A stretch of 64,000 nt of DNA from an uncultured Parcubacteria group bacterium (lineage in GTDB: Bacteria; Patescibacteriota; Patescibacteriia; UBA9934; CAMTUG01): assembly GCA_947084965.1 (NCBI GenBank), contig CAMTUG010000001.1, positions 74,166-138,165 of the forward strand, in the 5' to 3' direction. Made by a program: the position numbers and the translations under genes. Shown one piece after another: positions 1 through 64,000 of this stretch. The notes under the pieces were generated by a model. The model did no database searches. It was not told the DNA's origin and saw only the letters and a list, made by a program, of their open reading frames with translations. Position 1 is the first letter of the stretch. The number at the start of each line of letters is the position of its first letter.

Positions 1-1
1 T

Positions 2-1552
2 AAAGTTACGCTCGGGCCAAAGGGCCGCAACGTGATTGTGGATCGCGGATTTGGTTCGCCGATGGTGACCAAAGACGGTGTGTCAGTGGCGAAAGAGATC
101 GAGTTGCCAGATAAGTTTGAAAATCTTGGAGCGGAGCTCGTGAAGGAGGCGGCGAGCAAGACGAACGACGTGGCAGGGGACGGCACCACGACCGCGACCG
201 TCCTCGCTCAGGCGATCGTGGAAGAGGGGCTGAAGAACGTGACTGCGGGGACGAATCCTTTGCAGATTCGTCATGGGATCGAAAAGGGCGTGGCCGCGAT
301 CGTGGCTGAACTCAAAGCGAATATTGCCAAACCGGTACAAGGCGATGAGATCGAACATGTCGCCGCAATCAGTGCCAATGATCCAGAGATCGGTAAGATG
401 ATCGCTCAGGCGATGGAGAAGGTCGGTAAGGATGGCGTCATTACGGTTGAAGAGGCACAAACGTTTGGAATCGATGTCGATGTGGTCGAGGGGATGCAGT
501 TCGATAAGGGCTACCTCTCGCCGTACATGGTCACCAATCAGGAACGGATGGAAGCGGTTTTTGAAGATGCCGAAATCTTGATCACCGACCGCAAGATCAG
601 CTCGATCACGGACATCCTTCCGATTCTCGAAAAGCTCGCTGCAAGTGGAAAGAAGCAGTTGGTGATTCTGGCCGAAGATGTAGACGGCGACGCCTTGACC
701 ACCCTTCTGGTGAACAAACTACGTGGGGGATTCCATGCCCTTGCGATCAAAGCGCCGGCGTTTGGTGATCGCCGCAAAGCGATGCTTGAAGATATCGCCA
801 TTTTGACCGGCGGGAAGGTGATCAGCGAAGAAGTTGGATTGAAACTCGAGAACGTGGAGCTCGCGGACCTCGGCCATGCCCGCAAAGTCGTTTCAACCAA
901 AGATACGACGACGATCGTTGAAGGCCGAGGAAGCGCGGAGGCGGTGAAGTCACGCGTGGATCAGTTAAAGGCGCAGGTTGCTGAAACAGAATCTGAGTTT
1001 GATCGCGAGAAGTTGATGGAACGGATGGCCAAGTTGGCTGGCGGCGTGGCCGTTATTAAAGTCGGCGCGGCGACGGAAACGGAAATGAAAGAGATTAAAC
1101 ATCGTGTGGAAGATGCCGTTGCGGCGACCAAAGCGGCGGTGGAAGAGGGGATCGTGCCAGGGGGCGGGGTGGCGCTTCTTCGTGCTGCACACGTGCTCGA
1201 CGATCTGTCGGTTGAGGCGGGGGAAGAGATCGGTTTGAACATCCTGCTTCGTGCGGTTGAAGCTCCGGTGCGGGCGATTGCGGATAACGCCGGCATGGAC
1301 GGCTCGGTCGTTGTGGCCAAGATTAAAGAAGGGACGGGAGCGTTTGGATTCAACGCCCTTGAAAATCGTTATGAAGATATGATCGTTGCGGGGATTATCG
1401 ATCCGGCCAAAGTCAGCCGTACCGCGCTGCAAAATGCTGCGTCCGTCGCGGTCATGATTCTGACCACCGAGTGTGCGATCGTTGATCTACCAAAGGAAGA
1501 AAAGGGAGATGACGGACACGGGCACGGGGGAGGTGGAATGGGGATGTACTAA
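2..1552 (+). CDS. groL: Chaperonin GroEL (Cpn60), 5'-truncated by window edge
   Basis: Frame continues from window start ([24 protein letters not shown]); typical GroEL length and GGM-rich C-terminus. Confidence 0.95.
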
Positions 1553-1573
1553 AAGATTCAAGCAAAGGCGGGG

Positions 1574-1607
1574 CTTTCGAGCCTCGCTTTTGTTCCGCCT
1601 CCCCACG
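1574..1607 (+). terminator. Rho-independent terminator after groL
   Basis: GC hairpin gcggggc-tttcgag-cctcgc followed by ttttgtt. Confidence 0.5.
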
Positions 1608-1698
1608 CGCTACGCAGAATCCCACCACGACATAGATTCTTGGCCATGAATGTCGTGGTGGGATCCTGCTCCGCGGTGGGGATTGCTTGGCCTGACTT

Positions 1699-1708
1699 GT
1701 GCTATACT
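1699..1708 (+). promoter_or_regulatory. Extended -10 promoter TGcTATACT, 9 nt before ATG (near-leaderless)
   Basis: TGCTATACT motif recurs upstream of several genes in this window. Confidence 0.5.
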
Positions 1709-1717
1709 TTTCCTACT

Positions 1718-2068
1718 ATGCAAGAACAACATCTGTCCGAGGTCGATAAGAAAGATATGGAGGAGAACAAGGTCGTGGCCGCCATTGGGTACCTTTTTAT
1801 CCTCTGCCTGTTGCCGCTTCTTGGCAAAAAAGATTCCAAGTTTGCTCAGTTCCATGGCAAACAGGGATTGGTGCTGACGATCGCCGCGGTCGTGCTCTGG
1901 GTCGCTTCGTTCATCCTCGCCTTTATTCCGATCATCGGCTGGCTGGCGATGTTTGTTGGCTGGATCGCCCTTGTGGTCCTCGCGATCATGGGCATCATGA
2001 AAGCGTTGGCAGGTGAGTATTGGGAGATGCCGTTTTTGGGCCAGTACGCTAAAGAGATTAAGTTATAA
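1718..2068 (+). CDS. Small membrane protein, DUF4870-like
   Basis: 3 predicted TM segments, conserved FHGKQ motif; ATG at 1718 just after the promoter motif. Confidence 0.6.
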   Translation: MQEQHLSEVDKKDMEENKVVAAIGYLFILCLLPLLGKKDSKFAQFHGKQGLVLTIAAVVLWVASFILAFIPIIGWLAMFVGWIALVVLAIMGIMKALAGEYWEMPFLGQYAKEIKL

Positions 2069-2181
2069 ATTCGAAATACGAAATCCGAAATTCGAAACAA
2101 ATTCAAATGCCAAATTTAAAAATTCGAATTTTCTCATTCTGATTTACCGATTGTTTCGTATTTCGACATTCGAATTTCGCA
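2068..2181. repeat. Palindromic intergenic repeat, CGAAATACGAAA family, copy a
   Basis: Arms ttcgaaatacgaaa..cgaaacaa and ttgtttcgtatttcg are reverse complements; ends 4 nt before prfB ATG. Confidence 0.7.
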
Positions 2182-2184
2182 TAT

Positions 2185-3319
2185 ATGAGTGATTTACTCA
2201 ATCAGATCCAATCGCTCCAGTCTCGTGTGGCAGAGACGTGGGGCTTACTTTGATGTCGATCAGATGAAAACCGAGCTCAAGAATCTGGAGTCGCAGATGG
2301 CGACACCGGATTTTTGGTCTGATCAGAAGAAGGCGGCAGAGGTGAGTCAGAAGGCCGGGGATATTCGGAATGAAGTTGAACGCTGGGAGAAGGTGAAAGG
2401 AGATATCGATGCTCTGTTTGAGTATGAGCAACTGGCCGAACAAGAAGGAGTGACAGACGTCGCCGAAGGCGAAAGTCTGTTACAGCTTGCTGAACTTGAA
2501 AAAACGTTTACAGAACTCGAGTTCCGTACCTTGTTTAATGAACCGTACGATGTGAACAACGCCATCGTCGCGTTTCATGCGGGGAGCGGCGGAACGGAGG
2601 CTAACGATTGGACGGAGATGCTGGTACGCATGATCATGCGGTTTTGTGAAAAGAAAGGATTCAAAATTGATATTTTGCACGAGTCGCGGGCAGAAGTGAC
2701 CGGATTCAAAAGTTTGATGATGCGGGTCAGCGGTCGCTTCGCCTACGGCAACCTCAAATCTGAAAGTGGTGTCCATCGCTTGGTGCGCATCTCACCGTTT
2801 GATGCGGAGAAGATGCGTCACACCACGTTTGCGCTGATCGAAGTGATGCCGGAATTGGAAGATGTGGCTGAGATCGAGATCGATCCCAAAGATCTGCGCA
2901 TCGATACCTTCCTTGCTGGCGGCCACGGTGGGCAGAGTGTGCAGACGACGTACTCGGCGGTGCGCATCGTTCACTTACCAACAGGAATTACCGTGTCCTG
3001 CCAAAATGAACGTTCACAAGCCCAGAACAAAGAGGTGGCCATGAAGGTGTTGAAATCAAAACTTCATCTGTTGGCCCTCAATGCACGCAAGAAGGAAAAC
3101 TCAGAACTGCGGGGCGAATACACCTCGGCCGAGTGGGGGAACCAAGCACGATCGTACGTTCTGCATCCGTATAAATTAGTGAAAGACCATCGTACGGAGT
3201 ACGAAACGCAGGACGCGGAAGATGTGTTAAACGGCGATCTGGATGCGCTGATCGAATCGTATTTGCGATGGAAGCTCGCGGAAAATTCGAAAATCGAAAA
3301 TCGAAATACGAAACAATAG
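2185..3319 (+). CDS. prfB: Peptide chain release factor 2, programmed +1 frameshift at CTT TGA C (2248-2253)
   Basis: Frame-1 ORF MSDLLNQIQSLQSRVAETWGLL stops at TGA, continues +1 as DVDQ...; GGQ motif; C-terminal tail (ENSKIENRNTKQ) encoded by repeat copy b. Confidence 0.9.
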
Positions 3320-3392
3320 GGAAAATCGAAAACGTTTGCGCATTTCCGGTTTTCCGATTAGGATTTGTTTGAGATTTCGGATTCCGTATTTC
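3283..3392. repeat. Palindromic intergenic repeat, copy b (overlaps prfB 3' end)
   Basis: cgaaaatcgaaatacgaaacaat ... atttgtttgagatttcggattccgtatttc inverted arms. Confidence 0.7.
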
Positions 3393-3398
3393 AACTTT

Positions 3399-4331
3399 AT
3401 GGCCAAATATAAGAAAGCTCTTGTCACCGGTGGCGCCGGGTTCATTGGATCACATATTGTTGATGCCTTGATTAAGCGTCGTATTAAGGTGTACGTCGTT
3501 GATGATCTGTCGGCGGGAAAGCGGTCGAATATCAATCCCAACGCTGTTTTTTATAAGATTTCGGTGGCCAATCCGGCCGTGATGAAACTGATCGAAAAGA
3601 TCAAACCGGATGTCGTTTTTCATCTGGCTGCCCAGATTGATGTGCGTTGTTCGGTGGAAGATCCGCCGCACGATGCCCGAGTGAACGTTCTTGGTACGCT
3701 GCACGTTGCTCACGCCGCGGCCAAGGCCGGGGTTAAGAAGTTTATTATGACCTCAAGCGGAGGGGCGATGTATTCGGACGATGTGCGCCCTCCGTACACC
3801 GAGGCAACGCCCGCTGACCCGATTTCGCCTTATGGCATCGCCAAACGGACCGCCGAGATGTATCTGGATTTTGAACATCGGATCCACAATCTTCCGTGCG
3901 TGGTGTTGCGTTTAGCCAATGCCTACGGACCACGCCAACGACTAAGCGGCGGATACGCTGGGGTTATTTCCAAGTTCGCTTCCAACATGCTACAGGGAAA
4001 GCAATGCATGATCACCGGAAGCGGGAAGCAGACGCGCGATTACGTCTACGTCAGCGACATCGTTCGTGCAGAGATACTGGCGATGGAGAAAGATGTCAAA
4101 GGGATCTATCATATCGGGACAGGCAAGGAGACGAGCGTGACCCAGTTGTTTAAAAAGATCAATGCCATTACTTCGGCCAAACAGAAAGAGGTTCATGTGC
4201 CCGCTTGTCAGGGGGAAGTGATGCGTTCCGCGCTTGATGCGCGTAAGGCGCGGCGTGATTTGGGTTGGAAGCCAGAGGTCATGCTCGACGAAGGATTGAA
4301 ACGAACGATCGAGTGGTTCAAGAAAAAATAG
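3399..4331 (+). CDS. NAD-dependent epimerase/dehydratase (GalE-like)
   Basis: GGAGFIGSH Rossmann motif, YGIAK catalytic YxxxK; start MAKYKK. Confidence 0.8.
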   Translation: MAKYKKALVTGGAGFIGSHIVDALIKRRIKVYVVDDLSAGKRSNINPNAVFYKISVANPAVMKLIEKIKPDVVFHLAAQIDVRCSVEDPPHDARVNVLGTLHVAHAAAKAGVKKFIMTSSGGAMYSDDVRPPYTEATPADPISPYGIAKRTAEMYLDFEHRIHNLPCVVLRLANAYGPRQRLSGGYAGVISKFASNMLQGKQCMITGSGKQTRDYVYVSDIVRAEILAMEKDVKGIYHIGTGKETSVTQLFKKINAITSAKQKEVHVPACQGEVMRSALDARKARRDLGWKPEVMLDEGLKRTIEWFKKK

Positions 4332-4332
4332 T

Positions 4333-4884
4333 ATGGATCTGAAGCAGGCGGTCGCCGTATTGAAACAGGGCGGAGTCGTTGTTTTTCCGACGGAGACGAG
4401 TTACGGGATCGGTTGCGACGCCACGAACGCGCGGGCGGTTGCTCAGGTGTTTGCGTTAAAGGGGCGACCAGAAGGGAAGGGAACGCCGCTGATCGTGGAT
4501 TCTTTAGCGATGGCAGAAACATTTGGGGTATTTAGTGCGATAGCCAAGAAGCTCGCCAAGAAGCATTGGCCTGGAGCGCTGACCCTTGTTGTACCGAAGA
4601 AAGGGAGGATCGCAGACGCGGTGCTCCAGGACGGCACCGTCGCCTTGCGCGTTTCAAGTCACCCGATCGCGCGCGCGCTCGCCAAAGGACTTGGCAAACC
4701 ACTTGTGGCGACGTCCGCGAACAAATCTGGGGAGCCGCCGGCCTTTTCCGTCCGTGCTGCTCAAGCGCTCGGCGCCGACGCTTTTGTTTCTGGTGGCACC
4801 CTGCGCAAGCGGCGGGCCTCGACGTTAGTGCGCATTACGGGTGATGCGGTTGAAGTCCTACGACAAGGACCGGTCAAACTATGA
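4333..4884 (+). CDS. tsaC: L-threonylcarbamoyladenylate synthase (YrdC/Sua5 domain)
   Basis: VVVFPTETSYGIGCDA motif, 183 aa. Confidence 0.85.
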   Translation: MDLKQAVAVLKQGGVVVFPTETSYGIGCDATNARAVAQVFALKGRPEGKGTPLIVDSLAMAETFGVFSAIAKKLAKKHWPGALTLVVPKKGRIADAVLQDGTVALRVSSHPIARALAKGLGKPLVATSANKSGEPPAFSVRAAQALGADAFVSGGTLRKRRASTLVRITGDAVEVLRQGPVKL

Positions 4885-5654
4885 TCGCCAAGAAATCATT
4901 CGGTCAACACTTTTTGCATGATCATCGCGTGATCGAAAAGATTATCGCTGCGGCAGAGATCACCCCCGGTGAAACGGTGATCGAAGTCGGGCCAGGGCAT
5001 GGGGTGCTGACCAAAGCGCTGGTTGAAGCGGGGGCCAAGGTGATCGCTATCGAAGCAGATCGTGATCTGATCACGGAGCTTGAAGTGAAGTTCCCTCAGG
5101 CCAAGATTATTTTTTCCGACGTTTTAAAAGTGGACATTTCTGATCTGTCTCGCATTTCGAATTTCGCATTTCGAAATTATAAAGTTGTTGCTAACTTGCC
5201 GTACAACATTGCCTCTGCGGTGATTGAAAAGTTTTTTACCGCGCCCATTCCGCCGTCGGAGATGATCGTGATGGTGCAGAAAGAAGTTGCAGATCGGATT
5301 CTCGCCGCACCAGGGGAGATGAGCGTTCTGTCGGTCGCTTGTCAGCTGTACGCCGACGTTTCGCGGGTGACCAATGTCGCTCCAGGGGCTTTTTCCCCGC
5401 CGCCCAAAGTAGAATCCGCCGTGATCCGTTTGGAGACCAAAAAACGAAGGATCAAAAACGAGGAGATCATCCAGTTGGCTAAAGTTGGCTTTTCTTCGCG
5501 CCGCAAACAGCTGCACGGTAACCTTGCTGCGGCACAGGTCGCTTCGTCAGAGGAGGTCAAGCGATCCCTGCAGGCGCTCGGTCTGGCCGCGACCGCTCGC
5601 GCCCAAGAACTTTCGGTGGATAACTGGGCTCAGCTCTTCGAGAAGCTCCGTTGA
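4881..5654 (+). CDS. rsmA: 16S rRNA (adenine1518/1519-N6) dimethyltransferase
   Basis: FGQHFL, VIEVGPGHGVLT SAM motif, NLPYNI; ATGA overlap with tsaC. Confidence 0.9.
   Translation: MIAKKSFGQHFLHDHRVIEKIIAAAEITPGETVIEVGPGHGVLTKALVEAGAKVIAIEADRDLITELEVKFPQAKIIFSDVLKVDISDLSRISNFAFRNYKVVANLPYNIASAVIEKFFTAPIPPSEMIVMVQKEVADRILAAPGEMSVLSVACQLYADVSRVTNVAPGAFSPPPKVESAVIRLETKKRRIKNEEIIQLAKVGFSSRRKQLHGNLAAAQVASSEEVKRSLQALGLAATARAQELSVDNWAQLFEKLR
5151..5178. repeat. Partial copy of CGAAAT repeat embedded in-frame in rsmA (encodes SRISNFAFRN)
   Basis: cgcatttcgaatttcgcatttcgaaatt inside the CDS. Confidence 0.4.
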
Positions 5655-5656
5655 TC

Positions 5657-5665
5657 TGCTATACT
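5657..5665 (+). promoter_or_regulatory. Extended -10 promoter TGCTATACT, 10 nt before ATG
   Basis: Same motif as at 1699. Confidence 0.5.
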
Positions 5666-5675
5666 GTGAACGGGT

Positions 5676-6338
5676 ATGGAAGAACGACCCGTTTTAGATT
5701 ATCAACCGCGAGTGTTCTCGAAAGAAGAGAAGGTTGCTTTTGTGTTTCTGATTATCGCCGGGATCGGCGGACTCTTTTTCGGAATGAAGTATCTGGGGAA
5801 GAATCTGGAAGCGCCGTTTGTCTTTTCTTATAACGGAGAAAAGTTTTTAACGAGTGATCAGAAAGAATCAGCCGAGGCCGAAGCGATGAAAGGCCGCGAC
5901 ACCGACGGGGACACATTGAACGATTACGACGAGGTGTATATCTATAAAACGTCTGCCTATCTCGCTGACTCCGATTCCGACGGCTACAACGACAACACAG
6001 AATTAGAAAGCGGCAATGATCCGAACTGTCCGATCGGGAAGGAGTGTACAGGATCAGCATCGGTTGACACGGCGGTCGACGCAAGCGATGCGTTGATTGG
6101 CGGACTGGCTGAACCACAAGCGCCAGATCTCGTCGCCGCTCAGGCGATCCTTGATCAGGCCGAAGATCCGGCGGTGGCAATTACGCAAGTGACCGCAGAG
6201 CAGTTGCGTGATCTCTTGATCGCCAATGGCGCGGACGAAGCGACGGTCAATCAGGTGGATGATTCGCAGCTGATGCTTATGTACGAAGAGGCCCTCAGAC
6301 AGTACGCAGAATCACAATCATCCTCAGGAACACCCTAA
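5676..6338 (+). CDS. Secreted/membrane-anchored acidic protein with thrombospondin type-3-like Ca-binding repeats
   Basis: N-terminal TM; DTDGDTLNDYDE and DSDSDGYNDNTE repeats; 3 nt upstream of the giant gene. Confidence 0.55.
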   Translation: MEERPVLDYQPRVFSKEEKVAFVFLIIAGIGGLFFGMKYLGKNLEAPFVFSYNGEKFLTSDQKESAEAEAMKGRDTDGDTLNDYDEVYIYKTSAYLADSDSDGYNDNTELESGNDPNCPIGKECTGSASVDTAVDASDALIGGLAEPQAPDLVAAQAILDQAEDPAVAITQVTAEQLRDLLIANGADEATVNQVDDSQLMLMYEEALRQYAESQSSSGTP

Positions 6339-6341
6339 GCT

Positions 6342-9300
6342 ATGGACGAACAGAAACCAAAACGGAACGGGTATCTTCTTCGCCGGGCAGGGGCGACCGT
6401 TTGTCTCCTTTTTGTTTTGTTTGCGGCGGTGCTTCCGTCAGCGGTATCCGCTCAGGTTGTTCAGGTTGTCACTGCTCCAGGTGTGCCAATCGAGACGACA
6501 GAAGATCTAAAAAAGGAGCTCATTGAAAAGCCGTTCCAGGTCGCCTTTTTGACGATCATCTGGAATTTCATGACGTTTATTTCGAATCGCATCGCCTACG
6601 ATGCAGCTGTGGCGATCGCGACGGCCGGTAATGGGGAAGAGCCGTTGATTGAATTGCGCGATCCGATGCGTTATTTAGAGGATCTAGGAAAGGACGTCGT
6701 TGGTGCGGGTATCGATGCCTTAAATCAGTCGCTTGAGGCGGTTAACATCCACTTTGATCTGTGTGCTCCAAAAGCGCCACTGGTTAAACTTTCGCTCCAG
6801 CTTGGTATTCGTTCGGCCTACGACCGCCCGGAACCAGATTGTGATTTTCAAGAGCTGACAGAAAACTGGGAGGCCTTTACGGCATCTACGATCTTTTCCG
6901 CCAGCCCGGACGAGGCGGCACTGTTTCAATTTTCCGCCACGATGAATCCGCGCACGACTGATCTCTCCTCTGCTATTACCCTTCTTGATCAGATTTATAC
7001 CGACGAAGCTCTGACAAAATCAAGTAGTTTTGCTGAGTATCTTGCCAACAACGGGTATAAGAACGTCGTTAATAGCATCACGGGTAATGTAGAGACCCCA
7101 GCTGATCTTGTTGAAAATGCATGGAGCAGGTCGGTTGAAATTGCTATTCCAACAAAGGAAGACCGCATCGCTGGGTTTAACTTTTTCTTAGAGTCTAAGG
7201 ATTTATGGAAACAGCTTGGTGTTTCTGCCTTGAGTACATTTGCCAACACGTTGCTTTCTACATTCACCCAGCGCATTTATAGTGGGATGTTTGACATCGA
7301 CATTCCAGAATCTGATGTATTGGACGTCGGAACGATTACGTTTCGCGGTGGTGTCGATGCGGCCGAATCGCATTTCCGGTCGATGTTTACAGCCAAAATC
7401 ATCAGTTTAGATAACTACAGTGTCATTTCAGAATTTTTGACTTGCCCGGGAACGACGACACGACAGCTAAACAACTGCGTGATGGATAGTGGCTTCGGTA
7501 ACGCTGTCGCTGGGGCTGAGGTTGGTGACCCGTTTACGGTACAAGAAGCGATTGATGAAGGATACATTCATGGCGATTGGCCGCTGATCAGCCAGGACGA
7601 TTCTCGCGACCTGGACCAGAATTGTTATAGTTACGGATATTGTTACGGCAACTTAGTTCGCATGCGCAAAGCGCGGATCATCCCGGTGGGATGGGAGATG
7701 GCCGCATCGATCCAGGCGGCTGGAGATTCAGATACTTTACAAGATGTCATCGATCAGTTTGATGACTGTAATGCTGATAATGAACGGGATCCGAGCCATC
7801 CGTATTGCCACCTAATCGACCCAAATTGGGTTTTGAAATATCCCTCGACGCAATGCCGCGCGAGTGTGCCAGGACAATTAGTTGACAACGACGGCATAAA
7901 ACGCGGAACAGAGTGTGTTGATGCTCCGAGCTGTATTCAAGAAGATGCCGGGGGAGAGTGTGTTGGTGGTTATGGCTACTGTGTGCGTGAGCAGAACAGT
8001 TTCGACTTCCGTGGCACTTCTTGTCCCGAGCAATACGCTACCTGTTTGGCAGTCAGTAATGAAGATGACGAATTGTCGGGGAACTATCTCTTTAATACCA
8101 CAGACCTCGAAGAATGCGATGCGGATTCTGCAGGCTGCCGCTGGTATCAGACGACCAAAGAATCAACAGACGATGTCTTTGACTGGCCGACGATCGATGA
8201 CTTGCCAACGCTTGACGCCGCGGCTGGCACGTATGCTTCTCGTTTTTACTACAACAACGACGTCGAGGAATGTGATTCAGACGACGCTGGTTGTACGCGG
8301 GTGATTGAAAAGACGGACGATGTCACCTTGAACCTCATCCGAAATCCGAGCTTTGAAGATGATGAGGATGCCGACGGTGTGCCGGATTACTGGACGTTCA
8401 CGGGAGCGGGAACGTACGACCTTTCAGGGACGACCTCCGCTTTTGCCAGTGATTCAGTAGCTCCAGGGGCTTCCGGATCATCGGCGATTATTTATCAGAC
8501 CGATCTCCCGCTCCAGCAGGCGACGTTCTACACTCTTTCGTTTTATGCCGAGCAGGCCGATGCGACCAGTAGTGAGACATTAACGGTTTATGCCGTTATA
8601 AATTCAGAGGATGGTTCAGCAGAAGTTGACCTGAGTGGTACGAGTTATGGCGGTGACTGTACGATTGCCGATTTAGATAGCTCTGGAGGCGAGGAAACGA
8701 TCCTCATGAGTGTGACCCCGGCCTCGAACACTTCCGAGCGCTTCAGTTGTACCTTTACCTCACCAACGTTCACGGATGAGGATCTTGGAGTGCGAATCCA
8801 GTTCCTCGACTTCATCGGCGAGGAGATTTATGTCGACGCCGTTCAGCTTGAAGCCGACGAGGATCTTTCGGATTTCGTCGTTGGATACGGCACAACGCTT
8901 GAGCAGTTGAATCCGACGTACTATAAATTACCACCGTCTTACCTGGGCTGTACGGGCGATAGCGACGTGGATCCTGCTGAATGCGCTGATTACGCGCCGG
9001 TCTGTACAGCGCAAGACGTTGGATGTTCCGAATACACTCCGGAAAACGGGGATCCGGTGGTGACCGGTATCGCTGGTGCGCTTGATGAATGTCCGGCGGT
9101 TTGTTCAGGGTATGACACCTATAAGCAAGAACCGACGCGGTACGAACCGGACGGAGATTTCCCGTTGTACTTTATCCCTGACACCGCCATCTCGTGCGGC
9201 GCGCAGTACGTTGGATGTGATGAATTCACCAATTTAAATACCGAAGAGCGCGAATCCTACACCTACTTGCGCGCTTGCCAGACGACGACCCAAACGACCG

Positions 9301-12300
9301 ACGAAGCGACCTACTACACCTGGGAAGGCTCAGATCTCGAAGGGTTCCAGCTCGTCTCTTGGTCGCTGATGCAGAGCGACACCACGGACGCTCCGTGTAC
9401 GACCTGGTCAACAACTTCAAGCGCGATCGAGTGTGCGGATCTTTCCACTGCCGGCACGGACGATGCTTGCGATGAGCACGACGATATTTTTGAGAATCCC
9501 GACTGTCGTGAATTCTACGACGCCGATGGCGACATCTTCTATCGTCTTTGGTCAGAAACGGTGACAGTAACGGATTCGTGCACTCCGTATCGCAAGACGC
9601 AGATCGTCGGTGATGATGCCACGGAACAAGCGAGCAACTGCTCCGGTGCCGGTGGTTATTGGGACGGAACGGTCGGGGAGTGTAATTTTTACGGCTACGC
9701 GGATGAGTCCGACGAGTGCCCAGCCACGGCCAACGGGTGTCGTGAATACACCGGCGGCAATAGCCGCAACTCCTCGGTTGTTTATGAGGATGATGTAGAG
9801 GATGAAGACATCGATGAATATATCGTCAACGCAACGACTACCACGGCCGAGGTCAGCAATGAATCGGTCGCCACAGACGGTCACTCGATTCACGTTGAGA
9901 TGTCGGCCGATGACGGCTATGTGGCGGTCGCATCCGCAACGATGGCCGACTGTTCTGAATCGGACGGCTGTACCGCCGATACTGCGGATGAAGACGCCGA
10001 CGGTTCCACCGCTGATTGTGGCGAATCCGACGGTTGTGATGCAGAAGTCGGCACGCTCGGAGTTTCCTGCACGATTAGCGAGGGGGACGCTACGTGTGGC
10101 GCCTTGACCGGGGAACTGGCAGAAGGAAAAGTGTACATCTTAAAATTCTGGGCGAAGACTACGACCAGCAGCTTAGTCATCACTCCGGTATTTATCGAAC
10201 AGGCAGGGACAGGGGATGAATATCAGTTTGATACAGTGACCCTTTCTCCGATCTGGAAGGAATACACCGTCGGCCCGCTCGACACAACGGATGAATCCGG
10301 TTTCGATGATTCAGCCCTTTTGGCCTTCATGGCCGACAGCGGGGCGGAGTTCTATCTCGACAACATCACCTTGCGACAGACCGAAGAAAACATCACCGTT
10401 ATTAAAGATTCTTGGGAAACCCCAGCGACCTGTGATGAAACAGAGGATGGCGTCAGTTCAGATCAGTATCATCTCGGGTGCCAGGAATATCGCGATCAAG
10501 ATGGCGAAACGGTGTACTTGAAGTCCTTCACGCGATTGTGCGACGAAGATCAGGTCGGTTGTGCGGCGTTCTACGACACCCAATCATCGGATTCCGTCTA
10601 CGGCGCGGTGTACAACATCACCTGTGAAGCGGTCACCTCGGCCGGGATCGGCGGAGCGTGCGAAATCGACGGGGAAGAAGTTTGCGACATGGCTGCAGGG
10701 GAGTCTTCCTGCCAGTTTGACTGGATTGGCGGGGTGCCGCGCGAAGATGATGGAACGCTTAAAGATCTGGATAGCACCGATTATCAGTTAGCTCTAAACG
10801 CGGATGCGGTGGTCGTCCCGCCAGACGAAGTGACCTACTTCGTCGCCAGCGATACGTATGCCTGTGACGAAGGCGCTATGGGCTGTATGGAGGTCGGCGT
10901 GCCGACGTACAACCAAGATCAATCGCAGGTAGCCTCCTGGGAAACGAGCTATCTGTTGAATGTGGTCGATGCGTATGATGATATTTTGTGCAACGTCGAT
11001 ACGCTCTTCTGCGAAGCCTGGGACACGACTCAAAATGGGACGTATTACTTCAAGTATCCGCAGGACAAAACGTGCGAATACCGCACCGGAGTGGTGATCG
11101 ACGGATCAGAGTATTCGGGGTGGTTCCGCACGGACACCGATCAATTCTGCTACGGTTCAGGGACCTGTTCGGATGACGCGACCGTTTCCTGCAGCCTTGA
11201 TGCTGATTGTGCCTCTGCCGATGCAGGAACGTGTGAAATCAACGATGGATCGTACGTTCAAGGCGGCACGTTCTCTGGTGTTTGGAGGAACGGGGATACG
11301 GCGTTCGACGGTTGGGTTGGCACGTGTGACGATGAATACGACCTCTGTTCAGAATTTATCGACACACTCGATGTTGGGGAGAACGGCCTTTACGGAACGG
11401 ACGGAGGTTCGTCCAGCTTCTTCTTGAATAACGATGAACTCGATGAGTCAAACTTGCCAGCGTCAAAGCAGTGTTCGGGCCAAGTGAGTCAGAAACAAGG
11501 GTGTATCCTGTTTAATGACACCCTCGATTCTGAATTGAATTATAATGCTTCAGCAACGTATACGCTGAGTGTCCATGCTAACGAATTCTATTCAGGTACA
11601 ATGACCTACGGACTGGTCGATCCGATTAGCTGCCCAGATTCTGGGGTCGTTGAAACGTTGAGTGGCACGTCCTACGATCTTTGCGCGATGCGTTGTACGT
11701 ACCGCAACGATCTGTTGCATCCTTACGAAGACTATTCAACGACCACGGGAGAGGATTTTTACACTTTTACGACTTCTTGTATCTATGACAGTGACTGCCC
11801 ATTGATTGAATCGGACGGCAGCGATCTTGTTGACGGAACGTGCGAAACAGGAACCTTTACTGGTGCAGGAAGCTCAGGGAGCATTACGGTTCCGACTCTT
11901 GAAGACGATACCAATCGTATCCAAAAAGTGAATCTCGACCGCGACTGCGCCGAGTGGCTTTCGTGTTCATCGCAAACAACAGTTTGGGATGAGTCAGCGA
12001 GCGCCTACAAGACCGTCTGTGATGGTATCGGAATGTGTAATGAATACTCCTCGCTCGGTGAAACAAGTTTCTGCACCAACTGGAACATTGATGCCAGTCC
12101 AACTCTGCTGACGAGTAATCATTACGCTTCGCGCGATATTGGTTGGTACGGATATGAATATGCTGGGTATGCCGTTCCGTATAGTCTGCCGGCGCATCTT
12201 TTGAGTCAAAAGAATGTCAATCCTAGCAAATGGTGTACTTACTCAACAGCAGATGGCAGTGTGTATGATGGCCGCGATTACGGATACGAGACCCCGTTTA

Positions 12301-15300
12301 TTGATTGTTCGGCAGATGATGGTATGTGTGATGATGCGACGGGCTCGACGAGCGCCGTCTGTAGTTCGGCTCCAACGGACTATCGCTTGGTCTACGACGC
12401 TGGAACGTGCGACGAGGAAAACGGTGAAAGTTGTGAAGTTGGTTTCTGTGCCTCAAGCGGCGCATCGTGCGGAACCGACAGTGACTGTGATTCGGGCGAC
12501 ACCTGTGAAACAGGGTATTGTGGATACGCCGCATCATCCGGAACGTGCGAGGTTGATGCAGACTGTACCGACTCAGTGTACAACACCTGTAATAACAATC
12601 TCTGCACTACCTTAACAGCCGAAGCCTGTTCCGTCTCTTCAGAATGTACTAATACGTCACTTGGTACCGCTACTTGTATTGATTCAGCTACATCGATGGA
12701 CGGGATGTGCTTTGAAAACGAGTGTTTGGTTGATGTTTCTGATCGAGATGAAGACGGGAATCTTGATGACTTTGATTACGATCTGGCCGAAGCTCTTGAT
12801 TGTCGAGGGTGGCCAGAAAGTTCCGCTCCGTTCCCAAATGAAGTAGTAACGATCTGGCAAAACGCCGACGGGGCGACCGACGCCACCCCAGATGGTGATG
12901 AAAACGCGATCACGACGCTGTCGACCTTTGAAGATGTCAATTTGTGTGCGGGCGGCGAAGAATGTCTCTGTAACTACGATGTGGTTGAGTATGGCACGGG
13001 GAAAACGTGGTATTACGATCAGGCCTCAGACGCGATCCCGACCTATAAGTGCGTTGGTGGGTTGTATGATGGTGGCGAATGTGATGCCACCGCCGGTGGA
13101 GCGATGGTTATTGATGATGTTATTCAGACAGAATTGTGTTCAGAGGGGTCAGGAGTTTGCACGCGCCTTTCTTCCCAACAAACGATGATTGGGCTTGAGG
13201 GTTACTGCTTAGAGCGTGACACGTCGCTCACCCTAAACGGTCAGACCGGGGAAGCACCGTGTCTGACCTGGCTCCCCGTCGATCGTCCAGCGGGCGCGAC
13301 GGACATTTACGGCAAAGCGACCGAAGCGGGATATCCACTCGAAGACACCTTCTACTGCGGCGACATCGATCTGTACATGGATGTTCCGACTTCGTCGATC
13401 GGTTGTGCCCAGCACGAAACTTCGTCTGGTGGTCAAGATTGTAACTATGTAAGTAGTACGGAAGATCCTTACTGGGGTGACTTGCTCCGCGGGGACGGAA
13501 ACGCCGTTTGTCCGGACGGTATGTTCGCTGTGATCGGCCGCTGTATCGATTCGGATGGTAAAACGGACGGTGATTTTGATGACCCGTATGCCTCCTCGAG
13601 TGGAAATTCAGCCGTAGATACCTGCATGGCGGACGCTGCTGATGATTCAAACGATCATCCCTACTTCTGTGTCCCTGAAGGTTCGGTACATACAGAAGGG
13701 ATCGACGAAGGAGATCTTTGCGACATTCCAGATGACGACCTGCTTAATGACTTCGGAGCTGCCTTAAATGAGGTAAAAGAAAGCGACTGGGATTACGATG
13801 ATGTCTGGGACATTAACGGAACGTGGGGTCAGATGGAGACCGTAGCTTCATCGTTATCACTCGGGAACGATGTCTATAAGATTGAGGCCCAGCCGGATGA
13901 ATTCGATACACTGTACGAGTACTATTCTGATTGTGTATTAGAAGGAGTCGACTACTTATCGACTAAGAATAATCCGTACTTAATCCCGACACCGGATAAC
14001 TTACTTAGCGGTTCGTACTACACCTGTTCAAACAGCAGCGGCCCGAGCCGCGAAGCGGCAGTTTGTGCTGATGGAAACTATGATAATCGTGACCTCGTTT
14101 CGGAAGTGGAGAATAGTTACCACGACCTGACATTTGGCACTGTCGTTTATCCAGGGTGTTCTTCGATTGTCCAGGTCGCTTCGACGACAGAAAACAGAGC
14201 CTGGACCGACCGCGTGCTCTTTGATGGTCGCGCGTATGCGATCGATCAGTTCTCGTCCGCTTCGCTCGCCTTCACGATGGATACGGTGGAAAATCCGTTC
14301 GGTGTCTCGGTATCTCCGACCTATTTGAACGAAGAGATTGATCCGAACCCAGCCCGTCCGCTTAGCTGTCTTGGTGACATTGACGGTGACGGCTATGATG
14401 ACATCTATTTGCCGAACGTGAGTGGATCATGTGGTTCTGGCTCATTGATCTCGGATGGCCTCAACCAGGGCCGCGCTTACGACGACTTTGACGGGGAAAC
14501 GGGAGGGTACATCATGGTTAGCGACAGTGAAAATCTGCGCCCAGATCAGGTTCTCTTCGGCCTGATCTCCCCGAGTACGGCTTGGGAAAACGCCATCTCC
14601 GAAATTTTTGCCTTCGCTAATACCTGGTCGAGGTTTGATCAAGGATTGGACGATGATGACGACTTTGAATCGATCGGGTCGTACAGTACTCTTGCAGAAT
14701 CATCCGGCCTGTGGGACATCACGGACTCTGGGGACAGTAATATCGAAGATGGTAATCCGACTGCGCCTGTTGTGCGTGCGGTCGGTGAAACGTGTGTCGA
14801 TCAGTACTGCCGTGAAGGGGTCGAAGATACCTTCAGCGTTAACGGCCAAGACGACAGCGACTTAACCGGTGATGGCGGCCAATTCTTCGCTGACGTGAAG
14901 TTCTTCGTCGAAGCGAACGCCAACCAGATGCCGATTCGTCGTGTGATCGTTGACTGGCAGGATCAGCGCGATACCATGTCCGGTTCGTTGACCGACGATA
15001 ATTACTACAAGAACCGCCGTGGGTTAAACGACAGCAACAACCATTGGTGCGAGCAGGAAACGAACTGGGGCGAAACCGCCGAAGCCTGTGAACCAAACTA
15101 CTTCAATACCACCAATGTCTACACCTGTTCCATGGCACTCGTGGAAACGCTCCCTGTCTGTTCCACTAATGACTCAGGTAACTTGGAAGAATCTCCATGT
15201 CGTGGTGGTGACTCCGGCTACAGCGAAGATGTCTGTATCTTCCAGCCGCGTGTCCACGTTCGCGACAACTGGGGTTGGTGCACAGGGGTGTGTGGGACGG

Positions 15301-15443
15301 ATGGGGAGAGCTGTTATGATGGGGATGGGGAAATTATGACTAATGATAGTACTGATGAGTGTAATTTAGACTACCCGAATGCAGATATGACAGCATGGGA
15401 TCCCTGGGTCTATTACGAAGGACTGATCATCGTTGAGCCATAG
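6342..15443 (+). CDS. Giant secreted Cys-rich acidic surface protein (3033 aa), function unknown
   Basis: Uninterrupted 9.1 kb ORF; signal peptide; >150 Cys, D/T/S/G-rich; no recognisable catalytic motif. Confidence 0.85.
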   Translation: MDEQKPKRNGYLLRRAGATVCLLFVLFAAVLPSAVSAQVVQVVTAPGVPIETTEDLKKELIEKPFQVAFLTIIWNFMTFISNRIAYDAAVAIATAGNGEEPLIELRDPMRYLEDLGKDVVGAGIDALNQSLEAVNIHFDLCAPKAPLVKLSLQLGIRSAYDRPEPDCDFQELTENWEAFTASTIFSASPDEAALFQFSATMNPRTTDLSSAITLLDQIYTDEALTKSSSFAEYLANNGYKNVVNSITGNVETPADLVENAWSRSVEIAIPTKEDRIAGFNFFLESKDLWKQLGVSALSTFANTLLSTFTQRIYSGMFDIDIPESDVLDVGTITFRGGVDAAESHFRSMFTAKIISLDNYSVISEFLTCPGTTTRQLNNCVMDSGFGNAVAGAEVGDPFTVQEAIDEGYIHGDWPLISQDDSRDLDQNCYSYGYCYGNLVRMRKARIIPVGWEMAASIQAAGDSDTLQDVIDQFDDCNADNERDPSHPYCHLIDPNWVLKYPSTQCRASVPGQLVDNDGIKRGTECVDAPSCIQEDAGGECVGGYGYCVREQNSFDFRGTSCPEQYATCLAVSNEDDELSGNYLFNTTDLEECDADSAGCRWYQTTKESTDDVFDWPTIDDLPTLDAAAGTYASRFYYNNDVEECDSDDAGCTRVIEKTDDVTLNLIRNPSFEDDEDADGVPDYWTFTGAGTYDLSGTTSAFASDSVAPGASGSSAIIYQTDLPLQQATFYTLSFYAEQADATSSETLTVYAVINSEDGSAEVDLSGTSYGGDCTIADLDSSGGEETILMSVTPASNTSERFSCTFTSPTFTDEDLGVRIQFLDFIGEEIYVDAVQLEADEDLSDFVVGYGTTLEQLNPTYYKLPPSYLGCTGDSDVDPAECADYAPVCTAQDVGCSEYTPENGDPVVTGIAGALDECPAVCSGYDTYKQEPTRYEPDGDFPLYFIPDTAISCGAQYVGCDEFTNLNTEERESYTYLRACQTTTQTTDEATYYTWEGSDLEGFQLVSWSLMQSDTTDAPCTTWSTTSSAIECADLSTAGTDDACDEHDDIFENPDCREFYDADGDIFYRLWSETVTVTDSCTPYRKTQIVGDDATEQASNCSGAGGYWDGTVGECNFYGYADESDECPATANGCREYTGGNSRNSSVVYEDDVEDEDIDEYIVNATTTTAEVSNESVATDGHSIHVEMSADDGYVAVASATMADCSESDGCTADTADEDADGSTADCGESDGCDAEVGTLGVSCTISEGDATCGALTGELAEGKVYILKFWAKTTTSSLVITPVFIEQAGTGDEYQFDTVTLSPIWKEYTVGPLDTTDESGFDDSALLAFMADSGAEFYLDNITLRQTEENITVIKDSWETPATCDETEDGVSSDQYHLGCQEYRDQDGETVYLKSFTRLCDEDQVGCAAFYDTQSSDSVYGAVYNITCEAVTSAGIGGACEIDGEEVCDMAAGESSCQFDWIGGVPREDDGTLKDLDSTDYQLALNADAVVVPPDEVTYFVASDTYACDEGAMGCMEVGVPTYNQDQSQVASWETSYLLNVVDAYDDILCNVDTLFCEAWDTTQNGTYYFKYPQDKTCEYRTGVVIDGSEYSGWFRTDTDQFCYGSGTCSDDATVSCSLDADCASADAGTCEINDGSYVQGGTFSGVWRNGDTAFDGWVGTCDDEYDLCSEFIDTLDVGENGLYGTDGGSSSFFLNNDELDESNLPASKQCSGQVSQKQGCILFNDTLDSELNYNASATYTLSVHANEFYSGTMTYGLVDPISCPDSGVVETLSGTSYDLCAMRCTYRNDLLHPYEDYSTTTGEDFYTFTTSCIYDSDCPLIESDGSDLVDGTCETGTFTGAGSSGSITVPTLEDDTNRIQKVNLDRDCAEWLSCSSQTTVWDESASAYKTVCDGIGMCNEYSSLGETSFCTNWNIDASPTLLTSNHYASRDIGWYGYEYAGYAVPYSLPAHLLSQKNVNPSKWCTYSTADGSVYDGRDYGYETPFIDCSADDGMCDDATGSTSAVCSSAPTDYRLVYDAGTCDEENGESCEVGFCASSGASCGTDSDCDSGDTCETGYCGYAASSGTCEVDADCTDSVYNTCNNNLCTTLTAEACSVSSECTNTSLGTATCIDSATSMDGMCFENECLVDVSDRDEDGNLDDFDYDLAEALDCRGWPESSAPFPNEVVTIWQNADGATDATPDGDENAITTLSTFEDVNLCAGGEECLCNYDVVEYGTGKTWYYDQASDAIPTYKCVGGLYDGGECDATAGGAMVIDDVIQTELCSEGSGVCTRLSSQQTMIGLEGYCLERDTSLTLNGQTGEAPCLTWLPVDRPAGATDIYGKATEAGYPLEDTFYCGDIDLYMDVPTSSIGCAQHETSSGGQDCNYVSSTEDPYWGDLLRGDGNAVCPDGMFAVIGRCIDSDGKTDGDFDDPYASSSGNSAVDTCMADAADDSNDHPYFCVPEGSVHTEGIDEGDLCDIPDDDLLNDFGAALNEVKESDWDYDDVWDINGTWGQMETVASSLSLGNDVYKIEAQPDEFDTLYEYYSDCVLEGVDYLSTKNNPYLIPTPDNLLSGSYYTCSNSSGPSREAAVCADGNYDNRDLVSEVENSYHDLTFGTVVYPGCSSIVQVASTTENRAWTDRVLFDGRAYAIDQFSSASLAFTMDTVENPFGVSVSPTYLNEEIDPNPARPLSCLGDIDGDGYDDIYLPNVSGSCGSGSLISDGLNQGRAYDDFDGETGGYIMVSDSENLRPDQVLFGLISPSTAWENAISEIFAFANTWSRFDQGLDDDDDFESIGSYSTLAESSGLWDITDSGDSNIEDGNPTAPVVRAVGETCVDQYCREGVEDTFSVNGQDDSDLTGDGGQFFADVKFFVEANANQMPIRRVIVDWQDQRDTMSGSLTDDNYYKNRRGLNDSNNHWCEQETNWGETAEACEPNYFNTTNVYTCSMALVETLPVCSTNDSGNLEESPCRGGDSGYSEDVCIFQPRVHVRDNWGWCTGVCGTDGESCYDGDGEIMTNDSTDECNLDYPNADMTAWDPWVYYEGLIIVEP

Positions 15444-15456
15444 ATATTTGGGCAAT

Positions 15457-15494
15457 TTTAATAGGCGGGAGCCACTGTGCCCCGCCTATTAAAA
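15457..15494 (+). terminator. Terminator hairpin after giant gene
   Basis: taataggcggg-agccactgtg-ccccgcctatta inverted repeat. Confidence 0.55.
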
Positions 15495-15500
15495 TATCAA

Positions 15501-15541
15501 CTAAAAAGCGTTGACCACCATGGAGTGTACATGGTGGTCGT
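15501..15541 (-). terminator. Rho-independent terminator of lipoprotein gene, copy 1 of duplicated hairpin
   Basis: gaccaccatgg-agtgtac-catggtggtc then GCTTTTTAG on minus strand; near-identical copy at 16589-16628. Confidence 0.65.
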
Positions 15542-15586
15542 GCGCGCGCCGGGGATGTGTCCTCGGCGGAAGAAGTTGTGGCCCGA

Positions 15587-16243
15587 TCAGAGGCGGGTGC
15601 AGGTGTAGCGGTAGTTCGCACCCCCGTCGGTGTTGACGACCCGGCCGGTCAGCGTGTCGGTGCCCTCGAGGATGAGCTTGATGTAGCCGTCCTGGTGGGT
15701 GAACTCGACGAAGTTGCCGTTGATCGTCGCCGTGTTGTTGCCGACCGCGATGCCTTCCATCTGGAGAGCACAGCCGTTGTTGATCTCGGCCGTGACCCCG
15801 TTGTACACCGTGGCGCCCGACTCGCTCGAGCAGTCCCAGGTCCCGGACAAGTCGGCGCAGAGGTTGCCGGACAGGTCGGCGATCTCGCTGACGTCGTTCG
15901 ACCCGTAGCCGAGGTAGTTCACGCCGTTCGCGCTGTAGGTGTACGCGGCGGTGTGGATCTCGGGGGAGAGGCCGTCGATGTAGTCGATCGTCTTGCGGCC
16001 GGTCTGGACGCCGTCGATCGCGTAGTCGGCGCTGATCTCCTCGGTGTCGACGAGGGTGAACTCGGTGAAGTCGTCGTTGGCCTCGTAGGTGTTGAGGCTC
16101 GCGGCGGCGAGCACGTCGTTGACGGTCTCCTCGGTGCCGTCGGTGTTGTCGGGGTTGGTGTCGAGATCGCGGCCGTCGGTGACGGTCGGATCGGTGATGT
16201 CCCCGCCGCACGCGGCGAGGAACACGAGGGCGATGAAGCGCAT
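15587..16243 (-). CDS. Lipoprotein, acidic D/T/G-rich, GC-rich gene (paralog of 16676-17284)
   Basis: Start MRFIALVFLAACGG (lipobox LAAC) with AGGAGG RBS; about 68 % GC. Confidence 0.7.
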   Translation of the reverse strand: MRFIALVFLAACGGDITDPTVTDGRDLDTNPDNTDGTEETVNDVLAAASLNTYEANDDFTEFTLVDTEEISADYAIDGVQTGRKTIDYIDGLSPEIHTAAYTYSANGVNYLGYGSNDVSEIADLSGNLCADLSGTWDCSSESGATVYNGVTAEINNGCALQMEGIAVGNNTATINGNFVEFTHQDGYIKLILEGTDTLTGRVVNTDGGANYRYTCTRL

Positions 16244-16588
16244 GGCTTCCTCCTGTGTTGCCTTTCGGCGGGTGGGTGAGTTTCCGTTGGCCGGTAAAAG
16301 AGATACTCGGCTGGCCAGGGATCCTCGGGGGATCAAGGAACTGTCTTTCAGGGATCAGCTCTCTCGAAATTGCTCCGGAAATCTCACTTTCTTAGAGTTT
16401 CCGCTAGGATTGACGATAATCCGAGCAGTTTCGAGAGGGCGATCAACCTGATGACTCAAAATCAACGTACCATGAAATAGGGGAATAGTCAATGCGTCAA
16501 GGTGTGGGCGGTGGATAAGTGCATATTTTAGCCAATTTCTGCTAAAAGTTTTGCGACACATAATCAGGTGGTTTCTGCAAGGTTCGCA

Positions 16589-16628
16589 TAAAAAGCGTTG
16601 ACCACCATGGAGTGTGCATGGTGGTCGT
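16589..16628 (-). terminator. Rho-independent terminator, copy 2 of duplicated hairpin
   Basis: ttgaccaccatggagtgtgcatggtggtc plus T-run on minus strand. Confidence 0.65.
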
Positions 16629-16675
16629 GCGCGCGCCTCGGGGAAGTATCCGTGGCGGAAGAAGTTGTGGCCCGA

Positions 16676-17284
16676 TCAGCGGCGGCAGGTCACGGTCCCG
16701 TATTGGGCACCGGTGTTCCCGTAGACGTTGAGGGTGATCACTGAGCCGTCCAGGGACACGATGCCGTCGTAGTCCTCGGAGGAGAAGTGGTGGCCGTCCA
16801 GCATGATCTCGGTGTCCATCCCTGACTCGACATGACAGTCATCAGAGACCTCGATGTAGTTCTCCCAGCTTGGGTACTCGGTTCCGTCGTACGTGTTCTG
16901 ACATACCCACTCATCCGTCAGGTCCAGACAGAGCTCGGTGGACAGTTCGGCGGTCTCGCCGACGTCGATCGGTGCCTGACCGAAGTACGTCGCGCCCTCG
17001 TCGCTGGTGAAGGCGAAGGTCACGGTGTAGTCCTGGGGGTCGAGGCCGTCGATGGTGTCTGGGGTGGTGCCGGTGATGTCGGTGCCAGCGATCGCGTAGG
17101 TGACGCCTTCCACTTCCTGGAGGTCTTCGATGACCTCGGTCATGTCATCGTTCCAGTCGGCGAAGTTGATCGTGGCGGTGATGGTCACCGTCATGTTGTT
17201 GATCGCGGGCGGGGTGCTCGTGTCCTTGCTCGTCGAGGTGGTGTCGGTGCAGGCGGCGAGGAGGATGAGGGTGATGAGGTGCAT
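16676..17284 (-). CDS. Lipoprotein, acidic, GC-rich (paralog of 15587-16243)
   Basis: Start MHLITLILLAACTD (lipobox LAAC); shared C...W.C...C...TC.R framework with paralog. Confidence 0.7.
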   Translation of the reverse strand: MHLITLILLAACTDTTSTSKDTSTPPAINNMTVTITATINFADWNDDMTEVIEDLQEVEGVTYAIAGTDITGTTPDTIDGLDPQDYTVTFAFTSDEGATYFGQAPIDVGETAELSTELCLDLTDEWVCQNTYDGTEYPSWENYIEVSDDCHVESGMDTEIMLDGHHFSSEDYDGIVSLDGSVITLNVYGNTGAQYGTVTCRR

Positions 17285-17411
17285 GGGGTCTCCAGGGAAC
17301 GAATGTGTACGATCAGGACTCTCGAAGCTAAACGGTTTGTTTAAAGCGCTCAGGTTTAAGGTCCCGATCATCGGACAGACAACCACAAATAACGCGACGC
17401 GTCAATGTCTC

Positions 17412-17804
17412 CTATAAACTCTCTTCGTCGAGGCATTTTTGAAAATACGTTTGCAAGTTTTCGTGACTTATTGTTTTTGTCACATCATCAACAGGCACCC
17501 AGCGCAGGGCATCGCCTTCATGTTCAATACGCAGATCTTGCTTTGGGTTAAGCGGCTCGGCGAGAAACATTGCTGTCGTTACTTCGCCCTCAAACGGAGA
17601 GAGATAGAAATGATCGGGGAGCGACCTGATGATCGTGGTATCAAGTCCTGTTTCTTCCCTAATCTCCCGCACCGCCGCCTGCGTCGCCGTTTCGCCAGAT
17701 TCGATATGTCCTTTCGGAAAGGACCAGTCTTCGGTTCCTTGGCGGTAGACGAGAAGGATTTCGCCTTTTGTGTTTCGGACGATCGCGCCGGCTTTCTTTA
17801 TCAT
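17412..17804 (-). CDS. NUDIX hydrolase
   Basis: Nudix box GHIESGETATQAAVREIREETGL. Confidence 0.85.
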   Translation of the reverse strand: MIKKAGAIVRNTKGEILLVYRQGTEDWSFPKGHIESGETATQAAVREIREETGLDTTIIRSLPDHFYLSPFEGEVTTAMFLAEPLNPKQDLRIEHEGDALRWVPVDDVTKTISHENLQTYFQKCLDEESL

Positions 17805-17961
17805 ATATCGGTACTGTAACGTTTATCCACATTTTTTGAAATCATTGTCAGAAACTTTTGACATCACTTTTTGTTTGATTTAGCGCGGGTGAGATGGATT
17901 TTTTTGAATAGGGTTGTCAGAAAGTATTAACAAAAAGTTTGCTAATTTTAGCCAAAAAGTG

Positions 17962-17990
17962 TTGACAAAAAGCGATTTTTGCGATACAGT
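17962..17990 (+). promoter_or_regulatory. sigma70-like promoter TTGACA-17-TACAGT upstream of M23 lipoprotein, about 220 nt GC-rich leader
   Basis: Consensus -35, 17-nt spacer, -10 TACAGT. Confidence 0.5.
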
Positions 17991-18216
17991 CGAATCATGA
18001 GATTTGAAATGTTCTGACAGTATCTGGTTCCAGCGTGATCACTCAGGCGGTTAATTACGGGGGGACTTGAGCGGCGCGCGGCCCCGGGGCTTCAACACAC
18101 ATTTCTGTCCGGTTTCACCGATCTCCCGACGCTGGGAAAGTACTAGCCCGGCGCGGGAGGGGCGATGAACGGTTCATCGGTACTCTCGTCAACACGAGAC
18201 AATAAAGGAGGGCGCC

Positions 18217-20286
18217 ATGCGCCTCACCAGGCTTCTTTACACCCACATCATCGTCTTCATCCTCGGGATGATCACGATGCTCACGAGCCTCACCGGCTGC
18301 TCGGATCCGTTCGAACAGTGGCAGGAAGAGATGCGTCTGGCCGAGATCGGCGGCCACGAAGGCGACATCATCGATCTGCCGTTCGAGGCGGGCTACGAGG
18401 CGCTCTGCACCCAGGGGGCGCATGGGGAGTACAGCCACGCGAGCGAGTCGACCGAGTACGACATCGACCTCGACACCCCGAACGACAGCGTCGACCTCGT
18501 CTACGCCCCGGTCGGCGGGGTGGCCTACGTCCACATGGACTCGGCGTCCAAGAACTTCGGCTACCACGTCAACATCGACCGCGACGACGGGACCTACGTC
18601 ATCCTCGGACACCTCTCGGACATCTACGTCGAGGACGGGGTCGAGGTGGCGGCCGGGCAGATCGTCGGGACGGAAGGGTGCACGGGCTACTGCTCGGGCG
18701 ACCACGTCCACTTCGGTCTGCACTCCGGCGATGCGGCGAGCCCCGGTGAGCGGGCGACCTCGATCAAGGTCAGCTACCTGGTCGACGACGTGACCGCCGG
18801 GGAGGAGGGCGAGGTCTACACCAGCGAGGAGATGATCTGCGACCTCGAAGGCGGCGGGCACCGCTACCGCTCGCTCCTCACGACCCCGACCTGGCACCCC
18901 AACGGGTCCTTGGTCAAGACCCCGTGGGACGAGGAGGTCTTCCTGATCGAGAACGGCACCAAGCGGTGGATCACCGATCAGGACGTCTTCTGGTCGCTCG
19001 GCTACTCCTTCGAGGACGTGGCGCTCATCTCCGGCACGGAGCTGAACTGCTACGACCAGGGGGATGACGTGGCCACGGCGGACGAGGTGCCGACCGCGTA
19101 CACGAGCGCGGACGGGACGGTGACGCTCCACGAGGGCGAGCTGGTCAAGGAGAGCTCGGAGAGCGACGTCTACGTCATCTCGGAAGGGGTGGCGATGCCG
19201 ATCGAATCCTGGGACGTGCTCCTGAAGCTCGGCTGGGGTGAGCGGCCGATCACCACGATCGACGACGGGACGATCGAGGAGATCGTCGGCGCGGTCGGGA
19301 GCTGTGCGGCCGACATCTGGTGCCTCGACCACGACCTCCTCGAGGCGTGCGAAACGACCAACCCGGCCAACGTCGGCGGGAGCGAGGACACCGCGAGCGA
19401 GGAGGAGAACGAGACCGAGGCTGTGGATCCGTCGTCGATGCTCGAGGGGGAGATCGAGGACGGGGAGTTCGGGCTCGTGTTCCTGCCGCCCGATGGCTAC
19501 GAAGCGGAGCACATCACCCTCACCGGGACCGCGATCGACGCTGAGGGGAACACCCTCTACGCCGAGCGCGAGCTGGCGAGCGAGAACGGGGACACGGCGC
19601 TCTGGTGGACGACCATGGCGTTCGAGGACGGTGGAGTCTTCGACTTCTACGTCACCTACACCGACGGGATGGGCGACCGCTACTCCTGCGAGATCGAGAA
19701 CGACGGGAGCTACCGCATGAACGGCACGCTCTACATGGTCTACGGCGCCGAGGTGATCGACATCGAGACCGTGCTCGAGAGTGCCAACGGCGGGCGGCAC
19801 TGCTACGTGCGGCCGCGGATTCCGCCGGGGTACACGATCGAGATCGATACCGGCGACTCGAACAGCAGCGGGGACACCGGAGAGCCGACGGTCGACACCG
19901 GAACCGCCACCGACGCGGAGGTCGAGATCTGCTACGCCCCCGGGGTGACGATGTCTGGCGGGGAGCTCTACCTCGACGGAGGATTCTTCACCCACTGGGA
20001 TACGAGTCCGGCTGACACCGCCGCTTCCGGCGACACGACGATGTGCGAAACGGTCACCGCTGTCTCAGGAGAGACGATCAAGGTGAACGGTTGGTTCATC
20101 GAGCGCGGCGGATCCGGGACGGTCGAGTGGGCGGCGTACAACAACGTGTGCGCGTCGATCGACTGGCAGGGGAGTGTGACCGTGGACTCGGCGAGCGTCA
20201 GCGTGACGACCGCGCCGTGGAGCGCCGCGTCCTGGGCCAGCGACCCCTGCATGACCGGCGGGGACGGCTACTTCACCGTCCCGTAG
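18217..20286 (+). CDS. Lipoprotein with M23 (LytM-type) metallopeptidase domain, 689 aa, GC-rich
   Basis: Lipobox LTGC; HxxxD (HVNIDRDD) and HxH (GDHVHFGLH) motifs; AGGAGG RBS; about 68 % GC. Confidence 0.75.
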   Translation: MRLTRLLYTHIIVFILGMITMLTSLTGCSDPFEQWQEEMRLAEIGGHEGDIIDLPFEAGYEALCTQGAHGEYSHASESTEYDIDLDTPNDSVDLVYAPVGGVAYVHMDSASKNFGYHVNIDRDDGTYVILGHLSDIYVEDGVEVAAGQIVGTEGCTGYCSGDHVHFGLHSGDAASPGERATSIKVSYLVDDVTAGEEGEVYTSEEMICDLEGGGHRYRSLLTTPTWHPNGSLVKTPWDEEVFLIENGTKRWITDQDVFWSLGYSFEDVALISGTELNCYDQGDDVATADEVPTAYTSADGTVTLHEGELVKESSESDVYVISEGVAMPIESWDVLLKLGWGERPITTIDDGTIEEIVGAVGSCAADIWCLDHDLLEACETTNPANVGGSEDTASEEENETEAVDPSSMLEGEIEDGEFGLVFLPPDGYEAEHITLTGTAIDAEGNTLYAERELASENGDTALWWTTMAFEDGGVFDFYVTYTDGMGDRYSCEIENDGSYRMNGTLYMVYGAEVIDIETVLESANGGRHCYVRPRIPPGYTIEIDTGDSNSSGDTGEPTVDTGTATDAEVEICYAPGVTMSGGELYLDGGFFTHWDTSPADTAASGDTTMCETVTAVSGETIKVNGWFIERGGSGTVEWAAYNNVCASIDWQGSVTVDSASVSVTTAPWSAASWASDPCMTGGDGYFTVP

Positions 20287-20372
20287 CAACAACATCAATC
20301 GACAGGGGGCGGATGGCTACTCCATCCGCCCACCTTCGCTTACGAAACTGAACTAGTTTGAGCGTCAAAACC

Positions 20373-20395
20373 TGAGGTCACAATTTGTGACCTCA
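20373..20395. repeat. Perfect 23-nt palindrome tgaggtcacaatttgtgacctca (operator-like)
   Basis: Self-complementary; 29 nt upstream of ORF6N gene. Confidence 0.7.
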
Positions 20396-20423
20396 AGTTA
20401 CGCAGTCAGAATGATTCTAAAAT

Positions 20424-20927
20424 ATGGAAACGAATATTCCCATCGAACGTATCTATCAAAATATTTATCTCATTCGGGGAAAAAAGGTTATGTTAGATTC
20501 TGATCTGGCTATCCTTTATGGTGTAGAGACAAGATCCCTAAACCAAGCCGTGCGTCGCAATATCGAACGTTTTCCGGAAGACTTTATGTTTGAACTAAGC
20601 TCAGTTGAGCTAAAATCTTTGAGATCACAAATTGTGATCTCAAACGGTCGAGGTGGAGCCAGATATGGCCACATGGTTTTTTCTGAATACGGAATCGCCA
20701 TGTTATCGAGTGTTTTGCGAAGTGAAAAGGCGGTGCAGGTCAATATTCAGATCATTCGGGCATTTATTGCTCTGCGTGACTTTGTGCTTAGTAATGATGA
20801 TTTGCAGATGAAAATCGAAGCACTTGAATTGCGTTATGACGGCGAGTTGCGTTCAGTTTTCGATGCTCTGAATCGTCTTCTGACTGAAGAGGAGAAGCCG
20901 GAACCAGAAATCGGCTTCAAAACTTGA
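20424..20927 (+). CDS. ORF6N/KilA-N domain protein (phage antirepressor-like DNA-binding)
   Basis: KVMLDSDLAILYGVETRSLNQAVRRNIERFPEDFMFEL signature. Confidence 0.7.
   Translation: METNIPIERIYQNIYLIRGKKVMLDSDLAILYGVETRSLNQAVRRNIERFPEDFMFELSSVELKSLRSQIVISNGRGGARYGHMVFSEYGIAMLSSVLRSEKAVQVNIQIIRAFIALRDFVLSNDDLQMKIEALELRYDGELRSVFDALNRLLTEEEKPEPEIGFKT
20619..20643. repeat. Perfect 25-nt palindrome ttgagatcacaaattgtgatctcaa inside ORF6N gene
   Basis: Identical to copy at 20925-20949. Confidence 0.7.
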
Positions 20928-20949
20928 GATCACAAATTGTGATCTCAAA
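20925..20949. repeat. Perfect 25-nt palindrome overlapping ORF6N stop codon
   Basis: ttgagatcacaaattgtgatctcaa. Confidence 0.7.
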
Positions 20950-20987
20950 GATGATCCACCTTATACACACGAAAAAGTTGGTCATCT

Positions 20988-20998
20988 GTGTTATACTT
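20988..20998 (+). promoter_or_regulatory. Extended -10 promoter TGtTATACT, 8 nt before ATG of VirB6-like gene
   Basis: Motif match; possible -35 ttggtc upstream. Confidence 0.45.
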
Positions 20999-21006
20999 TT
21001 ACCGAT

Positions 21007-23787
21007 ATGCAAGCGCTTAAGGTGCACGTCGAGCGTGCTCTGAATTGGCTCCGCGGCCACAAACGAGAGGTCGTCGGGGTGTTTTGCGTTTTGACGATCA
21101 TGCTGGTTGTTGTGCCGGCGTTTGGTCAAGACGGTGGTGCGGGGGGCGGCGGTCTCGACACCTTTGAACGCTTTGCTTTGTGGATCGCTCGGCTCATGTC
21201 CTATATCGCCATCGGTGTTGTTAAACTGATCGTCCTTTTGATCGACGTCGTTCTGATCCCGATCATGCGTTACAACGAATTTTCCACTTCGCCGATTGTG
21301 GCCCAGGGGTGGGTAGTGGTGCGCGACTTGGTCAACATGTTCTTCGTCGTCGTCCTGCTTTTGATCGCCTTCCAAACGATCCTCGGTCTTGGTCGTGCGG
21401 ATTGGAAGACGCAAGTTCCACGTCTTCTCATCATGGCCGTGGTCATCAACTTTTCTCGCACGATCGCCGGGGTCTTGATCGACTTTGGCCAGGTGGTGAT
21501 GATCACCTTTGTGAACGCGATCCAAAATGTGGCGGGTGGAAATTTTATCCAGCTTTTTGGCCTCGACGAACTATTTAAGTTCAGTGAAGTGGCGGTGGCG
21601 AGCGGGGTCGATAACGGCTCAGGGATGCAAACGTTTGATTTTTTGATCGCCTCGTTTTTGACGCTCATCTTGACCTTTGTCATTTTGGCTTCGATGGTCG
21701 TTCTTTCTGGGTTGCTGGCGTTCCGGATCGTGATTTTGTGGTGTTTGATTATTATGGCTCCGCTCACCTTTTTCCTCGGCGGAGCAAAAGGGGTTATCGG
21801 TCCGGCTGGCGGGCATTACGCCGATTGGTGGAAGCGGTTTACCGGTGCGGTGACTCTCGGACCGATTTTGACGTTCTTCATATGGCTAGCGCTCGCTGCG
21901 GCCAGTGCAGGGAATCTTGCTGAAACACAGGGGTTTGATACGTCGAACGCGAATGAAACAGAGACACAGACGACCGGTTTGATCACCGCCGCATTCGAAG
22001 CTGAGAATATGACCTCGCTGATTATTGCGGTGGCGTTGTTGTTTGCTGGGATTGAAGTTTCGCAATCATCGGCCAGTGCGATCGGTTCGCAGGCGGGGAA
22101 GATCGCCTCTGGTGGGATCGCTTCCATCCCTGGCCTCGCCCGCACCATGGGTCGCATGACCGCCACCGCTCCGCTTGCGGCTGCGGGCGCGGCGAAAAAA
22201 GTCGGGTTGGCTGCCACACCAATCGCGGTTCAGCACGGGGTTCGTCAATGGACCGGCGGCACGTTGGCAGGAATCGGACAGCGGATGGCCGCTATCCCGG
22301 TCATCGGCGGTATTGGGCGCGGAGTGCGTAACGCCGGTCTTTCAATTAACGCCGGTGTAGCGTCAGAAAAAGAACACGAGCGTGCCGAAGCGGCCAAAGC
22401 GAACGCTGGGCTTGGCAAAGCCGATCTCATGTCTGTGGCCCGTACCCCAGATTCGGCCTTTATGGGTGAAATGGACAAACTCCGTAAACAGGACGCCGCT
22501 ATTGCGCTTCTCAACAGCAAGAAGAAACTTCAATCCCTTTCACCGGACGAAGTTTTGGAATTTGGTCGCACGTACCACGACATTTCCGGCGAATTGCCTG
22601 ATGACATTAAGGACAAGTTTGGTAAGAATGCTTTGATGATGGCGCCACAGATCGCTGGGGAAGAAGTCAAGCGCGAAGACTTTGCCGACGAGGCCTCGTA
22701 CCGCGAAGCGCGCAAAAACAAGATCAAAGGCCAGCTTGGCGTTATGGCTCAGACGCCGGGTGATCTTCTGAAGATCGAATCACAAGCGTTTCAGGATCAG
22801 GATTTCATCGCGGCGATGCAAGAGACAAAAGGGATCCGTGGCGAGCCGGACAAGAACGTTATGGAATGGATGGAAACACGCGGAAAGCCAGAACAAAAAC
22901 TTGCGCTGCAGGGAGTTTTGGCTAATCGCGAAGCGCAGTCGCGTGGGGAGCTCTTCTCCTCCGCTGCGGCCGTGGCCGGGATTCCGCGCGGCACTGCGGC
23001 TGGCGATCCAGCATTAACGGCGGCGATTGCAGATTTGGCTGCAAGGATTGCGGCGCTAAAGCCGGGGGCGGACGGGAAGTTTGCTGTGCCTGGGGCTTTG
23101 AATGACGTGATGCTGAGCAATCCGAACGTTGCCAAGACATTCATGGAAAATGCGCAGCCTGGTCTTCTCAAAGCTGCGCTTGAAGATCCGGTCCGCGGTG
23201 CGGCGATTGCCGGTTCCGTGAACGTTTCGAACGTCGAAGAATTGCTAGATTCGGAAAATCTTACCCCAGAGAATAAAAATCTACTCGCCAAAGATCCAAA
23301 GATGGCTGAGGCGCTCAACAATGCTCTCGACGCTCGCGACCAGGAGATCTCCGACGCTCAGCCAGACGTTGACCTGCGAGCGGAGGAACTTGCTCCGAAC
23401 GCAGCCCGACGGTTGGAAGCGGGGCTTGGTGCCGGGTCTGTTGGCTACAATCGTGATACGAGAACTTTCAGCAGTCCAGAATCGCAAGCGGCGCTTATTG
23501 CGGCTATCTCTGAGAAGCCAGAGATCGTGGTTAACCTTGGCGATGCCTTGAAGGCGGAGAATTTTGCTGGACCGCTTGGGGCGGCGGTCGCCCAGGCGAT
23601 GAAGAACGTCAACGTCCCAACGCTCAGCCAGCGCGTGTTGAATGCCGGTTCGCAAGTTGAACAGGCCGGTTTGATTGCGGCGATCAATTCACTCGAGCGC
23701 GCATTACGCGCGGATGCATCTGGCGACGCCGTGGTGGCACAGAAACTGGCGCAGTTGATCAGTGCCAAAAAACGCATGAACATTTAG
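21007..23787 (+). CDS. T4SS VirB6/TrbL-like polytopic membrane protein with long hydrophilic C-terminal extension
   Basis: 6-7 N-terminal TM helices, 926 aa, followed by VirB4-type ATPase locus. Confidence 0.6.
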   Translation: MQALKVHVERALNWLRGHKREVVGVFCVLTIMLVVVPAFGQDGGAGGGGLDTFERFALWIARLMSYIAIGVVKLIVLLIDVVLIPIMRYNEFSTSPIVAQGWVVVRDLVNMFFVVVLLLIAFQTILGLGRADWKTQVPRLLIMAVVINFSRTIAGVLIDFGQVVMITFVNAIQNVAGGNFIQLFGLDELFKFSEVAVASGVDNGSGMQTFDFLIASFLTLILTFVILASMVVLSGLLAFRIVILWCLIIMAPLTFFLGGAKGVIGPAGGHYADWWKRFTGAVTLGPILTFFIWLALAAASAGNLAETQGFDTSNANETETQTTGLITAAFEAENMTSLIIAVALLFAGIEVSQSSASAIGSQAGKIASGGIASIPGLARTMGRMTATAPLAAAGAAKKVGLAATPIAVQHGVRQWTGGTLAGIGQRMAAIPVIGGIGRGVRNAGLSINAGVASEKEHERAEAAKANAGLGKADLMSVARTPDSAFMGEMDKLRKQDAAIALLNSKKKLQSLSPDEVLEFGRTYHDISGELPDDIKDKFGKNALMMAPQIAGEEVKREDFADEASYREARKNKIKGQLGVMAQTPGDLLKIESQAFQDQDFIAAMQETKGIRGEPDKNVMEWMETRGKPEQKLALQGVLANREAQSRGELFSSAAAVAGIPRGTAAGDPALTAAIADLAARIAALKPGADGKFAVPGALNDVMLSNPNVAKTFMENAQPGLLKAALEDPVRGAAIAGSVNVSNVEELLDSENLTPENKNLLAKDPKMAEALNNALDARDQEISDAQPDVDLRAEELAPNAARRLEAGLGAGSVGYNRDTRTFSSPESQAALIAAISEKPEIVVNLGDALKAENFAGPLGAAVAQAMKNVNVPTLSQRVLNAGSQVEQAGLIAAINSLERALRADASGDAVVAQKLAQLISAKKRMNI

Positions 23788-23927
23788 GGAATGTTTAAAA
23801 AACTCGCGATCTGCCGGTTTGCGGGGCCCTGCCACCTCTTCGTCGTACGTAGTGTGTACGCCTCAGAGGATGGCTGCCCCGCGCACCGACATCTCATCAA
23901 GTTTTTCAAACATTCCAGCTTTACTTA

Positions 23928-25571
23928 ATGGGGGGTATGCCGACACGGCTGGAACAATATCAACAGTTGCCAAAAGCCGTTTCCGACTTCTTTTTTGATC
24001 TGTCAAAGCAGGAAGCGGCCACGGCTAAACTTGTGACGCACGGGATCACGGAGGACATGGCGTTTGATCTATTACTTATCGCTGAAGATGTCCTTCTAAA
24101 AAACGTGCGCTTACAGGATGTGTATTCTAAAGTCGCGGATTTGACGAAGCTCGATCCAGAAAAAGCAAAGATCGTGGCTCGCGACTTGATCGGCTCGCGA
24201 TTGCTCCCGCTTGAGGCCTTTACGCCAGGGGTCCCTGAAGAGCTCGCTCGTCTTGGGGGAACCGTTGCGGAGTATCCGGCCGAGCGGGTAGAAAAACGCA
24301 AAGTGAGTGCGGAGAGTTTTGTTCGTGAAACGTTGAACGGCTTGAATTTGCGTCTGCCTGATCCGGCTTTGCAGAGTCGACTGGAGTTTATTCTCGTTTC
24401 GTTTGCCCGCGGAGTGCGCACGGCCGATCAGGCGGTCGCCATGATGGGACGATCTGACAAGGTCGGTGGATTGAACTTGTCCGAAGAGCAGGCGAGAAAG
24501 GTCATCACAGTGATCGACGAGCGGAAGAAGTCGGTGGATGTAGAAGAAATGAGTACAGAAGACAGGAAAGAGGAAAGAGGGGAGAGGAAAGAAGAGGAGA
24601 AAACGGAGGTGCGGGTGGCACCAGCCGTAGTGCCAAACGGAATCGATACGTTTGTTGCAGATGTTCTTGCAAAGATTAATCTCTCCTTTCCGTCCTCAGA
24701 TTTGAACACACGCTTGAAGAATGTCGTCACGGCACGTTTGCGTGATTTGCGCACGTTGGCACAGACAAAAGATCTGCTTGTTTCGCCGATCGATAAGAAC
24801 GGTCTCGCGTTGAGTCCTGAGCAGGCTGCTCAGGTGGCGACGATCATCGAATCTGCCGTTGCCGAGCGATCAGGTGCACATCAAGCCGTTGCTAATCAAG
24901 CCAAGTCAACGTACATCGATGATCGTCAGAAGCAGCTCAGTCAGCGCGAAGTCTTGGCGCAACGAGAAGGCGAGGTGCTAGCCAAGCGCTATGCGGCGAT
25001 GACGGGCAAGGCGCCGATCGGTGCGGTGGAGTCGGCAGCCCCAGCTTCTGCTCGTGTTTCTGCTGCTGTTCCCAAAATGGCCGATTTGAGTGCTCATGAA
25101 AGGCGTGTGGATGCTGCGGCCAAAGCGGTCATGACCAGCGCGGCTCCGCGTCCGGCCCCGGTCATGCCGAAACTCTCCACCCCGTCTGTTGCCCCAGCCG
25201 GAGGAGCAGATCGTCCGCCTGTGGCAGACGTGAAATATGCACCCAAGCTCGCTGGCCCCGTTCAGGAACTCCAGATGATGACCCCTGTCGACTTTCGCCG
25301 TCTTTCGAGTGATCCTGAACAAGCGGCGCTTAAAGTTCAAGATATTATCGGCCTTTTGACTCAACAATCCTACGAAAAGCGGGTGGAGGGGGTTCAGGCC
25401 TGGCAATCTTCGCCGGTCAACAAGCTGTATATCGCCATGTCCCAAGACGTTCTCACGACAGGAAAGTCCGTCGTTGATGTATCGGCCGCCTGGAAAGCGG
25501 CGGGGAAGGAGGCGCTGACCCCAGAAGAGCTTCGGGCGATCGTGAAATTGAATGCAGGACTCCACTTTTAG
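23928..25571 (+). CDS. Hypothetical T4SS-associated protein with internal duplicated about 70-aa segment
   Basis: Repeat LNLRLPDPALQSRLEF.. / INLSFPSSDLNTRLKN..; contains in-frame purine-rich insertion at 24557-24600. Confidence 0.5.
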   Translation: MGGMPTRLEQYQQLPKAVSDFFFDLSKQEAATAKLVTHGITEDMAFDLLLIAEDVLLKNVRLQDVYSKVADLTKLDPEKAKIVARDLIGSRLLPLEAFTPGVPEELARLGGTVAEYPAERVEKRKVSAESFVRETLNGLNLRLPDPALQSRLEFILVSFARGVRTADQAVAMMGRSDKVGGLNLSEEQARKVITVIDERKKSVDVEEMSTEDRKEERGERKEEEKTEVRVAPAVVPNGIDTFVADVLAKINLSFPSSDLNTRLKNVVTARLRDLRTLAQTKDLLVSPIDKNGLALSPEQAAQVATIIESAVAERSGAHQAVANQAKSTYIDDRQKQLSQREVLAQREGEVLAKRYAAMTGKAPIGAVESAAPASARVSAAVPKMADLSAHERRVDAAAKAVMTSAAPRPAPVMPKLSTPSVAPAGGADRPPVADVKYAPKLAGPVQELQMMTPVDFRRLSSDPEQAALKVQDIIGLLTQQSYEKRVEGVQAWQSSPVNKLYIAMSQDVLTTGKSVVDVSAAWKAAGKEALTPEELRAIVKLNAGLHF

Positions 25572-25580
25572 TGCTATACT
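25572..25580 (+). promoter_or_regulatory. Extended -10 promoter TGCTATACT, 6 nt before ATG
   Basis: Motif match. Confidence 0.5.
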
Positions 25581-25586
25581 TCCTTC

Positions 25587-26018
25587 ATGCCTGATCAATT
25601 TGTCGTCCCTCAATTTATCGATGTCGAGGATAAAATTTTAGGACCGCTTTCGGTGCGGCAGTTTGTGATTTTGCTCCTGGTGCTGCTAACGGACGCCTTG
25701 CTCTATAAGCTCCTCACCTTTGGAAAGTTTATGATGGTGGGGATTCCGGTGATCATCATCGGTGGGGTGTTCGCTTTTGTGAAGATTAACGGCCAGCCGT
25801 TTCATTATGCTCTTCTGAATATCGTACAGACGCTTCGTAAACCGGGGATTCGGGTGTGGGATAAGCACCTGACCGACGGCGAGGTGCGTAGTTTTATTAC
25901 AGAAGAAGCAGCCCCGCCACCGCCACCACCGGTCCGTAAGGCTGCGCTTACTTCGAGCCGTTTGTCTGAGCTGTCCCTCGTCGTCAACACAGGTGGGGTT
26001 TACAATCCAGAGGAATAG
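25587..26018 (+). CDS. Small 2-TM membrane protein, possibly VirB3/PrgI-like
   Basis: Two hydrophobic helices, poly-Pro stretch; position in T4SS-like locus. Confidence 0.35.
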   Translation: MPDQFVVPQFIDVEDKILGPLSVRQFVILLLVLLTDALLYKLLTFGKFMMVGIPVIIIGGVFAFVKINGQPFHYALLNIVQTLRKPGIRVWDKHLTDGEVRSFITEEAAPPPPPPVRKAALTSSRLSELSLVVNTGGVYNPEE

Positions 26019-26021
26019 TAT

Positions 26022-26137
26022 GAAATTCGAAATACGAAGTACGAAACAATCGGAAAATCAGAAAGGGAAAGTTTCAAAATTTCCTCTTTCCGATTCGAAT
26101 TTGTTTCGGATTTCGATATTCGAATTTCGTATTTATA
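26022..26137. repeat. Palindromic intergenic repeat, copy d
   Basis: gaaattcgaaatacgaagtacgaaacaat ... attcgaatttgtttcggatttcgatattcgaatttcgtattt. Confidence 0.75.
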
Positions 26138-26146
26138 GCGAGCGGT

Positions 26147-26851
26147 ATGGCCAAAGATAAGAACACCTTAGCAAAACCGAAGCCGGGTCCAGCGACCCAG
26201 CGGTATTTGGATATCGCCGAAATCCGCGATGACATGGTGCTGTTGAAGGACGGCACGGTTCGCGGGGTGTTGATCGTCTCTTCGCTTAACTTTGCGTTGA
26301 AGTCGCACGATGAACAGCAGGCGATTATTCAGGCATACATGTCCTTCTTGAACGGGATCGAATATCCAATTCAGATCGTGGTGCAGTCGCGCAAAATGAA
26401 CATTGATAAGTATATTGAGGAGATGCGCGAACAGTGGCGCAATCAAACAAATGAGTTGCTGAAAACGCAGATCCAGGAATATATCGGTTTCATCACCCAG
26501 CTCGTCACCCTTGGGGAGATCATGACCAAGCGTTTCTTCGTCGTCGTTCCCTATGACCCGGTGACCAACAGCAAGAAAAAGTTTTTGTCGCGGGTGGGGG
26601 AAGCATTTTCCCCAGCGAAACTTTTCAAACTCAAGCGGAAGCAGCTTGAAGAGCGCAAGCGCGAATTAGATCAGCGCCTATCTCTCATTCAAAGTGGGCT
26701 CGGTTCGATGAGTTTGCAGTCCGTGCGGCTCGATACCCAGGGGCTGATTGAACTCTATTATTCGGTGTACAATCCTGAGCAGGCCGAAGTACAAAAATTG
26801 GAAGACGTCAATAAATTGCGGGTCGAAGATTCGGGTGCAGTAAGTCTCTAG
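26147..26851 (+). CDS. Hypothetical protein, VirB4 N-terminal-domain-like
   Basis: KDGTVRGVLIVSSLNF...IEYPIQIVVQS resembles VirB4/TraC N-domain logic. Confidence 0.35.
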   Translation: MAKDKNTLAKPKPGPATQRYLDIAEIRDDMVLLKDGTVRGVLIVSSLNFALKSHDEQQAIIQAYMSFLNGIEYPIQIVVQSRKMNIDKYIEEMREQWRNQTNELLKTQIQEYIGFITQLVTLGEIMTKRFFVVVPYDPVTNSKKKFLSRVGEAFSPAKLFKLKRKQLEERKRELDQRLSLIQSGLGSMSLQSVRLDTQGLIELYYSVYNPEQAEVQKLEDVNKLRVEDSGAVSL

Positions 26852-26855
26852 TATG

Positions 26856-26950
26856 AAATTCGAAATACAAAATACGAAGTACGAAACAATCGGAACATCT
26901 GAAGGAGAAAATCAGAAAATTTCGAATTTCGATATTCGGATTTCGTATTT
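26856..26950. repeat. Palindromic intergenic repeat, copy e
   Basis: Near-identical to copy d at both ends. Confidence 0.75.
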
Positions 26951-26958
26951 ATCATAGT

Positions 26959-28947
26959 ATGGCGATTGAAATTGGCAAATTAGATTTTCCCAAAGAGATT
27001 CGGCCGCCGGCGCCGGTGAAACCGCCTTCTGCGGAAGAGTTGCGCGCGGCGCAAGAACGGGTGGCGCTGGAAGAAGAGCGGATCTATCGCCGCGGGGTCG
27101 TTTCGATTAAGGATCTGATCGCTCCGGCGAGTTTTGAAGTCACCCCGGAATATGTTCGGCTCGGCGACACGTATGTGCGGACGATGTTTGTCGTCAACTA
27201 TCCGCGCTACGTTGGGGTGGGCTGGTCTGCACCGATCATTAATTTCAACGCCACGCTCGATATCGGGATGTTCTTTTATCCCGTGCCGGCGCCGATTATT
27301 TTGAAGCAGTTGAAAAAGAAGGTCGGTATTCTCGAAGCGACGATCGTGGCGGACTCAGAAAAAGGGATGCCGCGCGATCCGATGCGCGAAACGGCGTTGC
27401 GCGACATTGAATCGTTACGCGATAATCTGACGCAGGGGGTCGAGCATTTTTTCCAGTTTGCTTTTTACGTTTCCATTTACGCCAAAAACAAGGATGAACT
27501 GGATAACCTTTCCAAGCAGATTGAATCGCAGTTCGGTTCGAAGTTGATTTACACCAAGACCGGTTATTATCAGAGCGAGCAAGGGTTCAACTCGACGATG
27601 CCGCTTGGCAACGACGAATTGACGATCACCTTCAACATGAACACCAGCCCGATCGCTTCGTCCTTTCCGTTCATTTCGGCGGACTTAACGAGCGATCATG
27701 GGATTTTGTACGGGATCAATCGTCATAACAACTCGCTCATTCTCTTCGACCGTTTTTCGTTGCCGAACGCCAACGCCTGTGTTTTTGCGACCTCTGGTGC
27801 AGGGAAGTCGTACACGGTGAAACTCGAAGTACTGCGCTCGATGATGATGGGGTGTGACGTCTTGATTATCGATCCGGAAATGGAATACAAGCATCTTTCG
27901 GACGCGGTTGGCGGAAGTTACATCAACATTTCACTCGCTTCAGAATCGAAGATCAATCCGTTCGACCTGCCGCGTGCGAAAGGGGAAGAGACGAAATCTG
28001 AAGATATCATTCGCAGCGCGGTTATCACCATCAAGGGGCTGTTGCGCATCATGATCGGTCTGCCTTCGGGTGAGCAGGGCAAGCTTGGATTTACGCCAGA
28101 AGAAGATTCGATTCTCGACCGGGCGTTGCTCGAAGCGTACGCCAAGCGCGACATCACCGCGGATACCCGCGATCTTTCCGTGGTTGAGCCGCCAATTTTG
28201 CAAGATTTGATCGATGTGCTTGAAGGGATGGAAGGGGCCAATCAGCTCGTTGCGCGTCTGAATAAATATACGGACGGAACGTTCGCTGGGTTACTCAACT
28301 CGCCAACTACGGTCGAAACCCGCAATCAGCTTGTTGTCTTTTCGGTCCGCGATTTGGAAGACGAGCTGCGTCCGATCGCCATCTATACGATCGTCAACTA
28401 CATTTGGAACGTGGTGCGTTCGGAACGCAAGAAGCGCATTTTGGTGATTGATGAAGCCTGGTGGTTGATGCAGCACGAAGATTCAGCTAAGTTTATTTTT
28501 GCTCTGGTCAAACGCTGCCGCAAATATTATCTTGGAGTCACAACGATCACTCAGGATGTGAATGATTTCTTAGGCTCACCGTACGGACAGGCGATTGTCA
28601 CCAACTCGCAGATGCAGATTTTGATGAAACAATCTCCGGCGTCGGTAGATCTGATTCAAAAAACGTTCAACCTGACGGACGGAGAAAAGTTCTTGCTGAT
28701 GGAATCCGGCGTTGGGGAAGGGATCTTCTTTGCCGGACGCAATCACGCGGCGATCAAGATCGTTGCCTCCTACGCAGAAGATCAGATCATCACGACCGAC
28801 CCGCGGCAATTACTGCAGATTGAGGAATCTAAAAAAGAGTTTGAGGCGGCGTTAGCCGAAGCGGCTGGGCCAGAGGACGAAGTCGTTTCTGATGAACCGG
28901 CATCAGCCCCAACAACGGAATCAACCCCTCAACCACCAACAGCATAA
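26959..28947 (+). CDS. T4SS ATPase VirB4/TrbE/CagE family
   Basis: Walker A FATSGAGKSYTV, Walker B VLIIDPE. Confidence 0.85.
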   Translation: MAIEIGKLDFPKEIRPPAPVKPPSAEELRAAQERVALEEERIYRRGVVSIKDLIAPASFEVTPEYVRLGDTYVRTMFVVNYPRYVGVGWSAPIINFNATLDIGMFFYPVPAPIILKQLKKKVGILEATIVADSEKGMPRDPMRETALRDIESLRDNLTQGVEHFFQFAFYVSIYAKNKDELDNLSKQIESQFGSKLIYTKTGYYQSEQGFNSTMPLGNDELTITFNMNTSPIASSFPFISADLTSDHGILYGINRHNNSLILFDRFSLPNANACVFATSGAGKSYTVKLEVLRSMMMGCDVLIIDPEMEYKHLSDAVGGSYINISLASESKINPFDLPRAKGEETKSEDIIRSAVITIKGLLRIMIGLPSGEQGKLGFTPEEDSILDRALLEAYAKRDITADTRDLSVVEPPILQDLIDVLEGMEGANQLVARLNKYTDGTFAGLLNSPTTVETRNQLVVFSVRDLEDELRPIAIYTIVNYIWNVVRSERKKRILVIDEAWWLMQHEDSAKFIFALVKRCRKYYLGVTTITQDVNDFLGSPYGQAIVTNSQMQILMKQSPASVDLIQKTFNLTDGEKFLLMESGVGEGIFFAGRNHAAIKIVASYAEDQIITTDPRQLLQIEESKKEFEAALAEAAGPEDEVVSDEPASAPTTESTPQPPTA

Positions 28948-28950
28948 CGT

Positions 28951-29526
28951 ATGACAGTCTCAAATCGTGCCAAAGCGATTATCGCCGGCGTCCTCGTGCT
29001 TATCGCTCTTATTTTGATCATCATCTTTTTGCCGCGCCCGGGCGCGGAGCCGGCTCCTGAACCGACGGTGACGCCGACAGAGCTGCCGGTTACGGATACA
29101 ACTCCGAAGACACCGACGCCAGAACCTGAGCCGACGATCACTCCAGAACGCCAGCAGGAAGTGTCGCTCTCGACGGTCGGGAAGATTTTCGTCGAGCGTT
29201 ACGGATCATATTCATCAGAAAGTGACCTGGCGAATATCGAAGACATCTTGCCTCTGGCGACGACGCGCTACCAAACGGAGCTTGAAAATTTCATCGAGGA
29301 TTCCCGTGCGGGGGGTTCGGCAACGACCTACTACGGCGTCTCCACACGCGTCTTGTCTGTCGAGGTGACGGAAAGCACAGCCGGGACAGCGACACTTACT
29401 GTTTTGACGCAACGTGAAGAATCGCGTGGAAGCGTCCAGGACGCGTCCATTCGCTATCAATCGATCGTTTTAGAACTCGTTAAAACGGGGGACACATGGT
29501 TGGTCGACAGCGCCATTTGGCAATAA
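28951..29526 (+). CDS. Bitopic membrane protein with Pro/Thr linker and NTF2-like C-domain (VirB8-like candidate)
   Basis: N-terminal TM, PEPTVTPTELP linker, globular C-domain. Confidence 0.35.
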   Translation: MTVSNRAKAIIAGVLVLIALILIIIFLPRPGAEPAPEPTVTPTELPVTDTTPKTPTPEPEPTITPERQQEVSLSTVGKIFVERYGSYSSESDLANIEDILPLATTRYQTELENFIEDSRAGGSATTYYGVSTRVLSVEVTESTAGTATLTVLTQREESRGSVQDASIRYQSIVLELVKTGDTWLVDSAIWQ

Positions 29527-30128
29527 TTCTCAACGCTCTCTTTCCGGAGTATTGCCTGCGGTGCAGAAAGGAGGGGAGCGTTTTGTGTTCTTGGTGTGAA
29601 ATGAATTACGTCCCTCATCCGATCTGGCGCGATGCCGTTTTTTCCGTCGGGGCCTACCATGATCCGGTTCTACAGGGATTACTGCGGACCTGGAAGTATC
29701 ACGGAGTTACGAGTGCGCGCCAGGCTCTGTTTCGACTGACTGAACGGACGATCGAGGATTATGCGGCGGTGCTTCCTGCGATCGATGCCGTCAGTTTTGT
29801 GCCGCTCCATAAACGAAAGCGCAATCTGCGAGGGTTTGATCAAGCAGAGATGATCGCTGTAGGTGTGGCTCGGGTGCTTGAAGTTCCGATGATTTCTTTC
29901 GTCCGCAGAACACGCTTTACCGAATCACAAGCACAGACCGATCGCGAAGATCGTGATACGACGGAGTTTTTCAACGCGTTTGCTCTTCGTGATTCTTTGC
30001 AATCTGTTCCTGGGAGCGTTCTTCTGGTCGATGATGTCTATACGACCGGCACGACGTTTCGTTCCGCGGCCGCAGCTCTTGAGGCGGCAGGAACAACGAT
30101 CACAGGACTTACGATTGCCAGAGGATAA
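29496..30128 (+). CDS. comFC: ComF family phosphoribosyltransferase-domain competence protein
   Basis: N-terminal Cys4 finger CLRC..CSWC, C-terminal PRTase motif LLVDDVYTTGTT. Confidence 0.75.
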   Translation: MVGRQRHLAIILNALFPEYCLRCRKEGSVLCSWCEMNYVPHPIWRDAVFSVGAYHDPVLQGLLRTWKYHGVTSARQALFRLTERTIEDYAAVLPAIDAVSFVPLHKRKRNLRGFDQAEMIAVGVARVLEVPMISFVRRTRFTESQAQTDREDRDTTEFFNAFALRDSLQSVPGSVLLVDDVYTTGTTFRSAAAALEAAGTTITGLTIARG

Positions 30129-30130
30129 AT

Positions 30131-30159
30131 TTGACACCCATTTTTTTCGGTGCTATTCT
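30131..30159 (+). promoter_or_regulatory. sigma70 promoter TTGACA-17-TGcTATTCT driving a 155-nt leader of the GC-rich gene
   Basis: Consensus -35, 17 nt, extended -10. Confidence 0.55.
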
Positions 30160-30313
30160 TGCATTGTATGAAGCGTTTGATCAGCAATTTCTGCCATCAC
30201 AACCTCCTCTCTTCGAGAGCGGGTTGAGTTGATGTTGCATCGCAAACATAAAAGCAGCCCCCTCTCGCAAGAGAGGGGGCTTTGCATTCAGCGAAACAAA
30301 CACGGAGTGAAAG

Positions 30314-31222
30314 ATGAACTCGAAGGAACTTCTTCGCGGTTGGTTCGAGGCGTCCGGTGATGACATGAAGGTCGGCGAGACGATTGGGGCGGAGGTGGAG
30401 ACGAGCGTTGTCGGCGAAGACGGTCAGCCGATCACGGTCGAGAAGTCTCAGGAGATCTTCCGGCTTCTCGCGACCTCCGGTCGTGAATGGACGGTCCGCA
30501 CGCGGAAGGGGAATCTCGTGACCGAGATCGTGCATGATCATGTCGGCTCGATGCTCTATGAGCTCGGGCGGCAGAACATCGAGATCGCCACGCTTCCGGC
30601 CACGTCGCGGGAGCGCTGTCAGGGCAAAGTTTTCCAGGGCATCTGGGACCTGAAGTGGGCGGCGGAAGAGGTCGGTGCTCGTTTGTGGCACCGCCCGATC
30701 ATCAACACCGATGAGGATCTTCTCGTCATCCCGGATGAGCGCGACGCGACCTGGCTCGATCTCGACGGCCGTGAGGCGCTCACCCTCCTGACCAAGTGCT
30801 CCGCCGTGCAGTTCACGGTCGGTGTGCCGCGCAGCCGGGCGATCGGGGTCATCAACCGCCTCGGGGATCGTATCGATGACTTCCTCAAGGACTACCCTCA
30901 GGAGGCGCTCTGGCGGGACTACATCGCCACGTCCAAGGCGGGGTATCGTCCTGATCGCTATGGTGGCCCGCTCCACTTCCGTGACCTCGAGCACTACTGC
31001 GAAGAGCTGGTGCGTCACGATGTGGTCCAGAACGGTCGGCTCGTCCCGCACAGCGAGATCGCCGATCTCGACATCCCGCTCTTCCTGCGCTCGGTCTGGT
31101 GGTACTTTCGTCTGAAGAAGTACGGCCGCCGCCTGGCGATCGAAGTCCGTCCGATGCCCCGTCGCGAAGATGCCTACATCTTCGAGCAGCTCGACACCGT
31201 TCTCCAGATCATGGGACAATAG
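30314..31222 (+). CDS. Carboxylate-amine ligase / glutamate-cysteine-ligase family 2-like protein (tentative), GC-rich
   Basis: N-terminal GxExE (TIGAEVETSV), IEIATLP, C-terminal IEVRPMP resemble the GCS2/YbdK family; GGAG RBS; about 62 % GC. Confidence 0.35.
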   Translation: MNSKELLRGWFEASGDDMKVGETIGAEVETSVVGEDGQPITVEKSQEIFRLLATSGREWTVRTRKGNLVTEIVHDHVGSMLYELGRQNIEIATLPATSRERCQGKVFQGIWDLKWAAEEVGARLWHRPIINTDEDLLVIPDERDATWLDLDGREALTLLTKCSAVQFTVGVPRSRAIGVINRLGDRIDDFLKDYPQEALWRDYIATSKAGYRPDRYGGPLHFRDLEHYCEELVRHDVVQNGRLVPHSEIADLDIPLFLRSVWWYFRLKKYGRRLAIEVRPMPRREDAYIFEQLDTVLQIMGQ

Positions 31223-31267
31223 TCCTGGAAAAATCAGAGGGGAGGCGCTCCTCCCCTCGCTCCTCTT

Positions 31268-32023
31268 ATGAAAATTCTTTTTCTCGATATTCTCGGTGAT
31301 GACCCGGCGCTGTACAGGTCGATTGAAACGATTATCTATCGTGGTGCGGCATTTCCAGAGCGGACCCGCATAAGCGGCGGACTCAAACCTGGAGAACTTA
31401 CGCGGGTAGTGGCGTACAAAGGGGTCTTTCCGGAGCCAAAAGGGTTTGATGGTGTGATCATCAGCGGTTCGGCGATGAATTCGGTCAAGGGCGAAGAGAA
31501 ACCGTGGATGAAAAAGACGTACGCCTACATTCGGCGGCTGATCCGCGCGGATCTACCGATCCTCGGTATTTGCGGCGGGCTGCAGTTTACCGCGCGTGCT
31601 CTCGGCGAAGAGGTGGTCTATAACAAGCACGGGCGGAATATGGGGACGGATAAGACAGAACTTACGCCTGCAGGGCAGAAGGATCCTCTATTTCATGGAG
31701 TTTCAAAAGGGTTTTTGGCTCAAGTGAGTCACCGTTGCATTGTGAAGAAGATCCAACCGTCCTGGAGATTATTAGCCAAGTCCGCCAAGTCCCCGTACGC
31801 CGCCTTTTCGATCGGCGACAAGATTCGGTTGGTTCAGTTTCATCCAGAGATCCCTCCCACGGTGATGCGTCGTATGGCACGCCAGCGACGACCAGCTCTT
31901 GAAGCCGAGGGGCGTGTGAGGCGAGGGGAGATGGGGGCGTTCCTCGCGGCGATTCATGATCCTAAAAGGGATGGACGAAGGATTTTGCGCAATTTTATCC
32001 GCTCTTTTATCGCTCCGCGGTGA
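31268..32023 (+). CDS. Class I glutamine amidotransferase-like (C26 peptidase fold) protein
   Basis: Catalytic ILGICGGLQ Cys and VQFHPE His motifs. Confidence 0.7.
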   Translation: MKILFLDILGDDPALYRSIETIIYRGAAFPERTRISGGLKPGELTRVVAYKGVFPEPKGFDGVIISGSAMNSVKGEEKPWMKKTYAYIRRLIRADLPILGICGGLQFTARALGEEVVYNKHGRNMGTDKTELTPAGQKDPLFHGVSKGFLAQVSHRCIVKKIQPSWRLLAKSAKSPYAAFSIGDKIRLVQFHPEIPPTVMRRMARQRRPALEAEGRVRRGEMGAFLAAIHDPKRDGRRILRNFIRSFIAPR

Positions 32024-32064
32024 CTTTACGAAATGGCCTGAATCGGCTATGATCGCTGTCGCAT

Positions 32065-32155
32065 GGAGAGGTACCCAAGTGGTTGAAGGGGACGGTTTGC
32101 TAAATCGTTAGGGGTCGCAAGGCCCGCGAGGGTTCGAATCCCTCCCTCTCCGCCA
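32065..32155 (+). tRNA. tRNA-Ser (anticodon GCU), CCA encoded
   Basis: Cloverleaf with long variable arm; anticodon loop ttGCTaa. Confidence 0.85.
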
Positions 32156-32175
32156 TGCAAATTTTGTGCTATGAT

Positions 32176-32265
32176 GGTGGGGTGCTCGAGTGGTTTAAGA
32201 GAACAGTCTTGAAAACTGTCGTGGGTGAAAGCTCACCGTGAGTTCGAATCTCACCCCCACCGCCA
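32176..32265 (+). tRNA. tRNA-Ser (anticodon UGA), CCA encoded; preceded by TGcTATGAT -10
   Basis: Acceptor ggtgggg/ccccacc, anticodon loop ctTGAaa, long variable arm. Confidence 0.85.
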
Positions 32266-32267
32266 TT

Positions 32268-32762
32268 ATGGAAACAACGACAACGCCTTCCTACGGAAAA
32301 TCAATTATCTCCTGGGACACTTGGGACGGAGCCAAACATGATCGTTCGGTTTGGTGGTACGTCCTCACCGGAGCGATCGGTGTGGCCTTACTCCTTTACG
32401 CTATTTTGACCGCCAGTTTTCCGTTTGCGGTGATCATCCTGATGGTCGGGATTATCACCCTCATGTCCCATTTGCGTGATCCGGAACAGATCACCGTTCA
32501 TATTACGACGAGTGGAGTGTTGGTAGGTCGACACTTTTATGGCTGGAAGGAGATCAAGAATTTTTCGATCGTTTATAACCCCCCGCGCGTCAAATTGCTC
32601 TACCTCGATTTTCAAAGTCGGTGGATCCCACTAACCTCTGTTCCCCTCGATGACATGGATCCAAATGACGTCCGTGACGCCTTGAAACCGTACGCGGTTG
32701 AAAATCTTGAGCGGGACGAGGAATCATTGACAGACTTCCTCAACCGGGTGTATAAACTCTAA
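32268..32762 (+). CDS. Small membrane protein (2 TM), unknown function
   Basis: Starts METTTTPSY 3 nt after tRNA; two hydrophobic helices. Confidence 0.55.
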   Translation: METTTTPSYGKSIISWDTWDGAKHDRSVWWYVLTGAIGVALLLYAILTASFPFAVIILMVGIITLMSHLRDPEQITVHITTSGVLVGRHFYGWKEIKNFSIVYNPPRVKLLYLDFQSRWIPLTSVPLDDMDPNDVRDALKPYAVENLERDEESLTDFLNRVYKL

Positions 32763-32902
32763 GCTTAGCGAGTGAAACCGCTCCAAACGTTCAGTTACAA
32801 GGCGCGGGGAGGCGACGAGGAGACGTCCAAAACGTACGTTGACGAAGTCGTCGGGGCCCCGCAACGCAGTAAATGAATGTTTGGTGCGGTTTCACATTAC
32901 AA

Positions 32903-32979
32903 GCGCCCGTAGCTCAGTTGGATAGAGCGTCAGGTTGCGGACCTGAAGGTCGCATGTTCGAGTCATGCCGGGCGCACCA
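32903..32979 (+). tRNA. tRNA-Arg, anticodon reads GCG (unusual), CCA encoded
   Basis: Acceptor gcgcccg/cgggcgc, D-loop with A20, T-loop TTCGAGT, anticodon loop ttGCGga. Confidence 0.75.
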
Positions 32980-32985
32980 CAAAAT

Positions 32986-33016
32986 AAAAAACACCCACCG
33001 GGTGATTTTTTATTTT
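32986..33016 (+). terminator. Rho-independent terminator after tRNA-Arg
   Basis: caccc-acc-gggtg hairpin then ATTTTTTATTTT. Confidence 0.6.
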
Positions 33017-33162
33017 GCGGCATGACTCGAAATGGGGAAAGGGGTTCGGGGAAAACGGGAGTTTTCCCCGCGAGGCCGCGGCGGAGGAAGGGGTGACAGC
33101 GAGCATATGCGAGCGCCAGAGGGGAAACGACGTTTCCCCATGGAGAGGAGCGGAGCGACGAT

Positions 33163-33222
33163 GTTCGCGTCATGCCGGGCGCACCACAAAATAAAAAACA
33201 CCCACCGGGTGATTTTTTATTT
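33163..33222 (+). repeat. 60-nt direct duplicate of tRNA-Arg 3' end plus terminator (attR-like)
   Basis: 59/60 identity to 32956-33015. Confidence 0.7.
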
Positions 33223-33245
33223 CTGGCGTGTTACTGTGCGCCCAT

Positions 33246-35243
33246 ATGCTGCCCCTTAGTGCAATCCCTGGACTCGGTCCTAAAGCGATCGCTGATTTAA
33301 AGCGGCTGGGGGTTTTGTCTGTCGCCGATCTGCTGGCTCATTATCCTTTGCGTTACCAAGATCTGTCACACAAGGTGACGACGGCAGAGTTGCATGCAGG
33401 GGAAACAGTGACGATCGATGGGGTAATAAAGTCGATCGCATCGCGCATCACGCCGCATCGCCGGATGACCTTAATCGAAGCCGTTTTGAGTGATGATCAT
33501 GGATCGGTCAAAGTGATCTGGTTTAATCAACGCTATTTGATGAAAGCTCTGCATCCCGGAAGCCTAGTGAGGTTATCTGGGCAGGTGACGCTCGGTCCGC
33601 GCGGGTTGCAGTTCACCAATCCGACCTTTGAACTGCAGCGGGCGGGGGAGTCGGTGCATACCGGACGGATCGTGCCGATCTATCCGCTGACCGGCGGAAT
33701 CACCCAGAAACGGATTCGTTCGGCTGTGGCGTGGGCGATGAAGGTCGTGCCGATCGCAGACTGGTTGCCAGAGGAGGTCAAAGAACGCGAGGATTTGATC
33801 GACTTGGTGGAGGCGGTCCAGCAGATTCATCTGCCAGATTCTTTTAAGGCGGTCGAAGAGGCCAGGAAGCGGTTGCAATTTGATGAACTGTTTTTGTACG
33901 AGTTGACGCATCTGAAGTCACGGGCTGAGTTGAAGAAGCTCACCGCGCCGTCGATCCCTTCGTCGATCGATGCGGTTAAAACATTCGTGGCGTCCCTTCC
34001 GTTTGAGTTAACCGGAGCACAGCGCAAAGCGGCTTGGCAGATTATGCAGGATATGGAGCGGGGTGAGCCGATGAATCGACTGCTCGAAGGGGACGTTGGA
34101 TCAGGAAAGACGGTGGTGGCCGCGATCGCGGCGTTCAATGCCGCTCAGAGTGGATTTCAAACCGCCGTATTGGCACCAACGGAGATTCTTGCGGAACAGC
34201 ACGATCGATCATTTGAGAAGCTCGGTCTGAACGTTTCGTTAATTACAAGTTCGCACGATGGAGACCCGTTGGCCGATGTCGTTGTTGGTACACACGCCTT
34301 ACTCGAGACGAAGATTCAGTTTCGTAAGCTTGGATTAGTTGTCGTTGATGAACAGCATCGTTTCGGGGTGCGCCAGCGGCAGGCGCTACAAGAGAAAGAG
34401 ATCGAGAACGTTGGTGTGCCGCATTTATTGTCGATGACCGCCACGCCGATTCCGCGTACACTGGCCCTAACGCTCTACGGAGATCTTGATCTATCCGTGC
34501 TCGATGAACTTCCGAAGGGTCGCAAACCGATTGCGACACGACTGGTGAAGTACGGCAAAGAGGCGGAGATGTACAAGCATGTGCGGAGTGAGCTTGATCT
34601 GGGGCGTCAGGCGTTTGTTGTCTGCCCCCTGATCGATTCTTCTGAAGAAGTTGCAGCAAAGTCCGTCACCGATCTGTTCGCGCTGCTCACAGCAGGGGAG
34701 CTGAAGGCGTACCGTTGTGTGATGCTGCATGGGCGGATGAAGAGCGAGGAGAAAGATGCGATCATGCAGGCGTTCAAGCGCGGAGAGATAGACGTGTTGG
34801 TGGCGACCACGGTGATCGAGGTTGGCGTTGATGTGCCGAATGCGACGGTGATGTGCATCGAGGGGGCAGAGCGGTTTGGACTAGCTCAAATGCACCAGCT
34901 GCGTGGGCGTGTTGGGCGTTCGGACAAGCCGTCGTTTTGTTATCTAAATCCGAGTGGGTTTGTTCCTGAAAAAACATACGAGCGCCTTAAGGCGCTCGTC
35001 GATTGTCAGAATGGGTTTGAGCTTGCCGAACGTGATTTGGCATTGCGCGGGTCAGGGGAGCTCTATGGCACGCAGCAGTCTGGCTACCCAGAGTTTAAGA
35101 TCGCAAATATTTTTGATGCGCCGCTTATTTCGAAGGCGCGGAACGCGGCGGCGGATCTGTTAAAAGAGGATGGGGAATTGGTGGAGCATCCGGCCGTGCG
35201 TGCTCGATTGGAGGAATATGTGCATCGAGTGCACTTTGAGTAG
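33246..35243 (+). CDS. recG: ATP-dependent DNA helicase RecG
   Basis: Wedge domain, DVGSGKTVVA Walker A, DEQHRFG; possible GTG start at 33228. Confidence 0.9.
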   Translation: MLPLSAIPGLGPKAIADLKRLGVLSVADLLAHYPLRYQDLSHKVTTAELHAGETVTIDGVIKSIASRITPHRRMTLIEAVLSDDHGSVKVIWFNQRYLMKALHPGSLVRLSGQVTLGPRGLQFTNPTFELQRAGESVHTGRIVPIYPLTGGITQKRIRSAVAWAMKVVPIADWLPEEVKEREDLIDLVEAVQQIHLPDSFKAVEEARKRLQFDELFLYELTHLKSRAELKKLTAPSIPSSIDAVKTFVASLPFELTGAQRKAAWQIMQDMERGEPMNRLLEGDVGSGKTVVAAIAAFNAAQSGFQTAVLAPTEILAEQHDRSFEKLGLNVSLITSSHDGDPLADVVVGTHALLETKIQFRKLGLVVVDEQHRFGVRQRQALQEKEIENVGVPHLLSMTATPIPRTLALTLYGDLDLSVLDELPKGRKPIATRLVKYGKEAEMYKHVRSELDLGRQAFVVCPLIDSSEEVAAKSVTDLFALLTAGELKAYRCVMLHGRMKSEEKDAIMQAFKRGEIDVLVATTVIEVGVDVPNATVMCIEGAERFGLAQMHQLRGRVGRSDKPSFCYLNPSGFVPEKTYERLKALVDCQNGFELAERDLALRGSGELYGTQQSGYPEFKIANIFDAPLISKARNAAADLLKEDGELVEHPAVRARLEEYVHRVHFE

Positions 35244-35285
35244 TCGTGGGGTCTCGAAAAGTACTTTTTTCGAAGGTATATCGGT

Positions 35286-35362
35286 CAGGTTAACATCGGG
35301 TTAATCCTAGGTAACGATTAGGTAACATCCAGGTTAAGGTTCAAAAAATAGTTTTTTGAGAT
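35286..35362. repeat. Iteron-like repeat (five helically phased AGGTWAC units plus A/T hairpin), copy A
   Basis: About 80 % identical to 57934-58005. Confidence 0.6.
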
Positions 35363-35397
35363 GCCCAGAGCCGCGAGGATAATTCGTGAATTTGCCC

Positions 35398-36657
35398 CTA
35401 CAGCAAATCACGCACATGTTTGATGGACGTGAACGGCTGCATCCCAAACCGTACAACCTCGGCCGCACGCCGATCCATAAAAGGAACTGCCCGGACCTCC
35501 CCGCCCAATCCGACTTCACCGACCACGACCTGATCTTTAAATGACGTCTCCCGTTTCGCGGAAAGAATCGCCGCGAGCACAGCCAAATCAACGGCCGGTT
35601 CTTTGATCTTCAGCCCTCCGACGATATTGACATAGACATCGCTCTCGTCGAGTTTCGCTCCAGCGTGACGATTCGCGATGGCGATGAGTAACTGCAATCG
35701 ATTAACATCAAAGCCCGATGCGCGACGGACAGGGTAGCCGTAACTTGTTTTATCGACGAGCGCCTGCACTTCAACGAGCACAGGTCGTTTGCCTTCCATC
35801 ACACAGGTCACGACTGATCCTGGTCCAGCCGTCCGTTCGGATAAGAATCGTTCTGAAGGATTTGGTACGGCGACGAGTCCAGCGCTCGTCATCTCAAAGA
35901 TCCCGACTTCATCCGTTGAACCAAATCGATTTTTCTCTGCGCGCAAAATACGGTAGGCGCTCGCTGGATCTCCTTCAAGGGTCATCACGACGTCAACCAA
36001 GTGCTCGAGCATTTTTGGCCCAGCCACAGATCCGTCTTTGGTGATCTGCCCCACGATAATGATCGGCGTTCCGCTGCGTTTGGCAAGTTCGACGAGCTTA
36101 ACGGCACTCGCCCGTACTTGCGAAGGCGACCCCGGCAATCCCTCAACGTCTTGCGTCGAGCAGGTTTGAATCGAATCGACGATCACAAGAGTAGGGGAGA
36201 GTTTTTCCACGGCGCCGGCGATCGCTTCGACAGTGGTCTCTTCAATCATCTTCACATGTTCCAGTGCTGCTCCCACGCGCTCCAGACGCATCCGGATCTG
36301 CGTCGGTGACTCTTCACCAGAAGAGAGTAAGACATTTTTAAACGAGGAAGAAAGGAGCTGGCTGAGCAATGTCGATTTGCCGATTCCAGGTTCGCCTGCG
36401 AGCAAGATGATGCCACCAGGCACGACCCCTCCTCCGAGCACACGATCTAATTCACTAATTCCTGTCGGAGTGTGTTTGGTCCCACCGACAGACTTCGTAT
36501 CCCAATCAACGACCGTTGCTTTGCCAACGGCCGCGCGATTCGCTGTCTTTCCGGTCGGCACATCGTCCTCCTCGCTGAGCGTCCCCCACGCCCCGCACGT
36601 CCCGCACCGTCCGGCCCACTTCAGGTGCTGGGCGTCACACTTGGTGCAATGGAACAT
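35398..36657 (-). CDS. radA: DNA repair protein RadA/Sms
   Basis: N-terminal C4 zinc finger, GEPGIGKST Walker A, KNRFG motif, Lon-like C-domain. Confidence 0.9.
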   Translation of the reverse strand: MFHCTKCDAQHLKWAGRCGTCGAWGTLSEEDDVPTGKTANRAAVGKATVVDWDTKSVGGTKHTPTGISELDRVLGGGVVPGGIILLAGEPGIGKSTLLSQLLSSSFKNVLLSSGEESPTQIRMRLERVGAALEHVKMIEETTVEAIAGAVEKLSPTLVIVDSIQTCSTQDVEGLPGSPSQVRASAVKLVELAKRSGTPIIIVGQITKDGSVAGPKMLEHLVDVVMTLEGDPASAYRILRAEKNRFGSTDEVGIFEMTSAGLVAVPNPSERFLSERTAGPGSVVTCVMEGKRPVLVEVQALVDKTSYGYPVRRASGFDVNRLQLLIAIANRHAGAKLDESDVYVNIVGGLKIKEPAVDLAVLAAILSAKRETSFKDQVVVGEVGLGGEVRAVPFMDRRAAEVVRFGMQPFTSIKHVRDLL

Positions 36658-36663
36658 AAGTGA

Positions 36664-38094
36664 TTATTCGCAGGTAATCTGACCTGTATCCGAGTTTGTT
36701 TCGCAGACGCGCTCTTCGGTCGAGGATTCTCCCGCTCCTACCGTCGAGAGATCGGTGTAATTTTCGTCTAAACAGGCGATCAGCGGCGTACGGGAGCTGC
36801 CGTAGAAGAGGGAACCGTGGGCGTGTGGCCCGGAGGTATTGCCGGACGCTTTCCAGTTTTGGCAGTCACAGTCCGTGTTGCCGCCATATGGGCTGCCACA
36901 TTCTGTTCCTTGGTCCGTACACCAACCGCGCTGAGACATCGACCATCCTTGTGGAACGTCTTCGGCCGAGGTAGCGCAACAGCGGCCACCGATGTAACCG
37001 ATGACATCTCCGGCCTTTACGTTCGGAGGATTTCCTTCCAGATTCGTTGCGAACGCTTTAACGTGGCAGATCGTGAATCGTCCGCCGCCTGTTAGATTGA
37101 CGTCAATATAGTTTCCACAACGATTTGATCCATCGCCAGCGACAAATTCGACTGTCCCATCACCTGGTGCAACGACTTCGCTCCCCCACGCAGCGGGAAA
37201 ATCCAAACCAGCGGTCATCTCCTCCCAATCATAGTCGGCATCGCGAAAATGGTAGTTGCACGAGAATGGTTGGCCGTTCGGGGAGTAGAGCGGCTGGGAG
37301 AGTGGACAGGAATCTGACGCTTGAGCCAAATCAAAGGCTCCCTCACAATCCGATGCTGATCCGCCCCCGCTTTCTCCTTCAAGCCCTGAAGTGTCGAGGT
37401 CGAGCGTTACCGCTTCAACTTCGACCAGCTGAATTGATTTGAGCTCTGTTAATTCGGGGTTGACTACGCGAAGGATGACGTACGCTCCCATAATCAGGAT
37501 CAATCCGATCGCCGCGTTCTGAATGCGTTTCTTCGCTGCGTCGGCATGGCCAACCGAGGAGCCGATCATATATTGCACCCCGCCGATCATGATCATGACG
37601 ATCGCTACGATCGCGGATGCTCCCAGCAAGTAGATGTAAACGCCGTTAATGTACTCTGCCAGAAAATTGATCTGCAATTTTCCATCGCGACTCAAAACAT
37701 CCCCAAAGGAAAGCCCGGGAATATCGATCGCGAGGTCCGGGGTAAGGTACGTGTGGCGAATCGCTTCGGCGGCCTGCGAGGTGATCTCTTCACTACTGAA
37801 GACGTACGTGCTGTCAAAAATTTTATAGATGCTTCCGGGGTTCTCCGACTGTTCAATCTCGGCCCAAATCCTACACGTCTCATCACAAGATGCTTCATCC
37901 GTGATTCCTTCATCCGTCATGTCAATCTTCTGGATGTTACTGGTTACGCATGTTCCACTTCTTCCGCTGATTTCGACATCATAGCTGCACTCTTTGACGG
38001 TGTATTCACACGTACAGCTTCCGGGAACCTGTGGCTCCTGAGCGAGGACCGATTGAGGAAGGAAGAGGAGTGACAATACGATGAAGAATCGCAT
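36664..38094 (-). CDS. Secreted/membrane M23 family metallopeptidase
   Basis: Signal peptide; GNYIDVNLTGGGRFTICHV...GDVIGYIGG...GPHAHG motifs. Confidence 0.65.
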   Translation of the reverse strand: MRFFIVLSLLFLPQSVLAQEPQVPGSCTCEYTVKECSYDVEISGRSGTCVTSNIQKIDMTDEGITDEASCDETCRIWAEIEQSENPGSIYKIFDSTYVFSSEEITSQAAEAIRHTYLTPDLAIDIPGLSFGDVLSRDGKLQINFLAEYINGVYIYLLGASAIVAIVMIMIGGVQYMIGSSVGHADAAKKRIQNAAIGLILIMGAYVILRVVNPELTELKSIQLVEVEAVTLDLDTSGLEGESGGGSASDCEGAFDLAQASDSCPLSQPLYSPNGQPFSCNYHFRDADYDWEEMTAGLDFPAAWGSEVVAPGDGTVEFVAGDGSNRCGNYIDVNLTGGGRFTICHVKAFATNLEGNPPNVKAGDVIGYIGGRCCATSAEDVPQGWSMSQRGWCTDQGTECGSPYGGNTDCDCQNWKASGNTSGPHAHGSLFYGSSRTPLIACLDENYTDLSTVGAGESSTEERVCETNSDTGQITCE

Positions 38095-38096
38095 AT

Positions 38097-38756
38097 CTAA
38101 CGAGCACTGATCAGTGAACGAACGATCGCTTCGAGGTCGGCAAGGGACGTCGCGCCGGTAAAGCGTTCTTCCCCGATAAAGAGCGTGGGAGTTGATTTGA
38201 GATCAAGGGCGAGACCTTCGTTAAACGTTTTCTTGACGATCGGGAGCGGTTCCTGGCTGGCGTAGCATTCTTGGAACGCTCGGGTATCTAATTGTAAGTC
38301 CTGAGCGATCGCCAGATAGGTCTGATCGTTTTGTTGGGATTGACGCAAAAAGAGTTCATCGTGGTACGGCCAGAATGCATCCTGTGCTCCTGCGCACCGT
38401 GCTGCGAGAGCGGCTGGAGTTGCCTGTGTGTGCAACGATTCATTGGGAAAATCTTTCCAAACGACACGAACATCTTCTGGAAATTTTTGTTGGAGCGAAG
38501 CGAGCGTTGAGGCCATCTTGGCGCATGGCTCGCAGGCAAAATCGCCGAACTCCACGATCGTCACCGCTGCTTCTGCCGGCCCTTTGCTCGGATCGATGAA
38601 GGTGATCGTCGGTTTGGAGAGCATGATTCGTTCCGGCTCGGTGATCTGAATCTTCTCTTCATCGCGGGACGCAAAGGCAAAGAAGATCATCGTCACCACG
38701 AGAAAAAATCCGAGTACGATCAGGATATGCCATCGATAGACATGAGCGGTTGCCAT
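38097..38756 (-). CDS. DsbA-like thiol:disulfide oxidoreductase
   Basis: N-terminal TM, thioredoxin CEPC active site. Confidence 0.75.
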   Translation of the reverse strand: MATAHVYRWHILIVLGFFLVVTMIFFAFASRDEEKIQITEPERIMLSKPTITFIDPSKGPAEAAVTIVEFGDFACEPCAKMASTLASLQQKFPEDVRVVWKDFPNESLHTQATPAALAARCAGAQDAFWPYHDELFLRQSQQNDQTYLAIAQDLQLDTRAFQECYASQEPLPIVKKTFNEGLALDLKSTPTLFIGEERFTGATSLADLEAIVRSLISAR

Positions 38757-38757
38757 A

Positions 38758-39996
38758 TTATTTCAATCGCATTTGTTGCAAGCGGCCGTCTTCATCTGTG
38801 TAGTACAAATAACGACCGTCTGCCGAAACAGCCAAGTTGGACATCTGGGTCCGGTCTTCTGGCTCGCCAATCAGCCGAACCTTTCCGCTATCGACGTCGA
38901 TGCGGTAGATGGAATCTTGGATCGTGTTTATGGCTGGTTGGAGCCCGGCATTTTCTGGTAAGTATTGGGGCACGGCGCAGTAGATCGTTGAAGCGTCGGC
39001 AAAGGTGCATTTTTCAACCCAGGTGTTGAGACCGAGCGAGCGACGGTCGTCTCCCATCGTTTTTGGAGTACCGTCGACGATCCACAGCAGCGGCCGATAA
39101 CTGCTTGTTGGACCGGTGACGTCATAGAGAATTCGGGCGCCATCCGGTGACCAGATCGCATGAAACGCTAACCCTTCGACTACCAGTCCTTTGAAATTTT
39201 CGTCGTTCTTGCCAATGGGGAGGATCATGTTGCGGCCGAATCCGCTTTGCGAACCTCCGGTGTTAGAAAAGGCGACGACCTGATCGTTTGGCGACCAGGC
39301 AACATCGACGAGGTCGGCGTTGTCGCCAAGAGCGGCGATGACCTGTGTCTTGCTTCCGTCCGTTGAAGTGACGACCAGCGCTCGCGCATTCGGGTCATTG
39401 CCGATCGATTTGGCGATGACCTCTGTGCCTGTACTTGAGAAATCAAACTCTTCCCAGTGGGCGGGGAGGGTGGTTTGGTCTTCGCTTTCAAAGTCGTAAA
39501 TGATGTTTGATCCGTCCGGGAATTCAATGACCACCGTATCGGCCGCTTCGTCCAAGACGATCGTTTCGGCGTCGGGGAACGTTGCGTCTGAGAGAGGGCT
39601 TATTTCGCCGTCACTATTGACGGTATAGAATTTTCCGTCATCCGGGTCGTAATAGTTGACGCCCGAGCCATCGCCCGCGAGGGTTGCGGCCATGATTTCA
39701 CTTGCGGTTAACCGTTCCGTTTGGGTAATGCCGCCATCGGCCACCTCCGCCACGGGAAGATCGGTCGTTCCCGTTGTAGGTGAGGTCGGTCTTGTGGGGC
39801 TCCCTTCGCCCGCACCTGGGAGTCCGCTCGTGCCGCCTGGTTCTTCCTCAACCGACGGTGGTGTCGTAATGACCTGGGACGGGGATCGGAAAAAGACGGC
39901 GTAAATGGCATAAGCCACGACGACAATGATTCCAAGGAAACCGGCGATAAATAAAATACGCTTAAGTCGTTCTGACATATAAGCGTATTTTATCAC
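38758..39996 (-). CDS. Membrane-anchored beta-propeller protein (TolB C-terminal/PD40-like repeats)
   Basis: N-terminal TM, Pro/Thr/Gly linker, repeated SPDG/SADG..Y motifs. Confidence 0.5.
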   Translation of the reverse strand: MIKYAYMSERLKRILFIAGFLGIIVVVAYAIYAVFFRSPSQVITTPPSVEEEPGGTSGLPGAGEGSPTRPTSPTTGTTDLPVAEVADGGITQTERLTASEIMAATLAGDGSGVNYYDPDDGKFYTVNSDGEISPLSDATFPDAETIVLDEAADTVVIEFPDGSNIIYDFESEDQTTLPAHWEEFDFSSTGTEVIAKSIGNDPNARALVVTSTDGSKTQVIAALGDNADLVDVAWSPNDQVVAFSNTGGSQSGFGRNMILPIGKNDENFKGLVVEGLAFHAIWSPDGARILYDVTGPTSSYRPLLWIVDGTPKTMGDDRRSLGLNTWVEKCTFADASTIYCAVPQYLPENAGLQPAINTIQDSIYRIDVDSGKVRLIGEPEDRTQMSNLAVSADGRYLYYTDEDGRLQQMRLK

Positions 39997-40002
39997 GATC
40001 TG

Positions 40003-40866
40003 TTAGTTGTCGCTAACGGTGGCCACATCGATCAGGTTGACGTTTAATTCCGACGCCGCTTGGCGCACCTCTGGTATGGTTGCTCCAGTGAGTGGGTCGA
40101 CAAAGAAGTAGTAGAGGAGGTACATCAGGAAGAGGACGAGGAAGAGGACGAGGAGCCCAAAAACAATTCCGACGATCGCTTCCCCCAGAGCCGTAAGGTC
40201 CGTAGCGATACGCGAAAGGTTCTCGGTCATTTTGACCGGGTTTTTTGTGAGGAATCGAACTTTTGGCGGGGTGAGGATCGTTGCCACGCTGTTGAGTGGC
40301 TCTTCGCTCGTTCGGTATTTTATCCCTTTATTCAAACGATACAGAATGATGCCGAACGCCATCCAAGAAAAAAGGCCGAAATCCAAGCCCCAGACCGTGT
40401 CGGTTATTGCTGGGAGGGACGTTTGAACAGATTGCCAAAGTTTGATGCGGAATCCTTCCAGTTGTTCGCGCTGCTCTTCGGTGAGGGCCTTGTCAAGAAT
40501 TGAACCTTCCCGTTCCTTGATCTGTTGCAGCAGTGCACTGACCATTGCCACGGAACTGGCAGAGCGAATTTTCTGCGTTTGTTCCTGCAAGAACTTGGTG
40601 TATTCATCAAACTCATCCCCTTGGACAAACCCGCTGTCGTTCATGCGAGAGACAGCTGGATTCGTGTCGAGTGCGCCTTGGTTTGCCTGCGTCTGGGCGG
40701 TTTGGGCATCGAACTGCTCTTGGGCAGAGAGATTTTGAGGGATCGAAGTGGGCAGTGGGGAGCTTACGTCCATCGGCTGTGAACCATTAACGCGATCTTG
40801 CGCCTGCGAAGTTTGCAGGCGCTCGGCGCGGTCACGTTCTAAGGCTTGAGCCACGGCCATACGCAA
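40003..40866 (-). CDS. Hypothetical membrane protein
   Basis: C-terminal TM helices, 287 aa. Confidence 0.45.
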   Translation of the reverse strand: MRMAVAQALERDRAERLQTSQAQDRVNGSQPMDVSSPLPTSIPQNLSAQEQFDAQTAQTQANQGALDTNPAVSRMNDSGFVQGDEFDEYTKFLQEQTQKIRSASSVAMVSALLQQIKEREGSILDKALTEEQREQLEGFRIKLWQSVQTSLPAITDTVWGLDFGLFSWMAFGIILYRLNKGIKYRTSEEPLNSVATILTPPKVRFLTKNPVKMTENLSRIATDLTALGEAIVGIVFGLLVLFLVLFLMYLLYYFFVDPLTGATIPEVRQAASELNVNLIDVATVSDN

Positions 40867-40888
40867 TGTCGGGGATCAGGCGCGATCC

Positions 40889-43351
40889 TTAACGCTTCTT
40901 GACCGCAATTGTACCACGGCTGACTTTAGCAGAGAGCGAAAGGGGACGGCTGTGAGCGAGGGCGAAGTCGGCTACGGCATTTTCGAGATCAGTTTGAATC
41001 AGGCGACGTAGATCGCGGGCGCCAAGTTTCTGATTGGCTTTACTGGCGAGGTGGGCGCCGAGGTCGTCGGTAACGTTGAGATCAATCCGTTCGAGGGCAA
41101 GTCGGGCGGTCAATTCGTTCAGGAGTTTGTTGGCGATCAGGGCGAGTGTTTCATTCCCGAGAGGTTGGAAGACCGCTGTGTGATCGATGCGATTGAGTAA
41201 TTCTGGGCGGAAGGACTCCTCGAGCTCCTGACGGAGATCGTGAGTCAGAAGAGTGGGCTTTTCTCCGGCAGCGTTGAAGCCAATGTCGCCTCGTTCGAGT
41301 TTGTCTGCTCCGGCATTGGTGGTCATCACCACGATCGTATTTTTGAAGTTGACGTTGCGGCCGGTCGCATCCGCGAGGGTGCCTGTTTCCAGAATCTGGA
41401 GCAAAAGATTGTGTACGTCGCGATGTGCTTTATCGATTTCGTCGAACAGCACCAAGCAATACGGCCGCGTTTTGACGCGATCCGTCAGCTTGGTCGGTTC
41501 ACGATAGCCGACATACCCGGCCGGCGCGCCGACGAGTTTGCTCACAGAAAATCCTTCGACAAATTCGCTCATGTCGAGCGAGACGAGAGCGGACGGATCT
41601 TGAAAGACTTCGGTCGCGAGGGCTCGGGCAAGTTCTGTCTTGCCGACCCCAGACGGCCCCATGAAGAGGAACGAGGCGAGCGGACGACGAGGATCACTGA
41701 TGTGGGCATGTGCCCGACGTACCGCGGCTGCAACCGCTTTAACCGCCATGTCCTGTCCGATCACCTGTGTGGCCAGCGTTGCTTCGAGGGTGTCTAGCCG
41801 ATGTTGCTCTCCGACCAACGTCGCCAGAGGGATGCCGGTCATACGGGTAATCGTTTCGGCCACGTCGCGATCGGTCAGGGTGGCGTGCCGATCAGCTTCC
41901 TTGGTACCGGGTTTGGCCAGCTCGGCAAGCAGTCGTGTTTCTTCGTCTTTCAGTGCAGCTGCATCATCAAATTGTTCCTCAATGATGGCCTGGCGCTTTT
42001 TCTCGCGAAGATCGCGCAGACGACGTTCAAGGTCAAGATGGGCTGGCGGGGCGGCATTTTTTACCGCGCGCAATCGCACCGCCGACCCTGTTTCGTCGAT
42101 CAGATCAAGCGCTTTGTCTGGCTGATGGCGTTCCGGGATGTAACGATTAGAAAGGGTGATCGCTGCGTTTAACGCCTGATCTGCGATCGTCACATGGTGG
42201 TACGATTCGTACTGTGCTTTTACACCGTTCAAAATTTGGAGAGTCTCTTCCGCATCCGGTTCTGTCACCATAAGTGGACAGAATCGGCGCTCAAGGGCGG
42301 CGTCGGTTTCAAAATTCTTTTTGTACTCCGCTTGGGTGGTAGCCCCAATGCAGTGGATGTCGCCGCGAGCCAGCGCTGGTTTTAAAATATTAGCTGCGTC
42401 CATCGAACCGGTCGCCGCGCCAGCACCGATCATGGTGTGTACTTCGTCGATGAAGAGAATGACGTCCGTGCGCTTCTGCACTTCGTCCACGATCTGTTTT
42501 AAGCGCCCTTCGAATTCACCGCGATAGGCCGTGCCAGCGACGACAAGCGAGAGATCAAGGGCATACAACCGCTTGCCAGCGAGCGGGGGAGGGACGCGAC
42601 CCTCGACGATCCGTTTGGCCAGCCCTTCGACGATCGCGGTTTTTCCCACGCCCGGTTCGCCGAGCAAGATCGGATTATTTTTCATCCGGCGGCAGAGAAT
42701 CTGTTGGACGCGCTCAATTTCCGGTTCGCGGCCGATGACCGGATCGATCTTTTTTTGTGCTTCCGGACTCGTCAGTTCATAACAGAAATAATCAAGGGCA
42801 GGGTTTTTTTGTTCTTCTTTCGTCACCGCGCCATCTTTGGTTTGCACTTCTTCTTTTCTTTTTCCTCGTTCCTCTTTCCCAACCACCCCAGACGCCAGAT
42901 CGGGGAATCGTGAAGTGCTTTTGAGAACGGTGGCCACCTCGTCACTTAGATGTTCAACATCAATCCCTTCCGCATGGAGAAAATCCATCACCGTTGTCGG
43001 GGCGATCTGTAAAAGTCCGCTGAGCAGGTGTTCGGTCCCGACATAGCGATGGTCATACGTATTGGCAGTGAGAACCGCTTTTTCTACTATGCGGCGTGCT
43101 TCGTCCGAGAGCACAGGCAGGACGTTACCGATCGTGGCCCGAGGGACACGCAACAGTAAGGCACGCACACCGTCGAGTTTGACTTCGGCTTTGACGAGGA
43201 GCTCCGCACCGATCGATCCTTTTTGTGATGCGAGAGCCCACAAGAGATGCTCGGGTAGCACCGCCTCCTGACCATTTTCGACAACAAAAGTCAACGCGCG
43301 CGTGAGCACGTTTTTTAAGTGGGTCGTAAATTTGTTGACGATCTCTTGCAT
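40889..43351 (-). CDS. clpC: AAA+ chaperone ClpC/ClpB family ATPase
   Basis: Clp_N repeats, two Walker A ([22 protein letters not shown]); start MQEIVNKF at 43351; ORF upstream of it is repeat-encoded. Confidence 0.85.
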
Positions 43352-43357
43352 AAGGTT

Positions 43358-43470
43358 AGAAATCCGAAATTCGAATATCGAAATACGAAATAAGCGGAAA
43401 CCGGAAAGTTCGAATTTCAAATTTTTCTCTTTCCGATTCGAATTTGTTTCGTATTTCGAATTTCGTATTT
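43358..43470. repeat. Palindromic intergenic repeat, copy f (between htpX stop and clpC start)
   Basis: gaaatacgaaat...ttgtttcgtatttcgaatttcgtattt. Confidence 0.75.
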
Positions 43471-43477
43471 TTTATCT

Positions 43478-44392
43478 TCATACCCCCATGCTACGCAGGC
43501 GTTTAATGCGTTCTTCAACAGGCGGATGTGTGGAGAACCAGGAGGCGAGTTTGTTTCCCGGCCCGAACGGGTTTGAGATGTAGAGGTGGGCGGTGGCGTG
43601 GTTGGCCTTTTTCATCGGAGCGCCGTACGCCCGGATCTTTTCGAGAGCGCTGGCTAATCCTTCAGGGTAGCGGGTCAGAAGCGCACCGGATGCGTCTGCC
43701 AAATATTCGCGTTGGCGTGATACGGCGAGTTTAATCAGTTCGGCAAAAAACGGAGAGAGGATCGAGAGGACGAGGCCGATCACAAAGAGGGCGATCGTTG
43801 CTTGATTGTGTTCGCGATTGCGACCAAACATGAACGAGCGTAGCATCCAGTCTGCAAGCAAGGTCACGATACCGACGAGGACGATGACGATCGTCATCAC
43901 GAGGATGTCGTAGTTTTTGATGTGCGACATCTCGTGAGCCAGCACCCCTTCAAGTTCTTTTTTCTCCATGATACGCAGAAGCCCGGTCGTCACGGCTACG
44001 CTCGCATGTTCAGGGTTGCGGCCGGTAGCGAAGGCGTTTGGGGCATCGTCTTGAACGATGTAGACCTTGGGCATTGGGGTGCCGTTGGTGATCGCCAGAT
44101 TCTCGATAATTCTCCAGAGTTCCGGGGCCTGATCCTTTTCAATCTGTTTTGCTCCGGAAGTGGCGAGGGCTAATTTGTCGCCGCCGAAGTAACTGATGAG
44201 CGACATCGTCGTCGCAAGGATCGTCGCAAGAACGATTCCGCTCGTGGCATCGCCATTTGCTTCCCCGAAGACCCAACCGATCGTCAGAATCAGGACGGAG
44301 AAGAGGGTGACCAGCAAAACGGTTTTGCGTTTGTTGGAAGCAATCTGGTTATACACAGAAATACGAAATACGAATATCGAAATTCGAAACAA
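43478..44392 (-). CDS. htpX: Zinc metalloprotease HtpX (M48); annotated N-terminus (MFRISIFVFRISV) is repeat-encoded and start is uncertain
   Basis: HEMSHIKNYD HExxH motif, 4 TM. Confidence 0.8.
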   Translation of the reverse strand: MFRISIFVFRISVYNQIASNKRKTVLLVTLFSVLILTIGWVFGEANGDATSGIVLATILATTMSLISYFGGDKLALATSGAKQIEKDQAPELWRIIENLAITNGTPMPKVYIVQDDAPNAFATGRNPEHASVAVTTGLLRIMEKKELEGVLAHEMSHIKNYDILVMTIVIVLVGIVTLLADWMLRSFMFGRNREHNQATIALFVIGLVLSILSPFFAELIKLAVSRQREYLADASGALLTRYPEGLASALEKIRAYGAPMKKANHATAHLYISNPFGPGNKLASWFSTHPPVEERIKRLRSMGV

Positions 44393-44478
44393 TTGGAAAC
44401 GTGAAAGGGAAACGTGTTTGCGAATTTTCTCTTTTCATTTCGAATGTGTTTCGTATTTCGTTTTTCGAATTTAGAATT
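44357..44478. repeat. Palindromic intergenic repeat, copy g (between lemA stop and htpX start)
   Basis: gaaatacgaaatacgaatatcgaaattcgaaacaat ... gtgtttcgtatttcgtttttcgaattt. Confidence 0.75.
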
Positions 44479-45025
44479 TAACCGCTGGAGCCTGGTGGAC
44501 TTCATCTGGGGCGTCAAAGAAATCGCGTTTGGTGAATTTGAGCATTCCAGCGATCAGGTTGGCAGGGAAGGTCTGTTGGGTCGTGTTGAAGTCGCGGACG
44601 TTGGCGTTGTAGAATCGGCGCGCGGCTTGGATTTTATCTTCGGCGTCTGAAAGCTCGGTCTGCAAGTGCAAGAAGTTTTGTGACGCTTGGAGGGCCGGAT
44701 AATTTTCGGCGACCGCGAAGAGGGACTTCAAGGTGTTGGTCAGCATGTTTTCTGCTTCGGCGTGCTGAGCAGCAGTTGTTGCGCCCATGGCGGCGGAACG
44801 CGCTTTGGTCACGTTCTCAAAGACCGACGATTCGTGTTTGGCATACCCTTTGACCGATTCGACCAAGTTCGGGATCAGATCGTAGCGGCGTTTCATCTGC
44901 ACTTCGATGTCCGACCAGGCTTCATCTGTACGATTGCGAAGCGTGATAAGCTTGTTAAACAACATCACGATCCAGAGGATCAACACCACGATCACGGCCC
45001 CGAGGATCAGCGGCAAATACATCAT
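44471..45025 (-). CDS. lemA: LemA family protein
   Basis: N-terminal TM plus conserved LemA region (NRTDEAWSDIEVQMKRRYDLIPNLV). Confidence 0.8.
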   Translation of the reverse strand: MMYLPLILGAVIVVLILWIVMLFNKLITLRNRTDEAWSDIEVQMKRRYDLIPNLVESVKGYAKHESSVFENVTKARSAAMGATTAAQHAEAENMLTNTLKSLFAVAENYPALQASQNFLHLQTELSDAEDKIQAARRFYNANVRDFNTTQQTFPANLIAGMLKFTKRDFFDAPDEVHQAPAVKF

Positions 45026-45090
45026 ACGAATATAGGCGTTAATTTACGTTTATGTTATCGTAGTAACTCGACAATGTCAAAAGAAAAATT

Positions 45091-46428
45091 ATGCCAATCT
45101 CAGAGGAAATTTTCCGCGCCTACGACATCCGTGGTTTGCTCGAACAGGTCACACCTGAGGTAGCTAAAGCCGCCGGGATGGCCTTGGTCAGAAAAACAGG
45201 GGCCAAGACGGTTATTGTCGGTCGAGATATGCGCTCTACCAGCCCCGAATTACAGGCGGCGGCGATCGAAGGGATCACCGAGGCGGGGGCGAACGTGATC
45301 GATATCGGTTTGTGCACAACATCGATGTACAATTTCGCTGTTTCGAGCCAGCCCCATGTGGATGCGGGGCTGATGGTCACCGCTTCGCACAATCCGCCGG
45401 AATACAACGGAATCAAAATGGCCCTTGCGAGCGGGATGCCGGTTTCTGGGATCGAGATCCTTTCTGTCATCAAGGAAGGCACGACGTCGTCCGCAACAAA
45501 AGGAGCGGTTAGTGAGCAAGACATTCTTTCTGCTTACATTGATTTTTGTCTCCGCGCGACCGACGTTTCAGATCTAAAAGGGACAAAGCTGGTTGTCGAT
45601 TATGGCAACGGGATGGGCGCGTTGTCCGTTCGTCCGCTTGCCAAGCGACTTGGAATCACGCTCATCGAACTCTATCCAGAACCAGATGCCCGTTTCCCAA
45701 ATCATGAAGCGAACCCGGCCAATGAAAAGAATTTGGCTGACGCCCGTGCAGCGGTTGTGCGCGAAGGGGCTGACTTCGCGATCGCGATTGATGGGGATGC
45801 GGATCGCATGGCATTCATCGATAACGAAGGTGTGCCACTGCGCGGAGATCAGACGCTTGCGCTCATGGCCGAAGATCTTTTGGTCAAGCGTCCAGGTGCA
45901 AAGGTGGTCTCGGCGCCAAACCAAGGGTGGGCTGTTCGTGATGCAGTTGAAAAGCATGGCGGTACGATCGTGGAACAACGCATCGGACGCACCTTTGTGA
46001 TTAAAGCGATGCACGATACTCATGCTCAGCTCGGCGGTGAAGTTTCTAGTCATTTCTTTTTCGAAGAGACGCATGGACTCGAAGCGATCGACTACGCTTT
46101 GGTACGGGTGTTGTCGATCTGGAAGCGTTCAGGAAAAACGTTTGCCGAATTGGTGCGACCGCTGCGTCAGTACGCCAACAGCTGGGAGGTCAACATTCAC
46201 GTTGCCGATAAAGCATCAGTGCTGGCGCGACTTGAAGAAACGTACGTCTCGGCGGCAACGGCTGTAAATCGTCTCGACGGCTTGCGTTGCGAGTTTGATC
46301 GCGACTGGTGGTTCATCGTCCGTCCATCAAACACCGAACCATTGTTGCGCCTGACCGTCGAAGCGAACTCACAGGAGTTGATGGAACAGAAACGCGACGA
46401 ATTAGCGACATTTATTCAAGCGATGTGA
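45091..46428 (+). CDS. Phosphoglucomutase/phosphomannomutase
   Basis: Active-site TASHNP, Mg-binding DGDADR. Confidence 0.85.
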   Translation: MPISEEIFRAYDIRGLLEQVTPEVAKAAGMALVRKTGAKTVIVGRDMRSTSPELQAAAIEGITEAGANVIDIGLCTTSMYNFAVSSQPHVDAGLMVTASHNPPEYNGIKMALASGMPVSGIEILSVIKEGTTSSATKGAVSEQDILSAYIDFCLRATDVSDLKGTKLVVDYGNGMGALSVRPLAKRLGITLIELYPEPDARFPNHEANPANEKNLADARAAVVREGADFAIAIDGDADRMAFIDNEGVPLRGDQTLALMAEDLLVKRPGAKVVSAPNQGWAVRDAVEKHGGTIVEQRIGRTFVIKAMHDTHAQLGGEVSSHFFFEETHGLEAIDYALVRVLSIWKRSGKTFAELVRPLRQYANSWEVNIHVADKASVLARLEETYVSAATAVNRLDGLRCEFDRDWWFIVRPSNTEPLLRLTVEANSQELMEQKRDELATFIQAM

Positions 46429-47222
46429 TCGGTGTATTCGATTCAGGATTTGGAGGGCTGACCATTTTGAAAGAACTTTTGGCAAAGATGCCGGAGTACG
46501 ATTTTGTGTACCTTGGCGATAATGCACGGAATCCATATGGACCACGGAGTGCAGAAGAAATTTTTCTGTTCACCCTCGAGGGGATTGAGGAGCTTTTTTC
46601 TCGCGGTTGTCCGCTCGTGATTCTCGCTTGTAACACGAGTTCGGCGAATGCTTTGCGCAGAATCCAACAAGAAGTATTGCCGGAGAAGTACCCTGATCGT
46701 CGTGTACTCGGGATTTTAGTGCCAACGATTGAACAACTCGAAGCGGGGAGTGTGGTTGGGATCTTGGCGACAGAGGCAACGGTGCGATCAAACGCGTATG
46801 TGAAAGAAGCGGCGGAGAAGAATCCGAGCGCCATGATCGTGCAGCAGGCCTGCCCAAATTTGGTGCCGCTCATCGAACGCGGGGCCTCGGGCGAAGAGCT
46901 ACAAACGGAAGTTCGCGGGTATGTTGAAGCCTTGATCGCCCAAAACCCGAAGATTGAGACCGTTCTGCTTGGCTGCACCCATTATGCCCTGATTGCTGAC
47001 CACATTTCCCAAGAACTGCCAAAAGGCGTAAAATTACTCGGCCAAAGTGCGATCGTGGCCGAAGCCCTTGCGGATTATTTGGCGCGGCATCCGGAGATCG
47101 ATCAGCGACTTACAAAGGGCGGTTCACGTACATTCCTCACGACCGGCGACGCGAACGAAGTCTCGCGACTTGGTAGTAAGTTCTTTGGTGATCCGATCCA
47201 ATTCGAAAACGTCCGTCTCTAA
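46425..47222 (+). CDS. murI: Glutamate racemase
   Basis: VIGVFDSGFGGLT, LACNTSSA motifs; GTG start overlapping pgm stop (GTGA). Confidence 0.8.
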   Translation: MIGVFDSGFGGLTILKELLAKMPEYDFVYLGDNARNPYGPRSAEEIFLFTLEGIEELFSRGCPLVILACNTSSANALRRIQQEVLPEKYPDRRVLGILVPTIEQLEAGSVVGILATEATVRSNAYVKEAAEKNPSAMIVQQACPNLVPLIERGASGEELQTEVRGYVEALIAQNPKIETVLLGCTHYALIADHISQELPKGVKLLGQSAIVAEALADYLARHPEIDQRLTKGGSRTFLTTGDANEVSRLGSKFFGDPIQFENVRL

Positions 47223-47249
47223 TTACTGCTTTCCACTTACCATTTTTCC

Positions 47250-48347
47250 ATGTCGATTCTTCTCTTCATCGTTATCCTTTCTGTTCTCGTGCTCGTTCAT
47301 GAAGCTGGGCATTTTTTCACGGCGCGTTGGATAGGGGCACAGGTCGAAGAATTTGGTGTCGGATTTCCACCCCGGGCCTGGTCGTTCGTGCGTAAAGGGG
47401 TGCGTTACTCGCTCAATTGGATCCCGCTCGGCGGATTTGTGAAGATTCGTGGCGAGTCCGGCGATGGCCGCAACGATCCGTTGTCATTTTCGAGCAAGCC
47501 GGCGTGGAAACGCTTGGTCGTGCTTTCTGCTGGTGTCATCATGAACTTCGTTCTCGCCGCCTTTTTACTTGCGATCGGTTTTATGGTCGGTGTGCCGCAA
47601 GCGATCGAGAGCAACCTTTCATCTTCGGCCATTGTTCGCGAGCGGGCGATCGCGGTCGTTCAGGTCGCCGAAGGTTCAGCTGCGGCGCTTGCAGGTGTGC
47701 AGTTTGGCGATGAAGTCGCCTCGATCGACGGAGCGATGTTTGAAAGCGCGGAAGAGGCACGGACGTATATTCAAGCGCATCTCGAAAGTGAGATGCAGGT
47801 CACGGTCAAACGCGGGGAAGAATATTTTACCTATCCGATGACCGCAACAGAGCTTGAAGCGGCAGACAACGCACGCGTTCTTGGGATCGGCCTCGCGACG
47901 AGCGGTGTTGTGTCTTATCCCTGGTATCTCGCTCCGATCGAAGGGGTGAAGTCTGCGGCGTTCCTAACAAAAGAAGTCGTGCTTGCGTTTTACGGATTGC
48001 TCAAAAACCTAGTTGTGCATCAGGAGGTCGCGGTTGATCTTTCCGGACCGATTGGGATTGCAGTCATGACGGGCGAAGTGGCTAAGCTTGGATTCGTCTA
48101 TCTGTTGTACTTCGCCGCGCTCCTTTCCATCAATCTTGCGGTCATTAACTTTATCCCGTTCCCGGCGCTTGATGGCGGTCGCGCCCTGTTCGTGATTATT
48201 GAAAAGATTAAAGGGAGCCCGGTTCACGAAAAGTTTGAAGCGACCGCCCACACGGTCGGGTTTGCCTTGTTGATGATTCTCGTCGTTTTGGTAACGTATC
48301 GAGATCTGGTACGTTTTGGAGGTGATATTCTCTCGGTATTCAAGTAA
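47250..48347 (+). CDS. rseP: RIP zinc metalloprotease RseP (site-2 protease)
   Basis: HEAGHFF HExxH, PDZ domain, LDGG motif. Confidence 0.85.
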   Translation: MSILLFIVILSVLVLVHEAGHFFTARWIGAQVEEFGVGFPPRAWSFVRKGVRYSLNWIPLGGFVKIRGESGDGRNDPLSFSSKPAWKRLVVLSAGVIMNFVLAAFLLAIGFMVGVPQAIESNLSSSAIVRERAIAVVQVAEGSAAALAGVQFGDEVASIDGAMFESAEEARTYIQAHLESEMQVTVKRGEEYFTYPMTATELEAADNARVLGIGLATSGVVSYPWYLAPIEGVKSAAFLTKEVVLAFYGLLKNLVVHQEVAVDLSGPIGIAVMTGEVAKLGFVYLLYFAALLSINLAVINFIPFPALDGGRALFVIIEKIKGSPVHEKFEATAHTVGFALLMILVVLVTYRDLVRFGGDILSVFK

Positions 48348-48349
48348 GT

Positions 48350-49399
48350 ATGGATCTCGGACAGCTAGAAAAAGCATTAGAACAGGCCCTTTCTTCCGTT
48401 TCTGACGAAGCGGGGTTGGAAGGGGTGCGCGTTGAATATCTTGGCCGAAAAGGCAAGCTAGCCGAAGCTATGAAGACCCTTGCCAACCTCCCGGAGGCAG
48501 AACGCAAGGCGATGGGTTTGCAGGCGAACGAAGTGAAGACAAAGATGGAAGCGATGTTCGCCGCAAAGCAGAGCGCGTTCGAAACACAGAAGGCGTCCAA
48601 GCTTGCCGAGAGTGAGTGGATCGACGTCACCCTTCCTGGCCTTGCGCTCGAAGAAGGGCATCTGCATCTCACCAGCCAGGCGATCGAAGAGATCAGCGAT
48701 ATTTTTTCGCGCATCGGATTTTCCCGCGTGCTCGCTCCGGACGTTGATTGGGATTGGTACGCCTTTGAATCGTTGAACATCCCGGCCGATCATCCTGCCC
48801 GCGACAACTGGGAAACGTTTTTCATTGATCAACCGGCGGGGAAAAAAGGCCGCGTGGTGCTGACTCCACACACGAGCAATTCGCAAGTGCGTGAGCTGGA
48901 AAAAGGAAAACTGCCGATTCGCATGATCAACATCGGTCGCTGTTATCGCCGTCAATCAGACGTGAGCCACGTCCCGATGTTTCATCAGTTTGAAGGGTTC
49001 ATGGTTGATAAAGGATTGTCCGTCGCTCACTTGAAAGGGGTGCTCGATTATTTTGCTCAGACGTTTTTTGGTCCGACGCGCAAGATTCGTTTGCGACCGC
49101 ATCACTTCCGTTTCACCGAACCGAGTTTTGAGGTGGATATCACCTGTGGTGTTTGCAACGGGACAGCGATGGTCGGTCTCGACAAGTGTCGATTGTGCAA
49201 AGCAGGTTGGCTTGAACTTGGCGGCGCGGGGATGACCCATCCGAACGTCTTGAAAGCTGGTGGCCTTGATCCAAATGAATATTCTGCGTTTGCTTTTGGT
49301 TGGGGTGTTGAACGCACCCTCATGATGCGTGAGGGGATCAAGATCGCCGACATCCGCGAACTGTACAAAAACGATCTGCGTTTCATCCAGCAATTCTAG
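48350..49399 (+). CDS. pheS: Phenylalanine--tRNA ligase alpha subunit
   Basis: Class II aaRS motifs, FRFTEPSFEVD. Confidence 0.9.
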   Translation: MDLGQLEKALEQALSSVSDEAGLEGVRVEYLGRKGKLAEAMKTLANLPEAERKAMGLQANEVKTKMEAMFAAKQSAFETQKASKLAESEWIDVTLPGLALEEGHLHLTSQAIEEISDIFSRIGFSRVLAPDVDWDWYAFESLNIPADHPARDNWETFFIDQPAGKKGRVVLTPHTSNSQVRELEKGKLPIRMINIGRCYRRQSDVSHVPMFHQFEGFMVDKGLSVAHLKGVLDYFAQTFFGPTRKIRLRPHHFRFTEPSFEVDITCGVCNGTAMVGLDKCRLCKAGWLELGGAGMTHPNVLKAGGLDPNEYSAFAFGWGVERTLMMREGIKIADIRELYKNDLRFIQQF

Positions 49400-49400
49400 T

Positions 49401-51797
49401 ATGGCCAATATTCTCGCTTCTTACGACTGGATCAAAGAGCATCTTAAAACAGACGCCTCCGTGGCTGAGTTTGCCAAAAAGATGACTGACGCGGGGAACA
49501 GTGTCGAACACATTCATGATGTTGCTGAAGCCTACAACGGGATCGTTGTTGGTCGTATTTTGGTCGTTGATGCCCATCCGAATGCGGACAAGCTTCGCGT
49601 GGTCACGGTAGACGTTGGTAAGAAGGTGCAGATCGTTTGTGGTGGGTTAAATCTCGAAGTTGATCAGTTGGTCTGCGTTGCTCTGCCTGGAGCAAAAGTG
49701 CGTTGGCATGGGGAAGGTGAGTTGATTGAGTTGAAAGAGGCCGAGCTCCGTGGTGTGCAATCGTTTGGGATGATCTGTGCGCCTGACGAAGTTGGATTTG
49801 AAAAGTTGCAGGCCGGGGAAAAGATGATTTGGGATCTGACCAACGTTACGGATGCGAAACCCGGGACGCCACTTGTCAAAGCGCTCGGGCTCGAAGATAC
49901 TTTGTTTGATATTGAAGTGACGACCAATCGACCGGACGCCATGTCGATTGTTGGGCAAGCAAGAGAGGCAAGTGCTTGTGGGTTAGGAAAATTCGAAATG
50001 CGAAAATCGAAATTCGAAACAAGTGGAAAGTCAGAAGGAAAAAATGGGAAAATGGATCTCAAGGTGTCGGTCAAAGATAAAGATTTGTGCCCACGCTACC
50101 AAGCGGTGGTGATCGAAGGGGTCAAGGTTGCGCCATCACCGTGGTGGATGCAGAAGCGTTTATTGCTCTCTGGTCATCGTCCGATTAACAACGTGGTCGA
50201 TGTGACTAATTACGTTTTGCACGAGCTCGGTCAGCCGCTGCATGCTTTTGACGCCGACACGCTTGAAGGGCAAGAGATCATCGTGCGCAAAGCCAAAAAG
50301 GGAGAGAAGATCCTGGCGCTCGATGGGAAAGAATACGAACTCGATGCCTCGATGCTGGTGATTGCTGATGCAAAGAAACCGGTTGCCGTTGCTGGGGTGA
50401 TGGGGGGAGAGCTTACAGGAACAAAAGAAGGAACAACACGCCTCGTGATTGAATCTGCGGTGTTCGATGCTGTATCTGTCCGTCGCACGGCTCGCACCCT
50501 CAACTTGTATTCTGACTCTTCCAGCTTGTTTGAAAAGGGGCTTTCGCCGGAAGCGACAACCGGAGCGATTGAACGAGCGATTGAACTTATCTGTGAATTG
50601 ACCGGTGGTCACGTTGCCTCGGTCATCTACGATGCGCGTGCGGAAAAGTACAAACCGGAAGTGTATCCGTATGACGCCAAGCGCATCAGTGATGTGATCG
50701 GCCTTGATGTCCCAGAGAAAAAGCAAAAGGAGATTTTGGAAGCACTCGGGTTTGTTATCGATGGAAAAAAAGCGACCGTTCCGTATTGGCGCGATCATGA
50801 CATCGAAGATGCGATCGACTTGGCTGAAGAGGTCGCCCGGGTGGTGGGTTATGCCAATGTGCCGTCGGTCATTCCAACAGGGGAGATTCCGGTTACGTTG
50901 CCCGATCCAAAGATTGTCTGGGAGCGGAAGCTGAAAAATATTCTGAAAGGCGCTGGCGTCAGCGAGGTGTACAGCAACGCCTTTGTTTCCGAAGCGATAC
51001 TCGGCAAGTACAAGATTCCGCTCGATGCGGCCAGTAAATTGGAAAATCCGCTGACCGATGAATGGGTGTACATGCGCCCGACGCTTGTACCGAGTATGCT
51101 CACAGTAATTGAAGAAAATCAGCGACGCTTTGAAGCGGCCGCATTATTCGAGCTCAACCACGTGCACCATCCGCGCAAAGGGGATATTCCTTCCGAAGAT
51201 TGGCGCCTGTTAATTGCCGGTTACGGTCCAGACGGCGGGGCGCAAGCGTTCCGTTATGTCAAAGGAATCCTCGAGCGCGTGTTGCGAGAAGCGGGCGTGG
51301 CTGCGGTTAGCTTTGAATCGGGCGGAGCAGACGATCACTTCCACCCAGGCCGCAGCGCCAAAGTCATCGCTGGAAAAGATATGGTCGGGACGATCGGCGA
51401 ACTCGCGCCGCACTACGCGCAGGCGTTCGGTATCGACCGTCGCGTTGTTCTGGCTGACCTGAATCTCGATCATCTCTTGCCACACTTAGGTGCTGGCAAG
51501 CGCTATCAGCCAACCCCAGAGTTCCAAGACCTGATCCGCGACTTGTCATTCGTCCTCCCGGAACGCAAAACGCACGCCGAAGTGCAGGCGGCGCTGGTTG
51601 GAGTTGATCCATTGATCAGTAGTGTTTCCCTCGTCGACGTCTATCAAGGGAAAGGGATCGAGGCGGGACAGAAGTCAATGACGTATCGCTTATCTCTGCG
51701 TGCCTCTGATCGCACATTGTCTTCCGACGAAGCTGATGCGGTCATGAACTCTGTTGGAAAGATGCTCACTTCCGATTTTGGTGCTATACTACGGTAG
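49401..51797 (+). CDS. pheT: Phenylalanine--tRNA ligase beta subunit (contains in-frame repeat insertion 49988-50030)
   Basis: tRNA-binding, B3/B4, B5, FDX-ACB domains; start MANILASYDW. Confidence 0.9.
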   Translation: MANILASYDWIKEHLKTDASVAEFAKKMTDAGNSVEHIHDVAEAYNGIVVGRILVVDAHPNADKLRVVTVDVGKKVQIVCGGLNLEVDQLVCVALPGAKVRWHGEGELIELKEAELRGVQSFGMICAPDEVGFEKLQAGEKMIWDLTNVTDAKPGTPLVKALGLEDTLFDIEVTTNRPDAMSIVGQAREASACGLGKFEMRKSKFETSGKSEGKNGKMDLKVSVKDKDLCPRYQAVVIEGVKVAPSPWWMQKRLLLSGHRPINNVVDVTNYVLHELGQPLHAFDADTLEGQEIIVRKAKKGEKILALDGKEYELDASMLVIADAKKPVAVAGVMGGELTGTKEGTTRLVIESAVFDAVSVRRTARTLNLYSDSSSLFEKGLSPEATTGAIERAIELICELTGGHVASVIYDARAEKYKPEVYPYDAKRISDVIGLDVPEKKQKEILEALGFVIDGKKATVPYWRDHDIEDAIDLAEEVARVVGYANVPSVIPTGEIPVTLPDPKIVWERKLKNILKGAGVSEVYSNAFVSEAILGKYKIPLDAASKLENPLTDEWVYMRPTLVPSMLTVIEENQRRFEAAALFELNHVHHPRKGDIPSEDWRLLIAGYGPDGGAQAFRYVKGILERVLREAGVAAVSFESGGADDHFHPGRSAKVIAGKDMVGTIGELAPHYAQAFGIDRRVVLADLNLDHLLPHLGAGKRYQPTPEFQDLIRDLSFVLPERKTHAEVQAALVGVDPLISSVSLVDVYQGKGIEAGQKSMTYRLSLRASDRTLSSDEADAVMNSVGKMLTSDFGAILR
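49988..50030. repeat. Half copy of CGAAAT repeat inserted in-frame in pheT (encodes KFEMRKSKFETSGK)
   Basis: ttcgaaatgcgaaaatcgaaattcgaaacaagtggaaag. Confidence 0.6.
51782..51790 (+). promoter_or_regulatory. Extended -10 promoter TGCTATACT inside pheT 3' end, 8 nt before next ATG
   Basis: Motif match. Confidence 0.45.
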
Positions 51798-51798
51798 T

Positions 51799-52074
51799 AT
51801 GATTGAATCAAAAGATATTTTATTCTTCGTCCTCGCCTTTTGCGTGCTTTGGTTCACGCTCTTCCTGTCCTGGCTCATCTGGCAGGTGGCGATGATTCTG
51901 AAGAACGTCAACGATGTGATTACCGAGGCTAAGGAGAAGTTGTCGTTGATCGAAAAGGCGATTTCCGGCATCCGCGATCGTTTGGAAAAGGCGACGAGTA
52001 TGTTTGCCGTCGTCGGTAAAGGGATCGAACAGGTGGTAGACTACGCGATGGAAAAACGCCGCGAGAAGAAATAA
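51799..52074 (+). CDS. Small membrane protein (92 aa), unknown
   Basis: One TM then a predicted coiled-coil segment. Confidence 0.45.
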   Translation: MIESKDILFFVLAFCVLWFTLFLSWLIWQVAMILKNVNDVITEAKEKLSLIEKAISGIRDRLEKATSMFAVVGKGIEQVVDYAMEKRREKK

Positions 52075-52202
52075 GAAGACCGTTTATCGAGGAGGAGAAG
52101 ATCTTGTGCGGGACCCCCTGCGCTGGGGTCTTCTTCTTGGGTTTTGGCCCCTCCCCAAACCGCTGGCGAAAGCAGGCGGCGCGTGTTAATCTGAGGGGCG
52201 AT

Positions 52203-55200
52203 ATGGCCAGCAAATTCGTCCATCTTCACGTGCATTCGCACTATTCGCTTCTTGAGGCGTTGCCTAAGATTAAAGCGCTTTTAAAGCAGGCCAAAGCGAT
52301 GGAGATGGATGCGATGGCACTCACCGATAATGGGGTGATGTACGGCTCGATCGAGTTTTATCAAAAGTTTTCAGAAGAGGGGATCAAACCGATCATCGGG
52401 ATCGACGCTTACTTGGCGCCATTTACGCGGTTTGATAAGCGGCACAAGATCGATACCAAGTCGCATCGACTCGTCTTGCTCGCCGAGAATATGGTCGGCT
52501 ACAAAAACATGATGAAGATCGCCACGCTCGGATTCATGGAAGGATTTTATTACAAGCCGCGGATCGACAAGGATGTTTTACGATCATTCTGCCTAGGGAA
52601 GTCCCATGGACTGATCGTCTTATCTGGTGGATTTTACGGCGAGATTCCGACCTTGGTGCGTCACGGCGAAACGGACAAGGCAAAAGAAGTGATCAAGGAG
52701 TTCGTTGAAGTCTTTGGAGCCGGTAATTTTTTTCTTGAGCTCGTTGATCGCCCGGAATTGCCCGAAGACAAAGCCGTCAACGCCACACTGATCACGATCG
52801 GACAGGAACTCGGTGTGCCACTTGTCGTCACCAAAGACGCGTATTATTTGAAGCCGGACGATGCAGAGGCTTGGAAAGTTTTAGCCTGTGTGAAGAGCGG
52901 AAAGTCGCTCGAAGAGTTTGAGCGCCAGAACCCGACGGAGTTTGACGCATCTTTGTGTTCACCCTCAGAGATTGAAGAACGTTGGGCAGATGTACCGGAA
53001 GCGATTGAGAATACGCGTCGGATCGCCGATCGTTGTAACGTCACGCTTGAACTCGGAACGTGGAACTTTCCGATTATTGAAATTCCTGAAGGGTACACCC
53101 ATGATGCGTGGCTAAAAGAACGCGCTCATAAAGAGATTGAAGCGAAGGTGCCAGCGGTGACGCAGATGATGCGCGATCGTATTGATTACGAACTGTCCGT
53201 CATCAGCCAAAAAGGATTCGCTCCGTACTTTCTCGTCGTGTCAGATTACATCGAGTGGGCGCGCCGCAACGGAATCGTCACCACCACACGCGGATCGGCC
53301 GCCGGTTCCTTGGTTGGTTTCTCGATCGGCATTTCTACTGTTAATCCGATTACCTACAAACTTCCGTTCGAGCGTTTCTTGAACCCGGAACGTCCGAGCG
53401 CGCCAGACGTCGACGGTGACTTCGCGGATAATCGTCGTGAAGAGGTGTATAAATACGTGCAAGAAAAGTATGGGGAAGATAAGGTAGCGCAGATCTGTAC
53501 GTTCGGGACGATGATGGCTCGCGGTTCGGTGCGCGACGTCGGTCGCGCGCTCGGCTTCCCGCACCACGAGTGCGATCGGATCGCCAAGATGGTCCCGCAA
53601 GGGTCGCAAGGGTTTCCGATGTCGTTGAAGCGCGCCCTCGAAGAGAATCCAGATTTGGGCAAGTTGTATAAGGAAAACGCCCAAGTTCGGCGGCTGATCG
53701 ATCTCGCCATGCAGATTGAAGGGTGTGGCCGTCACGTCTCGATTCACGCCGCCGGGGTCGTTATTTCGCCGCTTCCGTTGACCGAATTCACTCCGCTGCA
53801 AGTTGATACAAAGGAAGGGAAAGTGCTCACCCAATACGAAATGAAAACGGTCGAAGCGGCCGGGGTGTTGAAGATGGACTTTTTGGGGATTCGCAACTTG
53901 TCGATTCTTGGAGATGCCGTCGCACTGGTGAAAACGTTGAAGGGCGAAACGATCGTGCTCGAAGAGATTCCGATTGATGATAAAAAGACGTTTGAACTGC
54001 TCGCTGCCGGAAAGACGATGGGGGTGTTCCAATTAGGCGGTGATGGGATGACCAAGTATTTGATGGAGCTGAAGCCGGAACGCGTCGAAGACATCATGGC
54101 CATGGTCGCCTTGTACCGCCCAGGGCCGATCGAATCGATCCCGGAATATATCAAGCGCAAACACGACCGTTCGCTGGTGAGTTATCTTGACCCGCGCATG
54201 GAGAAGATTCTCGATCAGTCGTTCGGAGTTATTACGTATCAAGACGACGTCATGTTGCTGGCGATTGAACTGGCCGGCTATAGCTGGCTCGAGGCGGACA
54301 AGTTGCGCAAGGCGATGGGGAAGAAAATTCCAGAAGAGATGGCGGCGCAGAAAGAAAAGTTGCTCGACGGGTTTGTGAAGAAAGGGAAGTTGAGTAAATC
54401 TCTTGCTCAACAGCTTTGGAAGTTGATTGAGCCGTTTGCCGCCTATGGGTTTAACAAAGCCCACGCGGCGAGCTACGGCATGGTCGCTTATCAGACGGCC
54501 TACATGAAGGCCAACTATCCGGCGATGTACATGACCGCTCTCATGACCGCAGAATCGGCTGATCTAGAAAAGATCGCCGAAGCGTTTGTGGAATGCGAAC
54601 GCATGGGAATCAAAGTTTTGCCGCCGGACATCAACGAATCGCGTAAGAACTTTACCTACATTGACGATCAGAATATTCGTTTTGGATTGTTGGCGATTAA
54701 AAACTTGGGACAGGATGTGATCGAATCGATGATCGCAGAGCGCGAGGCGAACGGCCCGTTCGTTGACTTGGCTGACTTTGTTAGTCGAATCCACCATCGT
54801 GCGTTTAACAAAAAGTCTCTTGAAGCGCTGACCAAAGCGGGGGCACTCGATCGATTCAGCGAACGTGGACAGATCCTGGCCAACATGGATCAGATTTTAC
54901 TCTACAACAAAGCGGTGCAGCAGGAGAAGTTGCAAAATCAAGTTTCGTTGTTCGCCAGCGCCCCAAATATGGAGATCGCCACCTTGCGGTTGCGTCCCGC
55001 GCCAGAAGTTTCCGGATTTGTGAAACTTGCCTGGGAGCGCGAACTCCTGGGGCTGTATGTAAGCGCCCATCCGACGGAGGCACTTATTTCTCGGGCCCCG
55101 GATGCGATCACGCGTATGGCCAAAGCGATGACGTCGCCGGACGGGACGTTTGTTTATCTGTGCGTCGGGGTAGGCGAACCTAAGGTGATCATGACCAAAA

Positions 55201-55757
55201 AACAGGAGCCGATGGCCTTTGTGCCGATCAATGATCTTTCTGGGGCAGGGGAGTTGATCGTCTTCCCGCGCACCTTTGCCACAAGTAAGGAGAAGGTTGT
55301 TGAAGGGGCGGTGTTGCTTGTGAGTGCCAAAGTCTCGGTCCGTGACGGTGCCACCGCACTTATTTGCAATAGTGTGATCCCGGTCACGGAGGCGAATACG
55401 GATGGTCTGATCGAAATGATGCGCAATGGGATGTGGATTCTGGATGGGGAAGTGGGGGGAGGAACGACAGAGGAAAGAGGGGAGAGGAAAGAGGAGGGGG
55501 GCGGGAGACGAGAGGAAAGGACGGAAAAGCGGACGGGGGTGGAGATTCTGTTGCGCGGCAAACCGAGTCCGGAGATGATCGCGGATCTGCGCGAAGCGCT
55601 CCAGGCATTCCCTGGCACGAGCCGAGTTTCATTTATTGTGGAGTCGGCTGGGACGGAGCGGCGCATCGAAACGGAGTACGCGATCAATCCAGTATCTGAG
55701 GCGTTGGGACGTGTCCGTGCGATTGTCGGTGCCGAAAATGTACGCACGGCGGGCTAA
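52203..55757 (+). CDS. dnaE: DNA polymerase III alpha subunit (contains in-frame purine-rich insertion 55468-55515)
   Basis: PHP domain HVHSHYSLL, palm/fingers motifs; start MASKFVHLHVHS. Confidence 0.9.
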   Translation: MASKFVHLHVHSHYSLLEALPKIKALLKQAKAMEMDAMALTDNGVMYGSIEFYQKFSEEGIKPIIGIDAYLAPFTRFDKRHKIDTKSHRLVLLAENMVGYKNMMKIATLGFMEGFYYKPRIDKDVLRSFCLGKSHGLIVLSGGFYGEIPTLVRHGETDKAKEVIKEFVEVFGAGNFFLELVDRPELPEDKAVNATLITIGQELGVPLVVTKDAYYLKPDDAEAWKVLACVKSGKSLEEFERQNPTEFDASLCSPSEIEERWADVPEAIENTRRIADRCNVTLELGTWNFPIIEIPEGYTHDAWLKERAHKEIEAKVPAVTQMMRDRIDYELSVISQKGFAPYFLVVSDYIEWARRNGIVTTTRGSAAGSLVGFSIGISTVNPITYKLPFERFLNPERPSAPDVDGDFADNRREEVYKYVQEKYGEDKVAQICTFGTMMARGSVRDVGRALGFPHHECDRIAKMVPQGSQGFPMSLKRALEENPDLGKLYKENAQVRRLIDLAMQIEGCGRHVSIHAAGVVISPLPLTEFTPLQVDTKEGKVLTQYEMKTVEAAGVLKMDFLGIRNLSILGDAVALVKTLKGETIVLEEIPIDDKKTFELLAAGKTMGVFQLGGDGMTKYLMELKPERVEDIMAMVALYRPGPIESIPEYIKRKHDRSLVSYLDPRMEKILDQSFGVITYQDDVMLLAIELAGYSWLEADKLRKAMGKKIPEEMAAQKEKLLDGFVKKGKLSKSLAQQLWKLIEPFAAYGFNKAHAASYGMVAYQTAYMKANYPAMYMTALMTAESADLEKIAEAFVECERMGIKVLPPDINESRKNFTYIDDQNIRFGLLAIKNLGQDVIESMIAEREANGPFVDLADFVSRIHHRAFNKKSLEALTKAGALDRFSERGQILANMDQILLYNKAVQQEKLQNQVSLFASAPNMEIATLRLRPAPEVSGFVKLAWERELLGLYVSAHPTEALISRAPDAITRMAKAMTSPDGTFVYLCVGVGEPKVIMTKKQEPMAFVPINDLSGAGELIVFPRTFATSKEKVVEGAVLLVSAKVSVRDGATALICNSVIPVTEANTDGLIEMMRNGMWILDGEVGGGTTEERGERKEEGGGRREERTEKRTGVEILLRGKPSPEMIADLREALQAFPGTSRVSFIVESAGTERRIETEYAINPVSEALGRVRAIVGAENVRTAG

Positions 55758-55758
55758 T

Positions 55759-55767
55759 GTGCTATAC
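55759..55767 (+). promoter_or_regulatory. Extended -10 promoter TGCTATACT overlapping dnaE stop
   Basis: Motif match; 44 nt to ATG 55812. Confidence 0.4.
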
Positions 55768-55811
55768 TTTTGCTATCCGTTCGTCGTCCGTCGCTTGTTT
55801 TAGATAAATCT

Positions 55812-56993
55812 ATGGAGGCTACACCTATTAAAAAGATCGCGAAGAAAAAACCGGCCGTGGCAGCACCGTTACCACCACCGAGCCCTTCCATGCATATGTA
55901 TCGACGCATTGCTGTAACCTTTGTGGCGATCACCTTTCTCGCTCTTGCAGCGGTCGTCTATCTTTCGTTTTCGCGTGCGACGGTGCACATCACCCCTGAG
56001 GCGATCAACGTTGAAACGTCGTTTGTCGCCGACGTTGTCGCCACTCCGCTCGCAGAGAACGAAGTCGAGGGGCGTGTTGTAAACAATACATTCGAACAGG
56101 CGAAGACCGTCGAGTTGGCAGGCGAGGGGAACAAACCGGTGGAAGGAAAAGCCGGCGGGACGGTGACGATTTACAACAACAGTGGGAGCGCCCAGCCGCT
56201 GGTGGCGACGACTCGTCTTTTGACGCCAGAAGGGATCCTCTTCCGTATTGATTCAGGTGTGACCGTGCCGGCCGGGGGATCGGTACAGGCCACGGCTCAT
56301 GCTGACGTCGCCGGCGCATCTGGGGACATCGGTCCTTCCAAGTTTACGATTCCTGGGTTGAATCCAACGCTGCAGACGCTTATTTATGCGGAAAGCACTC
56401 AGCCGATGGTCGGTGGGGTGAGCTATGTGCGCGTCGTGACACAGGAAGATTTAGACGCAGCTGCCGAGGCACTTCGTCTCGAGATGTTAGAAGCGGCAAA
56501 ATCTACTCTGCGATTGGCCGTCGGTGGAACGTACAGCGGCGAAGTATTTTTCGATGAAATTTTGGAACGCAAGTCTGATACCGAACCTGGTGGAGAAACG
56601 GGCGTGATTGTCGTTTCGGTCAAGCTGAGTGTGGTCGGTGTTTTCTTCCAGCGTGAGGATCTGCGCTCGATCGCCGAAGGGAAGTTGTATGAAAAGATGC
56701 CGAGCGGCATGGAGGTCATCGGCGTTGATGCAGATTCCTTGCAATTCACCGTCATGCGGTATGACGTTGAACAACAGTTGGCAAATGTGAATGTGACGCT
56801 GGTCGCATCAACGACCCTTTCGCCGACGAGCAACGTTCTTGATCGCGATGCTATGCTCGGGAAATCGCCGACAGAAGTGAAGGCCAACCTCGAAGCGTCT
56901 GATGCGATCAAGTCTGTCGACATTTCGTTCACGCCGTTCTGGCTCCAGCGCATGCCGACGCTTAAGGATCACATTCACCTGATCATCGAGTAG
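55812..56993 (+). CDS. Hypothetical signal-anchored protein
   Basis: N-terminal TM IAVTFVAITFLALAAVVYL; no recognisable domain. Confidence 0.5.
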   Translation: MEATPIKKIAKKKPAVAAPLPPPSPSMHMYRRIAVTFVAITFLALAAVVYLSFSRATVHITPEAINVETSFVADVVATPLAENEVEGRVVNNTFEQAKTVELAGEGNKPVEGKAGGTVTIYNNSGSAQPLVATTRLLTPEGILFRIDSGVTVPAGGSVQATAHADVAGASGDIGPSKFTIPGLNPTLQTLIYAESTQPMVGGVSYVRVVTQEDLDAAAEALRLEMLEAAKSTLRLAVGGTYSGEVFFDEILERKSDTEPGGETGVIVVSVKLSVVGVFFQREDLRSIAEGKLYEKMPSGMEVIGVDADSLQFTVMRYDVEQQLANVNVTLVASTTLSPTSNVLDRDAMLGKSPTEVKANLEASDAIKSVDISFTPFWLQRMPTLKDHIHLIIE

Positions 56994-56999
56994 AACGTT

Positions 57000-57827
57000 C
57001 TATAATTCTTGGCACTTGGGGCAATAGGCGGTCGTCCGACCACCTATTGTTTCTTTTTTGAGCAGTGTTTTGCATCGGCGGCAGGGGAGGCCTTCGCGGC
57101 CGTAGACGTTTAACTTTGGCACGAAGGTGCCTTGATGGCCGTAGACGTCGACGTACGAATCGGCAGATGCGCCGCCGGCGGGGATGGCACGTTTGAGAAC
57201 GGAGATTAGGCCTTTGCAGAGTTGTTTCATCTGGGCGTCCGTGATCTTCTCGACGTTGGTCATCGGATGCAGCTTCGCATACCATACCCCTTCGGCCGCA
57301 TAAATATTTCCGATCCCGGCGATGCAGGACTGCTCGAGTAAAAGTGGCTTGATCCGCTTTTTGGGATGAGCGCGTAGACACATCGCCATTCTCTTCCAGG
57401 TAAAAGACTTTTCAAGTGGCTCGGGTCCATACGCCTGCGCTTCGAGGTGCTTTTCTACTTCGGCATCATCGAGCGCTTTCATAAATCCAAACCGGCGCCA
57501 GTCTTCCCAATGGATCTCTTTTCCTCCGCTCAGTTTGAATACGACGTGTGTATGTTTCGTCGGCTCTGTTCCTGCACGACGTAGAAGTACCCGACCGGTC
57601 ATCTTCAGGTGAATCAAGATGTTCATCCCACCGGAGAGTTTTACAATAACCAACTTTGCTCGTCGTTCAACACGGAGAATCTTTCGTCCTTTGGTTCGTT
57701 TTATAAATGTGTTCGCACTTGGTTCTAACTTCTGCCCAAATCGAACGACCACGTCCTTGATTGTCGTTCCTTTGGTTTCTGTTTCTAATTGTCGGCGCAC
57801 GGTTTCGACTTCTGGGAGTTCGGGCAT
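57000..57827 (-). CDS. mutM: Formamidopyrimidine-DNA glycosylase
   Basis: MPELPEVE N-terminus, C-terminal zinc finger CRRC..CPKC. Confidence 0.9.
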   Translation of the reverse strand: MPELPEVETVRRQLETETKGTTIKDVVVRFGQKLEPSANTFIKRTKGRKILRVERRAKLVIVKLSGGMNILIHLKMTGRVLLRRAGTEPTKHTHVVFKLSGGKEIHWEDWRRFGFMKALDDAEVEKHLEAQAYGPEPLEKSFTWKRMAMCLRAHPKKRIKPLLLEQSCIAGIGNIYAAEGVWYAKLHPMTNVEKITDAQMKQLCKGLISVLKRAIPAGGASADSYVDVYGHQGTFVPKLNVYGREGLPCRRCKTLLKKETIGGRTTAYCPKCQEL

Positions 57828-57933
57828 AGTGATCGAATTATACTCGGGCGGGGGGTTCATTTAAAGACGGTGGGCGGCGGCTCGCCAGCAAGTTGTGTGG
57901 TGAAAAATCGCATTTTTCGATCATATATCATTC

Positions 57934-58005
57934 TGGTTATTAGGAGGTTAATCGTAGGTAACAGTTAGGTTACATCTAGGTTAAGGTTGAAAAAGTGACT
58001 TTTTT
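57934..58005. repeat. Iteron-like repeat, copy B
   Basis: tggttattaggaggttaatcgtaggtaacagttaggttacatctaggttaaggttgaaaaagtgactttttt. Confidence 0.6.
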
Positions 58006-58117
58006 AGCTAACTACAGCCACGGACCATTGACAAAATGGCTTTTTTGTGCTATCCTGCTCGGTCCGGCATCTGGTCCATACAGATGATTTCCCCCGGGTC
58101 CGGCCCCAAGGATTGTC

Positions 58118-58612
58118 ATGCGTTACCTCTTCTTCCACCTCTCGATGTTTTTCTTCGTGGCCTGCAGCGAGGCCCCCGAAGTTCGGACCATCCAGGGCAC
58201 CCTGGCGCTCGAGACCGCCAAGGCGGAACTCGACGCCGAGAAGGCCAAGTCCGCGGACCTCGCCAAGAAGCTCGCCGACGAGCAGGCCAAGGTGCGGGAC
58301 TGTGCCTCGCGCGCGCAGGCGGCCAACTCCGAGCTCTACGACCTGCGCATCGTCGCCGAGACCTACGTGGCGACGCAGCGGCAGCGTGGTGACACGCTCA
58401 TCGTCTGCGAGCTCCTGGAGGGCGAGGGCGAGGGTCGCGCCCCCGTCGGCGAGGCGGTGCTCCTCGTCACCGGCGACGGGGACGCGATCATCAACGGCGA
58501 GCAGGCGGTGGAGTTCGGCGGCAAGTCCTTCGTGACCGACATCCAGAAGGACTGCACCGGCTACCACGTCGTGTACGCCGCCGACGGGACCCCCTCGATC
58601 ACCTGGAACTGA
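58118..58612 (+). CDS. Lipoprotein with coiled-coil segment, GC-rich gene
   Basis: Lipobox FVAC; about 65 % GC. Confidence 0.6.
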   Translation: MRYLFFHLSMFFFVACSEAPEVRTIQGTLALETAKAELDAEKAKSADLAKKLADEQAKVRDCASRAQAANSELYDLRIVAETYVATQRQRGDTLIVCELLEGEGEGRAPVGEAVLLVTGDGDAIINGEQAVEFGGKSFVTDIQKDCTGYHVVYAADGTPSITWN

Positions 58613-59054
58613 CCGCCCCCCGTCGTGGCTGAGAGCTGTACTAGCTCGTACGAGGCCGCGCATCTCTTGGGGAGGCGGTCTTGTATTTTTAGAGACATTT
58701 TTAAAAAAACAGAAAGGGCCCCTGAGATCATCTTGTGTGATGATTCTCAAGGGCCACCTTTCCGTGACACCGAGAGCTAAGGTTCATCGATAAACCCCGC
58801 TTGGATATTTCGATTAAATCATAAATCGCACAAAATGTCAATCGTTTTGTTGTGGATAGTTGACACTATTGGCAGGCGAAGTATCATGTGTCTACGGCGT
58901 TGATTGGGCTACCAACCCAGGAGTCGACGGAGCACGAACGCGTCGTGCAACAAAGAGGTTTGGTGGACGAGAATCGCCAAACAACTCGGGTGGAACCGTC
59001 TGGCGCGAGCTGGATCCCGGGATCTAATACATTTAGGTCGCGGTTTTTGTTTTT

Positions 59055-60842
59055 ATGAGCACAGACACGTTGTTCGCGATGCGGCATTCGGCTGCCCACG
59101 TTATGGCTAAGGCGATCCAGGAATTGTATCCGGGAGCCAAACTTGGTGTTGGTCCGGTGATTGAGAACGGGTTTTATTATGACGTGCAATTTCCTAAACC
59201 GGTTGGTGAGGAAGAACTGCCAACGATTGAAGCGAAGATGCACGAGATCATTAAACGCAACGATGCCTTCCGTCGCGAAGAGATGTCGTTGGATGATGCT
59301 GTCGGATTTTTCCGCAAAGAGGGGCAGGATTTTAAAGTGGAGTTGTTGAAGAGTTTGAAAGAGAAGGGGACGACCTCTGTGAAAGAGGATGAAGCTCTCG
59401 ATGTGGATGCGGCTAAGCCGGACGTGGCGAGCGTCTATTACACCGGCGACTTCGTCGACCTCTGTCGCGGTCCGCATATTGCGCAGGCGAGCGAGATTGG
59501 CGGTGCCTTCAAGCTGACCAAAGTTGCTGGGGCCTACTGGCGTGGAGATGAAAAGAATCCACAGTTGACCCGCATCTACGGCGTTTTGTTTGCCACACAG
59601 GAAGAACTCGACGCGCACTTGACCATGCTTGAAGAAGCGAAGAAACGCGATCATCGCAAGCTCGGGCAAGAGTTGGATCTGTTTGCCTTTTCGCCGCTCG
59701 TTGGTTCGGGTCTCCCGCTCTTTACGCCAAAAGGAACGGTCATTCGCAAGTTGCTTGAAGAATTTGTTTGGTCGCTGATGAAACCGCATGGCTATATGCG
59801 CGTGGATATTCCACACATGGCCAAGGCGGATTTGTACAAGACGAGCGGACACTACGAAAAATTTGCCGACGACATCTTTCACGTCCACAGCAAAAAGTCC
59901 GACGACGAGTTCATCATGAAACCGATGAACTGTCCGCATCACACCCAGATTTACGCTTCGCGTCCGCGTTCGTATCGCGATCTGCCATTGCGCTACTCTG
60001 AAGTGACCAAAGTGTATCGCGACGAAAATACGGGTCAGCTCGCCGGGTTGTCGCGGGTGCGTTCGATTACGCAAGACGACGCGCATATTTTCTGTACGCT
60101 CGACCAGGTGAAAGCCGAGGCGTTGAAGATTCACGATATCATCACCGCCTTCTACGCCATGTTCGACATGCCACTGCGTATTCGTCTGTCCGTGCATGAT
60201 CCAAAAAACCCGGAGAAGTATCTTGGGACGCCAGAGACGTGGACCAACGCCGTTGGAATTCTCGAGGGGTTGTTGAAAGAGCTTGGGAAGGAATACGAAG
60301 TCGGCGTCGGTGAAGCGGCGTTTTATGGACCAAAGATCGACTTTATCGCCAAAGATGCGATCGGCCGCGAATGGCAGTTAGCTACGATCCAGCTCGACTT
60401 CAACTTGCCGGAGCGCTTTGAGCTTGAGTACGTTGATTCGGACGGCACGAAGAAGCGTCCGGTCATGATCCACCGCGCGATCAGCGGTTCGATCGAACGA
60501 TTCATGTCCGTTCTCATCGAACACTACGCCGGCGCCTTCCCGCTCTGGCTTGCTCCGGTACAGGTCCGCCTCTGCCCAGTTGGAGAAGCACATATGGAGT
60601 TCTGCCAATCACTTGCGGCGAAGTTGACCGAGATCGACGCCCGTGTGGACATGGATGAATCTGGCGACAAAGTTGGCGCCAAGATTCGTCGTGCTGCATC
60701 GGAAAAGATTCCATGGACGATCGTCATCGGTGACAAAGAAGTCGCGGGTGAGGATTTCCAGATTCGTGTCTTTGGACAAGAAGATGCGCTAATCCTCTCT
60801 GGTTCTGCGCTCCTCCAGGAACTCAAAAAACAGATCATCTAA
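59055..60842 (+). CDS. thrS: Threonine--tRNA ligase lacking N-terminal TGS domain
   Basis: Starts at editing-domain HSAAH motif; class II motifs; anticodon-binding domain. Confidence 0.9.
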   Translation: MSTDTLFAMRHSAAHVMAKAIQELYPGAKLGVGPVIENGFYYDVQFPKPVGEEELPTIEAKMHEIIKRNDAFRREEMSLDDAVGFFRKEGQDFKVELLKSLKEKGTTSVKEDEALDVDAAKPDVASVYYTGDFVDLCRGPHIAQASEIGGAFKLTKVAGAYWRGDEKNPQLTRIYGVLFATQEELDAHLTMLEEAKKRDHRKLGQELDLFAFSPLVGSGLPLFTPKGTVIRKLLEEFVWSLMKPHGYMRVDIPHMAKADLYKTSGHYEKFADDIFHVHSKKSDDEFIMKPMNCPHHTQIYASRPRSYRDLPLRYSEVTKVYRDENTGQLAGLSRVRSITQDDAHIFCTLDQVKAEALKIHDIITAFYAMFDMPLRIRLSVHDPKNPEKYLGTPETWTNAVGILEGLLKELGKEYEVGVGEAAFYGPKIDFIAKDAIGREWQLATIQLDFNLPERFELEYVDSDGTKKRPVMIHRAISGSIERFMSVLIEHYAGAFPLWLAPVQVRLCPVGEAHMEFCQSLAAKLTEIDARVDMDESGDKVGAKIRRAASEKIPWTIVIGDKEVAGEDFQIRVFGQEDALILSGSALLQELKKQII

Positions 60843-61801
60843 TGATCCCCAAGATTCTCGCCATCGTCGGACCGACCGCGTCCGGCAAATCAGATCTCGC
60901 CATCACCTTCGCCAAACAATTGGGCGGCGAGGTGATTTGCGTTGATTCACGCACGGTCTATCGCGGGATGACGATCGGGACTGCCAAGCCGATCGGACAA
61001 AAAGAATGGAGTGGAGGAGAAGTGATCTGGAAGATTGGGGACGCGGCGCTGATCGTCGACGGTGTGCGGCACTGGGGGATCGACCTGGTTGATCCGAACG
61101 TAGAGTACTCGATCGCAGACTTTAAAAAATACGCCGAAGAAAAGATCGAAGAGATTCTCCATCGGGGGAATCTCCCGATTTTGGTCGGTGGCACCGCGCT
61201 TTGGATGAATGCAATCACGCAGAACCTTGATCTGCCAGAAGTTCCACCTGATCCGACATTACGTGCAGAGCTTGAAACGCAAACAGCAGAAGCACTGTAT
61301 CAACAACTTCTCAAGCTCGATCCAGGAAGTGAGGCGTTTATCGATCCGTTCAACAAACGCCGTCTAATTCGTGCACTTGAAGTTTGTATCAAAACGGGCA
61401 AGCCGTTTTCCGAGCTTCGTCGGGCAGGGGAGTTGAAGTATGACGTGACGACGATCGGCATCGAGATCGATCGCGACGAGCTGCGTAGACGGATTGACGC
61501 ACGCGTCGATCAGATGATTGCACATGGCCTGATCGACGAAGTGCGTTACTTGAAAGATAAATTTGGTTGTGATGTGCCGGCAATGAGTGGAATTGGCTAT
61601 CGTCAGATCTGTTTTTTTCTCGAAGGCCGCGCCAACTTAGAAGCGGCGATTGCCGATACAAAAGCTGACACCTGGCAATTTGCCAAGCGTCAGCTGACCT
61701 GGTGGAAATCTCGTACGGACATTCACTGGGTTACTGGAGTTTTGACGCCAGAATATTTTTTGCAGCTCCGGGATCAGCTTGACCGTCCGTCTCTTTCATA
61801 A
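60842..61801 (+). CDS. miaA: tRNA dimethylallyltransferase
   Basis: P-loop GPTASGKS; TAATG overlap with thrS. Confidence 0.85.
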   Translation: MIPKILAIVGPTASGKSDLAITFAKQLGGEVICVDSRTVYRGMTIGTAKPIGQKEWSGGEVIWKIGDAALIVDGVRHWGIDLVDPNVEYSIADFKKYAEEKIEEILHRGNLPILVGGTALWMNAITQNLDLPEVPPDPTLRAELETQTAEALYQQLLKLDPGSEAFIDPFNKRRLIRALEVCIKTGKPFSELRRAGELKYDVTTIGIEIDRDELRRRIDARVDQMIAHGLIDEVRYLKDKFGCDVPAMSGIGYRQICFFLEGRANLEAAIADTKADTWQFAKRQLTWWKSRTDIHWVTGVLTPEYFLQLRDQLDRPSLS

Positions 61802-63212
61802 TCATCCCGAGGAAGAACTTGATCAGCTGGACTTCGCCGGCTTTGTAGCGTTCGACGTCTTGGGGGAAGTTGGCGAGCACACGATCAACAACTTCGGCTA
61901 ATGCTTCCGTGTCCTCCATCTTGCCGAGTTTGGCGTCTTCCATGATGTGTGTTGGGTCGCCTCCACTTTCGAGCATCTGCGTTAAAATTTTGAGCGCCGT
62001 TGCCTGGGTGACCTGGTTGGAACCGATCAACCCAATCAGTTCGGCAAAGTTTTCTGCCGTAACTTTCATCGTGCGAAGATCCCCGCCACGTTCGTTTAAT
62101 GCCCCAGCAAGTTTGTTGATGATCCAGTTGCCGACCAGTCTCACAAATTTCTTTTGAGCAGCCGGGAGATCTTCTGGGGTAATGTTCACCTGCGATTCCA
62201 TCCAACCGCCAAGCTCCGAAACAACCTGTTCGGCAAACTCAGCCAGCGCTGGATCGGCAACGAGCGCCCGGGCATCGGCCGCGTTAAATCCGTATTCTTC
62301 CATAAACCGCGCGCGCTTGGTGGCAGGAAGTTCTGGTACCCGACCGCGTAACTCTTCCAGTAGATCGCTCAAATCAAGCGATGGGATGTCCGGCTCAGGG
62401 AAGTAGCGATAGTCTGCCTCGGCTTCTTTGGTGCGTTGTTCGACTGTTTTCATCGTATCACCGTTCCATCCGCGAGTGGTCGTGATACTCGGCGGGGAAC
62501 CGGCCTCCCACATCTTTGTTTGGCGATCAATTTCGAACTTGAGCGCTCGCTCAACGTTTCTGAATGAGTTGATATTTTTGACCTCGGTTTTTGGATGGTA
62601 CTGCAGGCCGACGTAATTGCCGTTTCCATCTACCTCACGCAAAGAGATATTGGCATCACAGCGCATCTGCCCTTTTTCCATGTCTGCGTCGCTGATGCCG
62701 AGCGTGCGTACCAAGAGCTGTAGTTCTTGCAAAAAAGTTTTGGCTTCTTCCGGGGAGCGCAGATCTGGCTCGGTCACAATCTCGAGGAGCGGGGTGCTCG
62801 CGCGATTAAAATCAACGAGCGATGCGTCGCCGGCGTGAATGTTTTTTGCCGAATCCTCTTCCAGATGCGCGCGGGTGATCGCTACGCCTTCGATTCGCCC
62901 ACCGCGGACGATCGGTTGATCATACTGTGAGATCTGATAGCCCTTTGGTAAGTCCGGATAAAAATAATGCTTACGATCAAATTTGGAATGGGCTGGCACA
63001 TCGGCCCCGATCGCTAAACCAAATAACACCGCGCGGCGGATCGCTTCGCCGTTGGCGACGGGGAGGGTTCCTGGGTGCCCAAGACAGATCGCGCAGACGT
63101 TCACGTTCGGAGCATCGTGGGCACTGGCGTGGGCCGAACAGGAACAGAACATCTTGGACTTGGTGTTCAGCTGGACGTGAATTTCTAATCCAATAACCGG
63201 CTCGAGGTTCAT
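61731..63212 (-). CDS. gatB: Asp/Glu-tRNA amidotransferase subunit B
   Basis: MNLEPVIGLEIHVQL N-terminus, 493 aa. Confidence 0.9.
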   Translation of the reverse strand: MNLEPVIGLEIHVQLNTKSKMFCSCSAHASAHDAPNVNVCAICLGHPGTLPVANGEAIRRAVLFGLAIGADVPAHSKFDRKHYFYPDLPKGYQISQYDQPIVRGGRIEGVAITRAHLEEDSAKNIHAGDASLVDFNRASTPLLEIVTEPDLRSPEEAKTFLQELQLLVRTLGISDADMEKGQMRCDANISLREVDGNGNYVGLQYHPKTEVKNINSFRNVERALKFEIDRQTKMWEAGSPPSITTTRGWNGDTMKTVEQRTKEAEADYRYFPEPDIPSLDLSDLLEELRGRVPELPATKRARFMEEYGFNAADARALVADPALAEFAEQVVSELGGWMESQVNITPEDLPAAQKKFVRLVGNWIINKLAGALNERGGDLRTMKVTAENFAELIGLIGSNQVTQATALKILTQMLESGGDPTHIMEDAKLGKMEDTEALAEVVDRVLANFPQDVERYKAGEVQLIKFFLGMIMKETDGQADPGAAKNILASKLQ

Positions 63213-63958
63213 ACGCTTTTGGGTTTTTTTCCTTTCGCATCCTCCGCCTTTATATCTAAATAGAGCATCGTTGTGAAGATCACGAAGGGAGCCATGAAGA
63301 AGGCGTCCACAATCGCTTGGACGGTGAGCGCTGCAACAGACGGCGTTTCGTTCATGAAGGTGATTGCACCGGTGGTAGCGACTTCGATCAGAGCAGTGAG
63401 TCCAGAGGACGTCGTGAGGTAGACGGCCAGGAGGACGAGCGTTCCCACCAGAATACGAATGAGGACAGGCCAGAATTTTCCTCGGGTGAGCTCACGACTG
63501 CTGGTCAGTGCTGCGACCCCACGCTTATCATTGAGGACGACTTCCATCTCGGCAAAGGCGTACCAAACGGTTAGAATCACACCAGGAACGATCAGAAGAA
63601 GAAAGCCGATGAGTTGGATGATCCCCGCCAGGAGAGCGATCCAGAATACCGAAGCGATGATCGGGAGTGAGGTGCGGGAGATTATCTCCAGATCGAGTTT
63701 TTTGCGCAATAAAATCCCGGCAGTGATTTTTGTCATGACGATTCCGATCCAGATGGCGAGCACCATGACGAGGATGCTGATCGCCGCTTGGCCGATGAGG
63801 AAATCATCCGGCAGGGCGCCGCTGAGAAAGATCAGCACCGCTTCTGGAATCAAAATCCAGGCAGCGTAACCAAAGTACAACCCAAAATTGCGTTTGTAGA
63901 CCGCGGCAGTCAGTTGCAGGAGTTCGATCGTCGACAGCATATTATTTCGCTGTCTCAC
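63209..63958 (-). CDS. Polytopic membrane protein, unknown
   Basis: 6 predicted TM helices; ATGA overlap with gatB. Confidence 0.5.
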   Translation of the reverse strand: MRQRNNMLSTIELLQLTAAVYKRNFGLYFGYAAWILIPEAVLIFLSGALPDDFLIGQAAISILVMVLAIWIGIVMTKITAGILLRKKLDLEIISRTSLPIIASVFWIALLAGIIQLIGFLLLIVPGVILTVWYAFAEMEVVLNDKRGVAALTSSRELTRGKFWPVLIRILVGTLVLLAVYLTTSSGLTALIEVATTGAITFMNETPSVAALTVQAIVDAFFMAPFVIFTTMLYLDIKAEDAKGKKPKSV

Positions 63959-64000
63959 GCAAGTTTTTGTAGACGATGGTATTGGCAGAGAGGATAAGTG

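Follow-up and report, generated by a model that had tools for sequence, protein, structure and literature searches.

A heptad-armed palindromic repeat family and its one-armed, in-frame copies in pheT and rsmA of a Parcubacteria group bacterium

Introduction

Does the pheT gene of an uncultured Parcubacteria group bacterium carry, in frame, part of a palindromic repeat that also lies between genes, and if so, how did it come to be there? In-frame peptide segments derived from repeats are best known from Rickettsia. The question arose in a stretch of 64,000 nucleotides of contig CAMTUG010000001.1 (the window, whose numbering is used throughout), for which an original prediction, made from the letters of the sequence, had proposed that copies of one repeat are read in pheT, rsmA and prfB and at the N-termini of htpX and of the open reading frame (ORF) upstream of clpC, in the manner of the Rickettsia palindromic elements (RPEs). 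Here we describe the repeat family, its copies in and between the genes of the window, and the corresponding sites in related genomes.

Results

A family of palindromic elements with four-heptad arms

The window contains 17 occurrences of the word TCGAAATTCGAAA with at most one mismatch, where 0.49 would be expected. Full palindromic copies number six in the 64 kb, all of them intergenic and about 100-125 nt long (Table 1), and they form three pairs, each of which brackets one gene (P ~8e-4). Each of the two inverted arms is made of four CGAAATN heptads and ends in a non-repetitive anchor, CGAAACAA; between the arms lies an A-rich centre of variable sequence, and the inner part of the arms is more degenerate, CGAAAT giving way to CAAAAT or CCAAAT. 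In none of the six frames do the arms contain a stop codon, so that read-through is possible where a copy lands in a gene. An arm HMM of 36 positions was built from 61 elements, 58 of which come from other organisms, mainly of other phyla. Applied to the window, it returned 13 arm matches at E<1e-4, 11 in the six intergenic copies and 2 in coding sequence.

Table 1. Genes and repeat copies in the window
Feature	Position	Strand	Basis or remark
Full element, DUF4870 gene / prfB interval	2064..2186	+	hairpin z=-2.9
prfB (RF2)	2185..3319	+	Pfam PCRF and RF-1
Full but decaying element, prfB / epimerase gene interval	3280..3400	+	RNA fold z=-0.09
rsmA/ksgA, 16S rRNA dimethyladenosine transferase, 257 aa	4881..5654	+	Pfam RrnaAD 1.1e-52, PDB alignments
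One-armed copy in rsmA	5146..5180	-	coding strand reads right arm (ATTTCG heptads)
Full element, PrgI-like gene / ORF 26147-26851 interval	26013..26137	+	hairpin -45.6 kcal/mol, z=-6.7
Full (shorter) element, ORF 26147-26851 / VirB4/TraG-like ATPase gene interval	26853..26952	+	arm HMM
Full element, htpX stop to clpC start spacer	43357..43479	-	arm HMM
Full element, lemA stop to htpX start spacer	44356..44481	-	arm HMM
pheT, phenylalanyl-tRNA synthetase beta chain, 798 aa	49401..51797	+	Pfam domains, PDB alignments
One-armed copy in pheT	49986..50052	+	complete left arm, inner A/G-rich part, no right arm

Hosts of the family are metagenome-assembled genomes (MAGs) from many bacterial phyla, together with viral contigs. 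Unit number is constant at four heptads per arm in most of the 61 elements, and discrete unit variants (AAATY, AAGCA, AATAT) are common to several phyla, in genomes of 34-71% GC. With respect to neighboring genes, 18 elements are co-directional, 8 convergent and 1 divergent, which places them mostly after genes; a fixed orientation relative to transcription, hinted at by five of the window copies, failed across phyla. No hairpin covariation was found between arms, complementarity at variable positions being 0.43 between the arms of one element versus 0.51 between unrelated elements.

These properties could also be read in a quite different way, in which the four-heptad arm is a cis-acting signal for a DNA- or RNA-binding factor of many phyla and its copies, in pheT and around prfB and htpX, are kept by purifying selection at the nucleotide level. 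The constant number of heptads and the unit variants shared across phyla would fit such a signal, as would the pairing of copies around genes, which recurs for prfB in a relative; moreover, arms that do not covary imply that it is the heptads, and not the hairpin, that are conserved. In Beggiatoaceae, a role in binding regulators has been proposed for heptamer repeats that adjoin start codons (PMC4679880). However, no candidate factor was identified and orientation relative to the gene is not fixed, and with the further evidence given below we consider a cis-acting signal unlikely.

Searches for an earlier description gave little. Rfam, queried at gathering and E-value thresholds with the window and seven loci of other phyla, returned only tRNAs and chance miRNA-like hairpins. 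Strings of 12-18 nt retrieved nothing relevant from the searchable literature, only primers, and keywords retrieved general papers on MITEs, RPEs and heptamer repeats, the family itself being absent. BLAST of the consensus element against PLSDB plasmids gave no match, to which the low-complexity filter may contribute. The translated consensus arm, compared with 5.8 billion proteins, matched only hypothetical ORFs of 41-78 aa called over intergenic copies, a peptide-level search being too insensitive for matches of 12-15 aa within real proteins. CtsR, IHF, CcrM and restriction-site motifs were dropped for sequence mismatch. The family is most likely a MITE-like element with RPE-like in-frame remnants.

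A one-armed copy in the PheT linker

The repeat copy in pheT falls in the linker that joins the B2 (tRNA_bind) and B3/4 domains. Its left arm, at 49988-50022, consists of four CGAA heptads and the anchor CGAAACAAG, and the arm HMM matches this segment on the + strand over model positions 2-36 of 36 (E=1.4e-9), so the proposed in-frame partial copy is indeed a member of the family. It reads GKFEMRKSKFETSGK... in the frame of the gene and encodes residues ~197-218 of PheT, KFEMRKSKFETSGKSEGKNGKM. Over 44 nt it is 86% identical to intergenic positions 3280-3323, and the inner motif GGAAAnTCAGAAnG is common to it and the window's intergenic copies. The fold of the segment is not significant (z=-1.2). 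A database protein (P0001) is identical to the window PheT, and the PheT of an independent Logan assembly has the segment too; the segment is therefore not an assembly artefact.

In the AF2 model of PheT, residues 199-220 are coil, with pLDDT <50 at 206-214 and confident flanking domains. The copy lies in a predicted unstructured loop, the kind of position that had been anticipated. The length of the insertion had been overestimated: instead of a clean gain of 23 residues, the linker measures 76 residues over the compared span versus ~70 in most relatives (net +6-7), and it is only 2 residues longer than that of the solved Staphylococcus haemolyticus PheT. Linker length varies among orthologues. 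Repeat-free sequence of equivalent length and normal conservation had been named as the finding that would speak against an insertion; near-equal length is what we found, but the loop is variable and unconserved.

So small a gain raises the possibility that the intragenic arrays grew in place by replication slippage from a GGn-AAA-TTC-GAA stretch (G-K-F-E), units being added stepwise to an ancestral AAATTCGAA and the likeness to intergenic copies being convergence. At 21 nt, three heptads correspond to 7 codons, in agreement with the 6-7 residues gained; linkers of relatives start with GKFxW or KFEW; and slippage has been proposed as the cause of the over-representation of heptameric repeats in bacterial intergenic DNA (PMC4692102). 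Slippage does not account, however, for a match to the whole 36-nt arm model that includes both the anchor and the inner motif, nor for a unit number that stays at four across phyla, unlike that of microsatellites. In addition, the units of the pheT array (AAATT, AAATG, AAAAT, AAATT) are mutually different and hence not recent products of slippage. Growth in place is, in our judgment, very improbable.

A second copy in rsmA

The original prediction of a partial copy in rsmA, read as SRISNFAFRN, was likewise borne out. The arm HMM matches positions 5150-5179 on the - strand with E=4.9e-6, and the copy is in frame, encoding ...SRISNFAFRNY in a variable loop ahead of the NLPYN motif. Its arm is 88% complementary to that of pheT. 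The loop aligns without gaps to B. subtilis KsgA and is 3-7 residues longer than in most relatives. At the equivalent site, the rsmA gene of one relative (L161) has (TTTCGGA)n heptads and that of another (L162) a different tract with 8-nt periodicity. The latter would suit slippage; the rsmA copy itself argues against it, being opposite in orientation to that in pheT and also a complete arm.

Copies at the ends of prfB, htpX and clpC

The prfB gene is flanked by elements on both sides. The ORF0 start, ATG 2185, lies at the right edge of the upstream element, and a programmed +1 frameshift (CTT TGA T, 2248-2253) follows. At the other end, the last codons and the stop of RF2 come from the left arm (3281-3316) of the downstream element. 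The resulting tail, AENSKIENRNTKQ followed by the stop codon, is a repeat-derived extension of 9 residues, as had been proposed; RF2 orthologues terminate earlier, at ...YLRWKLGEKA or ...YLRWSVKKL. L161 has an element at the site equivalent to 2064-2186 and an orthologue of the downstream element in which exactly the 35-nt left arm is missing, and its RF2 is 9 residues shorter. Both flanks are empty in L162. The downstream element is clearly decaying in both genomes that carry it, which counts against a cis-acting signal under selection.

The N-termini of HtpX and ClpC that had been attributed to repeat copies turned out to be ORF over-extensions, present in maximal ORFs only. Orthologues start with MYNAIA... 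or MYDQIA... (HtpX) and MQEIINKFTT... (ClpC), and these N-termini place the window starts at GTG 44356 and ATG 43351, respectively, just outside the repeats. The site of 43357-43479 is empty in L001, where the spacer is 3 nt, and that of 44356-44481 is empty in L001 and L004. Presence or absence at orthologous sites thus differs among relatives at both the htpX and the prfB flanks. Empty orthologous sites in close relatives, with no visible compensation, again count against a signal in cis.

Shared and decayed copies in relatives

The insertions had been expected to be lineage-specific, and this expectation was overturned, in that the same copies occupy the same sites in related genomes and the family extends across phyla. 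The same one-armed pheT copy is found at the same site in L001 and L003, whose PheT proteins are ~64% identical. All three copies have the same junctions, GG/AAAAT... on the left and ...AAAAT(G/T)GAT on the right, and the same frame, and a rare AAATGCG unit is common to the window and L001. Codons for conserved residues are identical in the three genomes at 6/6 positions within the copy, versus 96/413 (23%) elsewhere in the gene (P=1.6e-4). Identity at third positions amounts to 0.57-0.76 in the copy versus 0.39-0.46 in the rest of the gene. Substitutions in the arm among carriers are confined to the variable N position of the family, and of the arms in the DNA sampled from two relatives, that in pheT is the best preserved. 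In L004, L006 and L163 the copy is decayed or absent, and no arms were detected in their sampled DNA, the association between decay and absence of the family being drawn from 5-22 kb per relative. The L006 linker (FEERS...GFRFGSKS) resembles a decayed descendant of the same insert, and L004 has a different insert, with GC-rich hairpins, at the same site. In a neighbor-joining (NJ) tree the three carriers are not grouped alone.

Synonymous sites that are frozen in three genomes, with change limited to the N position, in an arm that is the best preserved in the sampled DNA of two relatives, are what a cis-acting signal would predict, although gene conversion from other copies could also freeze them. 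The same data bear on whether the pheT and rsmA copies might be recent and independent, having arisen in each genome by insertion at a hotspot or by repeated gene conversion from intergenic copies. An independent origin would explain a near-consensus copy in a gene whose synonymous divergence is otherwise saturated, and also the non-monophyly of the carriers; the pheT copy of the window is, in its inner part, similar to the subfamily of the window itself, and the GC-rich hairpins of L004 illustrate that other inserts occur at this site. Yet outer and inner junctions, frame and one-armed truncation are identical in all three genomes, the rare unit recurs in two of them, the L006 linker resembles a decayed form of that insert, and few intact donor copies are present in the sampled DNA of relatives. 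We regard independent origins as distinctly unlikely, more so than a cis-acting signal.

One-armed copies were also found in frame in other genes. In a Saccharibacteria genome (L017), a split transketolase contains a clean in-frame insertion of 29 residues (net +29 aa versus 6yaj), and a phage portal ORF (L142) contains a further in-frame copy. Long open frames across copies in high-GC genomes mostly had no Pfam support on both sides and were treated as spurious.

Transposase and target site

All-against-all clustering of 2029 ORFs in 8-kb neighborhoods of ~150 loci found no recurrent transposase, the recurrent ORF families near copies being ordinary metabolic genes, and no transposase, Y1 or other, was found among the scanned ORFs of the window. 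Matching flanks were seen in none of the 61 elements, and no target-site duplication, fixed flanking dinucleotide or fixed termini were found. Positions -6/-7 outside the arms are variable (T 40%, A 30%, C 25%), and of the comparisons between filled and empty sites, one fits TA and another does not.

Discussion

The explanation that we favor, and hold to be probable, is that a MITE-like or foldback-like element entered loops of pheT and rsmA in an ancestor and that one arm was kept in each. A whole copy would have entered the variable B2-B3/4 linker of pheT in the common ancestor of the window genome, which is Uhrbacteria-like within the Patescibacteria, and at least two other lineages (~64% PheT identity), and a second copy would have landed in the rsmA variable loop. 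One complete arm with its outer end intact, plus a little inner sequence, is retained in each gene, the opposite arm presumably having been deleted because a full hairpin within a coding region is costly. PheT has thereby gained a net ~7 residues and RsmA 3-7, in loops where any sequence is tolerated. The RF2 tail of 9 residues would have been produced when the left arm of an intergenic copy overran the old stop of prfB. Mobility of the element would presumably have been driven by a transposase.

The copies in PheT and RsmA are old. Several features of the ancestral-entry model nevertheless call for additional assumptions. Pure insertion of a half element of ~62 nt would add ~20 residues, not 7, so that part of the ancestral linker would have to have been lost as well. 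That linker already started with G-K-F-E/x-W-K (GGn AAA TTY GAA...), a sequence similar to the end of the arm, and the left junction is therefore ambiguous. Because the carriers are not grouped in the NJ tree, losses or decay in three other lineages are assumed as well. Finally, the pheT arm is near the family consensus at synonymous sites where the sampled DNA still carries the family. Simple decay fails to explain an arm so close to consensus, and a force that acts on the family must maintain it; this could be either gene conversion or a factor that recognizes the heptads.

It would be unusual for a decaying selfish MITE to be conserved in sequence between phyla and at synonymous sites, and this counts against the interpretation that we prefer.

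The process of in-frame acquisition is now seen in bacteria of the Candidate Phyla Radiation, whose genomes are reduced, and in core translation genes, with a repeat family that, unlike the Rickettsia case, is not confined to a single lineage. Its heptad architecture is constant at 34-71% GC across many phyla, yet neither Rfam nor the searchable literature contains it. Copies also inflate ORF predictions, as with the false N-termini of HtpX and ClpC and many spurious 'hypothetical proteins' of 40-80 aa in public databases. Should the arm prove to be a signal in cis, it would constitute an overlapping non-coding code inside the coding region of a tRNA synthetase, and a cis-acting signal previously undescribed.

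Among known systems, eukaryotic foldback transposons have long inverted arms composed of short tandem units whose degeneracy increases towards the center. Tandem-unit arms and degeneration towards the center are shared with our family, but foldback transposons are eukaryotic, much larger and variable in unit number, and no homology is implied. REP/REPIN sequences are GC-rich imperfect palindromes of 20-40 nt that have a conserved GTAG end and occur in genomes with a RAYT gene; the arms described here are AT-rich heptad arrays that lack GTAG, with no Y1 transposase among the scanned ORFs. MITEs (Correia/NEMIS, ERIC, BOX, RUP) are closer in having terminal inverted repeats, a length of ~100-150 nt, no ORF and many copies, in their location after genes or between convergent genes, and in differing by presence or absence between relatives. 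To our knowledge, MITE families do not extend beyond a single genus or family, and they are accompanied by a cognate IS and by target-site duplications. In the present family neither transposase nor duplication was found, the inverted repeats are built of four heptads, and conservation crosses phyla. ERIC and BOX are known to form in-frame fusions on occasion (PMC10969869).

Intergenic heptamer repeats, namely TAACTGA of Beggiatoaceae, Cyanobacteria and Bacteroidetes, GGGAATC of Xanthomonas and the cyanobacterial STRR, resemble our family in having 7-nt units between genes, often immediately before start codons and now and then within ORFs, and in a patchy spread over distant lineages for which no means of transfer is known (PMC4679880; PMC4692102). 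They are direct arrays of 2-43 units, as opposed to four per arm, inverted and with an anchor.

RPEs are small palindromic repeats that occur between genes and in frame in unrelated housekeeping genes, where they encode fold-compatible peptide segments (PMC10969869). The elements described here are similar in being palindromic and ~100-150 nt long, in occurring both between genes and in frame in housekeeping genes, and in their placement in loops or at the surface. As far as we know, RPEs are confined to Rickettsia and inserted whole. The parallel that was first drawn with them therefore stands for the mechanism and for the in-frame segments, most clearly in the 29 residues added to transketolase, and fails for the form of the insert, since pheT, rsmA, the L017 transketolase and the L142 portal gene each contain one arm only. 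Further differences are the heptad arrays of the arms, the distribution over many phyla and the net change of a few residues in PheT and RsmA.

Repeat copies in the window

With no more than one mismatch, TCGAAATTCGAAA occurs 17 times in the window, compared with 0.49 expected occurrences. We built an HMM of the arm (36 nt) from 61 complete elements, 58 of which came from organisms other than the one studied here. At E<1e-4 it returned 13 matches in the window, 11 within the six intergenic copies and 2 in coding sequence (see table). Long imperfect hairpins are predicted for 5 of the 6 full copies (z -2.7 to -6.7); copy 3280-3400 has decayed (fold z=-0.09).

Repeat copies in the window: full palindromic copies (100-125 nt) and arm matches in coding sequence
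Feature	Position	Location	Strand	Match to arm HMM
Full copy	2064-2186	intergenic spacer		
Full copy	3280-3400	intergenic spacer		
Full copy	26013-26137	intergenic spacer		
Full copy	26853-26952	intergenic spacer		
Full copy	43357-43479	intergenic spacer		
Full copy	44356-44481	intergenic spacer		
Coding arm match	49988-50022	pheT		full-length, E=1.4e-9; third-best arm of window
Coding arm match	5150-5179	rsmA	minus	E=4.9e-6

The two coding matches confirm the original prediction that partial copies lie in frame inside pheT and rsmA. Each consists of a complete arm with its outer end intact and a short inner stretch, the opposite arm being absent, and neither one-armed copy folds significantly by itself. 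Intragenic arrays of this kind could also have been made by heptamer slippage in place. We disfavor this explanation because the arm match is full-length and includes the anchor, the inner motif is shared, and the number of units is fixed.

The six full elements occur as three pairs, each enclosing a single gene: prfB, htpX, or an unknown ORF of 234 aa that belongs to a T4SS-like cluster. Pairing around single genes has a chance probability of ~8e-4 for six random gaps, and could be explained by local hopping or a gene-specific role. prfB is also bracketed by elements in the relative GCA_964588955.1.

The window contains other repeats as well. Two 62-nt direct repeats (32954-33015 and 33161-33222; 98% identical, 207 nt apart) each carry a terminator-like hairpin, AAAAAACACCCACCGGGTGATTTTTT, and the first overlaps the 3′ end of a tRNA (32903-32976); the pair could represent a duplicated tRNA end or an att-like site. 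A perfect 26-nt palindrome, TTGAGATCACAAATTGTGATCTCAAA, is found three to four times in 20372-20949, around an ORF6N-domain gene (20424-20927), and looks like an operator. At 15502-16685, two units ~1.09 kb apart have end stretches (49 and 55 nt) that are 87-98% identical; each holds a minus-strand 236-aa ORF with no Pfam match, and they may be a tandem paralogue pair. A giant 3033-aa ORF (6342-15443) is syntenic with 3035-aa ORFs in relatives' loci L161 and L162, and a 2-kb stretch of 65% GC (18000-20000) codes for an M23-peptidase protein with low-complexity sequence.

Effects on PheT and RsmA

The pheT gene comprises 798 codons (49401-51797). Its product has tRNA_bind, B3_4, B5, catalytic-like and FDX-ACB Pfam domains, and its best PDB match is PheRS beta (E=1e-118). 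The segment at 49986-50052, GGAAAATTCGAAATGCGAAAATCGAAATTCGAAACAAGTGGAAAG..., is read in frame as GKFEMRKSKFETSGKSEGKNGKM. Since an identical PheT is present in both an NCBI assembly and an independent Logan assembly, the segment is not an assembly artefact. Annotations place the closest relatives in Candidatus Uhrbacteria or Patescibacteria.

The proposed 23-residue insertion in PheT was not borne out. Across the whole region a single 2-residue gap separates the window protein from S. haemolyticus PheT (2rhs), and in a comparison of 28 Patescibacteria PheT sequences the window protein has 76 residues from TNRPD to PSPWW, where most others have 68-72 (range 68-86). Given this shorter span in relatives, and an ancestral linker that already began G-x-K/E-F-x-W/F-K, the net gain is ~6-7 residues. 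The RsmA loop preceding NLPYN shows no gap relative to B. subtilis KsgA (6ifs), and the compared span is 57 residues in the window versus 49-54 in most relatives (range 49-71). In an AlphaFold2 model of PheT (mean pLDDT 86), residues 199-220 are coil, with pLDDT <50 at 206-214, flanked by a confident helix (183-192) and strand (221-224). Both copies thus lie in loops that vary among orthologues, are close to normal in length and are probably disordered. Of the outcome named beforehand as a refutation, equivalent length in orthologues together with normal conservation, the length part is observed and the conservation part is not.

At the same rsmA site, GCA_964588955.1 carries heptads, (TTTCGGA)n, translated as FRISDLFGSSDFGFP. 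In L162 this site (~10230-10290) is occupied by an 8-nt periodic tract, AATTACCC AATTATCA AATTACCA AATTAT, with no CGAAAT heptads, which may be a decayed or different repeat.

Ends of RF2, HtpX and ClpC

A repeat-derived C-terminal tail was upheld for RF2, the prfB product. The window protein ends ...YLRWKLAENSKIENRNTKQ*, whereas two syntenic relatives end ...YLRWKLGEKA* and ...YLRWSVKKL*. The extra residues and stop codon are supplied by the left arm of element 3280-3400; it is precisely this arm, 35 nt long, that is missing from the orthologous element in L161. The HtpX and ClpC N-termini that had been attributed to repeats proved to be longest-ORF artefacts: orthologues begin MYNAIA.../MYDQIA... 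and MQEIINKFTT..., respectively, placing the window starts at GTG 44356 and ATG 43351, which adjoin elements and lie outside them.

prfB also contains a classical programmed +1 frameshift (2185-2253), in which ORF0, MSDLLNQIQSLQSRVAETWGLL, ends CTT TGA T with GGGG before it; the site is CTT TGA C in L161 and L162. If translation is taken to begin at the mechanically called ORF start, 2189, the first 22 codons are read in the wrong frame.

Sharing and nucleotide conservation

The same one-armed pheT copy is present in two more PheT orthologues (63-64% identity), P0003 from GCA_964588955.1 and P0004 from a Hainich groundwater assembly, at an identical site and with identical junctions and frame (GGAAAATGCGAAATGCGAAATCCGAAATTCGAAACAAATCCG... 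and GGAAAATTCGAAATTCGAAATTTGAAATTCGAAACAAAAATG...). An otherwise rare unit, AAATGCG, is common to the window and L001, a relative's locus with the pheT copy. Recurrent insertion, or gene conversion, at the gene sites is disfavored by the identical junctions, although conversion may still have occurred. The events in PheT and RsmA date from before at least two or three genus-level lineages separated. The prfB-flanking elements are common to the window and GCA_964588955.1; neither prfB flank has an element in L162, and the htpX flanks are empty in GCA_964588955.1 and in another relative's locus, L004. The shared copies and the filled and empty sites point to long persistence with presence/absence differences, and from the latter we infer that the element is mobile.

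Third-position identity between the three pheT genes is 0.39-0.46 across pheT, near saturation, versus 0.57-0.76 in the repeat segment. Of the codons for residues that all three proteins share, 6/6 are identical within E199-G209, compared with 96/413 elsewhere in pheT (P=1.6e-4); K197, by eye AAA in all three genomes, makes this 7/7. Differences among the three copies are confined to the family's own variable N position, and of all arms in the DNA sampled from the two relatives, the one in pheT is the best preserved. In 5-22 kb sampled from each of L004, L006 and L163 (GCA_023246435.1) no arm was detected; the pheT linker has diverged in the first two, L006 still encoding FEERS...GFRFGSKS, and L163 has no trace of the copy. 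Frozen synonymous sites, and decay in relatives with no detected arm, indicate that the pheT copy behaves as the repeat family does and not as ordinary coding sequence would. Its conservation would be explained either by gene conversion from other copies or by selection acting on the heptads themselves.

L163 PheT has two similar extra peptides (~70-85 and ~470-485), ISPPFRGGDGGGDNV and ISPPPRGGAGGGGHI, plus GDPSTGSGPSRM, in different loops, and these look like in-frame copies of another, GC-rich repeat. At the linker site, L004 pheT (~10590-10680) has two GC-rich hairpin units, GCGCAGGCTTCAGCCTGCG ... GCGCAGACTAAAGTCTGCG, and L006 an 8-nt inverted repeat, TTTGGTAG...CTACCAAA. In this clade, the B2-B3/4 linker of PheT seems to be a place where repeats recurrently land or are tolerated.

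Distribution and architecture of the family

The repeat is not lineage-specific: the family occurs in MAGs of many phyla. When one genome per GTDB species was scanned with GAANNNCGAAATNCGAAACAA (18 specified bases, ~17 chance matches expected), at least 119 matching stretches were recovered, and IMG/VR yielded 34 more. Among the matches listed are MAGs of Planctomycetota, Desulfobacterota, Verrucomicrobiota, Omnitrophota and several Patescibacteria classes, as well as Acidobacteriota, Nitrospirota, WOR-3, Binatia and Kuenenia, with contigs of 0.5-2.6 Mb included and locus GC ranging from 34 to 71%. The architecture is the same everywhere, most elements having four CGAA heptads per arm (units AAATY, AAGCA or AATAT), the anchor CGAAACAAAT, and a degenerate, A-rich centre. 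A G-type unit on one arm accompanies a T-type unit on the other in 22 elements versus 9, and the arms show no covariation at variable positions (0.43 within versus 0.51 between elements). Orientation relative to genes is variable (copies after genes: 18 co-directional, 8 convergent, 1 divergent). The element matched no Rfam family and its sequence was not found in the searchable literature; neither a recurrent transposase near copies nor a target duplication was found. In public records P0241-P0258 (JGI, ENA, NCBI), intergenic copies have been called as 41-78-aa 'hypothetical proteins', one of them from the Olavius algarvensis Delta 1 symbiont.

Two more one-armed, in-frame copies were found in well-supported proteins among the fetched loci, both in the orientation and phase of the pheT copy. 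The C-terminal chain of a Saccharibacteria split transketolase carries FKSEIRNPKSETNS... between its Pyr and C-terminal domains, where 32 residues stand opposite 3 of C. hydrogenoformans 6yaj, a clean net insertion of ~29 residues. The second, KFEIRNSKYETNS..., lies in an SPP1-type portal protein on a viral contig. These copies establish that in-frame insertion creating peptide segments is a real mechanism for the family, although PheT and RsmA show little net effect from it.

Nature of the element and comparison with known repeats

The best-supported interpretation is a MITE-like or foldback-like element. Inspected unit by unit, the arms are free of stop codons in all six frames, so that translation could continue through a copy inserted in a tolerant loop; inside genes, one arm alone is retained. 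Alternatively, the heptad array may be a functional cis-signal. This reading would account for synonymous sites being frozen, for an architecture that stays fixed across phyla, and for copies occurring in pairs around single genes (P ~8e-4).

The repeat resembles two kinds of known system. Like RPEs, ERIC and BOX (PMC10969869), it is a palindromic repeat found in frame, and like known heptamer repeats (PMC4679880, PMC4692102), it combines heptad units with a patchy spread across lineages. What is new here is the combination of both features together with reach across phyla, and the presence inside genes of one-armed copies whose nucleotide sequence is conserved.
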